A DNA stretch of 64,000 nucleotides. Origin: Squalus acanthias. Lineage: Eukaryota. Below the pieces are notes generated by a model. It was given only the letters and a program-made list of their open reading frames with translations, did no database searches and had not been told where the DNA came from. Positions 1-64,000 of the stretch are shown here, piece by piece. Each line of letters begins with the position of its first letter. Position 1 is the first letter of the stretch. The stretch covers positions 59,954,001-60,018,000 of the forward strand of contig CM059439.1 in NCBI GenBank assembly GCA_030390025.1, given 5' to 3'. A program made the position numbers and the translations under genes.

Positions 1-391
1 TTATTTACATTTTTAATTTTTTTAAATCTCCAACAATAATTAAAATCTGAAGGAATGAGACTCCACATTTGTAAAAGTTAATTTTCAGTGCCAGAGAGGT
101 TTTTTGGCAGTAGTTAACACTTATCACGCTATTAAAAATTTACTTACACTGGAATGGACAAGCCCTAACTTTTTCTGGCGAGTTTAGTGGGTGTATATCA
201 CGAAAGTGCAACAACTGTTCCATGTATTTCAATGCTGAGTTTCTCGGCGAGATACAGATAACTCGGACAGCAACTTTCTGATTTCCGTGTTTAACTGCGC
301 ATGTGCGGTCGCTGGAAGTTGCTGACGATTTACTCATTAATAACGGTGAGCGCTGTTTGCCTGAGGTTATTTCTACAGCAAAATCTGGCCC
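1..391 (-). mobile_element. Arm of a PIF/Harbinger-like MITE (family of 52035-54408), cut by window start
   Basis: Reverse-complement similarity to 52035-52450; ends in TIR GCAAAATCTGGCCC followed by ATT. Confidence 0.7.
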
Positions 392-424
392 ATTGTTATT
401 TTTGAGGACAGCTAGTGCAGCATC

Positions 425-640
425 TGGATTGACAACCCTCCTGGATTGTCTGGGAGTCACCAGGAATGGAAGACAAATCTCCCAGGCACTGTTGCTAGCA
501 ACCTGAGGGAAAAGCAGAGCTTTGCACCTGTGGTTTGTGCCGGAGTATTCTCTTTACCTGCACACGGGCGGACTCCCGATTCTCGGAACTTCTCATGCAA
601 AACCAGGAGCAAAGACACTCAATTACAGGGGACTCAACCT
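425..640. mobile_element. Degenerate hAT-type MITE fragment related to 46220-47000
   Basis: ggattgacaaccctcctggattgtc...atctcccaggcactgttgctag resembles the reverse complement of 46930-47000. Confidence 0.4.
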
Positions 641-1283
641 TTATAAGGTGAATTTGAATAACATTTGCAAACTGCAGGCAAGTATCACATGATCAAAGGT
701 CACGCGATTAACCCTTCAGGAATATGTCTAAACAGAATTGGCAACCATACACCAGGCGGTGGAAGTACATCCAGAGCCAGGGCAAGGAAACAGAATGAAC
801 GTCTTTCTTCACAGGTGCAGTGCAACTTACATAAGGTGACATGTCGGGCACCAACATGAAAATCTGCCATTAAGACTCTATGGCCTCAGTTGGGTCACTT
901 GAGTATCAAGCAACCAACTGTACAGCAAAGTGCAACCTCAATACTTAGTACAGCATTACAGCTATAACTTCCAGTGTGAAATTAAACAACCTTAGCAAAC
1001 TTTTTACTATTTACTTTACAGATAAGATTTTAAAAAAAGCTAAGAGTGAAATCTGCAGGTGCTACGAAATTTACTTGATTAACTGGAATTAAATAAGACC
1101 CCCCCCCCCCCGAATGAAAGATGATAGATGGGAAAACCAAAAACCATCGTTCCTTTTATCTAGAAACTAACATTTGTGCTGGTATTTCCAGTTGTATCAC
1201 TAGGGGGCATTATCTACCCAGCTTGATGGAAGCAAAAATATCCTTTTTAGATTTAGTCCAATGCCGCAGTAGCAGTAGCTTAC

Positions 1284-1415
1284 CAATGGTCCTCCCGTTC
1301 TTCAGCCAAATTAACGTAGGTGGAGGAATGCCAGTAGCATCACATGCAAAAGTGACAGGGTTGCTAATGACCTCATTGATTGTTTCTTCTGCCAAGCCTT
1401 CAATAGTGGGTGGGA
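1284..1415 (-). CDS. HMCN1: HMCN1 exon 19 in window: [44 protein letters not shown]
   Basis: ORF 1210..1395; acceptor ctcctgcag, donor gtaagc; 132 nt. Confidence 0.95.
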
Positions 1416-4400
1416 CTGCAGGAGAAACAGAACAATTGAGTGATGCATGATTGTAACTTCATGTGTTTCCTAGCAGATACTGAGGGTGACTTGGAGCTTT
1501 CGGTTTATCTGGCTGCATAGGAAAATGGCCAAGATTTGCAGTGCCTCTTCCTGTATTACGCTCCTCCGGTTGTGCACATTTAAGAGGCACTTAACAAACA
1601 TGTGATTGGCAATCCTTTTCCTGCAATGCAATTTGTATTTAGACACATCACTGTATTGCAGAAACATTATCCATCCACTCGTGAGCGACATCATCACAGT
1701 GAAAATGTGCATAGCGACAAAGACACTGTCCCTTATCACTCTGCCACACAACCTTTTCCCCTCCTCACCTCAGGCTGCTGGTTCGTCCAAATGTTTCCCT
1801 GAAATACCTCACCCAAGTGTCCATACTTTCTTTGTGAATCCATATGGTAAGTGTCAGCAGGATATTCAACTATGGGACCATCACAATCAAGCTCAATTCT
1901 ATCCTGGCACAATACACAGAGAAAATACACAGAGAAAGCGCACACGCACACACTCCAGTAGAGGCATGAGCTGGTTTATTTTTATGCTGCTTAGCCTGGA
2001 GGGACTGAGGTCAATTACAGCCTTTTTCCTGCAAGGGAGCAGCTAACTTGGTATAGAGCTGGGATTAAATCTGGGACCCTCCTCAGTGTATGTACTTACG
2101 GAGGCATCAGGGTACCTCAGCAATGGTGCTTTAAAAAGATACCATCAAAGGTTTCAGGGAAGGAAACAGCCCAGAAGAGTGTTTCATTTTCAGCCCTGAT
2201 GATGTGTTCTGGCAGGACTGACAATGCATTGTGTATTGTCAAAATGCAGAAGGAAAAATGCCAATGACTTTCTACTGACAATGATGCCCCTTTAAACACC
2301 ACATTATTACACTTTATTAATTCCAAATGAAAGTGGATTAAGCCTAACATGCAGATTAATGAATCATCTCATTAAAGACTATGAATTGCTAGGCTTCTGG
2401 AAGCAGCAGAGATACAAGAAGCACAATATTTCCATGCCCCAGGTCCTGGCACTGAGCTGTTTCCTTTTGTTGCTGTTTGAGATGCCAGAAAAAAACCAAC
2501 AATTTCCAAAAGTTAGCTCCAGATTTTTCGCATTTTGTTTTGCAGCTGGTTTCATAATTCTACTAAAATATGATTATCTACAGCGGACATTTATATATAT
2601 CCAAGTTACTGACATAACTTTAAAAATGTTACCACTTTCTCAACAGCTTACATTTCTATAGTGCTCCTCACTTAGAGAGACATCTCAGAGTGCATTATAG
2701 GCTGTGGTTAATGAGTGGACACTGAGCAGGAGGGAGAGAATGATTAAATGTCAGCCTTCGCTCAGTTGGTAGCACTCTCTCCTGAGTCAGAAGGTTGTGG
2801 GTTCAAGCCCTACTCCAGAGATTTGAGCACATAATCTAGGCTGACACTTCAGTGCAGTACTGAGGGAGTGCTGCACTGTTGGAAGTGCCGTCTTTTGCAT
2901 GAGATGTTAAACAGAGGCCCCGTCAGCCCTCTCAGGTGGATGTAAAAGATCCCATGCCACTTTTCAAAGAAGAGCAGCAGAATTCTCCTGGTGCCCTGGC
3001 CAATATGCAAGTAAGATCACTATAACAGATTGTCAGGTCATGTCTCTCATTGCTATTTGCGGGACCTGGCTGTGCACAAATTGGTTTCCGCATTGCCCTC
3101 CAACTTGAAAAATACTTCATCGGCTTTGGGACGTCCTGAGGCCATGAAAGGCTCTGTATAAAATACAAGTCCTTTCTTTTCCTTTAGGTTGACTCTAGGG
3201 CAGTACTGGAAAGGACTTGTATTTTATATAGCGCCTTTCAGTACTGAGGGAGTGCTGCATTGTTGGAAGTACTGAGGTTCCGTCTGCCCTCTAGGTGGAC
3301 AGCAGGAGAGCTCTTGGCACCACAAACAGATTATCTGGCCATTTATCTCGTGGCTGTTTGTGGGACCTTGCTGTTTGTAGATTGTCTTCTACGTTTACCT
3401 GCACTTCAACAGTTACAACACTTCAAAAGTACTTAATTGGCTGTGAAGCACTTTGGAATGTCTAGTAAGTTCCATCTTTCTAGGAGGAGGCCAAAGCACA
3501 GTGGAAGTGGAGAGTCTTTAATAAAAAGAAAGACTTGCATTTATGTAGCGCCTTTCATGACCACCGGATGTCTCAAAGCGCTTTACAGCCAATGAAGTAC
3601 TTTTGAAGTGGAGTCACTGTTGTAATGTGGGAAATGTGGCAGCCAATTTTGAGCACAGCAAGGTGCCACAAACAGCAATGTGATAATGACCAGATAATCT
3701 GTTTGTGATATGTTGGTTGAGGGATAAATATTGGCCAGGACACCGGGGATAACTCCCCTGCTCTTCTTCGAAATAGTGCCATGGGATCTTTTACGTCCAC
3801 CTGAGAGAGCAGACGGGGCCTCGGTTTAACGTCTCATCCAAAAGACGGCACCTCCGACAGTGCAGTACTGAGGGAGTGTCAGCCTAGCTTTGTGTGCTCA
3901 AGTCCCTGGAGTGGGACTTGAACCCACAACCTTCTGACTCAGAGGCGAGTGTGCTACCCACTGAGCCACAGCTGACACAGGAATAAGCTTTTGAAGGCAG
4001 GAAGGAAGGTGGCATGGTTGATATATTTAGGGAAGGAGTTGCAGAAGATAACATTGTTGGCGAAGGAGTGGGAATCTAGCAAGGACGGGGGTATATGAGA
4101 CTTGGAGCAGGTGAGGGCGTGATTGTAGCTGTCTGGATGGTTTGTAGTTTATGGAAGGTGGAGGTGGGAAGATCAGTAAGGAATGCATTGGAGATCAAGC
4201 AAATCTAAACACCTGTACAAATTTGTGTGGAGTAAATCAAGTCTTGTTTGTATCTACATTGCTATAATTAGCACGTAAGGTGCCAAGAAATAAAGTTAGA
4301 TTTGGAATATAAAATACTGAAACTTTATACTGACATCTACTGACAAAAAACTTCAATGTTTGTATCTGAGGAGAGGGAAATGCACATATTGTCACCAGCT

Positions 4401-7400
4401 TGTTGTCATCTTTTCATCCGAAAACAAGTTAGAGTCAATTGGTTAGTTGAACTTGGCTTTGGTTTTCCTTCGGATAACCCACCATCTCTCCATAATTAAT
4501 ATTTCTACAAAAAAAAACAGCTTACCATGTACATTGAAGTGGAAATTCTTATCCACTTGCCCAGCGACGTTTGTAGCTTTACAGACATACTGGCCAGTGT
4601 CTGAAACCTACAGTGAAAAAATACACAAAAGACATTGTGGAAATCTTCAGAAGTACAGTTGAAAACAATGTAGTTTTATGGGATTTAATAATCTTCATAA
4701 ATTATTGAAGAGGGTTGCATTAGTAACTAATTTAATTTTTTACAATAAAAAGATTATAAATTAAGTAACAAGCAGTAGGTCACTCCTGACTGTTCAGCTT
4801 TTCAATTGTACTGACATTCCAGAAATATAAATGTAATATTTTTGAGGCTCATCCATATTATTTAAATTTAGTTAATCTGAAAGGACAATTTGAACTATCT
4901 GTTTTTGAAAGGGAGCAACTGAGCAGAGATCTTTTAGAAATTTGTTAAGATATTAAACAGTACAGAGCACTAATTGAAGGTAAACTTTGCAAATTCGGAA
5001 CTCGGGGATAAAGGTTCAAATTTAGAACTGACGTTAGGAAGTTCGTCTTCACACAGATTTATCTTCTTCACACAGATTCATCAACACATGAAACTCATTT
5101 CCAGGAAAGGGTTGGGGTGGAAATCTCCAGAATAATTTACGAGTCATTTGGATTCTGCGATGAGGACTGTAGGCTTTATAGATGGATAAGCAAAGGAGGC
5201 TGCGTGGCCTTCTTTCATCTGTATCTGTCTTGTCAAATTCACCTCTTTTCAAAGTTTCTACAACTGTTTTAAGATATATTCCAAATTCTCTCCCAGCTTA
5301 TGGATTTTCCACCCTGGCTTCCCCGATTCACAAAAATACACTGTAGTTTTGCGTGACTGCCAAAATTAAGAAAAAACATTCTTCCTCTGATAGGGTGCCT
5401 GAAATTCTTCTCAATGAAACCCAGGAGAATGTCTGATTTCTTCTGTTATTAATGGCTCACTAATGAAATTGTGGTCATTCATGTCTTTAAAGGTACAACT
5501 TTTGCAAATCTAGTTTCAGTCGTGGTTTATTAATTATGGAGAGAAGTGGGCAAACTCACATTTTGTTTTGATAAAAGAGGAATTTAAACGATGGTGTCTT
5601 ATTTTAGAAGCTAGTCCTCAAGTTCTACATTATTACAGAGCATGGTGAAACTACCATAACACTTTGAAATGGCTATATCTATGTGACCCTACTGAAGCTG
5701 TGAAGTGGGCAGATTAATGATTGCGAGTGGGAATGGGTTAAACGGGCCTGGTACTTCTGAAGAGGGGGTGCGATGGTCAATAAGTATTCAAATGACTGAA
5801 GGTGTCAAGAGGAGTAATTACCTATGGGACAAAGAACAACCAGACTGTATCCCCCATTTTCTAATGGATTTCCTTTTGATGGATTGAATATAAATTTAGA
5901 CTGAAGAAACAACTGCACTCTGGTGAGAGACAGTGTGACAATGTTGTAATATATGTGGGTAGAACAAATGAAGGACAGAGACACAATGAGCTGCTAGTCC
6001 AAGTGCTTGTTTACTAGGCCAAAGCGAACCGAGCATGCTCATACTAAACCATGTGACAAACCATGTGATAACACATTACACTGCTTTCCCCTTAAAAAAA
6101 TGTACAGTACATATTGCCCTCTGAAATACAACAAAACTATGGTCCCACTTTTCCCAGCATTACATGTACCACATAACAAAAACTCCTGGCTTTTTATTTT
6201 TAAATAAATGAACTACAAATCCAGTTTAATAACAGGTTTGCGGAGCCTTGCTGATCTCCTTACAAAAGGTTGTGGTGTTGAACCAATTTTCGGGCTGTTT
6301 TGTTCTGGTTCTGAACTCAAAGATGATCCTGTTTCTATCTCAGATTTGTTTGAATCTGGTACTTCAGCTTTTGAAGTCTGAACGGAGTCAAACTCATGTA
6401 TGTGTTCATGATCAATTGGTTCAAGATCACGTCTTGGTTCATCTCTAGCAGAGATCATTTGATCCAAATGAACACTTCGGATGTTGTCACCAATCTCAAC
6501 CAAATATCTCTTGGTCCCACCAACCTCTATGGTTCCTACATCCCACTTGTGTGAACTCAACTTTCCAGGGGGACTGAGAACACGAACACACTTGTTTTGA
6601 TTGAAACTGCGTTCTTTCTGATTGTTGTCATAATAACGTTTCTGACTCAACTGTTTCTGTTCAACTCTTGAGGCCAAATTCGGTTGAACAAGACTCAATC
6701 GTGTTCTCAATCTCCCCTTCATCAAGAGTTCTGCTAGGGTATATCCAGTTGTAGTGCGCAGAGTAATTCTGTACTTCAGCAAGAAATTTGCCAAACGTTG
6801 CTTCATGCTGAGTCCTGAACAATCCTGCAACACTTGCTTTTTGAGAGCTTCTTTTACTATTCTGACTGACCATTCGGCTGCTCCCGTTTGAAGCTGAATG
6901 ATATGGTGGAACGAGAATGTGTTTGATACCGTTCCATTTCATGATCTCTTGGAATAGAGCAGAACAGAACTGAGGGCCATTGTCAGAAACAAGCTCTTCA
7001 GGTAAGCCATGACATGCAAAGATAGACCTCAACTCATCTATGGTACGTTCAGTTGTAGTATTTGAACCCATGTGTTTCACTTCAATCCACTTTGAGTGAC
7101 TATCTACAAATACCAGGAAATAATAATTTGCTTTCTCACAGAAGTCTACATGTACTCTCTGAAAAAGTCTACTTGGCCATGAGCAGGGTTATAGTGGAGT
7201 TTTGGGTGATTTGTTTCTGCAATTTTGGCAAACGCTGTATTTGCTGACAAGTGATTCAAGATCACTGTCCAATCCAGGCCAGTAAACAAAGCTTCTTGCA
7301 ATTGATTTCATACTGATGATCCCTGGATGTTCAGTATGAAGTTCGGCCAGAATTCTATCTCTCAAAGAAGTAGGTACCACCACTCTGTTTCCCCACTTGA

Positions 7401-10400
7401 TACAAATGTGCTCACAAGACAATTCAGTATGACGGTTATGGAATGGTTTCAATTGTGTCCAGACACTGATCAGTCCATCCATTCAAGGTGTTTTCATACA
7501 CTCTTTTCGTACTGAGTCCTTTTGAGTCTCATTTGCAATCTCCATTGCATTCACGGGAAAGTCTTTGTCAACTGCACCAAGCGTGAAAATCTCACCTTCA
7601 CTCCCAACACACGAGTCCTCATCTGGCAACCTGGACAAGGCTTCTGCGATTGCGTTTTGCTTTGAAGAGCGATATTCAAATCATGTAGTCATATTGTGAC
7701 AACAACACTGCCCAACGTTGCATTCTTGATGCGGCCATTGCCGGGATGGCAGATTAGGGCCCCAATATTGCTAGGAGCGGTTTGTGATTGGTTATCAGGG
7801 TAAACTTTCTGCCGATCAGGAACTGTTGGAATTTCTTGATTCCAAACGCTATGGCGAGTGCTTCCTTTTCAATTTGCACATAGTTTCTTTCGCTCTTTAT
7901 GAGGGTTCGCGATGCGAACGAGATTGGTTTCTCTTGGCCGTCATCCATTACGTGGCTTATGACAGCTCCCACACCGTAGCTGGAAGCATCACACGCTAAC
8001 TTAAGCTCACGCTCTGTGTCATAGTGCACAAGTAGAGCATCGCTAGAGAGACTTCTCTTACAAGCGTCGTAAGCTTCCTGTTGCGCTTTTGTCCACTTCC
8101 ACTGGACATCCTTCTTGAGGAGCTCGTGCATGGTCGCTAACTCGGGTAAGAAACGTGTGTAGTTCTGGACCATTCCAAGGAAGGATCTTAACTCAGACAC
8201 GTTCTGTGGCTTTGGAGCATTGATGACAGCATCAACCTTTTCCTTAACTGGTTGCAAGCCATTTGCATCAACTTTCAGACCAAGCTGCACAAAAGCACTT
8301 TTGCTCCTTTTCAATTTGACATTGTGGGAATTCAACCTTTGAAGCACTAAATCTAACACTTCTAGATTTTCTTCCTCGCTGCTTGTTGCGATAAGCACAT
8401 CGTCTTGATTGCATAAGCAATTTGGAATTCCTTGCAAAATCTTATCCATCGTAGCCGGGAAGATTTTGAGGGAGGACTTCTCTAGCTCTTCCTCCACCTA
8501 ACTTTTCAACGCATAGGGGACCGGCCTTGCCTTACAATAGACAGGCTTCGCGTTGGACTTGATGCGGATATGCGCGTCATATGCAGTGATGCCCTCATAA
8601 CTGTCTGTGAACATGCTTTTGTACTGTTCAGCATTGTGTCGAGTCACTCCTTTGAAGCATCTACACTGAAGATGTTTTTCCAATCTAGCTTTAACTTTCT
8701 CAACCAGTCTTTGCTCATGAGGGTTGGCCTGTTGTTGCAGTTCACTACAATAATAGGCAGCTTTACTGACTGGCCATTGTGTTGAACTGTACATTCCATT
8801 TGTCCACATGTCTCTAGGATTTCTCCGAAGTAGGTTTTTAACTCTACAGTAAGTGGTATCTGATTAAACTTACTCTCATATGTGCCCTTACTCATGATAG
8901 AGCAGTCCGTCACCATGTCGATACACATATCAATATATTGCTCGTTGATCGAAAGTTTTGTATGGAAGTCTTTCTCACGACTGTTAGCGTTGCCGCTAGT
9001 GGCATAGATACTATAGATGCCTAGTTCTTCAACATCAGGTGTGTTCACTTCAATATTGTAAACTCCTCCCTTTTGTTGTCACTGCTTTGCATTGCCATTA
9101 GAATGGTTCTTACTTCCTGCTTTCGATCTAGCTCTGCAAGCTGTTGAAATATGGCCTTGCTTCTGGCAGTGAAAATACTTCACATTTCTGTATTGGCAGG
9201 ACTGTGGTGAGTGATTTCCACTGCAGCGATAACAATTCACTGAACTGCTCTCACCGACATGCTTTTGACTCGATCTCACAGCTTTAGGTTTGGCGGTGGC
9301 TTTGTGACTGTAGACCTCAGCTGCACTAGTCACTTGAGTTGGACGGAGCTCCCTAGCATTCTTAGACACCATCTCCATAGATAGGGCAATTTTGCATGCT
9401 ATGTCAAACGTTAGGTTCGGAGTGTTCAGTAACTTGGACTGTGTGCACTCATCCACCAGTCCACACACAAACTTATCTCACAACGCACGATCCAACAATG
9501 TGCCGAAGTTACAATGCAAAGACAGGTTCTTAAGAGCTACAATGTACTCACTGATGGTTTCACTTTGTTTTTGGTTTCTGGTACCAAACTTACAGCTCTC
9601 TGCTATTTCTAGAGACTTTGGTCAAAATGTTCCTCGAGTTTCTCGACAATGTCTTCAAACGACACATCCTTCGCGTTCCCTGGTGCAGGTTTGTCAATAT
9701 TCCGTAGACATCTGGCCCGACCTCCGTTAGAAAAATTGCTTTCTTCCGTTCACGAATTACTTTATTTTGAGCTTGAACATTCTCATCTGAACCTTCGGTC
9801 TCAATAATGTTATTGGCCCTAAAAAACATCTCAATCCGTTCCATGTAAGAACTGAATGGTTCGCGCGCCTGGGCATTCATGCCAAGGCTTCCGATGAATC
9901 CCGTAGGCACGGCCATGGGGGCAACACGGTGGCATAGTGGTTAGCACTGGTGCCTCACAGCGCCAGGGACCCGGGTTCGAATCTGGCCTCGGGTGACTGT
10001 CTGTGTGGAGTTTGCACATTCTCCCCGTGTCTGCGTGGGTTTCCTCCGGGTGCTCCGGTTTCCTCCCACAGTCCAAAAATGTGCGGGTTAGGTTGATTTG
10101 GCTATGATAAATTGACCCTTAGTGTTAGGGGGGGATTAAATATGTGGGGTTACGGGGATAGGATGGGATATGTTAGGGGGAATTAAATACGTGGGGTTAC
10201 GGGGATAGGGTGGGATATGTGTTGGTGCAGGCTCGATGGGGATTCTGTGTGAGAAAGCAGGGACAGGGTACTGCATTTGGATGATCAGCCATGATCGTAT
10301 TGAATGGTGGAGCAGGCTCGACGGGCCGAATGGCCTACTCCTGCTCCTAGTTTCTATGTCCCAATCCCGTCAAACAGTGACTCAGCACACTACCTGTGTA

Positions 10401-13400
10401 CATGTGCGAATCAACACGAAGGTGAAGCACAGACAATTCTGCATCAGCATTAACAGTAAAACATCGCAAAAATTAAGTTTAGGTGTCACAAATACACCTT
10501 AAACTTTTCCACATGAACGTTGAACACTGTGTCCTTCCATGATCCCTAAAAATGGCTTTGGGATCCCATTCTCGTCGCCAAAAATGTAACATATGTGGGT
10601 AGAACAAATGAAGGACAGAGACACAATGAGCAGCTAGTCCAAGTGCTTGTTTGCTAGGCCAGAACGAATTGAGCATGCTCATACTAAACCATGTGATAAT
10701 ACATTACAAATGTCAGTCTTTTGATTTTCTGATCGGAACTGTTTGTACAGTGTAGAATTGAATATAAAGTTCCTCCTACTGATTAAATAGAAAATAACAG
10801 CAGCTTCATTGGTAATGACAGTGTCCAGCATCCAGGACTTGGACACATAATCTCGGCTGACACATCAATGCAGTAATGAGAGGGTGCGGCATGATCAGAG
10901 GTGTGGTCCTTTGGGTGAAACGTTAAACTGAGGCTGTTTGTCTGTCTGTTTAGGGAGACATAAAAGATCCTACCACTCGAAGAACAGCAGGGGAGTTCTC
11001 CCAGTGTCCTGGCCAACATTTTTCCCTCAACTGACACCAGCAAAACAAATTAGCTGCTCATTTGTCTCTCTGCTGCTGGTGGGACCTTTTTGTGCATCAA
11101 TTGGTTGCTGCATTGCCTACGAAACAGCTGTGACTTCAGTTCAAAAATAATTCACTGGCTGTGAAATAGTGGGGATTGAGTTTCCTGAGGACATGAAAGG
11201 AGTTATATAAAGGAAGTTTGTTCTTCTTTCAGTGTGAATCTCAGGCATGCAGACCAGGAACGTCTAAGGTTTGATCCCTGTGCTGATCTCTGTGGCAGCA
11301 GAGGTGCTACAATCTTCTCTAGTATCTCTTATCCAGGTTCTCCCTCTCCTAATTGGTACCCAGTGATCCGTGGAAAATACATGCGTGTGGACATCTGGTG
11401 AGGCTCAGTTGTGATGCTCTCTGTAGTTGAATAACCATGGACACACCCTATCTAGGCTCATACATGTAGAAGTGACAATTATTAGGAGCATCAGTAAGTT
11501 ATTCAATCATGGAGAGAATCATAATCACGCACGATCCAGGCTACGGGTGAAGAAAATCTTTGCAACTCCAAGGTTTCTGAAATTTTTCCCCATGAGTGGA
11601 AATACTGTGCAGTATTTAATTTAAACCACAGTAATTTAATCACTGGATTCAACTCCAGCCCAGTCTGATGGGATAGTAGTCTCCTCTGTCTGCTGGCTGG
11701 AAGGGTCCCATTTGAAATGTGTTTTAACACTATCAATCCAGTTCCTGGTGGGTAGAGCTTCACTGCCCCTAATTCAGCACTAATTGACAGGATTTCCCAG
11801 ACTAGCAGGATGTTAGGTGTGGGAAATGGAAAAAAAACACTACAGTGGTGCAGTAGGGGGGGGTGCTCTTCTCAGGTAGAGGTTGAGGCACAGTGCAGAG
11901 GCAGAATAGAGGGAGCTTTGCATTTAACTGTACTAAACCTGACCTGGGAGTGCCTGATGCTGGGCGCCTGAAATGTAAAGTGTTCCATTTCCCAGTGCTA
12001 ATTTGATTTCTGTGTCCTGAAACATAAGTAACATATCCTAGAAAATCTTGTTCTGTGCCTTTTGCTGCTTCTTCTCCCCCTCCCCCTCCCCCACAGATGC
12101 TGGCCAGACAGTCTCAATTTGTGTCTAGACTGAAAGGCATTTACAGTGATAAAAAATGCCTCGTTTTACAATAATAGCATCAATACAGTCGGATTAAACT
12201 CAGCAGGCTGGCACTGGGCAGGAGTGAGAGAGTGGCAGTGAGAAAAGAAGAAATGGCAACACAATGCTGTAAAACTGGCATAGGGGGCTGAGCGCAATGG
12301 ACAGGGACCAGAGCTGCAGGAGACTCCATGTTTGGTAGCAGACAAAGGGGTTGTGTAGAAATTCAACTTGCAATTTTCTAGTAAGTTAACAGTCTTCATT
12401 TAAAAAAAAGAGAGACAGTGGCCCTGAAATTCGCCTCTCCGGCTTGCCGCGGGGGTAAGATCGCACGCGCACTTACCTACCGTGCCTGCCGTTGTGTTTT
12501 GGGCCCACGGGAACTTCAGCTCCTGGGCCTGCTCCAACTGCCGGCGCGCAGTGCTTGCGTGTCCCAGGGGCGTAGTTAGTGCGATGCGTCCCCTGGGATC
12601 ACGTGGGCCATGGAGAGCCAATGGCAGCAGACCATCTTTCATTCATAGATTTGACAGGAAGACCTGTCAAATCTATGAATTGAAATCGGCCCCAAAAGAA
12701 CAGCTAAACTTAAAATAAATTTAAAAAAACCATCACATTTATAAAATAACTATAGTTAAATAAATTAACCACTTTAAACAAAAATTTAAATTTTTGAAAA
12801 ATTAAAATACTTTTTAAAAGTGATAAAAATAAACTCACCTTTCTTTAAAGTATCTAAAAAAGATAAAACTGTTGAAATTTTTTTTAAATTATACTTAATT
12901 AACCACTTACCTTGTTGAAAACAGCTCCTGCGCCTCCTTTTTATAATGTGGAGATGCCGGCGTTGGACTGGGGTGGACAAAAATGAGAAGTCGCACAACA
13001 CCAGGTTATAGTCCAACAGATTTATTTAAAATTACAAGCTTTCGGAGCTGTCGCCCCTTCCTCAGGTAGAGTTACTGTGAGAGTCACAGTAACTCTACCT
13101 GAGGAAGGGGCGACAGCTCCGAAAGCTTGTAATTTTAAATAAATCTGTTGGACTATAACCTGGTGTTGTGCGACTTCTCATTTTTGTCCTTTTTATAAGC
13201 GTAGGTTCTTCAATACTTACCCTCCCGTAGAAACATGAAAAAAACCCTAAGTTTGCTGCGTGCGCGCAGCCTCTACCGCGCATACGGTTCACCTAGGAAC
13301 CGCCCCCTTCACCAGACCGGAAGTTCCGGTTTCCCGTGCATGTGCAGTGCATGCAGGAAACCGGCACTTCGGGACGCCTTACGGGTGAGTACTCACCCGG

Positions 13401-16400
13401 GAAGGGCCGAATTTTTGGCCCAGTATCTATCCAAAATTCTTGTGACTGTAACATGGTATGATTGTAATATTCTGCTACTTCTTCTACTCCTCTCCCACAG
13501 TGCTGGCCAGAGTTCTGACGAAAGGTCATCGACCTGAAATGTTGGCCCAGATTTTGCAGTCAGTCCGACGGCGTACTTTGAGCAACGCCATCATACCACT
13601 TTTGAAATGGACAGCAAGTTCAGGATTTCCGCATGCGCTTGCCCATGCGCTAAATCCCGAACTTGCGATCTGTCAAGTTCCAACTTGACAGATGATCTGC
13701 ACGGACATGGAAATCCTAGTTGCTGGCGCAGAGTTGGGCTAATTGCCCACCAACTGCCCAGCAATTACACCTGATAATGTTACGGCTGGTGCGAGCAGCT
13801 GCAGCAGCCTGTTTGCACAGCGTTAGGGGATAACCTTTTGGGAATCCAAGTATATGTTTAATTTTAAAAGCTTAAACTACAAGCCAGTCTTTCAAACTTA
13901 CCATAAGCCTCCATCAGAGTAGAAAACTCTTCCAAATATTTTCTATAATATACAAAATAGCATTCCTCTGTAGCCTGGTATATATCCTCTATTTTTATTT
14001 TTGGATGTGAATAGAAAGTTGTTGCATTTTACTTAAATGTTGCAAGCATTTACATACAAGTAATTTCCCACAATTAAAATTTGGTTGGCTCCCGAGTGAG
14101 AAACTGGATAAATGAGAGACCTTCTGTTTCCCGATTGGCGCACCGGCCCACATGGTTCCAGGTACGCTTCCGTACGGTGCACCCCTGGGATCTGTGGGCC
14201 ACTACGCTGCCCTCTACTATGCAGCAAGTTCTTGAAGGAGGGTCCCCATCAGGTAAGTTCGCATTCCATTCAGATGCCTATGGCGTAATCCTTAATTACG
14301 TTGCCGACCACAAAATCCAGGCCATTAACTCTTTCTCTCTCCACAGATGCTGCCTGACCTGCTGAGTATTTCCTGCATTTTCTGGTTTTTTTTTTCAGAT
14401 TTCCAGCATTCGCAGTATTTTGCTTTTGTATGATTGTAATATCGTTGTGACACAGGCTTAGACTGCAAGTCCTGTAAGTGGTGTTCTGCTAACACTTTGC
14501 ATCTTCTGCTTTGAAAAGCCTTACCTCTGCACCTGTGATCTCCAACATTTGCCCATTGGCTAGAGTTCGAATGTTGCTGGACTCAGTGACTGGCCGCCCG
14601 TTCTTAAACCAGGTGATGACAGGTGGTGGCACTGCATTTGATTCACACTCCAGTATGGCTGTATTCCCAGTGCGGACACTGATTGTGCGAGGGGAATCCC
14701 CTGCACGGTCCTTAATAGTTGGTGGAACTGTATGAAAAGCAAAGCATTGAAGACTGTAAATGTGACATTAACCACATTGCACCCCAACTCAAAATGGAAA
14801 AGAAAGTACAATGTAAGGACTTCCAGATTGGCTTTCAATCATAGCACTGGTTAAAGCAGATTTACAAAATGACCTTTCACATATGTTGGAAGTAAGCCAT
14901 TTTAGCAGACTTCCAAGAGTGACGTGGAAATAGCAACATACTGCATTTTTCTATTAAGAACCATAGTGGAGGACACCACATATTTTGAAAACAGTAGGAG
15001 AGAAGAAAAGATAAACCGAGAAGTAGTGGTTAAATGATGCCAAACTTTGATTTTAAAAGCCTGTAGGCTGGAAGGAAATACAACAACAACTTCCATTTAT
15101 ATTGGAACTATTAACATAAAAAAAAGTCCCAAGGCACCTCACAGAGGAATATGGAAAGACAGGCACTGAGCCAAAGAAGGGAAGATTAGGAGAGTGGGGT
15201 TTAAGGAGGTTCTTAAAGGAGGAGAGGCAGATAGAAAGGCTGAAAGGTTTAAGGAGACAATTCCAAAATGTGGGGTCTAGGTGGCTGAAAACAGCCATGA
15301 ATGGTGGGGCAATGCACAAGAGGCTAGATTCAGAGGAATATAGAGTTTGGATGGTGGTGGTTGTAGCATTGGTTTGGATTGCAAAAATAGGGAGAAATGA
15401 GGCCACAGCAGACTTTAAGGATGATAATTTTAAATTTGAGGCACTAGGGGACTGGAAGCCAATGTAGGTTAACAAGGATGAGCGATGAGTGAGGTGAACC
15501 TGTTTTTGGATAGGATACAGATGAGCTGAAGGTTACAGAGGGTGGAGGATGGCCAGGAGAGCACTGAATATATCAAGTCTGAAGATTATAAAGGCTGCGT
15601 ATTCTCTCTGACCCTGTATTCTCTCCATCACGAAGACCACCTACTTCCACCTTCGTAACATCGCCTGTCTCTGTCCTAAATCTCAGGCAGATGGGCAGAG
15701 GAGAGGAGATGGAAGAAGTAGAGTGCAACAGAAATTCAAGACTAGGAATGGAGGGGAATTGGGGGAGGTTTGGCTTGGTGAGCAAAGGAAGGGGAAAAGC
15801 AGCAGAGGCAGCTGAATTGAATGGTCTTCATCTTGGTGATAAAAAAATCCATGAGCTCCTTACACTTGTTGTTAGAGGTGAAGGTGGATAGGGAAGAGGG
15901 GAGTGGTTTAAGAGGTGGTTAGTAGTACAGAAAAGGAGTCTGGGGTTGTCTTTGCTCTCAAGGATGATCCTAGAGTAGTGGGCCATTTTGGTCGAGGAGA
16001 GTGAGGCCTGGAAGAACTTAATATGGTAAAGCCAGATTTGGCAACGGATGGCTCAGCTAGATTGTGTAGCAGTTGCATTGATGTTTGCACTTTTTGGACT
16101 TGGAGGGAGGATGACACAAGTGGAATAACTGGTATGGGAGATTGGGAAGGTTTGCGGGGGACAAGGACATCGAAGATGGAGGTGGGGGACTGGTTGAGCA
16201 ATTCGACAGCTGAAGAGAGATTATGGCAAATTGAAAACCAAAAGCTGGGCAGTTGGAGTTAAGAGTGTGCAGTTGTATGTTACTTGCAGCAGGCGCAGAA
16301 GGAAGTGGGGTTGCAAGAGGCTCTTCTGGGCAAGCGGATAGGTGAGGGATACAAGAAAGTGGTTGGAATTTGTCTTGTCAGAGATCAAGATGGTGGGAGT

Positions 16401-19400
16401 AGATAAAGGAAGGCAAGGAAATTTAGTCTTGATGTAATGGGAAAGAATGAGTTAGTAGAGAATTTTGATTTATTGATTGACTAAAATATACAATAATGAA
16501 GCAAGAGTTTCAAAAAAGTGCATCTGCATCAAAACGACTGCCCTCCATGTGCCCACTTGCTGCTACAGTTTGGGTGGGGTGGGGGGCGGGCCAGACATGG
16601 AAATGGTTGACTGTAATACTAAGAACTTTAAAATAAATGTTTCCTTCCCAGGGCAGAATGGTTTTAACTGTTCTGAGAAATAATTTACATTTTGACTAAT
16701 TGCATGGCTTTGCAAAGGGCCAAATACTAAGGTTGTTGCTGCATTCTCATTAAATGTGACAATTTTACATCTTGAAAATAACTCACAGGTACAATTATAT
16801 CAAAACACTGACAGGTGCTAATACTATAGGTATATTTCTCCACTAGGGTGGTTTACAACAGGTCGCATGGGTGGGAAAAAGTGCTATTTAAAGCACAAAG
16901 CAATCTGCAGGAATATTAATACAGTTCTTTCCTTTACTCAATTGGGAGGATTCTGTTAGTTATTAACAGATGGATTGCTCATGGTACTACTTTCTAAAGT
17001 AAACCATATTTCATGTTCATAGTGGAGGCACAAACATGAAAATTAAAAATCATAGGCTATACATGCACGACGTCCCGAAATGTGGTTTTTGTGAGTATCA
17101 TTTCCAACTGAGGGTACAGATCATAGAATCACCCCCAGTATATTTATAGCTTTTCTCATTTAGAATATGTATTTCCAGCTAACTCATGTCAACAATCTGT
17201 ATGTGTTTATTTAAATTGGGACTGGCCTCCTGACGAGAGTTGGACTTGAGCCAGTCGCATGCAGATTGTCAACAGTTTGTAAAAAGAGCAGCTCTAACTT
17301 CACTTCATTACCCTGGCTCCCACAGTCAGGTGGTCTACATTGTATTAGAGGGTGATATTAAAACCATAAGTTGCTTTTTCTGCTATCCAAACCTGGCTTG
17401 TTGGATATTTGTCATTACACTGCTTGTGTGGGCCCTAAAGTGTGGAAATCAAAATCTAATTTAAAAACTGTTGATATCCCAATGGCTCAGTGACCTTACT
17501 TAATGGTTTAAAAATTCTTCCTTTTTTTCCTATCTATCTATTGGGCAGAAAAATATAAATCTTAACTCACCCAAGTTTCCACTCCTTGGCTGCAATTTTG
17601 CTGGCGCTCAGCGGACCCGATTGGTGGCGGGTCAGCTATGAAATTTAAAATGATTGACAGCGAGTCAGGAACCCGCTGTCAAAACACACCCACCTGCATT
17701 TCCCGATGTCTGGTCTGCCAGCACTGAGCAGACCCGACAGGCAGCGGCGGGGGACCCAATTCAAATCATTCGTGGCTTGTTTACAGCCACTTAACAATGC
17801 TTTTTTTCGAAGCTTTTTAACTTTCACAGGTCTCCCAGAGGTTTCCCACTGTGCCTAGACCTCGTCAGTGAAGCTGAGGCGGGAGGTCAGTGGCCATTGA
17901 ATCAGCTGATGAGTTGACAGCTTTAAATGTCAACTCTAAGCTCCCAGCTGATTCAGATATCTTCCCGTAAGCACCAGCATCTCTAAACTGCATTTCCACA
18001 ACAGATTCAAGATGCTGCAAGTCTTTACACAAGTCTTCATGCAGTCTGACCTCATTACCTCTCCCACCATTGACAGATCGCTTCTGTCATCTCTACTTCA
18101 CCTGCCATCTATTCCATCAGTATGGGTGCACTTTCTACTCTCTCACCTTGTTCCTCAGAATCTGACCACGATCAGCCCCAACACCAGCATCACCAGGCAC
18201 ACCAGCAGCACCAACAACCACACCAACCGGTCACAGGGCATCAGCACCCGACCACATTGCTGCCCGGGACGCCAGGGATGGCCTCACCATGGCCAGATTT
18301 ACTTCAGGTTGGCACCACCCCACACCAACACCATAAAGCATCCCTACAATGCTGTGTTTCTTACACAGCCTGTTAATCTGCAAGACACAGAGTTTCTGAT
18401 GCTGTGTTAGAATCATTAGAATTTTACAGCATAGGAGGAGGCCATTCGATCTATCATGCCTGTGTCTGCTCTCTGAAAGAGCTACCCCTCTTAGTTCACC
18501 ACTGTTTCTAGTACAGATTTTTATGTCCCACCAATTCTCTGTGTAAATAAAACTCTCCTATCCTTTTTCTTTTGGTGATGATCTTAAATATATACCCTCT
18601 AGTTACCACCTTACTGACCAGTGGAAATAGATTGTTCCAATTTACTTAATCAAAGCATCTCAAAACATCTCTATCAGATCTCTTCTTAGTCTTTGTTCTA
18701 ATAAAAAGAACCCCTTTATCTCTAGTCTTTAGTCAACTAAAGCCTCTCATTTCTGGTATTATCTTAGTGTATTTCATCTGCAACATGTCCATCGTCTTGT
18801 CACCTGTCCTAAAGTATAATCCCCAAAACTGGACACATTATCCTGGTTGCAGCCGAACCAATGATACGTATAGGTATAGCATTACCTTATTTGTTAGCGT
18901 GTGAGGCAATAATTCTGCCTGTTCCATGAAGTCCAAGGGTCAATTACAGAAACTGAAACTGATTGAAAGCATCTGAAATTGAACAGTGAACTGAGGCTGA
19001 CTAGAAATGCAGTCCCCTTCTGACAATAAAGCCTTTTATGTTACAGTTGTTAAACTCAAGACATTAACGACTGACTTTCCTCTTCACAGTGGTGCTCTGT
19101 CGGAGTGAGACTTCCATCAGCCCCTCCACTACTGCTGCAACCCCAACCAATTTCCTAGATTGTTGTTCATGACTATTACATGGTGGGAACATTGCAACAG
19201 GAGTAGACCGTTCAGCCCCCTGACCCTGTCAATTATGTCATTGCTGGTCTGTACCTCAATTCCATTTACCTGCCTTGATACCTTACCCAACAAAAATCTA
19301 TTGATCTCGGTCTTGAAAATTTCAATTAACCCAGCATCCACAGTCTTTTGGGCAAGAGAGTTCCAGATTTCCAGTGCTTCCTGATTTCACTCCAAAATGG

Positions 19401-22400
19401 TCTAGCTGTAATATTAAGATTATGCCCCCTTGTTCTGGATTCCCCCAACAGAGGAAATAGTTTCAGAACGATTCCTATTCAAAAGATTAGAATGCAGTTT
19501 TGCATTTGGTGCTTATCTTTTAACATTATATTTCAGAGCTCCAGAAGTAGTTTATAGTCAGTGTACACCACTTTAAGAATAATCACACAATACATAGTCA
19601 TTTTGTTCTCAAGTTCCCAGGTATAACTTGGGTGGGCAGACCAAAAATTGGGTGGGGGCCTGTCGTACCAGGTCTGTACCCATTTTGGCTCTTATAATGA
19701 TTGTCTGGCACTATGTCTGCTGGATGCCAGAAGCACCTGCCTAAAAATACAGGCAAAAAAAGACAATCAAAGCCCATCTATGCTCATCCCATCCATTTGA
19801 CATACAACCTTCCCCAGGCAAGCATAATGTCTTGGGGTGGTGAAAAGAAACCCTGGCCAATTTCAGGAAAAATCTCTGGGAAGTTTCTCTCCGATTCTCT
19901 AAGATAATCAAGCAAGCTCCAGAAGGCCATTACCCACAACAAATCAAACTAACTTCCCATTCCCTCAAAACCATATGTCCCAGTTTCCTTAAGAACATAG
20001 GACTATACAGAACCAGGAACAACTATCCCGATCCAAGAGGTTGGTCCGAAGGGTCACAGACTTCTTATCCTGATTTACCTCTCATACCCCTCAATAGCTC
20101 TGTACAGCAAAAATGTATCCATCACCCTCTTAAAATTTATAACATATTCCACTTCCTCCCTGGGTAGGCTGTTCCACATAATTACTACCTTCTTTGTCTT
20201 TTCCTGTCTAAATTTAAATCCGCATATCCCTGTCGTACAGATTGTATAAATATTGATCATTCTTGGATCCAGTTTACCTATTCCCTTGAAGATCTTAAAT
20301 ATCTCAATAAGGTCACTTCTAAGTGGAAACACCACCTTTTTCTGATGAAATTATTCCTACCAGAGTAGTTTTCCTTTCCTCATAGCTCAGCCCAATCCCA
20401 CGTATGAACTTTAATTTCCCTTTTTGTGCTCCCTCCAAGGCATCTCCACTGCACACAATACTCAAGGTATACTGGTAACAATATGTTAGGTAAGCCCAGT
20501 GACAGCACTGCCACAGGCATCTGTGCTATGTGAGATTCCTTTCGTTTATACAGAAACTTTCAAAATTAATTTTCTGCAAGTTTCCAATTGAATTGGATCA
20601 GAAAATTACAATACCAAATAAATTCTTGTAAAAAAAATTTAACTATTCTTAGATCTGCCCTGAAAGAGTTTCACTGAAGCAATAATTCCAAACACAAAGC
20701 TTAACTCTCCCTTACCACGATGATATGTACCTTGCTTATTCCATTTTGCCCTCAACTGTTATAAGCTGTATTCTTTATTTGCTGTGCCGTTATCACATGT
20801 TTCTCATGAAAAGTCTATAAATTATTGCTGCGTTATCTTTCATCTCTTTGGTCCCTACACACCTAATTCTGACTGTAATGATATATACGAACCATAAACT
20901 GTGAGGTAAATCTGCTTTTCAGCTTCTCCTGCTTGATTCATGGCTAAGCATGCGTATTTTCCTCCATCTGACAGCTTAGCCCGAGGCAGCTGGACAGTCC
21001 GGCCTCCTGGGAGACAAAAAGGTTTCAGAATCAGAAACAGATTCCACTATTCATCAAACTGAAGGACACTGCTGGACAAATTCTGTAGCTACTATACATA
21101 ATAGGAGAGAAACACTTTTTACACAAAGCCAGCATCTATAAATTCTGAAAAGTAAAAGTGCAGAACAGTGTTACCTGTGCACTAAAGTATGTTTGTTTGG
21201 ACATTGATACCGACTTCTGCTTAGTATCTTTACATTTTTAAGAGCTATTGTTGTCAGCTAATACCCCGGGCCCACATTTGCTTAGTTGCTGCACCCAATC
21301 TCTTTACTCTTTTTGAGTAATTCGTTTTGCATCTTGCCTAGTTAGTTTACCATATGCGAGATTCTTGAGCTCCTCAGATCATGGAAATGTTATGCCAAGA
21401 AGGCAGCTGGGATGTATAATTTAGGATATAAAATTAGACCATTTTTCCCTGGTTTTGTTTTATTTATCTTTGAGGAGCAGTGAGAAACTTGCAGAACTTT
21501 TCCCAGAGGAGATTTAATGGGATGAATGAAGTTCACGATAAAGTGAAGTGCACAAGGTATGTGGGGGGGGGGGAATGGGCTGGATGAGCAGAATGGCCTT
21601 TTTTCGTTCCTTGTTTTCCTAAGTTCTGACTATCAATAAAAATGATTTGATCTCACTTGTTGATCTTAAATTTTATTTTGGTTTAGAGACAAGTGCAAAT
21701 GTGGGCTGGGTTGTCCTTATTTTTGTAATATACCCTCTTTCTAAGGCTTATCCCCTGCCCCTGCATTTGAGCAATTCTCAGAATTAAAAAAAAATGCCGA
21801 CCCACATTTTCACTCATTTCTAAATTAAAATATTTGAGATCAGAAAGTTATTAAAATAAAATCCAAATAAAAAAGCAGTTACTCACACCCTATAATGTAA
21901 ACCCGTTTAAAGCACAAGAAGATAGATCTATCTCTTAAAATCTGACATTACTTCACAAATGTTCAGCTGTGTCTGAGTATTGCTGTGAAGTGAAGGATGG
22001 AAAAACCAGCAGGTAAAATCAATTTTAACATAGTGGTGCTGCCTTTGAAGGCTGATTTTTGTCCTCTGCATTTCCACTCCTTCCTCTCTGTTCCCCACCC
22101 CAATGCAATACATAAGTGAGATGGTCTGTAACTAATTACTGTCACTCTTACACTGCCTAACAAGGGATCTCTAATACAACAGCAGGTTACTCTGTCCATA
22201 AACAGAAACATGTCTTGGGCAAAGAAATCCCAACTCCAGATATCTGTCATTTCCAGCAGACAACACAAGCTGCAATGTGCAACACCACCAGGATTTTGTG
22301 GCCGGGCAATGATGGTTGCAATCCCACCGGGAACCAGCCATGCATGGGTGATGGAAACTGGGTCAGAGTTCTAGCGGTGTCAGAGGGGCGTGTGAAAGTT

Positions 22401-25400
22401 CTGAGCCGTGCCCTGGAACCCTGCTACTGGGAGGACAATCCCGGCCGTGAATTCATCAGACACATACCCAACACCACAGCAGCATTAGATTTGTAGTTAC
22501 CATTGGTTACCAGAAAATGCAAATGATTGGTCACATTTGAAGAACAGGAATGGTGCATTTGGCTTTGAACCTCTCTGTGGACTCCAAACTTGCTGCTATT
22601 GCTTTCAGTGCAGTCATTAATTACATGGAATTCTGTTTACAGCTGGTTTATTATTCAGTTACTAAATACAGAAAAACAGCTGTAAAAATTTATAGGAATG
22701 AGACAAAGCTACCAGGATCTCTGGAACTGAGCTGCCACAGTAACAAGGACATTTTAAGATCGAGGACACATGACCGTCTGCATTCGTCAACGATAGCTGA
22801 GTTTTTAGCAGTAATCTGCTCCCTACCAAAATGTCAGCCAATGTAATGCAGTTTCTGTGAAGCAACACAATTTGCCTATAGCCTCCATAGCAATTTCCCC
22901 TTTTGTTTGTAGTTTTGTTTTGTTTTGTTTCCTTTTTTTTGGCCATTATTTTTTGCCATCTCCCTCCGGTTATTTACCATTGTACATTCTTCATTGTGGA
23001 GCACAATATAGTTTTGGCTGTGGTTTCCTGTAAGTGCCCAGAATTTTGCTCCTCAACAGAAAGGAGCAAACAGCAGCTTACTTTCTCTCAGTATCTATGG
23101 CCACTGTTGCTGGGAGGCCTATCCACGGTGAAGTTTGCAATCAATTAGATGGGGCAGCAAAGTGTAACGCCAACCCTCCTCACAATGTGGTTCAATGTAT
23201 AAGATGGATGTCTCCACAACATAGTACAGAACACCTTAGGCAATCGACAGTGTTTATGAGTAAACTCGGGCAGAGTTAGGAACAGAGGGAAAAAAACAGC
23301 AGGGATTGGGGTGGAAATGACCCCACAAGTATTATGACTCCCATCCAAAATGTTAGATATGAGCAATGATGTACAGTGGAATATCATTGGGCCAGCCCCT
23401 GCTCCTTCCATTATATGTAGACTCGATCCCAGGTTTATTAGCCGTCCAAATATGTGAACTCCCAACTTCTGTTCAGAAAACACTGGCTCGATCCCTGAAA
23501 GTAAGTGTTTGGACTTTATCATTTTCAAGTAGGGCTGAGTTTCCCTCGAATAATATTAGATTATATATAAACACCAAAGATTGTGTGTACTGTACAGTTG
23601 TGAAGTGAGCCTAATTTGCACAGTGTGTTGAGTTGAGTGGTAGACGTTACAATGAGTGGTGAGTGCGTTGCGCTGATACACAGCTACCATCAAGACCAAT
23701 CAAGTTGTCTGTCAAGGGAAGATTCGAAAGCAAACTGCACAAAATGAACCAGTTTCTTACCAGGCAAGATAAGAATGTTGGTGTTGGATTGTAGAGGTTT
23801 CCCGTCCTTAAGCCAACTGAGGCTGGGTGGTGGAAAAGCCGTGGCCTCACACGTCAAAGAGATGAAGTTGCTTATCACAACAGTCATGTTCTCTGGGTTG
23901 ATGCCCATGATACTGGGAGGCACTGTGAAACACAAAATGAATTTTAATTTTATTTTTAAAACACTTTTTTAAAAAAAAAGGGGGTTCTCTATGACAGCAA
24001 TAAACAATATACCTCAGATCAGAATGCAACAGTTAGGGGCTAATTTAGTCTTTTCTTATTTTGTTGGTTATATGATTTTCATGGCATTAGTAGTAATGTA
24101 GAATATCTTAAGAGTAGATTTCTTGGGGCTGCTGATTTTCCCAACGTGACACATGAAATTGTTGTCTAGTAATAACAAAGTCACTCACCATGGACATTTA
24201 AGTTGAAGTATTTTTCTGTGTTTCCAGCTACATTTTCTGCAACACAAACATATCTGCCTGTATCTGACACTTGAGCATTGAGGACCTGTTAGTGACAGTA
24301 AGAATGGAATCTTAATAACTTTTACAATGACACAGAAATGCCCAGTCATAAAATGTAAACGTTGTTTTGCTTTACAAGTTTCTTTATATTGTAGGCAGTA
24401 ACATTAACATTCAGCAATGTGTATATAAAATTACAATTTAACATTTGATATTCTGTCCAACATTTTTTCCCTTCAATTTTCTCCCCTCCCGTTGGGAAGG
24501 TGCTGACTCATGCTGGGGTATGTTTCCAAGGCACTGTGTACCTAGACGGTGAATGCTAGCAGGCTAATTGATTGCGAAGGTCACTTTGGCCAAGTATGAT
24601 CCTGTCATGACCTGGTGTCCACATACACACTCTATCCAACAGGAGTTACAGGCTGTAAACCTGGCTTTGTTTTTTCCTCCCTAGCCCAGGGGCGCGCAGG
24701 CCAATTATGGAACCCTACTGCTGCTCCAGTGGCAAAGAACTAAGCCAGCAGACTTGGCCTATCCCGGTCTGTAGGACTCAGTTCCACACTGGAGAGTGCA
24801 CTCACCCATTGAGCCTTTGGGAGAGGAGTCTGTCCAGTTTTATCTGAACTTTTAATTGTTCTCTTTATTTGTAAAAGCACTTATGTACAGTTGCTGTACT
24901 CCTTCACAAATAGACCTTGTAATCCATTTTACTGACTCATTATCAATAGTCTCTGTGTTTACTGCTCTGTTCCAGTTGACTTTCAGTAAGAGAATAGGTG
25001 AAATGATGAAATAAAATTAAATATCCTTTCATGAAAACAAATGAAACATCTTTCAAACTGAGAAAAGTAATTTCAGGATCATCCATAGATTTAAATGTTT
25101 AATGTTTTTTAAATGTTGTACTGTTTTCAGTTGGTGAGCCAAGCCAACTGCCAATTGCTAGCAACAGGCCAAGCTATTGTACTGGACATTTCTTTGAAAG
25201 TACACTGTGTGCTTTCTGCAACCTCTTCAACAGCCTGTTTTTATGAAGTATTTAAAACATAGTGAAATATTTAGCTAGAAGTAGTGTTGGATGAGTTCTT
25301 GATTATGAATGAACCAACTTAACAATGCCCCATTAAACATAAGTGAGAAGTCGCACAACACCAGGTTATAGTCCAACAGTTTTATTTGAAATCACAAGCT

Positions 25401-28400
25401 TTCGGAGCGCTGCTCCTTCATCAGGTGAAGGAGCAACCGCTCCGAAAGCTTGTGATTTCAAATAAAACTGTTGGACTATAACCTGGTGTTGTGCGACTTC
25501 TCACTTTTGTCCACCCCAGTCCAACACCGGCATCTCCGCATCATGGCCATTAAACATAAACATTGATAATCTTGGGGTCCACACCTGAAGAGTTCGTCCA
25601 TTGGACAGGAGGTTGTGGGTGTTGTCTGCTCTCAACTGATGCCCATCCTTCAGCCAGGAAATTTTGGGAGTGGGAGTTCCGCTGACCATACAGTCCAACA
25701 TGGCAGTCTTGTTTATCAGCACAATGACTTCTTCTGGTAAATCAGTATCAGCCCCTTTAATAGTAGGAGGAGCTAGATGGCAAAGTACAATGCAGTTAAG
25801 AATTGTTCAGCCATATCCTTTTCAACTTTTTGTCTGTAATACCAAGCTACGGCAATGAAAAATCATCAGTTTGCCCTGCTTTACGTAATAAATCAGTTGC
25901 TCTCAGTTCCAAGACAGCAGTTCAATTGACATCATAATCTATGCGATTGAGCAGGGCTAACCAAATTCTAGTTACGCAATTAGAATTTCTAATAACCAAT
26001 AAGATAGCAGGATTTTGGTTACCAGCAGTGAGTTTTGTTTAATTCATTACAAAGTACAGTTTATTCAGCTACATAATTTGTGTTGATAATTGTGACCAAG
26101 GGTGGGGGGGCGGGGTGGGGGGGAGAGAGAGATTCAGCTAATGTTTTTAAAGATACGTAGTTCATAAACTTGAGCATTATTGTGCCATGAAATTCAATGG
26201 TTGGTTGCGCCCATGATACTCACTCATGACTCTCAGTTCATACTGAATAGAATCCTCGCCTGCTTCATTCATAGCCACGCATGTATACCTCCCAGCATCC
26301 TCTGTCTGTGCTCTGGGAATTTGTAGCACGCGTCCTCCTAATGGATAATGAGCACAAATTGATATATCGGAATGCTTAGGCTTTAAGGACATATTTCTTT
26401 TCAATCTAATACTAAAATACTAAAAGAAATTCAAATTATATCATAAGTCGCGACATCAACTCATATTTTATAAATACTGGTGGATCTCCTGTGGCACTGC
26501 TCACAGGTATTCCGGAGCACATTTGTGATATTTAGCTGCTAACCCCCTCACCCCTCTGCCCCCGATCCCTTTAAGGCCCTGTTTTGTGGTTGCATTTGGG
26601 GAAAGAGGTCTAAATAGGTCCCGAGGTAAATCAGAAACTAATTATCGTTGAAAGTTTCTCAAGATTGGCAAGTGCTTGGTTCTTCTCCTTAGGGAGAGAC
26701 AAGGTTATCTCAAAGTCAGGAAAAAGACAACTGAACATGAACATGACTCGCTTTCTTCCTTTTCTAAGATTGTGCAGCTGTGATATGTTGGTGTTTTACA
26801 CAAAATATGACATCTGGAGTGTAAAGCATACACTCAAAACAATGATCTTAATAAAATGAAGCCAATGTTAATGACAGTTAAAAGTAGAACTGAAATTACA
26901 TTGAATTAAGACTGCAAGATATCAGTACAGAATAACATTGTCACATATTTCCTTACAGATGGTGCATCGAAGTTCTACCTGCCATGAGGATGCACCCTTG
27001 GCTAATTTTACAAGGACAGGAGTTTTTTTGCATTGTTTGGCTGACTCCCTGGCCTACACTGAGGTGTCCACCTGGAGCAGGGGACAGAGATTGGCTGCAG
27101 CAGTCCTCAGAGGCCTGATGCAGCGTGCCATTGTCAGAGGCCTCTTTGCCAACTGCAGAATTTTGAAAACACTTTTATATATAAAAGCGCTATAGTGTCC
27201 TTTCTGGCCTGGGAAGAATTAAGTATCCCTGCTGCCACCCACAGCAATGCTGGACACCAGGCACCAACAGGCAGCCCCTGTGTCCACTGTTGCTATGGCA
27301 CAAATGATGGAAATTATTTCAAGTGACATATTTCTGTCATTTTCAGACCATTACAATGCAGCCACTTGAAGTGTTGGGGGACATATTGCACTGTCACTTC
27401 TGGTGGGTGAACTCGGACGTGGCAGAGGAGCGACCCCAGAGAATTTCCTGCTCAAGTTACGTCTGGGGGCTGCCATAACTTGTACAGAAAATCTAGGCCA
27501 GGATGTCCAAACGATGGCCTGCACTCTGGATCAAGGCCACGTACATGGAGTGCAGCTTGCAGCATCGACAATAAGGACAGGAGCGTGCCAGCTTAAAATT
27601 GGGCGAGAGGGGAACAGTGCCAGCATGGAATTGGTAGGGTTGGGGGGGGGGGGGATGAAAACAACAGTACTATTGTGAAATTCGGGGGAGGGAATGAAAA
27701 TAACAGTGTAAGCATAAAATTGGAGAGGGATAGTTGAGTGCCATCATGAAATTAGAGGGGGGACAAAGAGGAGAGACACAATTTGAACTGGAGAGACGGC
27801 AGAGAAAGAGTACCAGCTTGAACTGGAGGAGGAAAAGGGAGAAGAGAATCAGCTTAAATTGAGAGGAAGGGGGAAGATGAGTGCCAACTTGAAGTGGGAG
27901 GTGGCAGGAGCAGAGAGGATGCAAAAAGGGCAAGAAATTCTTGGCCATCCTAAGGAGATATGCCGTTATACTGAAAACAAAACAATAAGCAGGCATGTTA
28001 GTAGGGTTGAAAAAGAAAGGGAAAGAAAGATACTCCAATCACAAAAGAAGTTAATGAAAGAAAGAAGAATGAACTTGCATTTACATATCACCTTTCATGA
28101 CCTCAAGACGCCCTAAAGCGCTTCACAGCCATTGAAGTACTTTTGAAGTGTAGTCACTGTTGTAATGCAGGGAAATACAGTAGCCAATTTGCAAACAGCA
28201 AGATCGCACAAACAGCAATTAAATAAATGAGCTTATGATATGTTTTAGTGATTTTGGTTACAAGATATATATTGACTAGGATACAGAGTCGAAAGGCCTA
28301 TAAAGTGCTTAATAGGAAACGTTTAGATGATATAAAAGGTCAGCTCATCTCAAAGAACAAAATAATGTGCAAGTATCCAAGGATGATAAAAAAAGGGAGC

Positions 28401-31400
28401 AGCCAACACAAAGAAAAGGCTAAAAAAATGGGAAATTGAAAAGAAGGAAAAATAAAAGTTGCAGATGCAGAAGGTCTGAAATGAAAACAGACAAATGCTG
28501 AAATACACAGTCGGTCTGCCAGTCTGAAGAGAGAATAAACAGGCCAACAGGCAAATCACAGAGAGGCCCAGGCTACATGTGTGGCCAAAACTGAGGTGTT
28601 TGGCAAACTGCTCACCTAAATCTGCTTTTGATCTCTCCAATCTAGAGAGGACCACCCTGTGAGCAGTGAATACAGACTGGAGGAAGTGCATGTAAATTGC
28701 TGTCTCAGATAGAAGGAATGCTTGTCACCCTAGACAATGATGTGAGAGGAGATGAATCAAATGGTGTTGCATCTGCTGTGGCTGCATGGAAAGGTGCAGG
28801 AAGGTTAGCTGGAACTAGGGGTGGTAGAGTGAAAAAGTAGGGAGCAGTCCCTGCAGAAAGCACAGAGGGGAGGGGAAGACGCGCTTGGTGGTGGGATCAT
28901 GTTGTTGGTGGCATAAATGGCAGATGATGATCAGGAGAATGCAAAGGCTGGTGGGGTGAAAGATGAGGACAAGAAAGACCATGTTGTTGCTGTTGTGAAA
29001 GCAGGGGTAGTGGGAGAGAGGAACTATTTTGGAGTTCTAAAGCGTATTAAAAGGTAATTGAGAGCTTGACATACATTGTAATATAAGTAGATTCTATTTC
29101 AATGCAGCATTAATGATAAATAAAATATTGGAGGATTTTAAAAATGATTAATTTTGGTGTTCCTGCAGGCTGTGACTAAGAATTGTTTTTAAGATAATAA
29201 AACAATCCCAAAATTCACAACTATTTGTGTCAGCTCCATCATTCTGATTGGAAAAGTCTGAATAAACACCATCGATATTTCCAGATCTTCAGAAATGTGT
29301 ACTGACCAGGATGAGGTGTGCATCCTGAGAGATGGTTCATTTGTACCAGTTAATGGGGTATCCCAAAATCAGCTGAAAGCTGGAATAAACGAATATATTG
29401 ATGAGAGTGAGGAATGTTTGATGCTGCTGAAACCTGGAGCCGAAGCTGCAACTGCAAGATGCTCAGCTGCCATTGTAATTTATGCGATCTGCCATTTATG
29501 CCACCGACAAGATGATCCCACCGCCAAGCACATCGTCCCCTCCCCTCTGCGCTTTCTGCAGGGACTGCTCCCTACTTTTTCACTCTACCACCCCGAGTCC
29601 CAGCTAACCTTCCTGCACCTTCCCATGCAGCCATGGGGTAAAGCAATGGTTATATCCCCAGATATCAGAAATGCAATTTCCAGTGTGCATGATCTGTAAC
29701 TAAATACCCTGAGAGTTAACGAGAGTTAACCTGCAGAGTTTGAGTGACTCTAGCTGTCAGTGACTTCATATTACAAGCAATTTTCTTCCGTCTATGGCAG
29801 TAAAATTTGTTCATACCTGGCAGTATCAGAACTTTGTCACTGGACGTCAACAGTTTGCCATCTTTGTACCAGGTGAGAGATGGCGGTGGAACAGCGTTGG
29901 TCTCGCAGTACAGGGAGATGGGGTTGTTAATGACGACATCCTTAAAATCAATACTCCTGCTCCCCTCCAGTGCTCCACCCTTTGTATCGCGAATATTTAC
30001 TGGCTTCACAAAACTTGGCGGAACTAAATAAAGGATTAAAAGAATAGTCATAAGATACAAAATAGTTTTTTTTACAAATCTCTTTCACATTATAAGATTG
30101 CAATTTCTTTACGATAAAAGGCACAGCATAAGAGCAATTAGAGAACAAGCTCAGTATCCAGTAGATGTAAAAGGTAACTCTGGTGTAGGCTGTCTAACAG
30201 TATACAGAAGAGAATTACATACACAGACATTTACTTAAAAAATTCTGAAATTATAGGGAAATAAATCATCCAAATTAGTCTTTTTATATGTTTTGTGTAA
30301 TAGGTAGTATAACAAGGTGAAGTCAGAGGGAACTAGATCCACCCAAGCCAACTACAAGACTGACGGACCTTTTATTTGCCAATATAGATGTCAGTCTAAA
30401 CCACAGCACAGTGTTTTGGCGATTAAACGCTGACTTCTAACCTACTGATTGTAGATTTGACTCATACTGGTGAAGACTTGGTTCAATTCTCTGTTAGCTG
30501 TGTGGTTGGCATGGCCAAGAGTCATAGATCATCCCAGCTTGTTTATCTGGGAGTCAAGCGCCCTTCAAAAGATGGTTGTATCACAAAGTACTTATAGGAA
30601 TAAGCAGATAATATAATCTAACCTTGAACATTTACATCATAGTCTTTTTCATCCTCTCCAGCAATATTGGTGGCAACACAGGTATATCGTCCTGTATCTG
30701 AAATCTGGGTATTCTTGATTTGAATGATACGGCCATTTGCAGTGATAGTGATGTGATCATCTTTCTTGAGAGGCTGGGAATATAAAGGGTTTTTTTTCCC
30801 CATGAAAATTCAAAGCTTTCGATCTTCCTTTACTTTACAGTAATAATCATAGAAACACGTACACTTTGGGAAAACTGATCTGAACCTCTTGCTGTGCTCT
30901 CAACAGATAAGTGGATTGGTTGGAAGGAAACTGATGCTATTGACTGTAGTTTAATAAAAGTATTGCTGTTTTTTCTCCCTCCTTCTCTTGCTAATATGTT
31001 TCTATGGGCTGCAAATGCCCTCCATTACCTCACCAAAGTGGCTATTCTTATAGTCTGAGCTGACTGTGATGGGCATTACAGCCATGCTAGAACCTGTCCT
31101 CACCTGACATCAATCTGTTCACTTTCCTGCAGTAGAATGGGAACTCTGGCTGATGTGTTCATGTATCACTTTAATAATCCACTCAACTATTACCTGATTC
31201 ATTGAGAACACTAGAGCATTTTGTGCTGGTAACTTCATGTACAATTTGTAATCCCTCACTTATTAAATGTAGAGAATAATAGATACCTGGGGATGACTTC
31301 AAGATAGTAATCTAATCAAGAGAACCATAGGATTTTACAGCACAGAAGGAGGCTATTCACCCCCACATGTCTGTGCCAGCTCTTGCTAAATGAATCCAAA

Positions 31401-34400
31401 ACTAATCCCACTGCTTTGTTCTCAACCCCTAGCCTTGTATCTTCCTCTGCTTCCAATATTTATCCAATTTCCCCTCATCCACATACTTATTAAGTCCCTG
31501 GCTGGGACTCCCCTCTGCAATCCTACCCAAAATCAGGGTGGGATTGTGGCGGACAACGATGAAAAATTTGGACAGTAGGCCAACCATCACCTCACTGCCC
31601 CAACTGAGATTTTCCACCTCCGCTGGGACCACTAATAGCTCCACCTCTCCCACCTGCCAATGCACGGTGCAGGACCCAGATCCCCAATGAATTTCTCTTC
31701 TGTCTGCCCAACTTACTACTGCTTCCTGGGGCGCCATGGGGAAGGTGGCTGTAAGCCCAGAAACTGGTGGTAATGACCCAGAATTTTACCAGTGGTGGTA
31801 AAGAACCCGGTGGCTGCCTCCTCTACTCCCAACCCAACCTCTGCGGCCTACCAGGATGCCGATCTTATCATTGGGGCGTTTCTGCCCTTTAACTGTCTGG
31901 ATTCCTGTTCTGCAGCACTGCCAGGATTTCATAGCTAGGCAAGGGCGGTGGGAATCCTGCCAGGGACTCACCATGCAACGATGACCCCTGACTAAAGAAA
32001 CTGGGTCGGGGTTCCAGCAGTAAAGATGGGCAGAAGCCCAGTTTGATATCATCAGTGAACATTATTGTTCATTGGTTCTATGCCATCCTTCAGTTGCTAT
32101 TAAGACAAATATTCCATACCGTCTCAAATATCAGAGATCAATTCCCAGCCAGCTAGTCAGATTCCTCAGATTTTATAAGCTATTCAGAAAGAGGAATACA
32201 TTTTTTGGACATTCAGATTATATGAAATCAGAACTATTCCTTTTTAAATACAGTTTAGGCACATTTGCTCTTTAAAAATAGCAATTCACTCTCTTCTCCA
32301 GTTGGAATTCTCTAAATTGGTATTGCTTTCATTATCTGCTAGTGTTCACTGTGACACTTGAATGGTTAACCTGATTGCATTATGGACAATACAAGTTGTA
32401 TCAGAAACATCTTTTCCCACAATACAAATGTGTTACTTCAAATGCTCATTCAATATTATACATGAAGGACTAAACACACCTGTCCATCTTTGTACCAACG
32501 AAGGGAGGCTGCTGGGATTGCGTGAGACTCACACTCAAGAGTCAGGCTGTTGTTTACTTTGATCTTAATTTCTTTAGGTGACAGACCAAAACCTGGGACA
32601 TCATCTTTGTTGATAGTAGGAGGGACTAGGCAAATAAAAGATAACAGCAAACCATTACACTCCAAGTTTCCTGATTAAAGTGGACTTAGCAGCAATATTC
32701 TCCATTAACAGACTTACTAAATGGAGTGGTTGCTAATCTATTAGGCATTTCACAGAATTTCAGAATAATTGAACTACACTGAAAGCACTTACTGTACACT
32801 TTTACTTCATAATTCTTTAGTGTTTCTCCAGCTTCATTAGTAGCAATACAGGTATATCTTCCTGCATCCTTTTCCTGAGCATTCAGAATCTGAAGAGTTC
32901 GACCCCCTAAAGTTGGGAAGGAAAAGCGGAGGCAGAATTAGCTGAACTTACACTAGCAATGAAACTTGTGAAGTGAGATCTGCAAAGTCTCAATATTAGC
33001 CAAAGTGGGGACTTGAACTCATGTCTTCCATATTTGAAGTCCAAATCTAATACTTTTCATTAGAAGTCCTGTATGTCGATCAAAATATGATGTAATTTTA
33101 TTCAAACTTAATCAGGTGAAATAATTAGGGTTTGATAGGATATCAGCTGGTTGGCAGCTCTGTCCAGTCAGTTAATCATCATGACCTGATGCTCTTCCTT
33201 CTGTCAACTCTCCCAGCTGTATGCCCATTGTCACTCTTCCATTTACGCGTTCCCATGTACTGTCCCAGCATCTCAGTTTTGACTTCACACATAGTCTGTT
33301 CCCAGCTGCCACCTATTCTATTATCTTCTGAGGATAGCAACATGCATGTTCTGCCCATGACAATCTTCTAGCTTTCTTAATAATTACAATTCTGATTTAT
33401 ACCAATACCTTTGGGAACAATCTTACAATTGAGCGTATTGCTTAACTACAATGTTTGACTTAGCTCATGTCCAAGTTAGGTATGAGCTTTCTTCTGCTCA
33501 CTGTTCTTATATCAGTTCCAATGAATGATAGCAACACAATTAGAAAATCACAAAAAGGAGTAAAGGTGTTCAAATTGGACAGTCTTTCAGTTTATTTAAA
33601 AAAGTTTTATAATATTGTTAATCTGCTACTGAATGTCCACTGTGCATTTCATTATTAAGATATCATACTCTCAAAGTATAATAAAGACTTCCCGGGCAGA
33701 AGATCATCAACAGTTTATTTTCACACTTGGTGGGGAGATTATAAGCACATTTATAAAGCACAGGGTTACAACTTCACTATATCTAAATCTCCCTCTGCCT
33801 TGAATTTAATATTGTACTTCTGAAAATTGTTCATGAAAGTTTGAGTGAGGTCTTGAGCTTTAGAATCTTGGTCTAATAGTCGCACCCTGGTCTGAGATGT
33901 AGGTAGAATGTTGAAGCACATGATTGAGTGTTTTTTTATATGCATGTAACATTAAAAATGGCATTTAAAAAAAATGATTTTAAAGTGAAGGTTAAGCTAG
34001 TCAAAGAGCTGAATGGTGAGCAAGAATTGACAAAGAAATTAGAATTTGCAGCATATGAATGTTATGCTGTGGGAATGGACGGGTTACCAATATATTGTGA
34101 CATCTTTACTGAAATGGTGTGTATTATGCAATTCATAGAATGGAAGAAATTATGGATGAAAAGTAGGATATTAAACCGATCAAACTCATCCGCTCCACAG
34201 ACTACGGCCCCGATTTTAAGTACGGGCAAGGTTTTGGGTGGGTGGGTAGCGGTGTGAGTTAGTATCTCACCTGCTGCTCCAGAAATGAGGCCTGGGCTAT
34301 TTTAATTCCCAAGCCACATTTAAATCCCACCGGCCAATTTCCCACCCATTCCGGGTGAGAAGTCAGTGGGAAGCGGTAGAAAATTGCGTTGCCCAGAGGT

Positions 34401-37400
34401 CGCCTGCCAACAGCAGATAGGTGGTGGGAGCAGCTGCCGGGGCTGTCTCGCTGGAATCTTGTGATCGGGAAGGGGGAACGAGTCTGTGGCAGGGGAGGGC
34501 AAAACTTTCCTTGTGGGGTTCGGAGGAGCACATCTGCTTCTCTTGGCCCCACAAGGAAAGTAACACAACTTATCTTTTTGGGTCTCTTATGGCCCAGATC
34601 CTCTTCCCCGCTGCCTTCATCTAGAGGGAAAGCCACTATGGCTTCCTGCTCAGGCTATCCAGTTAAAACTGCAGTCAGGCCACAATGACGTCATCGGGAC
34701 ATGATATGGATATGTAAAAGTGGAACCTGCCGGCTTTGGGTGGATGTCCTTGCCTGCTGCCCGGTAGAGATGGTTAAAATTGGGAATGGTTAGCTCCCTA
34801 TGGCTCTAGGGCAGGTAAATAAACTGGGCGATTTTAACTGGCTACCCACCCAGTTTCCGCGAGGCAGGTAGAGGTGAAATCGACCCCTATGTATTATTTT
34901 CCTCATCACGAGCTGTTATCCATATGTTGCAAGCATAAGAGATAGTCAAAAGCAGTCCTGAAATAGGGTCTAAGTGGGAGTCTCAAGGTAGCAGTGAAGT
35001 GAAGTTGAAGGTCTAATTTCTGACTCCCATTGGGCACTATGTTGCCCCCTTTGACAACTGCAGTGGCTGGGAAACCTGTACTCAACTCCCTCAATCTCCG
35101 AAGGGAGGCAAACAACCACAGACAAAACCTCCTGACGATGCGTTTCTGTGAAACATCTGCATGTCCCCTAAAGTAATCAAGCAAAATTGCAGGAAGTTCA
35201 GCCCACCTTACTACCCACAATATTGGGCTCTGACCTATTGTGTGCTACAGAGGAATCATCCATAGTCCCAGCAGCACAAGAACCATTCTCTTCCACCGAA
35301 AAAATTATCATCTGTGTTTATTCTTCAATCCCGTTGTTAATGAGATAGTTGTCCAGTTCTTTTTAAACAACTGGCTTACGCTAAGTGTCTATTCTATATA
35401 TCTGCTACTCTCCAAGAAACATTTCCCCCCCAAATTTCTAGCCTTGCTTGAGGTTTGTTCATTTTGTATTTACGTCTATTTTGAATCAGAATCAGCTTGT
35501 TTCTACATTAGGCCGTATTTTACGACCCTCACAGGTGCATACACGCCCATAGGGGCCGTGCAAGTGCCAGGTTTAGGCATGAGAAGAGCATTCGCTGAAA
35601 CCCGGCACTTGCGATCTGTCTGTCAAGAATTCTCTTGACAGATCCTCCGCATTCACGGGAGAAGGGCCTCCGCGGGTGGAGAGTTGCGCTTTTTGCACAA
35701 TTTCCGCCTGCTGAATGCCTGTCAAATTCTTACGCCTGGTAAAAGCAGGCATAAGGCCTGCTTTTGCCAGCATAAGAGTTTTAAAAAATAGAAAAATAAA
35801 ATTTGATCACTCGTTTATAAATTAAAAATACTCTTCAAAAAAGTTTATTTTTAGCCCCGTAAAAACATTTAATTTATTTTTCAAAAAATTAAGTTTTTGT
35901 TTAAAATATTTAGTTAAATGGCATTTTAATTAATTTTAAATATGCAATTTAAAAAAAAATGTATTTAATGTGTTGGTGTATCTTTTAGGTGATCCCCATT
36001 CATAGTTCTGTACGGAACTGTCAAAAGTGTCAGAAGTATGAATGGGGAATTCCCTTCTTCCATTGATTCGGCCAACCCACGTGATCCCAGGAGCGCCTAC
36101 GAACCGCTTGCGCCCCTGGGATATGTGGGGCTCTGCCTGCGCTGACCCGGAGAGGCCCAGGATCATAAGCCGCCATTCCACCCGGGCATACAGGTACTTT
36201 CGTAGACATTTTGCAGGTCGGAGGCGTCCGCCCGCGGGAAGCCTCCGATCGCAAACGTTGGCCCATTATGTCTGCTTCTCATTATTTTAAGGATATAGGG
36301 CCCATTCCCTCTTAATCATATTTTCTCTACTTAGACAAGCTGCGATTCATACTAGAGTATTAAATTATACTAGAGTTTTGCATATTGAGTGTTGTATATT
36401 ATACTATATGCAATTAATATGTAGAAATGTCCCTAATGGTATACTGATGTTACATGTAAATTAAACGTAATATAATGTGTATTACAGCATCTTCAAGAAG
36501 GTTGAAATTATTTTTGTTAAAATTGGATATTAAGAGCTCCGCCAATGACCTAATGGGTGAAGACACTGTCCAGTGCAGCACTTCATTCATACAGACCAGA
36601 AAGCCCCAGCTTTGATTCCCACTCTCTGCTGAATTAGCTAATCTAATTCAGATCAGTAGTTTACAATACTACAACTTTCCTCAGCACCTCTGTCCAAGAC
36701 CGCAAAGTGTTGAAAATAAAGGTTTCAATGTTTGACACCACATTAACAGAAACTTTACATGAACATTGCATAAAACACCCAAGTGCCTACCCTTGTGTGT
36801 TGTTGGTTGGTATGATTGGACTAGGATGAGGGTGAGTGTGAGGGGTGGCTAGTGAGATGGGGGAGTGATAATGTAGGTAGAGAGGGATGGGTGGAGGTGC
36901 AAGGTAAGTTGGTGTGAGTAAGGATGTGCAGAGTAGGGTAGGGAAGGCAGAGTGATGGGGATGTGATGAGTGGCACAGCAGGATGAGGTTGAGTGTGGCT
37001 TTGCAGTAACGTTTCGTGATCTACTGAGATCAGTGAAAGGTTTGCCCCACTGCAGCCTGGTCCTCCCTGACGGCATCTCTGCTTGTGTCCTCCTGTGCAA
37101 TGTGCAACCAGGCTGCGTTGATCTCCTGGGGAGGTCTCTTCCACCCATTGGAAGGGAAGAGAACCTCCCTGCGTGCTGTGACTCCCTCCATAAGCATATG
37201 GAGGGAGTCATGAGAGAGCCTGGGTGCAGCCCTGCACCTTTGTGCAGTGCTCGTCAGTGTTTGCACCAGCTCAATGCTGTAGAACACTGACAGCACAACT
37301 ATCAAAATCAATTTGCGCATGGTCCCTTTAAGGAAACCGGCTGATGACGCGTCATCAAATGATGTCATCAGACCCACTTCCTTCAATTGGCCGGCAAACG

Positions 37401-40400
37401 CGCTGGGCAGACTTAACAAGCCCAATCAAGGGAAAATCATTTTGGACAGCGGGCTGGAGCTAGCAGCGGGGCCGGGACCTGCCACCGACGTCGCCCGCAA
37501 CAGACCCGTCGAGGTTGGTAAAATCCAGCCCTGCGTGTCTTGGGAAGGATTCTTCAATCTCATTGGTTAAGGAGATACACAGTTGCTTGCTCTGTTCACA
37601 CAGGTCCCAGATCCCCTATAGAGGGCGCCGCGCTGAAATGGATTTCTAATCACCGCAAGTTCCAGTGCAAAAGCTCAGAGAAAGTCTGTGGCAAGCGTAA
37701 GTGTAATGAACAGCTGGCACCATTCGTTTGCTGTTGACCGCAAAATCCGGGCCATTGTACCACAAAAGGGCAGAACAAACATCTGCAGAGCATCAAGGAA
37801 CAGGTGGATGGTCAGTGCTTGGATCCAGCGTCCACATTTCCTGCATTTTAAGCTTAAAAATCTTGCCCATTACTTCCACATTTCTGGGCTCCTCTCTCCA
37901 TGTAGCTGCCAGCCAGCATTGTGCCTCTATTTTTTTTTTAAACATATGCTTGCTACCACGCTTGGAAGGATAGCAGAGGTTACAGTGAAGTGCAAGAGAT
38001 GCCAAAAAGAACCAGCTGTCTATCTGTGGTAAAATGGAAGCAGTATTTTCAATATTATAATTGATTTCACACAACTGCCTCAGGCCTCATGGGCAGGGCC
38101 CTTCCTCCCTTACACACTCACTTACATTCGGTACATCATGCTACACACAGGCAAGGTGCGTCTACTAACTGGGTGAAAATATAAAATGTTGTTATTCTGT
38201 TAAAAAATACATATAACCACCCTGCTGTATGTAAACCCACATTAATACTCACTCAATCAGAGGGATTCAGGCATTAGTATATAATGAAGGTGTTGGGTTG
38301 GTGTTCCGCATATGCTCCCATCCTGAGGGCTTTGCAGTTTCCGGTGTTGTTGATGCCGCCATTGTGAAAAAAGTCACACAATCCAGCTCTTTATTACAAA
38401 TACATTGGCTATAATTACATTCACTTTTAAATCTGACTGATTTTATTAATGGCAGTTGAGCCTGTTCAAGTGGTTATGACAGGTTAACACTCCCAAGAAG
38501 AATCATTGGTCTTTAAATCTTCAGCTGCTTCATCAATGACCTTCCCTCCAACATAAGGTCAGAAATGGGGATGTTCGCTGATGACTGCACAATGTTCAGC
38601 ACCATTCGCAACTCCTCAGATAATGAAGCAGTCCATGCCCGCATGCAACAAGACTTGGACGACGTTCAGGCTTGGGCTGATAAGTGGCAGGTAACATTCG
38701 TGCCACAGAAGTGCCAGGCAATGACTATCTCCAACAAGCGAGAGTCTAACCACCTCCCCATGACATTCAACGGCATTACCATCGCCGAATCCCCCACCAT
38801 CAACATCCTGGGGGTCACCATTGACCAGAAACTTAACTGGACCAGTCACATAAATACTGTGGCAACAAGAGCAGGTCAGAGGCTAGGTATTCTGTGGTGA
38901 GTGTCTCACCTCCTGACTCCCCAAAGCCTTTCCACCATCTACAAGGTACAAGTACGGAGTGTGATGGAATACTCTCCACTTGCCTGGATGAGTGCAGCTG
39001 CAACAACACTCAAGAAGCTCGACACCAGCCAGGACAAAGCAGCCCGCTTGATTGGCACCCCATCTACCAGCTTAAACATTCACTCCCTCTACCACCGGCG
39101 TACCGTGGCTGCAGTGTGTACCATCTACAAGATGCACTGCAGCAACTCGCCAAGGCTTCTTCGGCAGCACCTCCCAAACCTGCGACCTCTACCACCTCGA
39201 AGGACAAGGGCAGCAGATGCATGGGAACACCACCATCTCCAAGTTCCCCTCCAAGTCACACACCATCCTGACTTAGAAGTATATCGTCGATCCTTCATCG
39301 TCGCTGGGTCAAAATCCTGGAACTCCCTCCCTAACAGCACTGTGGGAGTACCTTCACCACACGGACTGCAGCGGTTCAAGGCGGCTCACCACCACCTTCT
39401 CAAGGGCAATAAATGCTGGCCTTGCCAGAGACGCCCACATCCCATGAACGAATAAAAAAAAGAGACTATGGGACCGACCTTCAACATCATTGCACCCGTT
39501 TTACAGACAGAGAAAGAGTGTAACGATGGCGATTCTAGCGGAGTGGGTTGGCTCGGCATCTGAGCCGGTCGAAATTTGAAGTGTAGTGAAAATCTGGAAA
39601 ACTCTCCCCCAAAACACTGTTGAGGCTCGGGGGTCAACTGAAAATTTCATAACTGAGATTGATTTGTTAGGCAAGGGTATCAAGGGTTACGGAACCAAGG
39701 CAGATGGAGTTAAGATACAGATCAGCCATGATGTGATTGAATGGCGGAACAGGAGCGAGGGGCTAAATGGCCTACTCCTGGTCCTATGTTCCGATGTCAT
39801 GTAGCCTTGGGGGTCAGATAAGAAGGTGGAAACTAAAATGTGAATAAAGTCAAAAATAGTGCATAGATTCCTCTGGGCTTGAACAGAACGGTAATTGAGA
39901 GTGTGGATGTTAATGTGAACGGTACTTCCCTTTTCAGCAACCTCTCAGCATAATCATTACAATTGGTTAGATCAAGAAGAAATTGGTACTTTGTTCCAAT
40001 AATAATAACCAATTTAATTACAGCACAGAAATATAGAGGCAAAGGACGACAGTGAAAAATGGAAAGGATGTTAGTGAAAAGTCCTATTGTCTGAAAATCT
40101 AAAATATTCGACACACACGTCCATCTAAAACAGTACTGATGTAGAATTAGATACTTTTTAATGGGTTAATTATTTGGTTTTTTAAAAGTACATCAAACTT
40201 TCTAATTTAATTCCACCCATATTTTTACCAAATTAATTGTAATATATGCCTTAGCTAGGAATAATATGGTAGTTCTGATATTTGTTTCATATTAATTACT
40301 AAGATATAAGATATTTGATCACAGTAAAATGGAATGTTATTACAAAGATGAAATCATTTAATCACCTAGACCTGAAATGCTGCAACAAGCATTAATTAAA

Positions 40401-43400
40401 ATGCAAATAAATAAATCACCATGGCTGCTTTGCTCTCCTTCAGAATTGTTAATAATCTCATCCAAGTGCACCAGCTTAGAGCTCGCAGTTACCAACTCCC
40501 CTGATCACCTGAACTCATTCAACAAAGGCCCACTAGGCACGTCTCACTACCATTTGATTTCAATCCAAGTGACCTTTCATTGGTATCCTGGAAGGGATGC
40601 TAAGTGCATGGTTTGGCTGTATGACAGTGCTAACTGGAATAGCCTTTAAACAGGAAGTTTCTATCTAAACGTTCAAATATTCAGACTCCTTCTGGCTCGG
40701 ACCAAGCAGATTATGTTTAGTGCTGCAAAGCACCACATTCCACCCAAGCAACCAAATGGTGACATTGGCATTCATTTAAATCTTTAATAGATAGAGAAGA
40801 CCATGGCATCAGCTTGCTTGAATCTCAATTAAAAAAAGCCCTAAGTATGTGATTCTCAGACTTCAAGATCTGGCAGAAGACAGACAAATCTGTTTCCAAC
40901 ATTAGGCCCATCCCTCCACTTGAGAAGACGTGTGTGTTTGGACAAGGCAGATTTGTTGAATATCAAATTTCCTGAAAAGCAATCTGAAATCCAAGGGCAG
41001 GTACCAAAGGTTCTATTAAAGTTTGTTTAATCAGCCAAAACAAGACCAGACACAAGAAAGTTAAACATCTTCTAAACCAATCTTCTAGATCAAAAAAGGA
41101 GAACATTACCACCATTTGCTGTAGAAATAGGCTCAAGATGAAAGATCATCAAATCAATGCCTAAATGGACAGTCCTAACAACGTTATTTGGTTATCAGTC
41201 TTATTCTTTCTTCATTTGAATGATGGTTTTTATCTCTGGAGGCTTTGGATTTTTAACAGGAGTGATTAATTAACAATTGGTTTTGGCACAGCAGATGACA
41301 CGAAGGAATAAGGTACTACTTCAGCTAATTACAATACACCATATTCACGTAATCCTGACTATTATTTAAAAAAGAGGCAATTGCTTACATTTTATGGCAT
41401 CAAACTCTAGTGTATCGTTGAGCTGTGACTGGATTTTTAAAATTTTGAATTTAGGATAATTGATTAAAATTAAAATATGCTCATTACATTCATTTAAAAA
41501 TCTGTTTAGAAAGCCAGGTAGATCACCAGATTATTGTACATTTATAATGAGCAGATTTCAGATTAAAACTCAAGAAGCTGGATACTTCAATTACATTTTC
41601 TCAACATTAATGAATATTTTTATAAAAAAATCTATATCAGGGGTTTAACTCTGGATTTCAATTTCCTGACAGCCTTATTTTTAAGTGCGATAAACAGTTT
41701 GCAGCAAATCCCTATCTGTGCTATTTTAACACAGTCATTAACCCATTGGATTTAAGAAGAGTTTTCAGCAGATTTGGTAAATGATGAGGAAGATGGCACA
41801 CACTTGAATGCCACAATGTAGACAACTTCCTGCCCCTACACATTACATCTGGTGTCTCCAAGGATCTATCCTCTTCCTCATCTATATATGTTGCCTCTTG
41901 GCTACATCATCCAAAGACATAGGTTCAGCTTCCACATGTACTCGGACGACATCCTGCTCTATCTCTTCACCACCTCTCTCGACTCCTCTGCTGCCTCTGT
42001 GTTGTCAGACTGCTGCCCAACACTCAATCCTAGATGAGCCGCAACTTCCTCCAGATAAACATTGGGAAGACCAAAGCATCGTCTTCGGTCCCCACCACAA
42101 ATTCCATATTCTTGCCGCTGATTCCTTCCCCCTCCCCGACCACCATCTCAGGTTGAACCAGAATGTTTGCAACCTAGGCGTCCTATTCAACCTTGAGCTG
42201 AGCTTCAGACCCCATATCCTCTCCATCACAAAGACCGCCTATTTCTACTTCCATAATGTCACCTGCCTCAGACCCTGCCTCAGCCACCAGCTGCCAAAAC
42301 CCACATCCATGCCTTTGTCACCTCCAGACTCGACTATTCCAATTCACACTGGCCAGCTTCCCATCCTCCGCTCTCCATAAACCTCAGCTTATCTAAAACT
42401 CTGCTGCCTATATCCAATCCCAGACCAACTCCCACTCACCCATCACCCCTATCCTCGCAGACCTACATTGACTCCTAGTCCAGAAATGTCTCCAACCTAA
42501 AATTCTCCAACTCATGTTTAAATCCCTTCAGTGCCTTGCCTCTCCCTATCTTTGTAATCTCCTACAGTCCTTCAACCCCCTCCCCCAGACTCTGCATTCA
42601 TTCCGAGTCTGGCTTCTTGTACATCCCTCCCTTCCTTCACCATACCATTGGTGGCTGTGCCTTCAGCCACCTAGGCCCCAAGCTCTGGAATTCCCTCTAA
42701 ACCTCTCCATCTCCCTTTCCTCCTTTCAGACCCTCCTTAAAACCCATCTTTTTGTCGAAGTTTTTGGTCATCCGTCATAATATCTTGTTCTTTGGGTTGG
42801 CATCCATTTGTGTTTGATTACACCTCTGTAAAGCACCGTAGGATATTTTTCTATGTTAAAGGCGCTATATAAATGCAACTTGTTAATGGCACACATATTA
42901 AATATCATTATGAAGATTTTTTATTATAATTTCATCTCAGCAGGATGTTGGGTTGCATCTTCACTACATTTCTGCTTAAAGAATCAAACTTTGCTTCCAT
43001 GGTTAGGCATATAAATAGTAAAAGGGTAGTAAGAGGAGGGGAGGGGCCACTTAGGGACCAAAAAGGAGACCTATGCATGGTGGCAGACAGTATAGCTGAA
43101 GTACTAAATGAGTATTTTGCATCTGTCTTCACCAAGGAAGAGGATGCTGCCACAGACATAGTGAAGGAGGAGGTAGTGGAGACACTTGATGGTATAAAAA
43201 TTGATAAAGAGGAGGTATTAGGAAGGCTGGCTGTACTTAAAGTACATAAATCACTAGGAGTGGATGGGATGCATTCTAGGATGCTGAAGGAATTGAGGGA
43301 CACCATTGTTCAAAAAAGGGTGTAAAGATAAACCCAGCAACTACAGGCCAGTCAGTTTAACCTCGGTAGTGGGGAAGCTTTTAGAAATAGTAATCAGGGA

Positions 43401-46400
43401 CAAAATTAACAGTCACTTGGATAGGTGTGGCTCAATTAAGGAAAGCCATCCATGATCGAGTTTTTTGATGAGGTAACAGAGCGGGTTGATGAGGGTAACG
43501 CAGTTGACGTAGTGTACATGGATTTCCAAAGGCGTTCGACAAAGTGCCACATAATAGGCTCGCCAGCAAAGTTGAAGCCCATGGAATAAAAGGGACAGTG
43601 GCAGCATAGATATTAAATTGGCTAAGTGACAGGAAACAGACTGGAAGGACGTATGCAGTGGTGTTCCCCAGGGGTCGGTTCTAGGACCACTGCTTTTCTT
43701 GATAGATATTAATGACTTGGACGTGGTGGTACAGGGCACAATTTCAAAATTTGCAGATGACAAAAAACTTGGAAGTATAGTGAACAGTGAGGAGGATAGT
43801 GATAGACTTGAGGAAGACATACAGGCTGGTGAAATGGGCGGACACATGGCAGATGAAAGTTAACGCAGAAAAGTGTGAAGTGATACATTTTGGTAGAAGG
43901 AATGAGGAGAGGACATATAAACTAAATGGTACAATCCTAAAGGGGGTGCACAAGCAGAAAGACCTGGGGGTATATGTGCACAAATCGTTGAAGGTGGCAG
44001 GGCAGGTTAAGAAAGCAGTTAAAAAGGCTTACGGGATCCTGGGCTTCATAAATAGAGGTATAGAGTACAAAAGTGTGGAAATGATGATGAACCTGTATAA
44101 AACACTGGTTCGGCCTCAACTGGAGTACTGTGTCACACTTTAGGAAGGATGTGAAGGCCTTAGAGAAGGTGCAGAAAAGATTTACGAGAATGATTCCAGG
44201 AATGAGGGACTTCAGTTACGTGGATAGACTGGAGAAGCTAGGGTTGTTCTCCTTGGAGCAGAGAAGATTGAGAGAAGATTTGATAGAGGTGTTCAAAATC
44301 ATGAGGGGTCTGGACAGAGTAGATGGAGAGAAACTGTTCCCATTGGCAGAAGGGTTGAGAACCAGAGGAGACAGATTTAAGGTGATTGGCAAAAGAACCA
44401 AAGGCGACGTAAGAAAAAACTTTTTTACGCAGCGAGTGGTTAAGATCTGGAATGCACTGCATGAAAGGGTGGTGGAGGCAGACTCGATCTTATCTTTCAA
44501 AAGAGAGTTGGATAAGTGTCTGAAGGAAAAAAAATTGGCATGGGAGTGGGACTAGCCGAGAGTCGGCATGGGCTCCACGGGCCGAATGGCCTTCTTCCAT
44601 GCAGTAACCATTCTATGATTCTATGAAAGCCTGTATTAGTCTTGTGGTATCTTGATGCAGAAGCCAACTTTTTTCATACAAATTCTTTCCATAATACAGT
44701 GAAAGAATACACTTTATCTGTTAGTTTCTGTTGAATCCTATTCTGCAGAATACCAAACTATTGTTCTGGTGTTTTGCTACTTTCTAGCAACAGTTTTACT
44801 TGAAATGTGTCAAACTTTCTTTTTCACCCAGATATAACCTCTTATAGCCTTTATTGGAAACGTAAGGCCTAATATGTGATGACAGTTACACTTGTTTTGA
44901 AACAGATTTTGTATTTTGCTACCACGTGGCCTTACAGGACCAGGATAAAATATTATGGTCCACTTGGCTGATCCCAAATAGAAATATTCAAGTGCCATGG
45001 AGCCTCTAATATCCATTTAAACCACTAGCGCAGACAAATGGAGCCTTGTCTCATTTGAAAGAGGGCACCATTAACAATGCTTTAGTACATCACTGGAGTG
45101 GTAGCCTAGATTAAGTGCTCAAGTCATGAAGGGAAGCTTGAACCCATACTTTGTGAGCCTAAGGTGAGTGCTACCAACTGACACCGGTTAAAAGTTTGTT
45201 GCTGGGTATTTCATATTATTCAGAGTCAGAAAGTTATAAATATATACTTACACTTGCTTGCTAAGAAAGCTGCAAATTATATTTAGCACTTAAAAGGATT
45301 GTTATTTTAACCCATCTAATTTTCATGATGTCTGTGATATCATAATGAAAAAACTTAACAAGAATATTTTATCCCTTAGTTATAATGCTTTTATATTTAC
45401 CTGGAAGAATCTGGACATTTTTGTTAGAGTCGAAAGGTGCTCCATCTTTGAGCCAAGTGATGGTTGCAGGAGGGTACGATTGTGCCTCACATACAAGGGA
45501 GGTGGGGCTATTCAGAATAACAGTGACATCCTCTGGAGTGCCTTGACTGTCAACACCAGGAATTTTTGGAGACACTGGATGGTGAAAGAGAAAACCGCAA
45601 ATAAGTTATAAAGCTGATTCAAGCTCCAGTTACACTCGAGCTATACGTTTACAATAAACATGGAATATGTTTTGCACAAATAGTAATGTTGCAAGGGGCC
45701 AACAATATGGTCCCAGGACAGTGATTCCTGAACTGCTACTCATCAGGTGTTGTGTGCATCTGCAATCAAACAAACTGGCCTGGCACAATAATGTGAGGTC
45801 AACTCATTTGAATATTATTCCCAGCGTATTGCTTATGATGTGCTGGAAGAGCACTGAGGTCACAAGGGTGGGATTTCCACTGCCAGCAGCTTGTAAACGG
45901 CTGCGGGCGCGTGCAAGGCAGCAAGACCTTTTGGGAATGATCTTCTGAGGCCCAAATGTGTAGCTGCAGGTAAGTTGGATGGCCCTAATGATAGGTCAGC
46001 ACAACCCAGGGAAAATATGTCCCCATAGCCCTCCCTTCTAATGGGCACTAAGCAACTAGTGTGCTTCTCCAGTCACCAGCTCATTATGTGGAGCAGACCT
46101 TATTTGCATTACAAATGAAGACTTGATGAGTGTAGTTAATATGCAGGCTCTTTGTGTCTCAGGCTCTTCCCACCTGCACTCAGCACAAAGGGCATGGAGT
46201 AGGTCTCAAGCCCCAGCGCTAGGGTTGCCAACTTTGGTTGGATATATTCCTGGAGGTTTGATCACATGACATCTGTCCTGTAGTTGAGTATCTTTGCTTA
46301 TGACTACGTGCCAGCAACTACTGTGCGAGAAGTTCTGAGAACCAAGAGACCACCCACGAGCAGGTGAAGAAGGAAAACTGAAAGGCAGGCAAAGTCTCAG

Positions 46401-49400
46401 TCTCCCTCTGTCCCCTTCGCCCAAGCCCCAATCCCGACTTCCAGCCCCAATCTCCATCTCTCCTCTCGTTGGACCCCCAACCTCCATTGTGCAGTCTCCC
46501 TCTCTCCGAGTCACATCCCCATTTCCCTCTCTCCACAAACCCCATCTCCCTCTTTCCCCAGAGTCCTAGCCCCATATCCCTCTCTCTCTCCCCCAGAGTC
46601 CCAGCCCCATATCCCTCTCTCTCTCCCAGAGTCCCATCCGCCAACCCCCATTCAACAATCTCCCTCTCTTCCCCATCCCCCTGCTCCCATCAAGCCCCCA
46701 TCTCCCTGCCCCCAGAACCCTGTCTCTCTCTCTCTCTCCTCAGATCCTCAGTCAACTCTTGTCTCTCCCACCACCAGCCAGTCCTGTTGCTGTTCACCCC
46801 TCAGCGAGGGCTGAGGGACTGGAGGCAATGTCACCGAGCCGGAGCCTTCTCCGAGCAGCAGTCAGTGGCGTCACAGAGCAGTGTGGAGGAGGGGGGGTAG
46901 CACTACTGCGGCAAGAAATTTTTAATGCAAAGATCTCCCGGGCTCCTAGCAGCAATGCCTGGGAGATCCATTCTCTACTCCAGTAGAGTTGGCAACCCTA
47001 CTCTGCACCCAATAATACAGGGCCTCGACACCCGAGGGTTTCCAGTGTTGTAGGCCATATTATTGGCTTTGTAGCCCAATGTTCAGTTCAAAGTAAAACT
47101 TCCTGATCCTTTGACCACAGTACTCCCTTGATCTGAGAACCAAAGGATTCACATCGGAATGGTGCACACACCTGATGCCTGTTCCCTGCTTTTTTCTTTA
47201 GAAATGAAAAGCTCAGCACTCAGGGCATGGTGGTTTAACATCACCTGACTATCAGCATTTTCTGGCACATATCTAAAACCAATTAGCCTCAGTTGCATCA
47301 GGGTTGCCCAAGTCCTTGTGTTGAATGGCTGGTGAAAACAAGGCATTCTCTTGAGGAAAACCTTCCACTCTTGGAGGTTAAAATTTACAGTTGTTTTGGA
47401 CTCAAATGCTAGAACTGTATTATTCAGCCTAGTGGGCTTAAAATGTTCGGAACAGTACATAGGCCACCTACCTAGTACATTTAGGTTGAAGTTCTTGTTC
47501 TTGTCTCCAGCTGTGTTAGAGGCAATGCAGGTGTATCGACCTGTATCAGACACATGTGCACTCACAATCTGGAGAAAGCGCCCACTGGATAGAATCCGAT
47601 GCTGCTGGTCTTCAGACAGAGGTTGACCATCTTTCACCCATCTTATTTGTGGAGCAGGATTGCCTTTTCACGAAAAAAAACAACAAATTCCGTGAATTCC
47701 TTTTCTTTGTATGAAATATAATTATCACCTTTAATTCTTGCCCTAACTGTAGCAGGTGGCCTAATGATCTACTCTTACCTGAAAATTATTACTATGTTGA
47801 TTTAGAAATGCGTTAAGGTAGTCTTGTGGGAAGTTGGATGGGTTGGCTAAATACAAAAAGTGGTTTACTTCTGCCTTTAAATCATTACTTTGTTACCAGT
47901 GAATACATTTTCCATTTGCGTCTTCCTGACATAGAGACATGCCCATGAGGAGTACATATTGGGATATCACATGCAGCCCATGATTTTCCATCCATTATGG
48001 ATGAAGTATTGTGGGGTGCGTATGGGAGCACGATTTCTCAATATGTCCTCTCGGTTGATTATGCTCAGCACCAGGAGTATGCAAGTGGAAAAAGTACCCC
48101 TATGTTCCCCACCTGGCTTGTATCTACTGCAGTAGATACCAAAATTACTGTGTTTTTAAGTGAATCACTTGTATATAGAAATTCAGTGCCATAGGATTGA
48201 ATCGAAACAAAACCTGTACGTGGAGAATTATAACCAACTTGTTCTCAAGTAGAATTTCGTCCTAGCTATTTACTGGCACTGCCTGTATTGTGTGCAAGGA
48301 GGCTATTGCGCTACCTTCTTAGAAATAGCTAGTTAAAATATTGTCCAGTGATATATGTAAGCCACCAGAATAGAATCACATATTTATACACAGTTGCGGC
48401 GCGGTGCATAAGTAACAAATCACTTATATCTGTCAAATCACACTACTGGCTACACATATTAATGGGGGAAACAATGAGTATAGTTTTTTAATCATCCAAT
48501 AAATTTGGTCTGTACTAATTTGTGGATTTGTTCCACGCTATAAATACTTTCTTTTTTTCTCCTTATCCCTCCTGTCTCGCACTCATGCTGGGTATGGTTC
48601 CACAGGCACTGCTGCTCTGGTATCGTATGCAAGTGGTCATTTTTGCCCTCCCTAGTCCAGGAGGGCCTAGACTAGTTATAGCACTTTCACAGTCATCCTG
48701 GCTGCGAATGGCTAACACAGCTCAATCTATGGACCATACCAGTGACCTCCCTGTTTTACCTGGGATAGTGCCACACTAACTGATAAATTCATGTATTGAG
48801 CTATTAGAAAAATCTAAGTAGGATTTTGACTGGTATATCTTCGTGTTTTGGTTATAGGAGTTTACATAGAATTATAGAAGTTTACTGCACAGAAGGAGGC
48901 CATTTGGCCCATTGTGTCTATGCTGGCCGAAAAAGAGCTATCCAGCCTAATTCCACTTCCCAGCTCTTGGTCCATAGCTTTGCAGGCCGCGGCATTTTAA
49001 GTGCACATCCAGGCACTTTGTAAATGTGATGAGGGTTTCTGCCTTTACCACCCTTTCAGGCAGTGAGTTCCAGACCCCCACCACCCTCTAGGTGGAAAAT
49101 TTTCTCCTCAACTCCCCTCTAATCCTTCGACCAATTACATTCTTTTTGTCTCCTTATCCCTCCTGTCACGCACTCATGTTGGGTATGGTTCCACAGGCAC
49201 TGGTGCTCTAGTATTGTATCCAAGTGGCCACTTAAATCTATGCCCCCTGGTTATTGACCTCTCCACTAAGGGAAACAGGTCCTTCCTATCCACTCTATTT
49301 AGGCCCCTCATAATTTTATACACCTCAATTAAATCTCCCCTCAGCCTTCTGTGTTCCAAAGAAAACAACCCCAGCCTATCCATCGATCCTCCTTGTTAAT

Positions 49401-52400
49401 TCCTCAAAAAATTCAAACAATTTAGTCAGAAACAACCTTCCCTTAACAAATCCATGCTGACTGCCCTTGATTAACCCGTGCCTTTCTAAATGACGATTAA
49501 TACTTCAAAATTTTTTCCAATAATTTGCCCAACACCGAGGTTAGGCTGACTGGCCTGTAAATACTCTGTCCATCCCTTTCTCCCTTTTTAAACAACAGTA
49601 CAACGTTAGCAATCTTCACTCTGGGAGGCTATTATCACACAAGTTACAAAGATAAAAATGAAACCTTTTGAGGTCTCTAGAAGGCAGACATTAACCACGG
49701 TTGATGCCCAATTTGCAACAGCAACCTGTGATATATTAAAACTTAAAGGTTATGACAATATTGCTACAATATTAACCTTCGGGTCACGGGGGCGATGTCT
49801 GGCATGCATTGTCGTCCTCAGCACTCATCTTTGTTGATTATAATGCGCTGTCAATCACCTTTTGTAGTACGCTGGGCAACATATTACATCACTCAACCGC
49901 TGATAACATCACTACATTGTAAGAGAACAATGTGGGCTACTTCACAATTATATATGCTAGTCATTACTGTGCTCTTACCTGAAACCTCACAAGTGAGGGT
50001 AATACTATGATTCTCCTTTATTTTCACATCTTCCATCTTATCTTCATTAACGATGCTTGGTGGTACTATTTATATAAAAATAATGGAGTTAAATGTTATA
50101 ACAGCCACACCAAAATACTTCTCACCTCTTTATTAGACTTCAGGTCTAAAAATAGATATTCAAATCAAATGAGGAGAATTCTAATTGGACCACTTTGGAA
50201 GGACTGAATGAATTGCAGTTTCCAATAACATTTCACTGGTCCTGATGTACAAAATTCAGAGTCTTGCACACAAATGTTGCACCTGCAGTAGGATTTGCTT
50301 GATAATATCCACGGATAATTGGATCTTATTTCCAGCTATTTCCATGATAAGAGAAGAACTTGCATTTATATAGCACCTTATCACATTGTCAGAGCATCCC
50401 AAAGCACTTTACAACCATGGGATTATTTTGAAATATACTGTTGTCATGTCAGAAAATATGGTAGCCAATCTGCACACAGCAAGGTCCCACAAACAGCAAG
50501 TGAATAACTGACCAGATAATTTGTTTTTGGTAGTGTTGGTCGAGGGAGGAATGTTAGTCAGGACACTGTGGGAACTCATTACTCTTCCTCAAATGGTGTA
50601 ATGGGACTTTTTCCATCTAGCTGAATAGGCTTAACTTAATATCTCATCCAAATGATGATTCCGAAGTGAGGGTATTACCAAATAAGCCAACCTGTCACTA
50701 GGCTAGCAGGGAAGTAAGGGAGTACTGCGTCTCTGTTCTTGTTTCAAGTAACAATTTAGAATCCAGTATGTTAGCAAAAACCTCGGAACATCAGTGGCCA
50801 ATTAGGACTGAGCACTCAGGGTCTTTTGTGCTTCAATAACTATAACTGAAGATTTTGGAGTGTTTGATATTCTGAACCTTGCCTTTAAAGGGCTTATTCA
50901 ATGGAGAAAATTTGAAGCTAGGCTTCTGTTGAAATCTGGTGTAATACACTTCTCTTCTTTGGGGCAGGAGCTTGAATTTAACCAGATTGACTGAATTAAA
51001 TGATGTAAAAAAAATATTAAACATGATGAAAGCCAATGGTATTTGGATGGTTACACAGAGGCTCCACAACAGAGATTCTAATGCATCTTAATTGGTTCAA
51101 AACCTACGAATGATTTATATATTGTGTTGTAAAGCAGAATGAGACTAACAGATGGAATGGATCATAGATCATTTGTTCAATTTCTGTTATTCTTTGGGGT
51201 AAACTAAGCACATGCAAACATTTTTTCCGGTTTTGGGACAGCGATTGTGGTACCTGCAGTATATTTTGGTGGTGAAATCTTTCTTCAGTACTCAAAGTGT
51301 TAAGGTGGTGACTCTGATCACTGTATCCAGCTGGTTGCTATGGATACAGTTCTGAACTAATGGTAAGTCTGCCAGTATTGAGGATTAACAATCAAAGACA
51401 AATGGCTACCTTAGTTGTATGAGACAAGAACAGTCATAACAGCTTGTTAGGGGCTCACCTGCCAACAGTATCTTCCATTCTTCTGAACTGGATATTGTCT
51501 ATATTACAACAGTAACTACACTTCAAAAGTACTTTATTGGCTGTGAAACGCATTGGGAATTCCTGAGGTCATGAAAGGTGGTATATAAATGCAAGTTCTT
51601 TCTTTACATGCAGGAATGTAAACCACACAAGCCCAATATTCCTGATGATAGTTTACTTTTAAAATAATTAATATTGCCAGTCTGTATGTTATAAAAGGAA
51701 ATTATTCTATTTGTTCTAAAATAACAGCACTACAGCTCTTAAAGGCAAAGTGTCATTAGGAATTTCTGATATGGCAGAAATAATTCAATTAATACATTAT
51801 GATGTGAAAGAATGTAATCGCTATTGCTCGAAAAGAAAATTAAACTACCACTTACTTTCACGCTTTTTTGTTTCATTTATTGATTGTTGGAGAAGTGGTT
51901 GAAGCACTACTCTGACACTGTCAGGCTAACAGCAACTCCTCCAAGTCAGCTCTCTCAAAGGGATCATTGTTACATAATTAAGAGTATTTGTGGGGGGGCG
52001 GAGAACAGAATAATATGATAGTTAATAATTCTTTGGCCCAGATTTTGCGTAGAGAATAACGGTGAGGCTAACAGCGCTCACAGTTATTATGGATAAATTG
52101 GACAGCAACTGCCAGAGTACACATATCAGTTAAATGCAGAAATCCAGAAGTTGCGGTCCGAGTTACCCTGCTCCTCCACAGGCTGTGCTATAACAGTACC
52201 TCGCCGATAGACTCGACATTGAAATACATGCAAGGGCATAAGGTTGCGGTACTTGCCCACTAGTTACCCAATAAACACAGCAGAAAAAGTTAGGGCTGAT
52301 GTATTTAGGAGTAAGTCAATTTTTAATGGCATGATCAGTCATAATTACTGCCAAACAACCTCTCTGGCCCTGAAAATTTAATTTCAATAAGTGTGGAGTC

Positions 52401-55400
52401 TTATTCCTTCAGAATTGAATTAGTGTTGGAGATTTAAAAAAAATTTTTTTTTTGTTTTACTTTTCCTGTCTCTTTTATCTCTCTCTTAATCCTATCTTTC
52501 TTTCCCAATCTTTATTTCGCTTTCTGTACTTGATTTAAAACTAATTTATAATTCCTGGTTTATATTTCCTGGTTTAGACTCTGGGGCCAAGATTTTCCTT
52601 ACCTCGGCGGGTCATGTCGATGGCAGGTCCCGACCCTGCTGCTGGCTCCATCCCACTCTGGAAAATGATTTTCCATTGATAGGGCTTGTTAAGCCCGCCC
52701 AACCCGTTTCTCAGGCAATTAGAGGAAGCGGGTCTGGTGATGTCATTCATGATGCATCATCAGCCAGTTTCCTTAAAGGGACCATGGCCAACTTTCTTTT
52801 AACATTTGTGCTGTCAGTGTTCTACAGCATTGAGGTGCTGCAAACACTGACAATGACTGCACAGAGGTGCAGGGCTGCACCCAGGTTCTCCCATGATTCC
52901 CTCCATATGCTTATGGAGGGAGTCAGAGCATGCAGGGAGGTCCTCTTCCCTTCCCATGGGCAGAAGAGACCTCCCCAGGAGACCAAGACAGCCTGGTTGC
53001 ACATTGCACAGGAGGGCACAAGCAGGGATGTCGTCAGGAGGACCAGGCTGCAGTGGCGCAAACCTTTCAATGATCTCAGTAGATCACGGAATGTTAGTAC
53101 AAAGTCACACTCACCTTCATCCTGCTGTGCCTCTCATCACATCCCCATCACTGCCTTCCCTACCCTACTCCTGCACATCCTTACTCACACCAACTTACCT
53201 TGCACGTCCACCCATCCCTCTCTATCTACATTATCACATCCCCATCTCACTAGCCACCCCTCACACTCACCCTCATCCTAGTGCAATCATACCAACTAAC
53301 AACACACAAGGGTAGGCACTTGGGTGTTTTATCCAATGTTCATGTAAAGTTTCTGTTAATGTGCTGTCAAACATTGAAACCTTTATTTTCAACACTTTCC
53401 GGTCTTGGACAGATTTGTGTGCACCTTTGGACGTGGCTTAGTGAGTTGCAGTGAATGGTGGGACATAACGCTATCCCCACAATGGTGGTGAGTGTGAAAG
53501 GAATGGCTTGGACATTGTAGGGATGCTTTATGGTGTTGATGTGGGGTGGTGCCAACTTGGTGCATCATGTGGCAGCTAGGGTGTACAGTGTCAAGTTAAC
53601 TAAATCTGGTCATGATGAGACCATCCCTGGCCTCCTGGGCCACAATACGGTCGGGTGCTAATGCCCTCTGTTCTGTGCAGCATCAGGTGATTGTGGAGCA
53701 GGTTGGTTGTTGTTGGTGCTGCTGGTGAGCCTGGTGCTGCTGGTGTTGGTGCTGATTGTGGTCGGATTCTGAGGACCAAGGTGAGACAGTATAAAGGGCA
53801 CCCATGTTGATGGAATAGATGGCAGATAAAGTAGAGATGACAGAAGCATTCTGTCAATGGTGAGAGAGTACTTCCAATGAGGTAAGAGTGGATGGAGAGG
53901 TGGAGATCTGTCATGTGGGAGCTTTTACTGTACACTTGAAGCTGTCAAGTAATCAGCTGGGGCAATGGTCACTGAACTCCCGCCTCAGGTGGACAGCCAT
54001 GGTCCCCGAACAGCGTGGTTCCCGTGGCCATGAAGTTAAAGTGAAAAGGCAAGTTAAAAAAGCCTGTTAATGATCTGTCAACTAGATGCTAATGAGTTTA
54101 ATTGGGTCGCCCGCTGTCAAAAAAATCCAATTTCCCACCCGACCCGCCATCGATCCTGTCCACTGACCCCCCGGAAAATTCTGCCTTGTTGTCTCAGTGA
54201 GGATCCTTCAATCTGATTGGTTGAAGAGACACGCTGTTACTTGCCCTGCTCACACATGCCACAGATCCCCTGTAGAGGGTGCTGTGCTGGATTAGATGCC
54301 CCGATGATGCAAGTCTCCGCTCAAAAGACCGCAAAAACTCTGTGGGCAGCTGTCAGCATAGTGAACGGCAAGTGCCATTCCTTCGCCGCTGACCGCAAAA
54401 TGCGGCCCAATGTGTTTTTTGATTTTTAGAAAGGGATCCTGGTGGTCGTGCTCTCTGTTTGATTATATTACTTTAGTGCTAATTGTTAAGCTTATTTGGA
54501 ACTATCAAAAGGTGATAATGAAAAATAAGAGCCTTTAAAAAAAATATTTCTACGCGGTTTCAAAAATGAGACCTTGATATCAAAGCTTTTATGTGAAGAC
54601 AACTACAAGACAATAACAAGGCCTGCTTAGTGTATATAGTCACAGAAGGGTTCGACAGCGTGATCATGACTGTTCCATCACTGTGCTGTGGAAATGGAAT
54701 ATTTCTGCTCTCATTATATACCTAAGATATCAAGGTCAAAGCTTTTGCTGTCTTCTCCTGCAGAATTTGTGACTACACAGGAGTATCTCCCAGAATCCTC
54801 CACTGCTGCATGCATCAAACGTAGTATGCGACCTCCTGTGGGAAAATAAGAGTTCAAATGTTACATAAGGTAGGTAATTAAAAAAGGACACAAAAATAAC
54901 TGAAATACAGCACAATGTTTGTACAGCTTCTCACAAAGTCCAATTGGGGTCAAAGTAGCAACCGTCTACATTGTTATTTAGGAATGCAATTATTTTAGTT
55001 AATCCCAATATGCAGTTAAATTCTATGACACGTATTCACAAAGGAACACAGTACTAAAATGATTTGCTTTACACAAATAATGAATCATTTATACTATATA
55101 TAGGACAGACACAAAGTCACCATCACTAAACATAGCCACATCTGTCTGCTATTGTTTAAATAGCTGCCTGTATCAACAAGTGGGGTTTGGCTTTGTTGTC
55201 AATTAATTATCTGTAACATCTTATGTGCTTCATATTTTCTCCATGGACATTTCACAAAACTCGGTGGGCTCATTTTACACTAAATTTGTGCTCGAGCTAA
55301 TCCAGCAGAGGCTGAATTTACAGGCAAGTCTGGTAGCAAAAAGTACTGAGCACTTGGGAGATATGCTGGTGTGGTGGAGCAGCTCTCCAGAGGTGGGCTT

Positions 55401-58400
55401 TGTGCAGATATTACTCTACTATAAATGGTTTGCTCATGCCACAGCAATAGAATAATTTAGTAACACAGGCAGAGGAAAAGTGATGCTGCTTTGTTGTCGT
55501 CTGTCTTCTTGTGCATGCAAAAAAGATCTATTCAATTAGTGGATTGATGCCAACTGTGAGGATGAATGTAAACAGAATTGCTCAATTAACTTTTATCTCA
55601 GTATTTGAAATCAACTCTAGGATTTAAAGCTGCATACATAACTAAATGTGGTTTAGCAGTACTGACAGCTTTGGCGTGTTCACAGTGGCTGTATTGTCGA
55701 TCATTGGTGTGATCTTAAGACTGATCAAGATCTGTAGCATTTACATCAAAGCTGAACGAGGACTGTAGAACCACTCCCTAAAATGTACATGCACAGAAAG
55801 GTTGGTGCATTGCATGGTCATGTGTGGCTCTTGAAGCATAAAGGACAGATGCAAAAAAGATATTGGCCCAGAGTTTGCTGAAGCGGGGCATCTCGCGGTG
55901 TGCTCCTGTAGTTAGACTTGTTCATGCATTTTGTTCCTCTTTAAGGGGAGGAAGGCCTACAGTACCGCTGCTGCAAGTAGCGCCACGATATTGGCTCACA
56001 GCGCCCCAAGAGGGACGTGGGGCGCTTCCAGTAGCGCCCATCCTCCCTCTTGGGGCGCTACCTGGGAAAATCAGCTGCGGGGGCGCTAACTTTTTCGGGC
56101 TGCTAAAATTAGTGCCCCAGCGGGCACTACCCAATTTTTACCCCTTACATTTTTTAAATCTCCAACAACAATTCACAACCTGAAGGAATGAAACTCCACA
56201 TTTTTAATTGTTCACTTTCTGGGCAAGAGAGGTTGATTGGCAATCATTAAGAATGATCACGTTGCGCTGTTAATTACTAAATTTAACTTTCTGTGGAGAG
56301 TTTAATGGGAAATTAATATGCAAATACAGCAACTTCATGAAAATCACGAGGAGGTTTAGGGCGGGATGCCATTTTCATGAGGCTAACAGCAGAGTGACGC
56401 AAATCAGCCAGCAGCTTGTGGCGATTTGCAATTTATGGGGTTTCTCTCCCTCACCACAAGTTGGTGGAAGAATTGCGCATTAATAATGGCGTGCGTCCTT
56501 CAGACGCTGTTATTTTTTCAGCAAATTCTGGGCCATTGATGCATTGGAAAAGGTTCAGAATAGAGCGACCAACAATTCTTCTGGATTTGGGGCTCTAAGT
56601 TATGAGGAGGCACTTGCAGAGATTACTTTTTTTCCAGTGGAGAAATGAAGATTGATTTGAAATGTTGAAAGCCATTGATGATCGAGATGTAACCAGAGGA
56701 AAAGAGATTAAAATGACTAAACTTGTACTGAGACCAGAGATTAAAATATTTTTTCCCCTAAGAACAGTGGATTTGTGCAACTGACTCAGTATAGTAGTTC
56801 AGACTGAGTTAATTAACTTCTTCAATGAGAAGCTGGATAAATATCTGGTTGTAATGGGTGGTTGTAAAGGGATAAGTATAGACTTGAGATGATCAAAGTC
56901 TCCATAATGGGCCTAGGGATGAGGAAGGAAGCAGCAGGGCAGAGTTGAATACTGGAGATGCGAGGATGGATGAATAATTTTGCTTGATTATCTTTGGGGA
57001 CCAGGGAATATTTATACAGCCCTTGCATTCAGATCATCAACTGAGGGGAATAAAGTCAACTGGCAGGATATATTGAACATAGTTTGTGCAAGGAGCAAGC
57101 TTAATAGGTTGAATGGCCTTTTCTCAATCTGTCCTTCATATTTTTATATAAAATAATAGATTGTTGAAGGTTCCAGTTATTGTGCATGGCTGTAGTAATC
57201 ACTTGCATCAGTTTTGTATATAATCTTTTGTAAAAGCATACAAATGTAAATAATGGTCACTGGTATTATGCTTACCTGAGAGTATTCTCAAAGCATTACT
57301 CAGGCTGATTGGCTGTCCATCCTTCAACCAGGTGATCGATGGAAGAGGGATGCCTGAGGCTTCGCAGGTCAATACAACAGGATTCTTAACCACGACACTG
57401 ACATTCTCTGGCACTCCCAGGGCTCCACTAATACTTGGTGGCACTAAGAGAAAAGATGTGAAAATCAAGTGATGGAAATAAATTGGTAGTTAATTATATT
57501 TTTGCAATTAAGAGACTATTAATCATAATGGAACCAAAATCCTATCCATATAAACATGCTTTAAAGTAAATCATATTACTAATCAACAATGAAGGTTTCC
57601 ACTCTTTATTCAAACATCCTTAAAAGTTGAGTGCATTGGAACAATTTGGACTAATAACTAGTATGTAGTGAAGATCAGGGCTGAACTGATGTCGATAGGT
57701 AATTCATTATTCCTAAGCTAATGAGTCATAACGATTTCCCCATTTTTTTCATGTTTTCCTTTCTTCAGATCTCCCTGCCACACAAACATATTTCCTGTGA
57801 AAGAGGCTTGGTCAATAATGCTCTAAACCAATAATTATGCGGTGCATGGGAGCAGTCCAGGATGACTCCCTCCAATTTCCTCTCCTTGTTTATAGCAAAG
57901 TGTTTGATCTCCACTCTGTCTCTCTCTGTTGACAGCATGAGCAAGATTGGGAATTCATCATATAATGATCACATTCTACCCAGAGAAATTTTTGAATTTG
58001 GTCAGCTGTTACACATGTAGACATGTAAATGAAAGTCCATGATAAAAAAGCTTTGCATTTGATTCTTCTCATTACAGTCAACAAAATTCTCTGAATTCTA
58101 ACCCGAGTATTTGTCCCTGTTCATCTAATACTTAGGCAAATCTCAGCCAGATGTACACTGCCCAGTGGTTCCAATTTCATCGCCAAGTCCCAGCAGCAGC
58201 AGCATGTCAGACCTTCGTTTTCTGAGCTCACTCTTATGCTGTTGAAAAATTAAGTTCCTTTCACCTTTCCCGTTGCCTAAATTGGTCCTTTTTCCGAACA
58301 GAAAAGCGCTGACTTCGCTCCTCGCCACACAAGCTATACTGAATTTTGTTTGCAAATATTGGCAAAATAGGGGAGAATTTAGAGTTGATAGGTGTCCCAA

Positions 58401-61400
58401 TTCCAGAGACAATTATCTACTAATAAAAGGTCAAGACCATCGCTGTCATTGATCCTTTCAGGCTGCTAAGAACTAATTGGTTAAATATAACAACTGATTT
58501 TTGAAGGTAAAGCCACTGGGAATTAAAAAAAAATTAGAAATATTGATTTAAGGATTTTGTACTGCTAAATTTCATCACCAGTGATATGACCATGCAGGAA
58601 AACAGCTAAAATGGAATAATAAGAAGGGATCCAGGCTCTTGCTTTCCCTAATGGTGAGCTGTAAGCAAGCATTGGTATATCTTATGCGTACAGATCACAG
58701 GACCATTTAAGTTTAACCAGTAGATTAATTATATTACTACTTACCATGTATGTTGAGGTCATATTTCTTATCAACCTGTCCTGCTACATTCACAGCCATA
58801 CACATGTACCGCCCAGTGTCAAAAACCTGTGCATTCTTAACCTGCAGCAGCTGTCCATTATTCAGGATGATCACTCCTCTGCCATTCACAAGAGGGCGGC
58901 CATCTTTCAGCCATGTCAGTGCAGGACGAGGAATCCCCTGGGCCTTGCACTCTAAGGTAACGTCACTCCCCCGAATAACAGTGACTTCAGTCAGGCGGCT
59001 CCCACTATTGCTAATAGTTGGTCGGACTGTTAAATAAAATAAAAAGTTAAACAATGGAAAAAAATTACACTGAAGTAAAAAAAAAACTTTACGACTGTTG
59101 CAACTATATAATGTAAGTCAACTTTTCCTTCTTGGGTATTTTAATTAGCTACAACAGAAAAGTACTGCCCTTCAAGGGGGAAGAGAGTGAAAAGCCTACA
59201 GAACAGATGTACAATTGCGTTTTTGTTAGACTAACTACAAAATAATAGAGCAAGGCAGATGAGAGTAGAAAAGCCCATCTAGTTTAACTCATTAAATTCA
59301 CACTGACAAATTTGATATCACCAAGCTCTAATCCCTCTGTACCCTATTGTTTCAGGGATCTGTCAGTTTCTTGTGTCTTTTATAGCTCAGTACAGACCAC
59401 CATTATTAAAAAATTACTATTAACACAATAATTTTCAATATCCTGCTTCACTCTATAATGCAAAATTGATTTTGGATAAACTGTTACATATTTTTGAAGT
59501 ACTAGCCAGTCACAAAGCTAAATGTTTCCAAAGCTTTGTGAGCAGCTATATAACTGCATCTTAGTTGAGTCTGTAATAGGCAATTCTGTCCCTTCCCCAC
59601 CCCCTTACCCCAAGTGCCTGTTTAAAGAAGCATTGCTCTGATCACCAAGGAGAAAATAGAACAACCCGGTCATCTAAATTGTGATGAAACATGTGCATGC
59701 ATGGGTGAAACTAGTTACAATAATTCACAAATATTAATTGTGAATGTGAAATTTTAATTTAAGTTTCCTTTTATCTGCCAAACATCTATAGTATAAATAG
59801 ATTAAAATAGTTATATACTGCTATTTTGTTGTGAATACAGCTATGAATAAGGTAACAAAAAAGTATAAATGTGTATGAAATGTGTGAAAAGGAACAATAA
59901 GCAGGACTGAATTCTTTCTGAATATAATGAGACTGCTGCTATGACAATTACAATTCACTCGTGATCCCCCTGATTTGTGGTTATTTTATTGATTCACATG
60001 TGAATCACAAACATTAGAATTTGTTTTGCAAATTGTGAGTAGAAAAAGAGGGAAAGAAGGACAGGACATATTTACTCTACTGCAATTAAAAGAGATTCCT
60101 TCAATTGTTTTCCCTTTTCAGAATAGACACTTATCCTTACTTTTATTGAGAAGGTGCCAAACTTTATTTATTATATTTTTCAGATGCTTGTACACTTATC
60201 AAGTTGATAATACAAGGAAACTGAATATTTCTCCTCTGAACACCCACAGAAACCACAAACATCTCTTTCTTTCTACTTTCCCTCTGCCTCATCCAGTAAT
60301 ACTAATTCTTCAGATATGAGCCAGTCTCTTTAACCATGGAGGGGTTCTATTTGCAGTAGAGTAAATATGTCCTGTCCTTCTTTCCCTCTTTTACTACTCA
60401 CAATAGGGGCTACTGTACAATGATCACTAATGGGAAATGCGTCCGACTTTACCCCCTAGTTAGCCCAGGTATACTGAGGTCAATTCTAAAACCTGGACTG
60501 CTGTCCATGCTGAAGTCAGGTAACTCAGCACACACCAGGGATTGAACCTGCAACTTTCTGATCCATATGTCTTAGTGTAAGATTGGGCCATTAGGGGATC
60601 CTCCACAAATTAATGTCAAATTATAGATATTTTTATTTCCATCTGATGCGAACTGGATTGTGACTACCCTAACTCATTTCACTTTGGTCCCTATATACCA
60701 CTACTACAAGAAGAAGATTACACTTTTAACATTCTAAGGTGCTTCACAAATGGAATAAAGATAGAGGAACAGACATTTGTCAGAGAAAAGAAACTTTAAT
60801 TTGTCTCGCTTGGATTTAAACTTGGACCAGAATAATTAAATGTTGTACAATTTCTATCCCCAAATGATTCCAAGGCTTTAAAAACCATTCGAGTGTTCCG
60901 GTGACGAGAGGTATGTTTACCAAGAAACACAAAGCGTCAATTGTTTCCAAGGTAGGAAGCTGAGCTAATAAAATGTCTAAACTACTTGCTCACTGCCAAA
61001 CGACTCTCAATGAATAATACAGATGTCTCCACTTAATATTTGTGGATGAGACAGAGTTCCAGTTTCATTCATATGTAAATGTTTCCCATCCATTTTTCAG
61101 GCACTATACTTCTGTTAGGTATATGTCAACAGGTGATTTAGGAAATGTCAATAGGAAACATTAAGAATCACATTTTAGTAGCCCACAGTCTTCTAAAAAG
61201 ACCCTCATAATCTACTGATAAGTGAGAATAAGTAGATGTGCTGTCTTCTGTCAATATCACAGGCTGTCTTGCTCATCACTTTTCCAGTATTATTCAAATA
61301 TATCAGTTTGATTCAATAGCAAAATACTGCGGATGCTGGAAATCTGAAATAACAACAGAAAGGCCGGGGGCATCCGTGGAGAGACAGTAACAGAGTTTCT

Positions 61401-61778
61401 CTGTTTCTCTCTCCACGGATGCTGCCTGGCCTGCTGAGTGTTTCCAGCATTTTCTGTTGTTATATCAGTTTGATTTGCTGTTTTACAACTTACTTTAGTA
61501 AAGATAATGAATAATGACAATATACCTTCATATACTAACTGGTGCATCGTTCGTAACAGGACAAAGGTGAATTATATTCAGAAAGAATTCAGTTAAGGAA
61601 AAGTTCTGTTACGTACCATAGACTTCTAATGTGTATTCCTTCATGCTATTTCCAGCAACATTAGATGCCACACAAGTGTAGGATGCACTGTCAGATGTTT
61701 TAGCATTTGAGATCTGCAATTGTCGCCCACCAGAGACAACACGGACTTGTCCAGTATGGTCATTCAGCAATGGGGAAC
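1284..61778 (-). CDS. HMCN1: Hemicentin-1, internal part (19 coding exons, tandem Ig I-set domains); gene extends beyond both window ends
   Basis: Spliced exons give 963 codons of repeated VPP..L.C...G.P.P.I.W.KDG...GR.LQI......D.GRY.C.A.N.AG domains. Diagnostic segments ([67 protein letters not shown]) match human HMCN1 in order, as recalled. All introns are GT-AG with compatible phases. Confidence 0.96.
2749..3180 (+). mobile_element. SacSINE1/DeuSINE-type tRNA-derived SINE
   Basis: tRNA-like head (gctcagttggtagcac...ggttcaag) and Deu-like core (cagtactgagggagtgctgcactgt...gatgagatgttaaac...gtggatgtaaaagatcccatg); a further fragment at about 3200-3480. Confidence 0.8.
3525..3978 (-). mobile_element. 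SacSINE1/DeuSINE-type SINE, well-preserved copy
   Basis: Reverse complement of the same family from head (tgtcagctgtggctcagtggg) to tail (ataaatgcaagtctttc). Confidence 0.85.
4526..4607 (-). CDS. HMCN1: HMCN1 exon 18 in window: [27 protein letters not shown]
   Basis: Acceptor cactgtag, donor gtaagc; 82 nt, phase 0-1. Confidence 0.93.
6213..9916 (-). pseudogene. Gypsy gag-pol pseudogene (zinc knuckles, protease, truncated RT, RNase H, integrase)
   Basis: ORF fragments: CYRCSGNH..C and [12 protein letters not shown]; RPVPYALK; NQDDVLI; [13 protein letters not shown] and IEKEALAI; HPGI...WPGLDSD...C..C; SDNGPQF and PPYHSASNG; many frameshifts and stops. Confidence 0.92.
9917..10359 (+). mobile_element. 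HE1/V-SINE-type SINE with CR1 (HER1)-like tail, nested in the Gypsy 5' UTR
   Basis: tRNA A/B boxes (ggtggcatagtggttagc...gggttcgaatc), V-domain ctgtgtggagtttgcacattctccccgtgtctgcgtgggtttcctccggg, tail gggccgaatggcctactcctgctcct. Confidence 0.88.
10820..11228 (+). mobile_element. Old SacSINE1/DeuSINE-type copy
   Basis: Diverged match to 2749-3180. Confidence 0.7.
11240..11480 (+). mobile_element. AmnSINE2-like ancient SINE; relatives at about 24470-24815(-), 30960-31155(-), 36535-36690(+), 48549-48800(-), 60440-60595(-)
   Basis: Shared motifs cagaccaggaa..aggtttgatccctg..gctgatctc..gctacaat..cagtga..gtgtggacatc.ggtgagg; family name from recalled consensus. Confidence 0.55.
11630..11995 (+). 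mobile_element. LF-SINE-like ancient SINE
   Basis: Colinear blocks cactggattcaactccagcccag / tgaaatgtg / tccagttcctggtggg / gcactaattg / ggttgaggcaca resemble the recalled LF-SINE consensus. Confidence 0.5.
12947..13186. mobile_element. Penelope-like element pseudo-LTR fold-back insertion
   Basis: Perfect 106-bp inverted arms 12975-13080 and 13084-13189; 12-bp TSD TCCTTTTTATAA (12935-12946, 13187-13198). Confidence 0.8.
13096..13131 (+). ncRNA. Minimal type I hammerhead ribozyme motif (mirror copy on minus strand 13033-13068)
   Basis: UAC-CUGAGGA-A-GGGGC(GACA)GCUCC-GAAA-GC-UU-GUA: core, stem II, palindromic AAGCUU stem III, stem I UAC/GUA. Confidence 0.6.
13471..14427 (+). mobile_element. 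Penelope-like pseudo-LTR insertion (second family), interrupted by a MITE
   Basis: 15-bp TSD GTATGATTGTAATAT (13456-13470, 14428-14442); tail ctctctccacagatgctgcctgacctgctgag...cagtattttgctttt; hammerhead core at 13510-13543. Confidence 0.78.
13544..14323. mobile_element. PIF/Harbinger-like MITE
   Basis: TIRs GGCCCAGATTTTGCAGTC...GACCACAAAATCCAGGCC; 3-bp TSD GTT/ATT; arms related to 35510-36264. Confidence 0.75.
14525..14727 (-). CDS. HMCN1: HMCN1 exon 17 in window: [44 protein letters not shown]...LEITGAE
   Basis: Acceptor tcatacag, donor gtaagg; 203 nt, phase 1-0. Confidence 0.94.
15080..16440 (-). mobile_element. Old L2-type LINE 3' fragment
   Basis: L2-like tail (caacaacttccatttatat..) and ORF2 remnants (LTYIGFQ.., WNCLLKP..L..SFKNLLK). 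Confidence 0.65.
17588..18351 (+). mobile_element. Truncated mini-Harbinger (transposase-side half)
   Basis: Reverse-complement homology to about 53513-54186; TIR-like GGCTGCAATTTTGC; Q/H-rich start [15 protein letters not shown] and C-terminal [14 protein letters not shown]. Confidence 0.7.
18405..18888 (-). mobile_element. Old CR1-type LINE 3' fragment; further CR1 pieces at about 19180-19465, 20040-20500, 31320-31480, 39580-39800, 56640-57140
   Basis: CR1/HER1-like tail gaatggcctcctcct..ctgtaaaattcta.. and [11 protein letters not shown]-type ORF2 remnants. Confidence 0.65.
20893..21006 (-). CDS. HMCN1: HMCN1 exon 16 in window: [37 protein letters not shown]
   Basis: Acceptor gtctcccag, donor gttcgt; 114 nt; manual translation. 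Confidence 0.93.
23761..23922 (-). CDS. HMCN1: HMCN1 exon 15 in window: [27 protein letters not shown]...ILILPG
   Basis: ORF 23690..23935; acceptor tttcacag, donor gtaaga; 162 nt. Confidence 0.95.
24189..24285 (-). CDS. HMCN1: HMCN1 exon 14 in window: [32 protein letters not shown]
   Basis: Acceptor ctaacag, donor gtgagt; 97 nt, phase 0-1; manual translation. Confidence 0.94.
25343..25546. mobile_element. Penelope-like pseudo-LTR fold-back insertion (same family as 12947)
   Basis: Inverted arms 25341-25420 and 25426-25506; 13-bp TSD CCATTAAACATAA (25330-25342, 25547-25559). Confidence 0.8.
25392..25428 (-). ncRNA. Minimal type I hammerhead ribozyme motif on the HMCN1 sense strand
   Basis: UCAC-CUGAUGA-A-GGAGC(AGC)GCUCC-GAAA-GC-UU-GUGA; stem I UCAC/GUGA. 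Confidence 0.62.
25585..25772 (-). CDS. HMCN1: HMCN1 exon 13 in window: [27 protein letters not shown]...NGRTLQ
   Basis: Overlaps ORF 25501..25722; acceptor catctag, donor gtgtgg; 188 nt, phase 1-0. Confidence 0.94.
26224..26337 (-). CDS. HMCN1: HMCN1 exon 12 in window: [37 protein letters not shown]
   Basis: ORF 26177..26404; acceptor ccattag, donor gtgagt; 114 nt. Confidence 0.95.
28060..28285 (-). mobile_element. SacSINE1-type 3' fragment; similar fragments at about 50350-50650(-) and 51505-51605(+)
   Basis: gaaagaagaatgaacttgcattta..gaagtacttttgaagtgtagtcactgttgtaatg matches 3525-3700. Confidence 0.7.
28460..29010 (-). mobile_element. Old Penelope-like element 3' fragment (GIY-YIG remnant plus pseudo-LTR)
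   Basis: Degenerate reading ..[16 protein letters not shown].. resembles GIY-YIG YIGETKRRLGDRFAEHL; pLTR-like cagcatttgtctgttttcatttcagacc. Confidence 0.55.
29817..30023 (-). CDS. HMCN1: HMCN1 exon 11 in window: VPPSFVKP...[13 protein letters not shown]...VLILPG
   Basis: ORF 29716..30060; acceptor tatttag, donor gtatga; 207 nt. Confidence 0.95.
30623..30773 (-). CDS. HMCN1: HMCN1 exon 10 in window: [20 protein letters not shown]...YDVNVQ
   Basis: ORF 30618..30803; acceptor ttcccag, donor gttaga; 151 nt, phase 0-1. Confidence 0.94.
32480..32625 (-). CDS. HMCN1: HMCN1 exon 9 in window: [32 protein letters not shown]...YKDGQ
   Basis: ORF 32456..32665; acceptor tgcctag, donor gtgtgt; 146 nt, phase 1-0. 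Confidence 0.94.
32793..32906 (-). CDS. HMCN1: HMCN1 exon 8 in window: [37 protein letters not shown]
   Basis: Acceptor actttag, donor gtaagt; 114 nt; manual translation. Confidence 0.94.
34206..34887. mobile_element. Harbinger-like MITE (different family)
   Basis: Imperfect TIRs GGCCCCGATTTT...GAAATCGACCCC, subterminal inverted gggtgggtag/ctacccaccc; flanks TAC/TAT. Confidence 0.55.
35510..36264. mobile_element. PIF/Harbinger-like MITE
   Basis: TIRs AGGCCGTATTTTACGA...TCGCAAACGTTGGCCC; TSD ATT/ATT; AT-rich core; homologous to 13544-14323 and, inverted, to 12420-13421. Confidence 0.72.
36689..37531 (-). mobile_element. Truncated mini-Harbinger (Myb/SANT-side half)
   Basis: Reverse-complement homology to 52585-53413; TIR GTAAAATCCAGCCC; frameshifted [18 protein letters not shown]...AWLHIAQE. 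Confidence 0.8.
37532..37753. mobile_element. Right arm of host MITE (homologous to 54187-54408)
   Basis: ggattcttcaatctcattggtt...agatcccctatagaggg...gaccgcaaaatccgggcc followed by ATT. Confidence 0.75.
38519..39461 (+). mobile_element. CR1-group non-LTR retrotransposon 3' fragment with poly(A) end
   Basis: RT motifs [41 protein letters not shown]; ends AATAAAAAAAA. Confidence 0.85.
41820..42885 (+). mobile_element. L2-type LINE 3' fragment
   Basis: [25 protein letters not shown]; tail gttaaaggcgctatataaatgcaac. Confidence 0.8.
43000..44626 (+). mobile_element. CR1 (HER1-like) LINE, 5'-truncated and internally deleted
   Basis: [56 protein letters not shown]; tail gccgaatggcc...(attctatg)n. 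Confidence 0.9.
45401..45574 (-). CDS. HMCN1: HMCN1 exon 7 in window: [31 protein letters not shown]...QILPG
   Basis: ORF 45369..45575; acceptor catccag, donor gtaaat; 174 nt. Confidence 0.95.
46220..47000. mobile_element. hAT-type MITE with pyrimidine-rich tandem core
   Basis: Perfect 14-bp TIRs TAGGGTTGCCAACT...AGTTGGCAACCCTA; decayed 8-bp flanks CCCAGCGC/CTCTGCAC; about 35-bp tandem units at 46550-46635. Confidence 0.75.
47472..47663 (-). CDS. HMCN1: HMCN1 exon 6 in window: [21 protein letters not shown]...NFNLNVL
   Basis: Overlaps ORF 47149..47637; acceptor (t)n cgtgaaaag, donor gtaggt; 192 nt. Confidence 0.93.
48862..49617 (-). mobile_element. CR1 (HER1-like) LINE fragment
   Basis: [28 protein letters not shown] 49174..49383 and CR1 tail. 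Confidence 0.85.
49979..50065 (-). CDS. HMCN1: HMCN1 exon 5 in window: [30 protein letters not shown]
   Basis: Acceptor aaatag, donor gtaaga; 87 nt; manual translation. Confidence 0.92.
52585..54186 (+). mobile_element. Non-autonomous Harbinger derivative (about 1.6 kb) with convergent Myb and transposase remnants
   Basis: Imperfect TIRs GGCCAAGATTTTCC...GGAAAATTCTGCCT; Myb exon on +, transposase termini on -. Confidence 0.78.
52853..53092 (+). pseudogene. Harbinger Myb/SANT-like (MSANTD/NAIF1-type) DNA-binding domain exon, 80 open codons
   Basis: [33 protein letters not shown]...[35 protein letters not shown] followed by donor-like gttagt. Confidence 0.7.
54722..54835 (-). CDS. HMCN1: HMCN1 exon 4 in window: [37 protein letters not shown]
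   Basis: Acceptor ttttcccacag, donor gtatat; 114 nt; manual translation. Confidence 0.93.
55865..56534. mobile_element. PIF/Harbinger-like MITE with a nested GC-rich fragment (about 55945-56143)
   Basis: TIRs GGCCCAGAGTTTGCTGAA...TTCAGCAAATTCTGGGCC; TSD ATT/ATT; right part homologous to 1-391. Confidence 0.72.
57276..57443 (-). CDS. HMCN1: HMCN1 exon 3 in window: [10 protein letters not shown]...ALRILSG
   Basis: ORF 57208..57468; acceptor ctcttag, donor gtaagc; 168 nt. Confidence 0.95.
58745..59026 (-). CDS. HMCN1: HMCN1 exon 2 in window: complete Ig domain VRPTISNSG...YDLNIH
   Basis: ORF 58737..59054; acceptor ttaacag, donor G|gtaagt; 282 nt. Confidence 0.95.
60032..60404. repeat. 54-bp inverted repeat (1 mismatch), 265-bp spacer
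   Basis: 60032-60085 versus 60351-60404, read directly. Confidence 0.9.
61314..61460. mobile_element. Penelope-like pseudo-LTR fold-back remnant (family of 13471-14427)
   Basis: 15-bp TSD TATATCAGTTTGATT (61299-61313, 61461-61475); inverted catccgtggagaga/tctccacggatg arms. Confidence 0.72.
61617..61778 (-). CDS. HMCN1: HMCN1 exon (1st in window): [54 protein letters not shown]
   Basis: Acceptor ttttatttgcag, donor G|gtacgt; 162 nt, phase 1-1; not in ORF track, translated manually. Confidence 0.93.
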
Positions 61779-62610
61779 CTGCAAATAAAAGTAATAAGTA
61801 ACAAGATAGGTTCTATGAAAAACACTATAGCAAGATTTTGTAGAAATGTAATCATAATATATAATGGCTTCATTACTCCATAACAGCAATCGAGCACTTC
61901 CCTGAAAGCCACATGGTTGCAGGTTTAATAAGCCATAAATGAGAAGAATTTTAGAAGATCTACAGTTTCCTACCCCTCGCCCTTTGAATTATGTCTTCTT
62001 GATGCAATACATAACCTCTTGAATATTCTATTGTCAGTCATTAATACATAGAGAGGGTAGAGCAACTGGGATCATGTAACTAAAGAACAAAGTGGGAAGA
62101 ATATTTTTTTTAATAATGATGAAAGTCTAGTAATACATCCATTCGATACCTGACATTCCAATTCAGTCAAAATAGAAAGGATCAAATATGCCAAATTGGA
62201 CAGTTTGTCAATATTATAAACTACAAAGTTCAGTGCAGCAATAACATTTCACTACTAGACATCAACAAAAAATGTAATAAATATTTAATCAATATCATAT
62301 GAATAGCTTCTATTTTCAGAAAGCTAGGTGTAGCAGTGGTAGGAAATCCTCTTTGGAGATGCAGCTGAGACCTGAACAAAGTAATTCCACAAACTGATAA
62401 GCAGATTTGAGTGTTGACTTACTCTCGGATTCGAACCGGTGATCAAAGAGGGATCATATTGCCAGGTCCAAATATTCAGTCTCAGCCAATATGGGCACTT
62501 CAATAATGATCACAATGTATGAATCATTGTCAAGTCATGCATGCTAAAATTAGTTTAAGTACAAACCAAAGCTAAGTCTTCAACTTGTTTCCCTGGACCC
62601 CATTCCCACT

Positions 62611-63421
62611 AAACAACAACAACAACAACAATTTGTATTTATATAGTTCCTTTAACATAGTAAAACGCCCCAAGGTGTTTCACAGAAGTATTATAAGACA
62701 AAAAATTGACACCGAGCCACATAAGGAGAAATTAGGGCAGATGACCAAAAGCTTGGTCAAAGAGGTAGGTTTTAAAGAGCGTCTTAAAGGAGGAAAGAGA
62801 GGTTGCGAGGCGGAGAGGTTTAGGCAGGGAATTCCAGAGCTTAGGGCCAAGGCAGCTGAAGGCACGGCCGCCAATGGTTGAGCGATTATAATCAGGGATG
62901 CTCAATAGGGCAGAATTAGTGGAGCGCAGATATCTCGGGGGGCTTGTGGGGCTGGAGGAGATTACAGAGATAGGGAGGAGCGAGGCCATGGAGGGATTTG
63001 AAAACAGGGATGAGAATTTTAAAACTGAGGCATTGCTTAACTGGGAGCCAATGTAGGTCAGCGAGCACAAAGGTGATGGGTGAATGGGACTTGATGCGAG
63101 TTAGGACACGGGCAGCCGAGTTTTAGATGACCTCACGTTTACGTAGGGTAGAATGTGGGAGGCCGGCCAGGAGTGCGCTGGAATAGTCAAGACTAGAGGT
63201 AACAAAGGCCTGGATGAGGGTTTCAGCAGCGGATGAGCTGAGGCAAGGGCGGAGACGAGCAATCCTACGGAAGTGGTAATAGGCGGTCTTAGTTATGCCG
63301 CGGATGTGTGGTCGGAAGCTCATTTCACGGTCAAATATGACACCAAGGTTGTGAACAGTGTGGTTCAGCCTCAGACAGATGTTAGGGAGAGGATGGCGTC
63401 AGTGGCTAGGGAACGGAGTTT
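62611..63421 (-). mobile_element. L2-type LINE 3' fragment with (GTT)n tail
   Basis: [61 protein letters not shown]; (caa)n at 62611-62630. Confidence 0.88.
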
Positions 63422-63704
63422 TTATGTATATTTGAAAACATTTGTTCAAACTATATTTCTAAAAACAATAATTACTGCATACCAACCTGAGCACACCAAA
63501 TGAGAGAAATGCGTGCATTTGCTCCAAGTTCATATTGGTTGCTTTGAAATTTGCATGTTTTGGATGTTTAAGTTAACAACATAGTACTGCATAACATTTC
63601 TTCGGGAATGTAACATATGAACAAATGGAAAATAACGGAGAGGAAAAGACCAACTGGTCTATCCAGCCTGTGCTATGATGCCTTATGCATCACAATACAT
63701 ACAT

Positions 63705-64000
63705 TCCTGAAACTGCTGACTACCCAACTTCTCTTCCTAGCCCCCATTCTAGCTGATATTGTAAATGGTTCCCTCTTCTCAGGTATTGTTTCCCTCCCTT
63801 TCAAAATTACAATCATCACCTTCCTCCCCAACAAAACCCTCTCTCGAATACTCTGTCCTTGAAAACTACCACCCCATTTACAATCTCCCTTTCCTCTCCA
63901 AAGTCTTTGAATGTGCTGCCCGTGTTCTAACTCGCACCAAGTCCCCTCCCAAATTCCACACCCAACTTTCCCTCAACTCCATGTCTGAATCCTTCCAATT
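63705..64000 (+). mobile_element. L2-type LINE internal fragment
   Basis: LAPILADIVNGSLFSGIVSLPFK and decayed NYRPISNLPFLSKV motif. Confidence 0.6.

What the first reader, a model, noticed from the sequence alone, without database searches (positions are those of the whole stretch)
12947..25546. Hammerhead-ribozyme-bearing Penelope mini-insertions in HMCN1 introns, with stem covariation
Seen: three motifs with the hammerhead core CUGANGA...GAAA. (a) 13096-13131, present on both strands: UAC-CUGAGGA-A-GGGGC/GCUCC-GAAA-GCUU-GUA. (b) 25392-25428, minus strand: UCAC-CUGAUGA-A-GGAGC/GCUCC-GAAA-GCUU-GUGA. (c) 13510-13543 joined to 14327-14331: GAGUU-CUGACGA-A-AGGUC/GACCU-GAAA-UGUU-AACUC. Stem I covaries (UAC/GUA, CAC/GUG, GAGUU/AACUC) and stem II pairing is kept across two families. 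Each motif lies in a short insertion with a 12-15 bp TSD. Known: Penelope-like elements carry minimal type I hammerheads with palindromic stem III that are thought to cleave as dimers. Inference: these are non-autonomous, ribozyme-containing retro-units, and two motifs lie on the HMCN1 pre-mRNA strand.
Basis: partly seen in the sequence, partly recalled or inferred. Interest (0 to 1): 0.72.

Follow-up and report, generated by a model that had tools for sequence, protein, structure and literature searches.

The report
Stump-sized Penelope retrotransposon insertions in introns
These are real but ordinary short stumps of two very common Penelope-type jumping genes, each carrying that group's already known mini-ribozyme motif, which here is predicted to be locked in a hairpin or broken and so is unlikely to cut the host gene's RNA.

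Summary
The three hammerhead motifs and their 12, 13 and 15-bp target duplications are at the stated places. Insertion B is absent at the same site in three runs of related organisms. The motifs belong to the repeat ends (pLTRs) of two Neptune-type Penelope-like retrotransposon families with 16,000-37,000 motif hits per pattern. A full-length copy carries an 892-aa RT/endonuclease frame. Unit A is 100% identical over 136 nt to ORF-bearing copies and lies at the short end of a continuous size series; its exact junction recurs once. B's junction recurs at 792 places on mixed subfamily backgrounds, best read as a hotspot. So these are likely truncation products, not a dedicated non-autonomous family. 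Stem I covariation is real but is one subfamily-level change. On the pre-mRNA strand both motifs are predicted to be masked by an upstream antisense arm (39-74 kcal/mol). The ribozyme type and head-to-head layout are published (PMC4209133, PMC3846280), and this scan found the pattern before on other DNA. Of residual interest: unlike arms, tails on the shorter arm, and nearby sibling insertions sharing a unique junction.

The parts
12947..13186 (.). Insertion A: head-to-head pair of 5'-truncated pLTR ends of Neptune-type family AB; perfect 106-bp arms 12975-13080 / 13084-13189
   Evidence: (I11); arm 100% identical over 136 nt to ORF-bearing copies L146, L148, L166
12947..12974 (-). One-sided 'tail' of A; in the full-length copy L033 this stretch runs straight into the ORF's first ATG
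13033..13068 (-). Minimal hammerhead, copy on the host pre-mRNA strand (3-bp stem I, extra A after A9, 5-bp stem II, AGCU stem III palindrome); predicted masked
13096..13131 (+). Minimal hammerhead, mirror copy
12935..12946 (+). 12-bp target duplication of A, left copy (right copy 13187-13198; its first 3 nt also fit the element end)
12420..13421 (.). Element bounded by GGCC-ended imperfect inverted termini into which A inserted; likely a DNA-transposon remnant (inferred from the termini)
13471..14427 (+). Insertion C: one-armed, tail-bearing pLTR stump of a second Neptune-type family, about 174 bp net; its first 42 nt match none of the family loci fetched
   Evidence: flanking parts present in contigs of two related organisms
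13510..13543 (+). 5' part of hammerhead (c), antisense to the host gene; stem I 3' strand at 14327-14331
13544..14326 (.). 783-bp later insert with GGCC-ended imperfect inverted termini, splitting motif (c) at the predicted cleavage site
   Evidence: joints 13541-13543 to 14325-14335 in family contigs
13456..13470 (+). 15-bp target duplication of C, left copy (right copy 14428-14442)
25343..25546 (.). Insertion B: head-to-head pLTR ends of family AB, 204 bp; the - arm has the whole hammerhead (3-nt loop II), the + arm starts inside the core (4-nt loop) and carries the tail; 38 nt into the intron
   Evidence: empty site in runs X16, X17, X19
25392..25428 (-). Minimal hammerhead (b) on the pre-mRNA strand, 4-bp stem I; predicted masked
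25330..25342 (+). 13-bp target duplication of B, left copy (right copy 25547-25559)
   Evidence: 25330-25546 absent in single bridging contigs of three runs
14525..14724 (-). Hemicentin Ig exon upstream of the intron (14524 to 4608) that holds A and C
25585..25772 (-). Hemicentin Ig exon upstream of the intron (25584 to 24286) that holds B
   Evidence: a contig of run X1 (RNA is a guess) covers 25583-25772 only

Best explanation
A, B and C are short, 5'-truncated pieces of the repeat ends (pLTRs) of two abundant Penelope-like retrotransposon families, each likely built anew when the element's own protein inserted it, and their hammerhead motifs are passengers that are predicted not to fold in the host pre-mRNA. 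Shown: pLTR identity, ORF-bearing parents, target duplications, an empty orthologous site for B, a tail on one side only, and a continuum of sizes. Inferred mechanism: the RT/endonuclease nicks both target strands about 12-13 bp apart. Each nick primes reverse transcription on pLTR RNA, one at the tail end and one about 30 nt inside. Both cDNAs stop early, very often at the 5' edge of the hammerhead, and are joined head to head through 0-5 nt of microhomology. The hammerhead shape is under selection in the master elements (inferred from where subfamilies vary), not in these stumps.
For: Full-length copy L033: two direct pLTR hammerheads 3,046 bp apart around an open 892-aa frame with DKG, YIDD, CxxxxCxxC linker and a GIY-YIG-type motif pair; RVT_1 E=2.3e-8. 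Family C has its own such ORF directly upstream in 7 of 30 loci. A's subfamily: 580 hits, ORF matches in 16 of 30 loci fetched (some are two views of one insertion), arm spacing 35-3,264 bp. Head-to-head pairs: tail on exactly one arm in 93 of 97, on both in 0; duplication of 12-14 bp in 46 of 61. Of 27 simple B-junction copies the tail is on the shorter arm in 19 (2 read by eye) and on the longer in 8; a single snap-back cDNA could give only the latter. Arms differ in loop II length in 14 of 88 pairs, against about 1% arm-to-arm substitution. Folding: stem I and II pair probabilities 0.0 in context; forcing the hammerhead costs 74 (A) and 40 (B) kcal/mol, 69 and 39 in nascent prefixes. PMC11167929 (parts 1-2 of 4 read) reports that a Penelope protein cleaves and extends both strands, starts RT at two sites bounding the tail, and does not need hammerhead catalysis in vitro.
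Against: B's junction occurs at 792 places, which an amplified master could also give. Three junctions tested are each confined to one nearby pair of insertions, and A shares its junction with one copy on another contig: some palindromes are copied or converted rather than built anew. Unlike arms are far fewer than random pairing of templates predicts (14 against 40 of 88) and could come from later gene conversion; two cases are short patches in an otherwise uniform background (L035, L216). Pfam gave no GIY-YIG hit at E<=0.1, so the endonuclease motif is read by eye. Folding is a prediction for naked RNA at equilibrium. My samples come from pattern hits on the start of contig C1 and are not random.
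Confidence: 0.8

Rival explanations
1. The 200-240-bp palindromes are a non-autonomous family (SINE- or retrozyme-like) that is itself transcribed and re-inserted by the Penelope protein.
For: 792 copies of B's junction; identical junctions at independent sites with their own duplications (L132/L133, L134/L135, L190/L198, A/L100). PMC3846280 (passages) reports mobilisation in trans by pLTRs alone; bioRxiv 10.64898/2026.07.22.740005 (parts 1-2 of 5 read) derives retrozymes from pLTRs.
Against: B's junction sits on a 4-5-nt microhomology and is found on 3/3, 4/4 and 3/4 loop backgrounds and both downstream variants. 42 different junctions among 51. The other shared junctions have only 2-3 copies each. 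No element has tails at both ends (0 of 97), yet one junction carries the tail on either side. The units are inverted, not tandem as retrozymes are.
Confidence: 0.1
2. The palindromes arise by snap-back self-priming of one cDNA or template (the published reading), and later breakage and gene conversion at the palindrome centre account for unlike arms, shorter-arm tails and shared junctions.
For: PMC3846280 (passages) reads junction palindromes as self-priming. Young pairs have near-identical arms (A 106/106; 98-99% over 0.6-1.1 kb). Repair from a nearby copy would explain the local sibling pairs, including the one with opposite tails (L132/L133), and the patch-like cases.
Against: It needs remodelling in most B-junction copies (19 of 27 with the tail on the shorter arm), and young A-subfamily pairs also differ freely in which arm is longer.
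Confidence: 0.25
3. The two sense hammerheads cleave or regulate the hemicentin pre-mRNA, as monomers or as an A-B pair.
For: Both are intact and on the transcribed strand; A and B share the AGCU palindrome; isolated motifs can form stems I and II; B lies 38 nt from a splice donor.
Against: Each motif is preceded by its own antisense arm. They lie 12 kb apart in different introns. B is missing in relatives, so there is no conservation. Minimal monomers showed no cleavage and dimers little (PMC4209133, parts 1-2 of 4 read); the anole motif needed the element's protein (PMC11167929).
Confidence: 0.03

Closest known systems
Minimal type I hammerheads (min-HHR) of metazoan Penelope-like elements, including fish Neptune, Poseidon and Xena (Cervera and de la Pena 2014, PMC4209133)
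   Same: Short stem I, extra nucleotide between A9 and 10.1, palindromic 15.2-16.2, position in the pLTR, thousands of solo motifs from truncated copies, and pairs on opposite strands 100-700 bp apart are all described there.
   Different: Counts here are higher (16,000-37,000 per pattern against 2,000-9,000 quoted). Family C has R-U instead of G-C at 10.1-11.1. My one search for shark Penelope hammerheads listed only a review (listing only).
Endonuclease-bearing PLE insertions with inverted 5' pLTR and one-sided 30-40-bp tail (Arkhipova 2013, PMC3846280; Craig 2021, PMC8557442)
   Same: Head-to-head inverted pLTR, tail at one end, target duplication, strong 5' truncation, microhomology junctions; the CX2-5CxxC linker marks Neptune/Nematis.
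   Different: Here both arms can shrink to about 100 bp, with starts piled at the 5' edge of the hammerhead; duplications are 12-14 bp against 8-10 bp in the rotifer examples.
Poseidon of Anolis, PAc (Frangieh 2024, PMC11167929)
   Same: Tail bounded by two start points, hammerhead near the ORF start, both strands usable as primers.
   Different: PAc is Penelope/Poseidon clade and its ORF starts inside the hammerhead; in family AB the first ATG follows the tail.
Non-LTR retrozymes (bioRxiv 10.64898/2026.07.22.740005)
   Same: Short, non-coding, hammerhead-bearing, related to pLTRs.
   Different: Retrozymes are head-to-tail tandem arrays with a hammerhead in every unit; these are inverted pairs or solo arms with target duplications.

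Membership tests
EN+ Penelope-like element (parent families) | Single ORF with RT followed by GIY-YIG endonuclease | tested here: met
   L033 892 aa, RVT_1 E=2.3e-8; endonuclease motif pair read by eye, no Pfam hit; family C likewise
EN+ Penelope-like element (parent families) | pLTRs in partial tandem or inverted arrangement, with the ORF start at the pLTR end | tested here: met
   Two direct pLTRs 3,046 bp apart, ATG right after the tail; inverted pairs
EN+ Penelope-like element (parent families) | Optional 30-40-bp tail on one end; target duplication | tested here: met
   93 of 97 pairs with one tail; 46 of 61 with 12-14-bp duplication; empty site for B
Neptune/Nematis clades | CX2-5CxxC linker between RT and endonuclease | tested here: met
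   Present in both families; feature as stated in PMC8557442 passages
Neptune clade (against Nematis) | Placement in an RT tree with reference elements | not testable with these tools
   No reference set held; Neptune is preferred because it is the clade reported from fishes (PMC4209133)
min-HHR | Core CUGANGA/GAAA, stems I and II, extra nt 9.1, palindromic stem III, NUH triplet | tested here: met
   Family AB: 9.1=A in 229 of 229, AGCU in 226 of 229; variation sits at N7, loop II, position 17 and stem I pair 3
min-HHR | G10.1-C11.1 pair | tested here: inconclusive
   Met in AB (224 of 229); not met in C (A-U 19, G-U 17 of 37)
min-HHR | Self-cleavage as a dimer or with protein help | not testable with these tools
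   Needs an assay; no raw RNA reads were offered
Non-autonomous (SINE/MITE-like) family | Many copies of one fixed unit descending from a master | tested here: not met
   A: 1 other copy with the same junction; 42 junction types in 51; B's junction on mixed backgrounds, though no genome-wide tree was built
Non-LTR retrozyme | Head-to-tail tandem units, each with a hammerhead | tested here: not met
   Units are inverted pairs or solo

The most novel reading that the evidence does not exclude
The stumps are a fossil record of the unsolved Penelope integration step: a protein dimer primes both target strands on two RNA copies held together by the hammerhead's palindromic stem III, both RTs stall at the 5' edge of the paired hammerheads, and the cDNAs are joined there. 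The minimal hammerhead would then act mainly as an RNA-pairing signal. Support: 39 of 51 shorter arms start within 20-41 nt upstream of the cleavage site, 14 of 88 pairs have unlike arms, and 19 of 27 tails are on the shorter arm. The nearby sibling insertions with a shared unique junction (3 of 3 tested) would record local re-use or local repair of such intermediates.
Probability: 0.15. Interest if true: 0.65.

Novelty: new member of a known kind. Interest (0 to 1): 0.22.

Why it matters
As a locus it matters little: three of tens of thousands of stumps, with no sign of a role for the host gene. As a family it is a large, young dataset for an open question. The papers read call the role of hammerheads in endonuclease-bearing Penelope elements unclear and the later integration steps unvalidated (PMC8557442, PMC11167929). 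The one-sided tails, unlike arms, junction pile-up at the hammerhead and local siblings give testable predictions for two-ended priming.

Tried and rejected
Rfam scan: no hammerhead model matched; the 6 hits were miRNA hairpin models below their gathering scores. A fixed-spacer pattern had the wrong spacer and gave 0 hits. A DNA search of the own genome returned nothing because common words are skipped. The first arm tally (n=232) was not de-duplicated and is replaced. In-vivo cleavage footprint: arms starting exactly at the predicted cleavage site are 10 of the first 100 of 3,502 hits (about 350; 95% range 172-617), against 35 of the first 100 of 471 hits at a control site 3 nt away (about 165; 121-213) (classified by eye). 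That is about two-fold with overlapping ranges, one control only, and partly explained by a CAC microhomology, so it is not taken as evidence. Two junctions suspected of marking amplified non-autonomous lineages had only 2 and 3 copies. The dimer energies used an ill-nested structure and are not used. RNA evidence: only assembled contigs were offered, so ends, editing and splicing could not be tested. No bridging contig was shown for A's site. The homologue search for the exon gave one unnamed whale protein at 61%, so the gene name rests on architecture. Literature searches for non-autonomous palindromic Neptune elements (0 papers) and for Penelope with twin priming (3 listings, none evidently on this, listings only) found no prior description in the held library, which lacks most subscription papers and Repbase. 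Supplements were not read; those of PMC4209133 may hold shark motifs.
Full report
OBSERVATION. A is a perfect 106-bp inverted repeat with a 28-bp extension on one side. B has one whole hammerhead on the - strand and a partner arm that starts inside the core. C is one-armed and is split at the predicted cleavage site by a 783-bp later insert with inverted termini. In single contigs of three runs from related organisms (two studies), 25329 joins directly to 25547, so B plus one duplication copy is absent there. Parts of C are present at the same site in two of those runs, so C is likely older; A's site was not bridged.

HOST GENE. Ig-domain exons lie on the - strand, followed downstream by further Ig, six TSP1 and EGF exons. 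That this architecture is HMCN1 rather than HMCN2 is recalled knowledge; the homologue search gave only an unnamed whale protein. A and C share the intron 14524-4608, and B lies 38 nt into the intron 25584-24286. A itself landed inside another inverted-terminus element, 12420-13421.

WHAT THE UNITS ARE. Tight patterns give 20,162 (4-nt loop II) and 16,386 (3-nt loop) hits for the A/B family and 37,366 for the C family, with 0 for reversed controls. Longer copies continue upstream into a Penelope-type ORF. L033 is full length: two direct pLTRs 3,046 bp apart and an open 892-aa frame whose ATG follows the tail, with DKG, YIDD, a CxxxxCxxC linker and a GIY-YIG-type motif pair (RVT_1 above cut-off, no endonuclease Pfam hit). 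Family C has a second ORF of the same build, about 30-40% identical, directly upstream in 7 of 30 loci (two opposite-strand hits not counted). The linker marks Neptune/Nematis (PMC8557442, passages).

NON-AUTONOMOUS FAMILY OR STUMPS? A's exact subfamily has 580 hits, with inverted pairs spaced 35-3,264 bp among the first 100 listed, and A's tail arm is 100% identical over 136 nt to ORF-bearing copies. A's junction pattern is found at 3 places including itself, and exactly at one other. B's junction is found at 792, but it lies on a 4-5-nt microhomology and occurs on several subfamily backgrounds. The 3-nt-loop variant also occurs in ORF-bearing copies (2 of 30 loci). In that subfamily, 51 resolved junctions give 42 coordinate sets (long or unresolved copies left out). 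The units are therefore best read as truncation products of autonomous elements.

COVARIATION. In 229 distinct A/B arms, stem I pair 3 is C-G 155, U-A 53, U-G 8 and unpaired 13; stem II pair 3 is A-U 183 or G-U 45; N7 and loop II vary; 9.1 is always A. A large subfamily has C instead of U at position 17, which keeps an NUH triplet (about 87 of the first 100 hits). Variation thus falls where a hammerhead tolerates it. But this is one compensatory event between subfamilies, counted many times through descent. Between the two families the stems and the stem III palindrome (AGCU, ACGU) differ yet pair, which shows a conserved shape. Family C departs from the canonical G10.1-C11.1 pair in 36 of 37 arms.

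ACTION ON THE PRE-mRNA. On the transcribed strand each sense motif is preceded by its antisense arm. Predicted pairing of stems I and II is 0.0, and forcing the hammerhead costs 74 and 40 kcal/mol, 69 and 39 in nascent prefixes. Motif (c) is antisense and broken. Published minimal monomers showed no cleavage (PMC4209133), and the anole motif needed protein (PMC11167929). Cleavage of hemicentin RNA is unlikely.

MECHANISM. Of 97 head-to-head pairs, 93 have the tail on one arm, 4 on none and 0 on both; 46 of 61 have a 12-14-bp duplication. Among 27 simple B-junction copies the tail is on the shorter arm in 19 (4 copies with extra duplications dropped from 31). In 14 of 88 pairs the arms differ in loop II length, against about 1% substitution. 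Simple snap-back of one cDNA predicts identical arms and a tail on the longer arm only. Priming from both nicks, at the two RT start sites reported for the anole element (PMC11167929), fits better. This is inference. Later gene conversion is a live rival: unlike arms are fewer than random pairing predicts (40), two cases are short patches, and three junctions tested are each confined to a nearby pair of independent insertions 0.10, 0.53 and 0.91 Mb apart (one has a third copy in a local duplication). These pairs were noticed because both members lay in my sample of the first 18 Mb of C1, but no copy turned up in the rest of the genome. A test for arms starting at the cleavage site gave only a two-fold, inconclusive excess.

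COMPARISON AND VERDICT. Minimal hammerheads in fish Neptune elements, opposite-strand pairs 100-700 bp apart, inverted pLTRs and one-sided tails are all published (PMC4209133, parts 1-2 of 4 read; PMC3846280 and PMC8557442, passages). This scan has 94 earlier findings on the pattern in at least 13 genomes; they agree but are not independent evidence, and a search of them for local siblings found none. Verdict: a real, well-observed, new member of a known kind; low interest for the locus, modest for the family-level mechanistic clues.

Noticed in passing
G000:C1:2938290 and 3041878 (L132, L133); 3433148 and 3966991 (L134, L135); 8770426 and 9678696 (L190, L198): Pairs of independent palindromic insertions, each with its own flanks, share a junction found nowhere else in the genome and lie 0.10-0.91 Mb apart; L132/L133 carry the tail on opposite arms. 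Local re-mobilisation or repair of the palindrome centre from a nearby copy; unexplained.
   Followed up: partly
loci (L102-L131, L187-L244): In the 3-nt-loop subfamily, arm starts pile up at the 5' edge of the hammerhead (39 of 51 shorter arms within 20-41 nt upstream of the cleavage site); the younger A subfamily shows a much broader spread.
   Followed up: partly
L035:6070-6139 and L216:568-622: One arm carries the 3-nt-loop stem II inside an otherwise A-type arm: a short patch of template switching or gene conversion.
   Followed up: partly
one search hits, genome-wide: About 3,000 family AB arms (87 of the first 100 of 3,502) have C instead of U at hammerhead position 17, keeping an NUH triplet.
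   Followed up: partly
family C loci L039-L068, just upstream of the hammerhead: A polypyrimidine tract and CAG end at the stem I 5' strand, like the splice acceptor described at helix I of Drosophila virilis Penelope (PMC4209133); the A subfamily has a CAG about 10 nt upstream.
   Followed up: no
L109 and L117; L020 and L091: Independent Penelope insertions, with different junctions, at the same position of other repeats: possible target-site preference.
   Followed up: no
window 61314-61471: A further, older head-to-head remnant of family C without an intact hammerhead.
   Followed up: no
window 12420-13421, 13544-14326, 37690-37758, 54345-54413: Several GGCC-ended elements with imperfect inverted termini, probably DNA-transposon remnants; one hosts A and one splits C.
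   Followed up: partly
window 35132-35153 (+): A weak fifth hammerhead-core match with a 3-bp stem II.
   Followed up: no

Follow-up and report, generated by a model that had tools for sequence, protein, structure and literature searches.

Many Harbinger-type transposons in the genome of Squalus acanthias lie at one and the same base of a different repeat, a Harbinger-type MITE that we call the host. They most likely do so because that site differs by a single mismatch from the 15-bp palindromic target that these elements prefer. Specifically, inserts of many families, in both orientations, share a single host site and its duplication; free copies show a like flank preference; hosts with an altered half-site are rarely filled; and unrelated repeats carry hot spots of their own. 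The clustering of inserts at a single base of the host is far beyond chance.

Nested elements in the window

The window, the 64,000-nucleotide stretch that was analyzed, contains a nested pair. The left arm of host copy A (52035..52581, forward strand; TIR GGCCCAGATTTTGCG) terminates in the half-site AGACTC, and the left copy of the target duplication (52582..52584, forward) reads TGG, where the family form is TGC. Inner element A follows at 52585..54186 on the forward strand; it is non-autonomous, of Harbinger type, and 1.6 kb long, and has TIRs, with ends GGCCAAGATTTTCC and GGAAAATTCTGCCT. The right copy of the duplication (54187..54189, forward) is TGT, the following G of the host half-site is absent, and the host right arm with its TIR occupies 54190..54408 (forward). 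Both junctions of A have thus decayed. Element A retains a remnant of a Myb/SANT-like domain (PF13873, E 7.5e-7) at 52880..53083 (forward), in keeping with the original prediction that a Myb-carrying element interrupts a host MITE here. The prediction also called one TIR of A the transposase-side end, a label that lacks homology support: the Harbinger transposase from one insert at the host site, L145, used as a tblastn query, had no match within A, and its best hit in the window had an E value of 3.2.

Inner element B (36689..37531, reverse strand) is a truncated sister of A. Its positions 36689-37498 correspond to 53413-52607 of A reversed, with 89.5% identity over 811 nt. The Myb-side end of B, AAAATCCAGCCC, extends to 37531 and points toward a host right arm (37535..37753, forward) that is 72% identical to that of A; the TGC target triplet (37532..37534, forward) and GTGTCT lie directly at the junction. 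B is cut off at 36689 and its host lacks the left arm, leaving one junction for comparison. At that junction, B adjoins the same host position as A in the flipped orientation, as had been claimed. The further claim that the same mini-Harbinger is present twice holds for the relatedness of the two but not for their sameness, as A and B belong to sister subfamilies whose ends differ. The duplication register, previously left as TGC or CTG, is TGC; paired host junctions rule out CTG. Copy C (17588..18351, reverse), a truncated and distant relative of A (69-72%), lies outside any host with the flank CCACTC-CTT, consistent with the earlier remark that the copy at 17588 has no host flank. Finally, a third host copy (1..391, reverse) runs off the start of the window, and its site, just outside, is empty.

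One host site, many insert families

The host MITE is approximately 770 bp long and non-coding, has the TIR GGCCCGGATTTTGCG, and is abundant (831 exact 17-mer matches). Short length, lack of coding capacity, TIRs, and many copies identify it as a Harbinger-type MITE; an Rfam scan of one empty copy gave no match. Of 40 full copies of the host, 23 are flanked by AWT at both ends, but the middle base agrees in only 11 of those 23; one empty paralogous site, L010, shows a 3-bp target. The single site within the host reads AGACTC-TGC-GTGTCT, and TGC is duplicated upon insertion.

On contig C1, 25 of the 58 intact host sites are filled at the identical base (CI 0.30-0.57) and 32 are empty with one TGC. 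In 11 of 29 other host right arms an insert lies at this base as well, and 30 of 100 AGACTC-type host sites among the matches listed are filled. Host sites selected by pattern overstate the filling of the host family as a whole: the three AGACTC-type hosts encountered in evenly spaced genomic tiles are all empty, with the right half changed in each. A host subfamily with the half-site GCAGTC has three verified fills among 68 listed matches, significantly fewer than the AGACTC type (Fisher p 2e-5). Elsewhere in the host, we counted roughly five inserts versus roughly 36 at the main site. An apparent second hot spot at host position -211 proved to be mostly internal TIR-like host sequence, with only one insert, L103, that appears genuine. 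Likewise, 11 G-ending GCTGTC matches belong to a further host subfamily that is empty, and one match to GCAGTC is an unfilled site bearing a small deletion.

The inserts differ from one another. At thresholds of 70% and 80% identity, the 25 inserts on contig C1 separate into 11 and 21 clusters, respectively. Neither in sequence nor in length (182-7830 bp) are inserts at the host site related, and every one comes with a 3-bp duplication of its own, which is TGC/TGC at paired host junctions. Across 56 junctions, the TIR ends follow GG(G/C)(C/G)nnnA(T/A)(T/A)TT, and in the evenly spaced tiles identical triplets flank most plausible end pairs. PF13873, representing a Myb/SANT ORF, is present in A and in insert L154; the DDE transposase domain PF13359 resides within L145, with relatives at many loci but none in A. 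By their TIRs, 3-bp duplications, Myb/SANT ORF, and extended palindromic target, the inner families belong to PIF/Harbinger (PHIS). Of the 22 fills with TGT as the right triplet, 11 have a left triplet ending in T, compared to 2 of 18 others (p 0.016), and 8 are exactly TGT/TGT (p 0.08); preferential use of TGT host sites is thus partly supported.

The opposite orientations of A and B at the same base had raised the idea of a single composite element whose inner cassette can invert. Family A-like inserts do occur in hosts both forward (seven) and reverse (three to four). Nonetheless, a cassette of this kind is next to inconceivable given 11 to 21 unrelated insert families with their own TIRs and duplications, more than half of the sites empty with one TGC, and an inner family that is mostly free. 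Moreover, host-inserted copies never formed one group in 200 bootstrap trees, from which L057, L058, and L171 were excluded for length and in which L039 was replaced by a longer extract of its locus, L177.

A milder version, in which part of the high filling reflects filled hosts moving as composites on host TIRs, is highly improbable as well. In its favor, both host TIRs are frequently retained in filled hosts, four family-A copies that lie in hosts (B, L151, L114, and L156) group together at 100/99, and the host label is more clustered on the tree than in shuffled sets (3 of 500 as low). However, the free copies in that tree were selected for resemblance to A, which leaves B-type free copies under-represented. 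Within the group of four, B is reversed relative to the other members, and likeness is lower among the host arms (67-77%) than among the inserts (79-91%). The 21 clusters at 80% identity likewise oppose joint movement.

A shared 15-bp target

Free flanks of family A have the consensus AAACAC-WNW-GTGTTT (51 ends). Among 55 Harbinger ends in evenly spaced tiles totaling 600 kb, six are flanked by AGACAC, against a background of 2.3e-4. Inner-element flanks are far from random and the host site shows strong enrichment, the opposite of what would have undermined the original prediction. The extended Harbinger target preference that it raised most likely accounts for the site, which matches AGACAC-NNN-GTGTCT with one mismatch. 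Free-site centers are W-rich, and the TGC center of the host is atypical. A longer palindrome (TCCT...AGGA, 12-15 bp from the host site) was considered and set aside, as 55 free ends show no preference there.

Outside the host, occupancy declines with mismatches to AGACAC-NNN-GTGTCT: 2 of 28 sites at two mismatches, 2 of 175 at three, and 2 of 1540 at four, by a hand tally with two filled sites per step. Extrapolation to one mismatch gives an occupancy of tens of percent, as observed in the host. Empty AGACAC-N3-GTGTCT occurs 69 times versus a mean of 115.5 for the other four spacers (Poisson p 2e-6), a depletion of empty perfect palindromes of approximately 40% genome-wide (3.7-Gb genome). 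Other repeats that carry a similar 15-mer are also hit. Among 100 listed matches to a LINE-like repeat with AGACAC-AGA-GTGTCC, 15 are filled, and both GG-ending loci among the 10 examined are real TIR junctions. Among 30 AGACAC-flanked junction loci, six share a single site of an RT-coding LINE and three are in the host. For a second LINE-like repeat, Pfam support was sub-threshold only.

These data bear on the suggestion that one transposon targets another family. Repeated independent insertion at the host site stands; a dedicated habit does not. Family A would be dedicated to the host if most of its copies lay there, and it resides mostly elsewhere: only 1 of 29 5' ends and 0 of 29 3' ends of its other copies are inside a host, none of the 55 tile ends is at the host site, at least 11 families have inserted at this site, and LINE-type repeats have hot spots.

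We consider the one-mismatch match to AGACAC-NNN-GTGTCT the most likely reason that the host site is so heavily filled. The notion is that thousands of older host copies offered near-optimal targets, into which later Harbinger families would have inserted independently, with transposase and Myb protein probably supplied in trans. Harbinger mobilization is reported, in the portions of PMC2836001 available to us, to require transposase plus a Myb protein. A palindromic target would permit both insert orientations.

Sequence match may be assisted by something specific to the host. Because the host MITE is itself a Harbinger-type substrate, it could bind the Myb/transposase complex or have a favorable DNA shape; we regard such a boost as unlikely, and give equally little credence to its extension, that the host is a transposon trap in which Myb/transposase on its ends draws relatives to one base beyond what the 15-mer alone would do. 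The quantitative fit gives this possibility some room. An independent-position matrix from family A predicts only an approximately 170-fold higher rate than average at the host site, whereas rough arithmetic from contig C1 filling and the tile data calls for several thousand-fold, a gap that closes only via whole-hexamer counts resting on six and one observations. The matrix also scores three other host positions at 7.5-7.8, compared to 7.84 at the main site, though inserts outside the main site are few. The host is filled twice as often as the LINE-like site of equal mismatch count (p 0.017), a difference that age could explain, is heavily used despite its non-preferred center, and has TIRs similar to those of its inserts. 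On the other hand, the GCAGTC subfamily has the same TIRs and is rarely filled, non-Harbinger repeats are comparable hot spots, and the tiles yielded no end at the host site.

Known systems and implications

The preferred sequence matches the extended target known for Harbinger3_DR, and the nesting resembles that of rice Ditto. In the available parts of PMC3016246 and PMC2836001, zebrafish Harbinger3_DR and Harbinger3N_DR have the palindromic 15-bp target AAACACCWGGTCTTT and, as here, a Myb plus transposase system and a 3-bp duplication. The left hexamer of that target, AAACAC, equals our consensus and is one base from AGACAC; its center is CWG, whereas ours is relaxed and W-rich, with TGC at the host site. 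Those parts do not describe for Harbinger3_DR a site within a repeat that is occupied in a third of the copies, as it is here. From what is accessible of PMC4482050, the NuwaI and Pangu groups of PHIS share with our elements TIRs starting GG/GGG, a Myb/SANT second ORF, and a 3-bp duplication, and the AWT flanks of the host resemble the ANT of Pangu. NuwaI is defined there by CWG duplications, which occur at 0 of 55 tile ends; the triplets are W-rich.

According to the section of PMC5172404 available to us, which cites Jiang and Wessler 2001, rice Ditto is a MITE targeted by many families through independent insertions, forming nested MITE multimers. The same occurs here, but in a vertebrate genome, at one base position, and with the cause traced to a 15-bp target. 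Dada, Pokey, and TE-targeting non-LTR elements such as Tx1L, as far as the consulted part of PMC8869645 covers them, also insert repeatedly at one position of a multicopy sequence; they reside specifically in their target, while here only about 1-3% of a family's copies do, at a site common to many families. Searches of the literature outside subscription journals and Repbase listed no paper on the host MITE, nor any on nested Harbinger elements in the genome of a shark-type animal.

In annotation, it would be wrong to model filled hosts as one composite family. They offer a ready set of nested pairs with which to order family ages, and the host serves as a natural mutational scan of the Harbinger target. 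Given the strength of the motif preference, cases in this genome in which one transposon seems to target another should be weighed against the motif first. When elements share a preference for a 15-bp target, it can be strong enough that at least a third of the intact copies of one site become filled and that empty perfect palindromes grow scarcer over a 3.7-Gb genome.

Inner and Host Elements in the Window

In the window, drawn from a 3.7-Gb assembly, a host MITE with terminal inverted repeats (TIRs) spans 52035-54408 and is split after AGACTC by the 1.6-kb insert A (52585-54186), which carries a Myb/SANT remnant (PF13873, E 7.5e-7). Copy B, starting at 36689, is a reversed match to A (811 nt, 89.5%). 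Its terminus, AAAATCCAGCCC, adjoins TGC-GTGTCT of a host right arm that is 72% identical to A's arm; the copy is cut off at 36689, and the left host arm is absent. The original prediction that both copies lie at the same host site in opposite orientations thus stands, as does its observation that copy C, a 69-72% relative of A at 17588, lies outside the host, with no host flank. One more host copy lies at the start of the window; its site is empty. By tblastn, a Harbinger transposase (PF13359, from a host locus, L145) gave no match in insert A, so the "transposase side" assigned to A is a label only.

A further TIR-like end, GGGCCAACGTTTGCG, lies on the minus strand at 36250-36264, ~425 bases before copy B. 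Near-perfect hairpin elements occupy 12975-13189 and 25337-25510 (arms of 106 nt, 100% complementary, and 73 nt, 99%). Five related 89-nt stretches on the minus strand (4521-4609, 24184-24272, 30618-30706, 47467-47555, and 58740-58828) resemble immunoglobulin-domain exons, presumably hemicentin-like, so the inner and host elements likely reside in introns of one large gene.

A Host Site Filled by Diverse Inserts

With the host right arm alone as query, 30 of the 40 best matches were fetched. Among 29 other right arms, a TIR element abuts the exact base in 11, a LINE-like insert in 1, 16 are empty, and 1 is unclear. Paired junctions give the register AGACTC[TGC]GTGTCT with TGC duplicated; of the two registers originally proposed, TGC is retained and CTG discarded. 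There are 831 occurrences of the right-half 17-mer; it follows a TIR-like SCC at 242 loci and AGACTC at 137, and 28 of 30 SCC loci checked are true insertions. On one contig, C1, all 58 matches comprise 25 filled, 32 empty (9 assigned by exact pattern alone), and 1 unclear (CI of the filled fraction, 0.30-0.57). Matches from the left number 771, and among the first 100 there are 30 in which G, a proxy for a TIR, comes next (hand count); both patterns pick out intact half-sites. AGACTC-type hosts in 60 evenly spaced 10-kb tiles were empty in 3/3 cases, with the right half changed in each. The hot spot is real and strong, and its occupancy is unusually high and measurable.

The LINE-like insert (L030:1720-2520), which we take to be RTE-like, is a single case with an AAC-repeat end and a ~10-bp duplication. 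A second host site (~+117) is also filled, in L094 and L097, the latter with AGACAC on both sides. Nested inserts occur at the host site: a transposase-bearing Harbinger (L145:3349-4023), a 7.8-kb stack (L154), and an apparent double insertion (L115).

Family A-like inserts occur both ways round: seven (A, L039, L151, L156, L114, L171, L286) point toward the left arm of the host, and 3-4 (B, L014, L292, weakly L283) toward its right arm. The composite with an invertible inner cassette once proposed for these two orientations is scarcely credible: clustering of the 25 C1 inserts gives 11 groups at 70% identity and 21 at 80%, and the 14 complete inserts range from 182 to 7830 bp. In a 33-row tree whose free copies were selected by similarity to A, the seven host-inserted copies require four label changes and form a single group in 0% of bootstraps (the bootstrap is not fully settled). 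Four host-inserted copies do group strongly, but one is in reversed orientation and the similarity of their host arms is just 67-77%; movement of already filled hosts as composites is very improbable.

Target Sequence and Site Choice

Harbinger transposition is a two-protein cut-and-paste process with an extended target. Free flanks give the consensus AAACAC-WNW-GTGTTT (51 of 56 ends scorable), in line with the extended target preference originally pointed out. Four tests favor sequence as the cause of the hot spot. First, AGACAC lies beside 6/55 tile ends versus a background of 2.3e-4. The host site is one mismatch from the palindromic target AGACAC-NNN-GTGTCT, and non-host occupancy in tiles (hand tally) is 2/28 at two mismatches, 2/175 at three, and 2/1540 at four. 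Second, filling depends on the half-site: among 68 listed members of a host subfamily with GCAGTC, 3 are verified as filled, versus 30/100 for AGACTC (p 2e-5). Third, a LINE-like repeat carrying AGACAC-AGA-GTGTCC gives 913 matches; the first 100 include 15 filled copies, of which three lie near one another and may be duplicates. Fourth, empty AGACAC-N3-GTGTCT palindromes number 69, whereas the forms with spacers of 1, 2, 4, and 5 average 115.5 (p 2e-6), a count open to distortion by repeats and overlap handling. In addition, TGTG versus TGCA counts (by hand) are 5 versus 40 at empty sites and 30 versus 22 at filled sites (p 2e-6). The left triplet ends in T in 11/22 right-TGT fills versus 2/18 others (p 0.016); T at both triplets in about half of right-TGT fills fits, if not fully, quicker use of a better variant.

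The host itself is flanked by AWT on both sides in 23/40 full-length copies (e.g., L004, L008, L010, L015). The middle bases of the paired flanks are equal in only 11/23, all four combinations occurring 5-7 times each, as though duplication were unfaithful at its central base. In one case, a host copy flanked ATT/AAT, the empty paralogous site has the 3-bp target ATT.

A transposon dedicated to this host family, as first envisaged, is not what the counts describe. The host holds 1/29 Myb-side and 0/29 far ends of the nearest family A copies (the terminus is absent at two far-end loci). Of 55 Harbinger-type ends in the 600 kb of tiles (61 minus 5 internal hits and 1 duplicate), 0 lie at the host site. 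Parallel hot spots exist. Among 30 fetched of 2794 VAGACAC-NNN-GGGCTGGATTTT junctions, 6 share a single position in an RT-coding LINE (RVT_1 domain; presumably CR1), a second repeat and the host account for 3 each, and there are two more pairs. The LINE site, AGACAC-AAA-GTATTT, lies between the endonuclease and RT regions (L241, L243, L251, L252, L253, L259), and its 6/30 exceeds the host site in that sample. Four family A ends (L032, L059, L065, L072) share a site, AGAGTT-AAC-GTTTCA, in another abundant repeat, which we assume to be a SINE tail.

Sequence match aided by host-specific recruitment is an unlikely but more serious alternative. An independent-position matrix predicts only ~170-fold preference for the host site, while ~27 elements per 600 kb require enrichment of several thousand-fold; hexamer counts attain that, resting on very few observations. 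The matrix ranks three other host positions nearly equally, yet they see little use: inserts number ~5 elsewhere versus ~36 at the site in a sample that includes loci picked for a filled junction. Host filling is twice that of the LINE-like site (p 0.017, ages unmatched). Given the four tests, we consider it probable that an older, abundant MITE carried a near-optimal palindrome by chance, which later Harbinger families would have entered one at a time.

Relation to Known Systems

Target choice here is like that of zebrafish Harbinger3_DR, whose target, AAACACCWGGTCTTT, has the same left hexamer as our free-flank consensus (PMC3016246); a 15-bp preference in vertebrates also appears in PMC2836001. 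The host resembles rice Ditto, which, according to a review, many families target via independent insertions. By contrast, the elements here lack the CWG duplications of NuwaI (PMC4482050) and the concentration in one target that defines target-specific elements such as Dada and Pokey (PMC8869645). Harbinger was not found in elephant shark, and other cartilaginous fish were proposed for examination (PMC9179366). The literature searched, without supplements or Repbase, yielded no published work on this host MITE. The hot spot is mostly accounted for by known biology; its unusual feature is the high, measurable occupancy.
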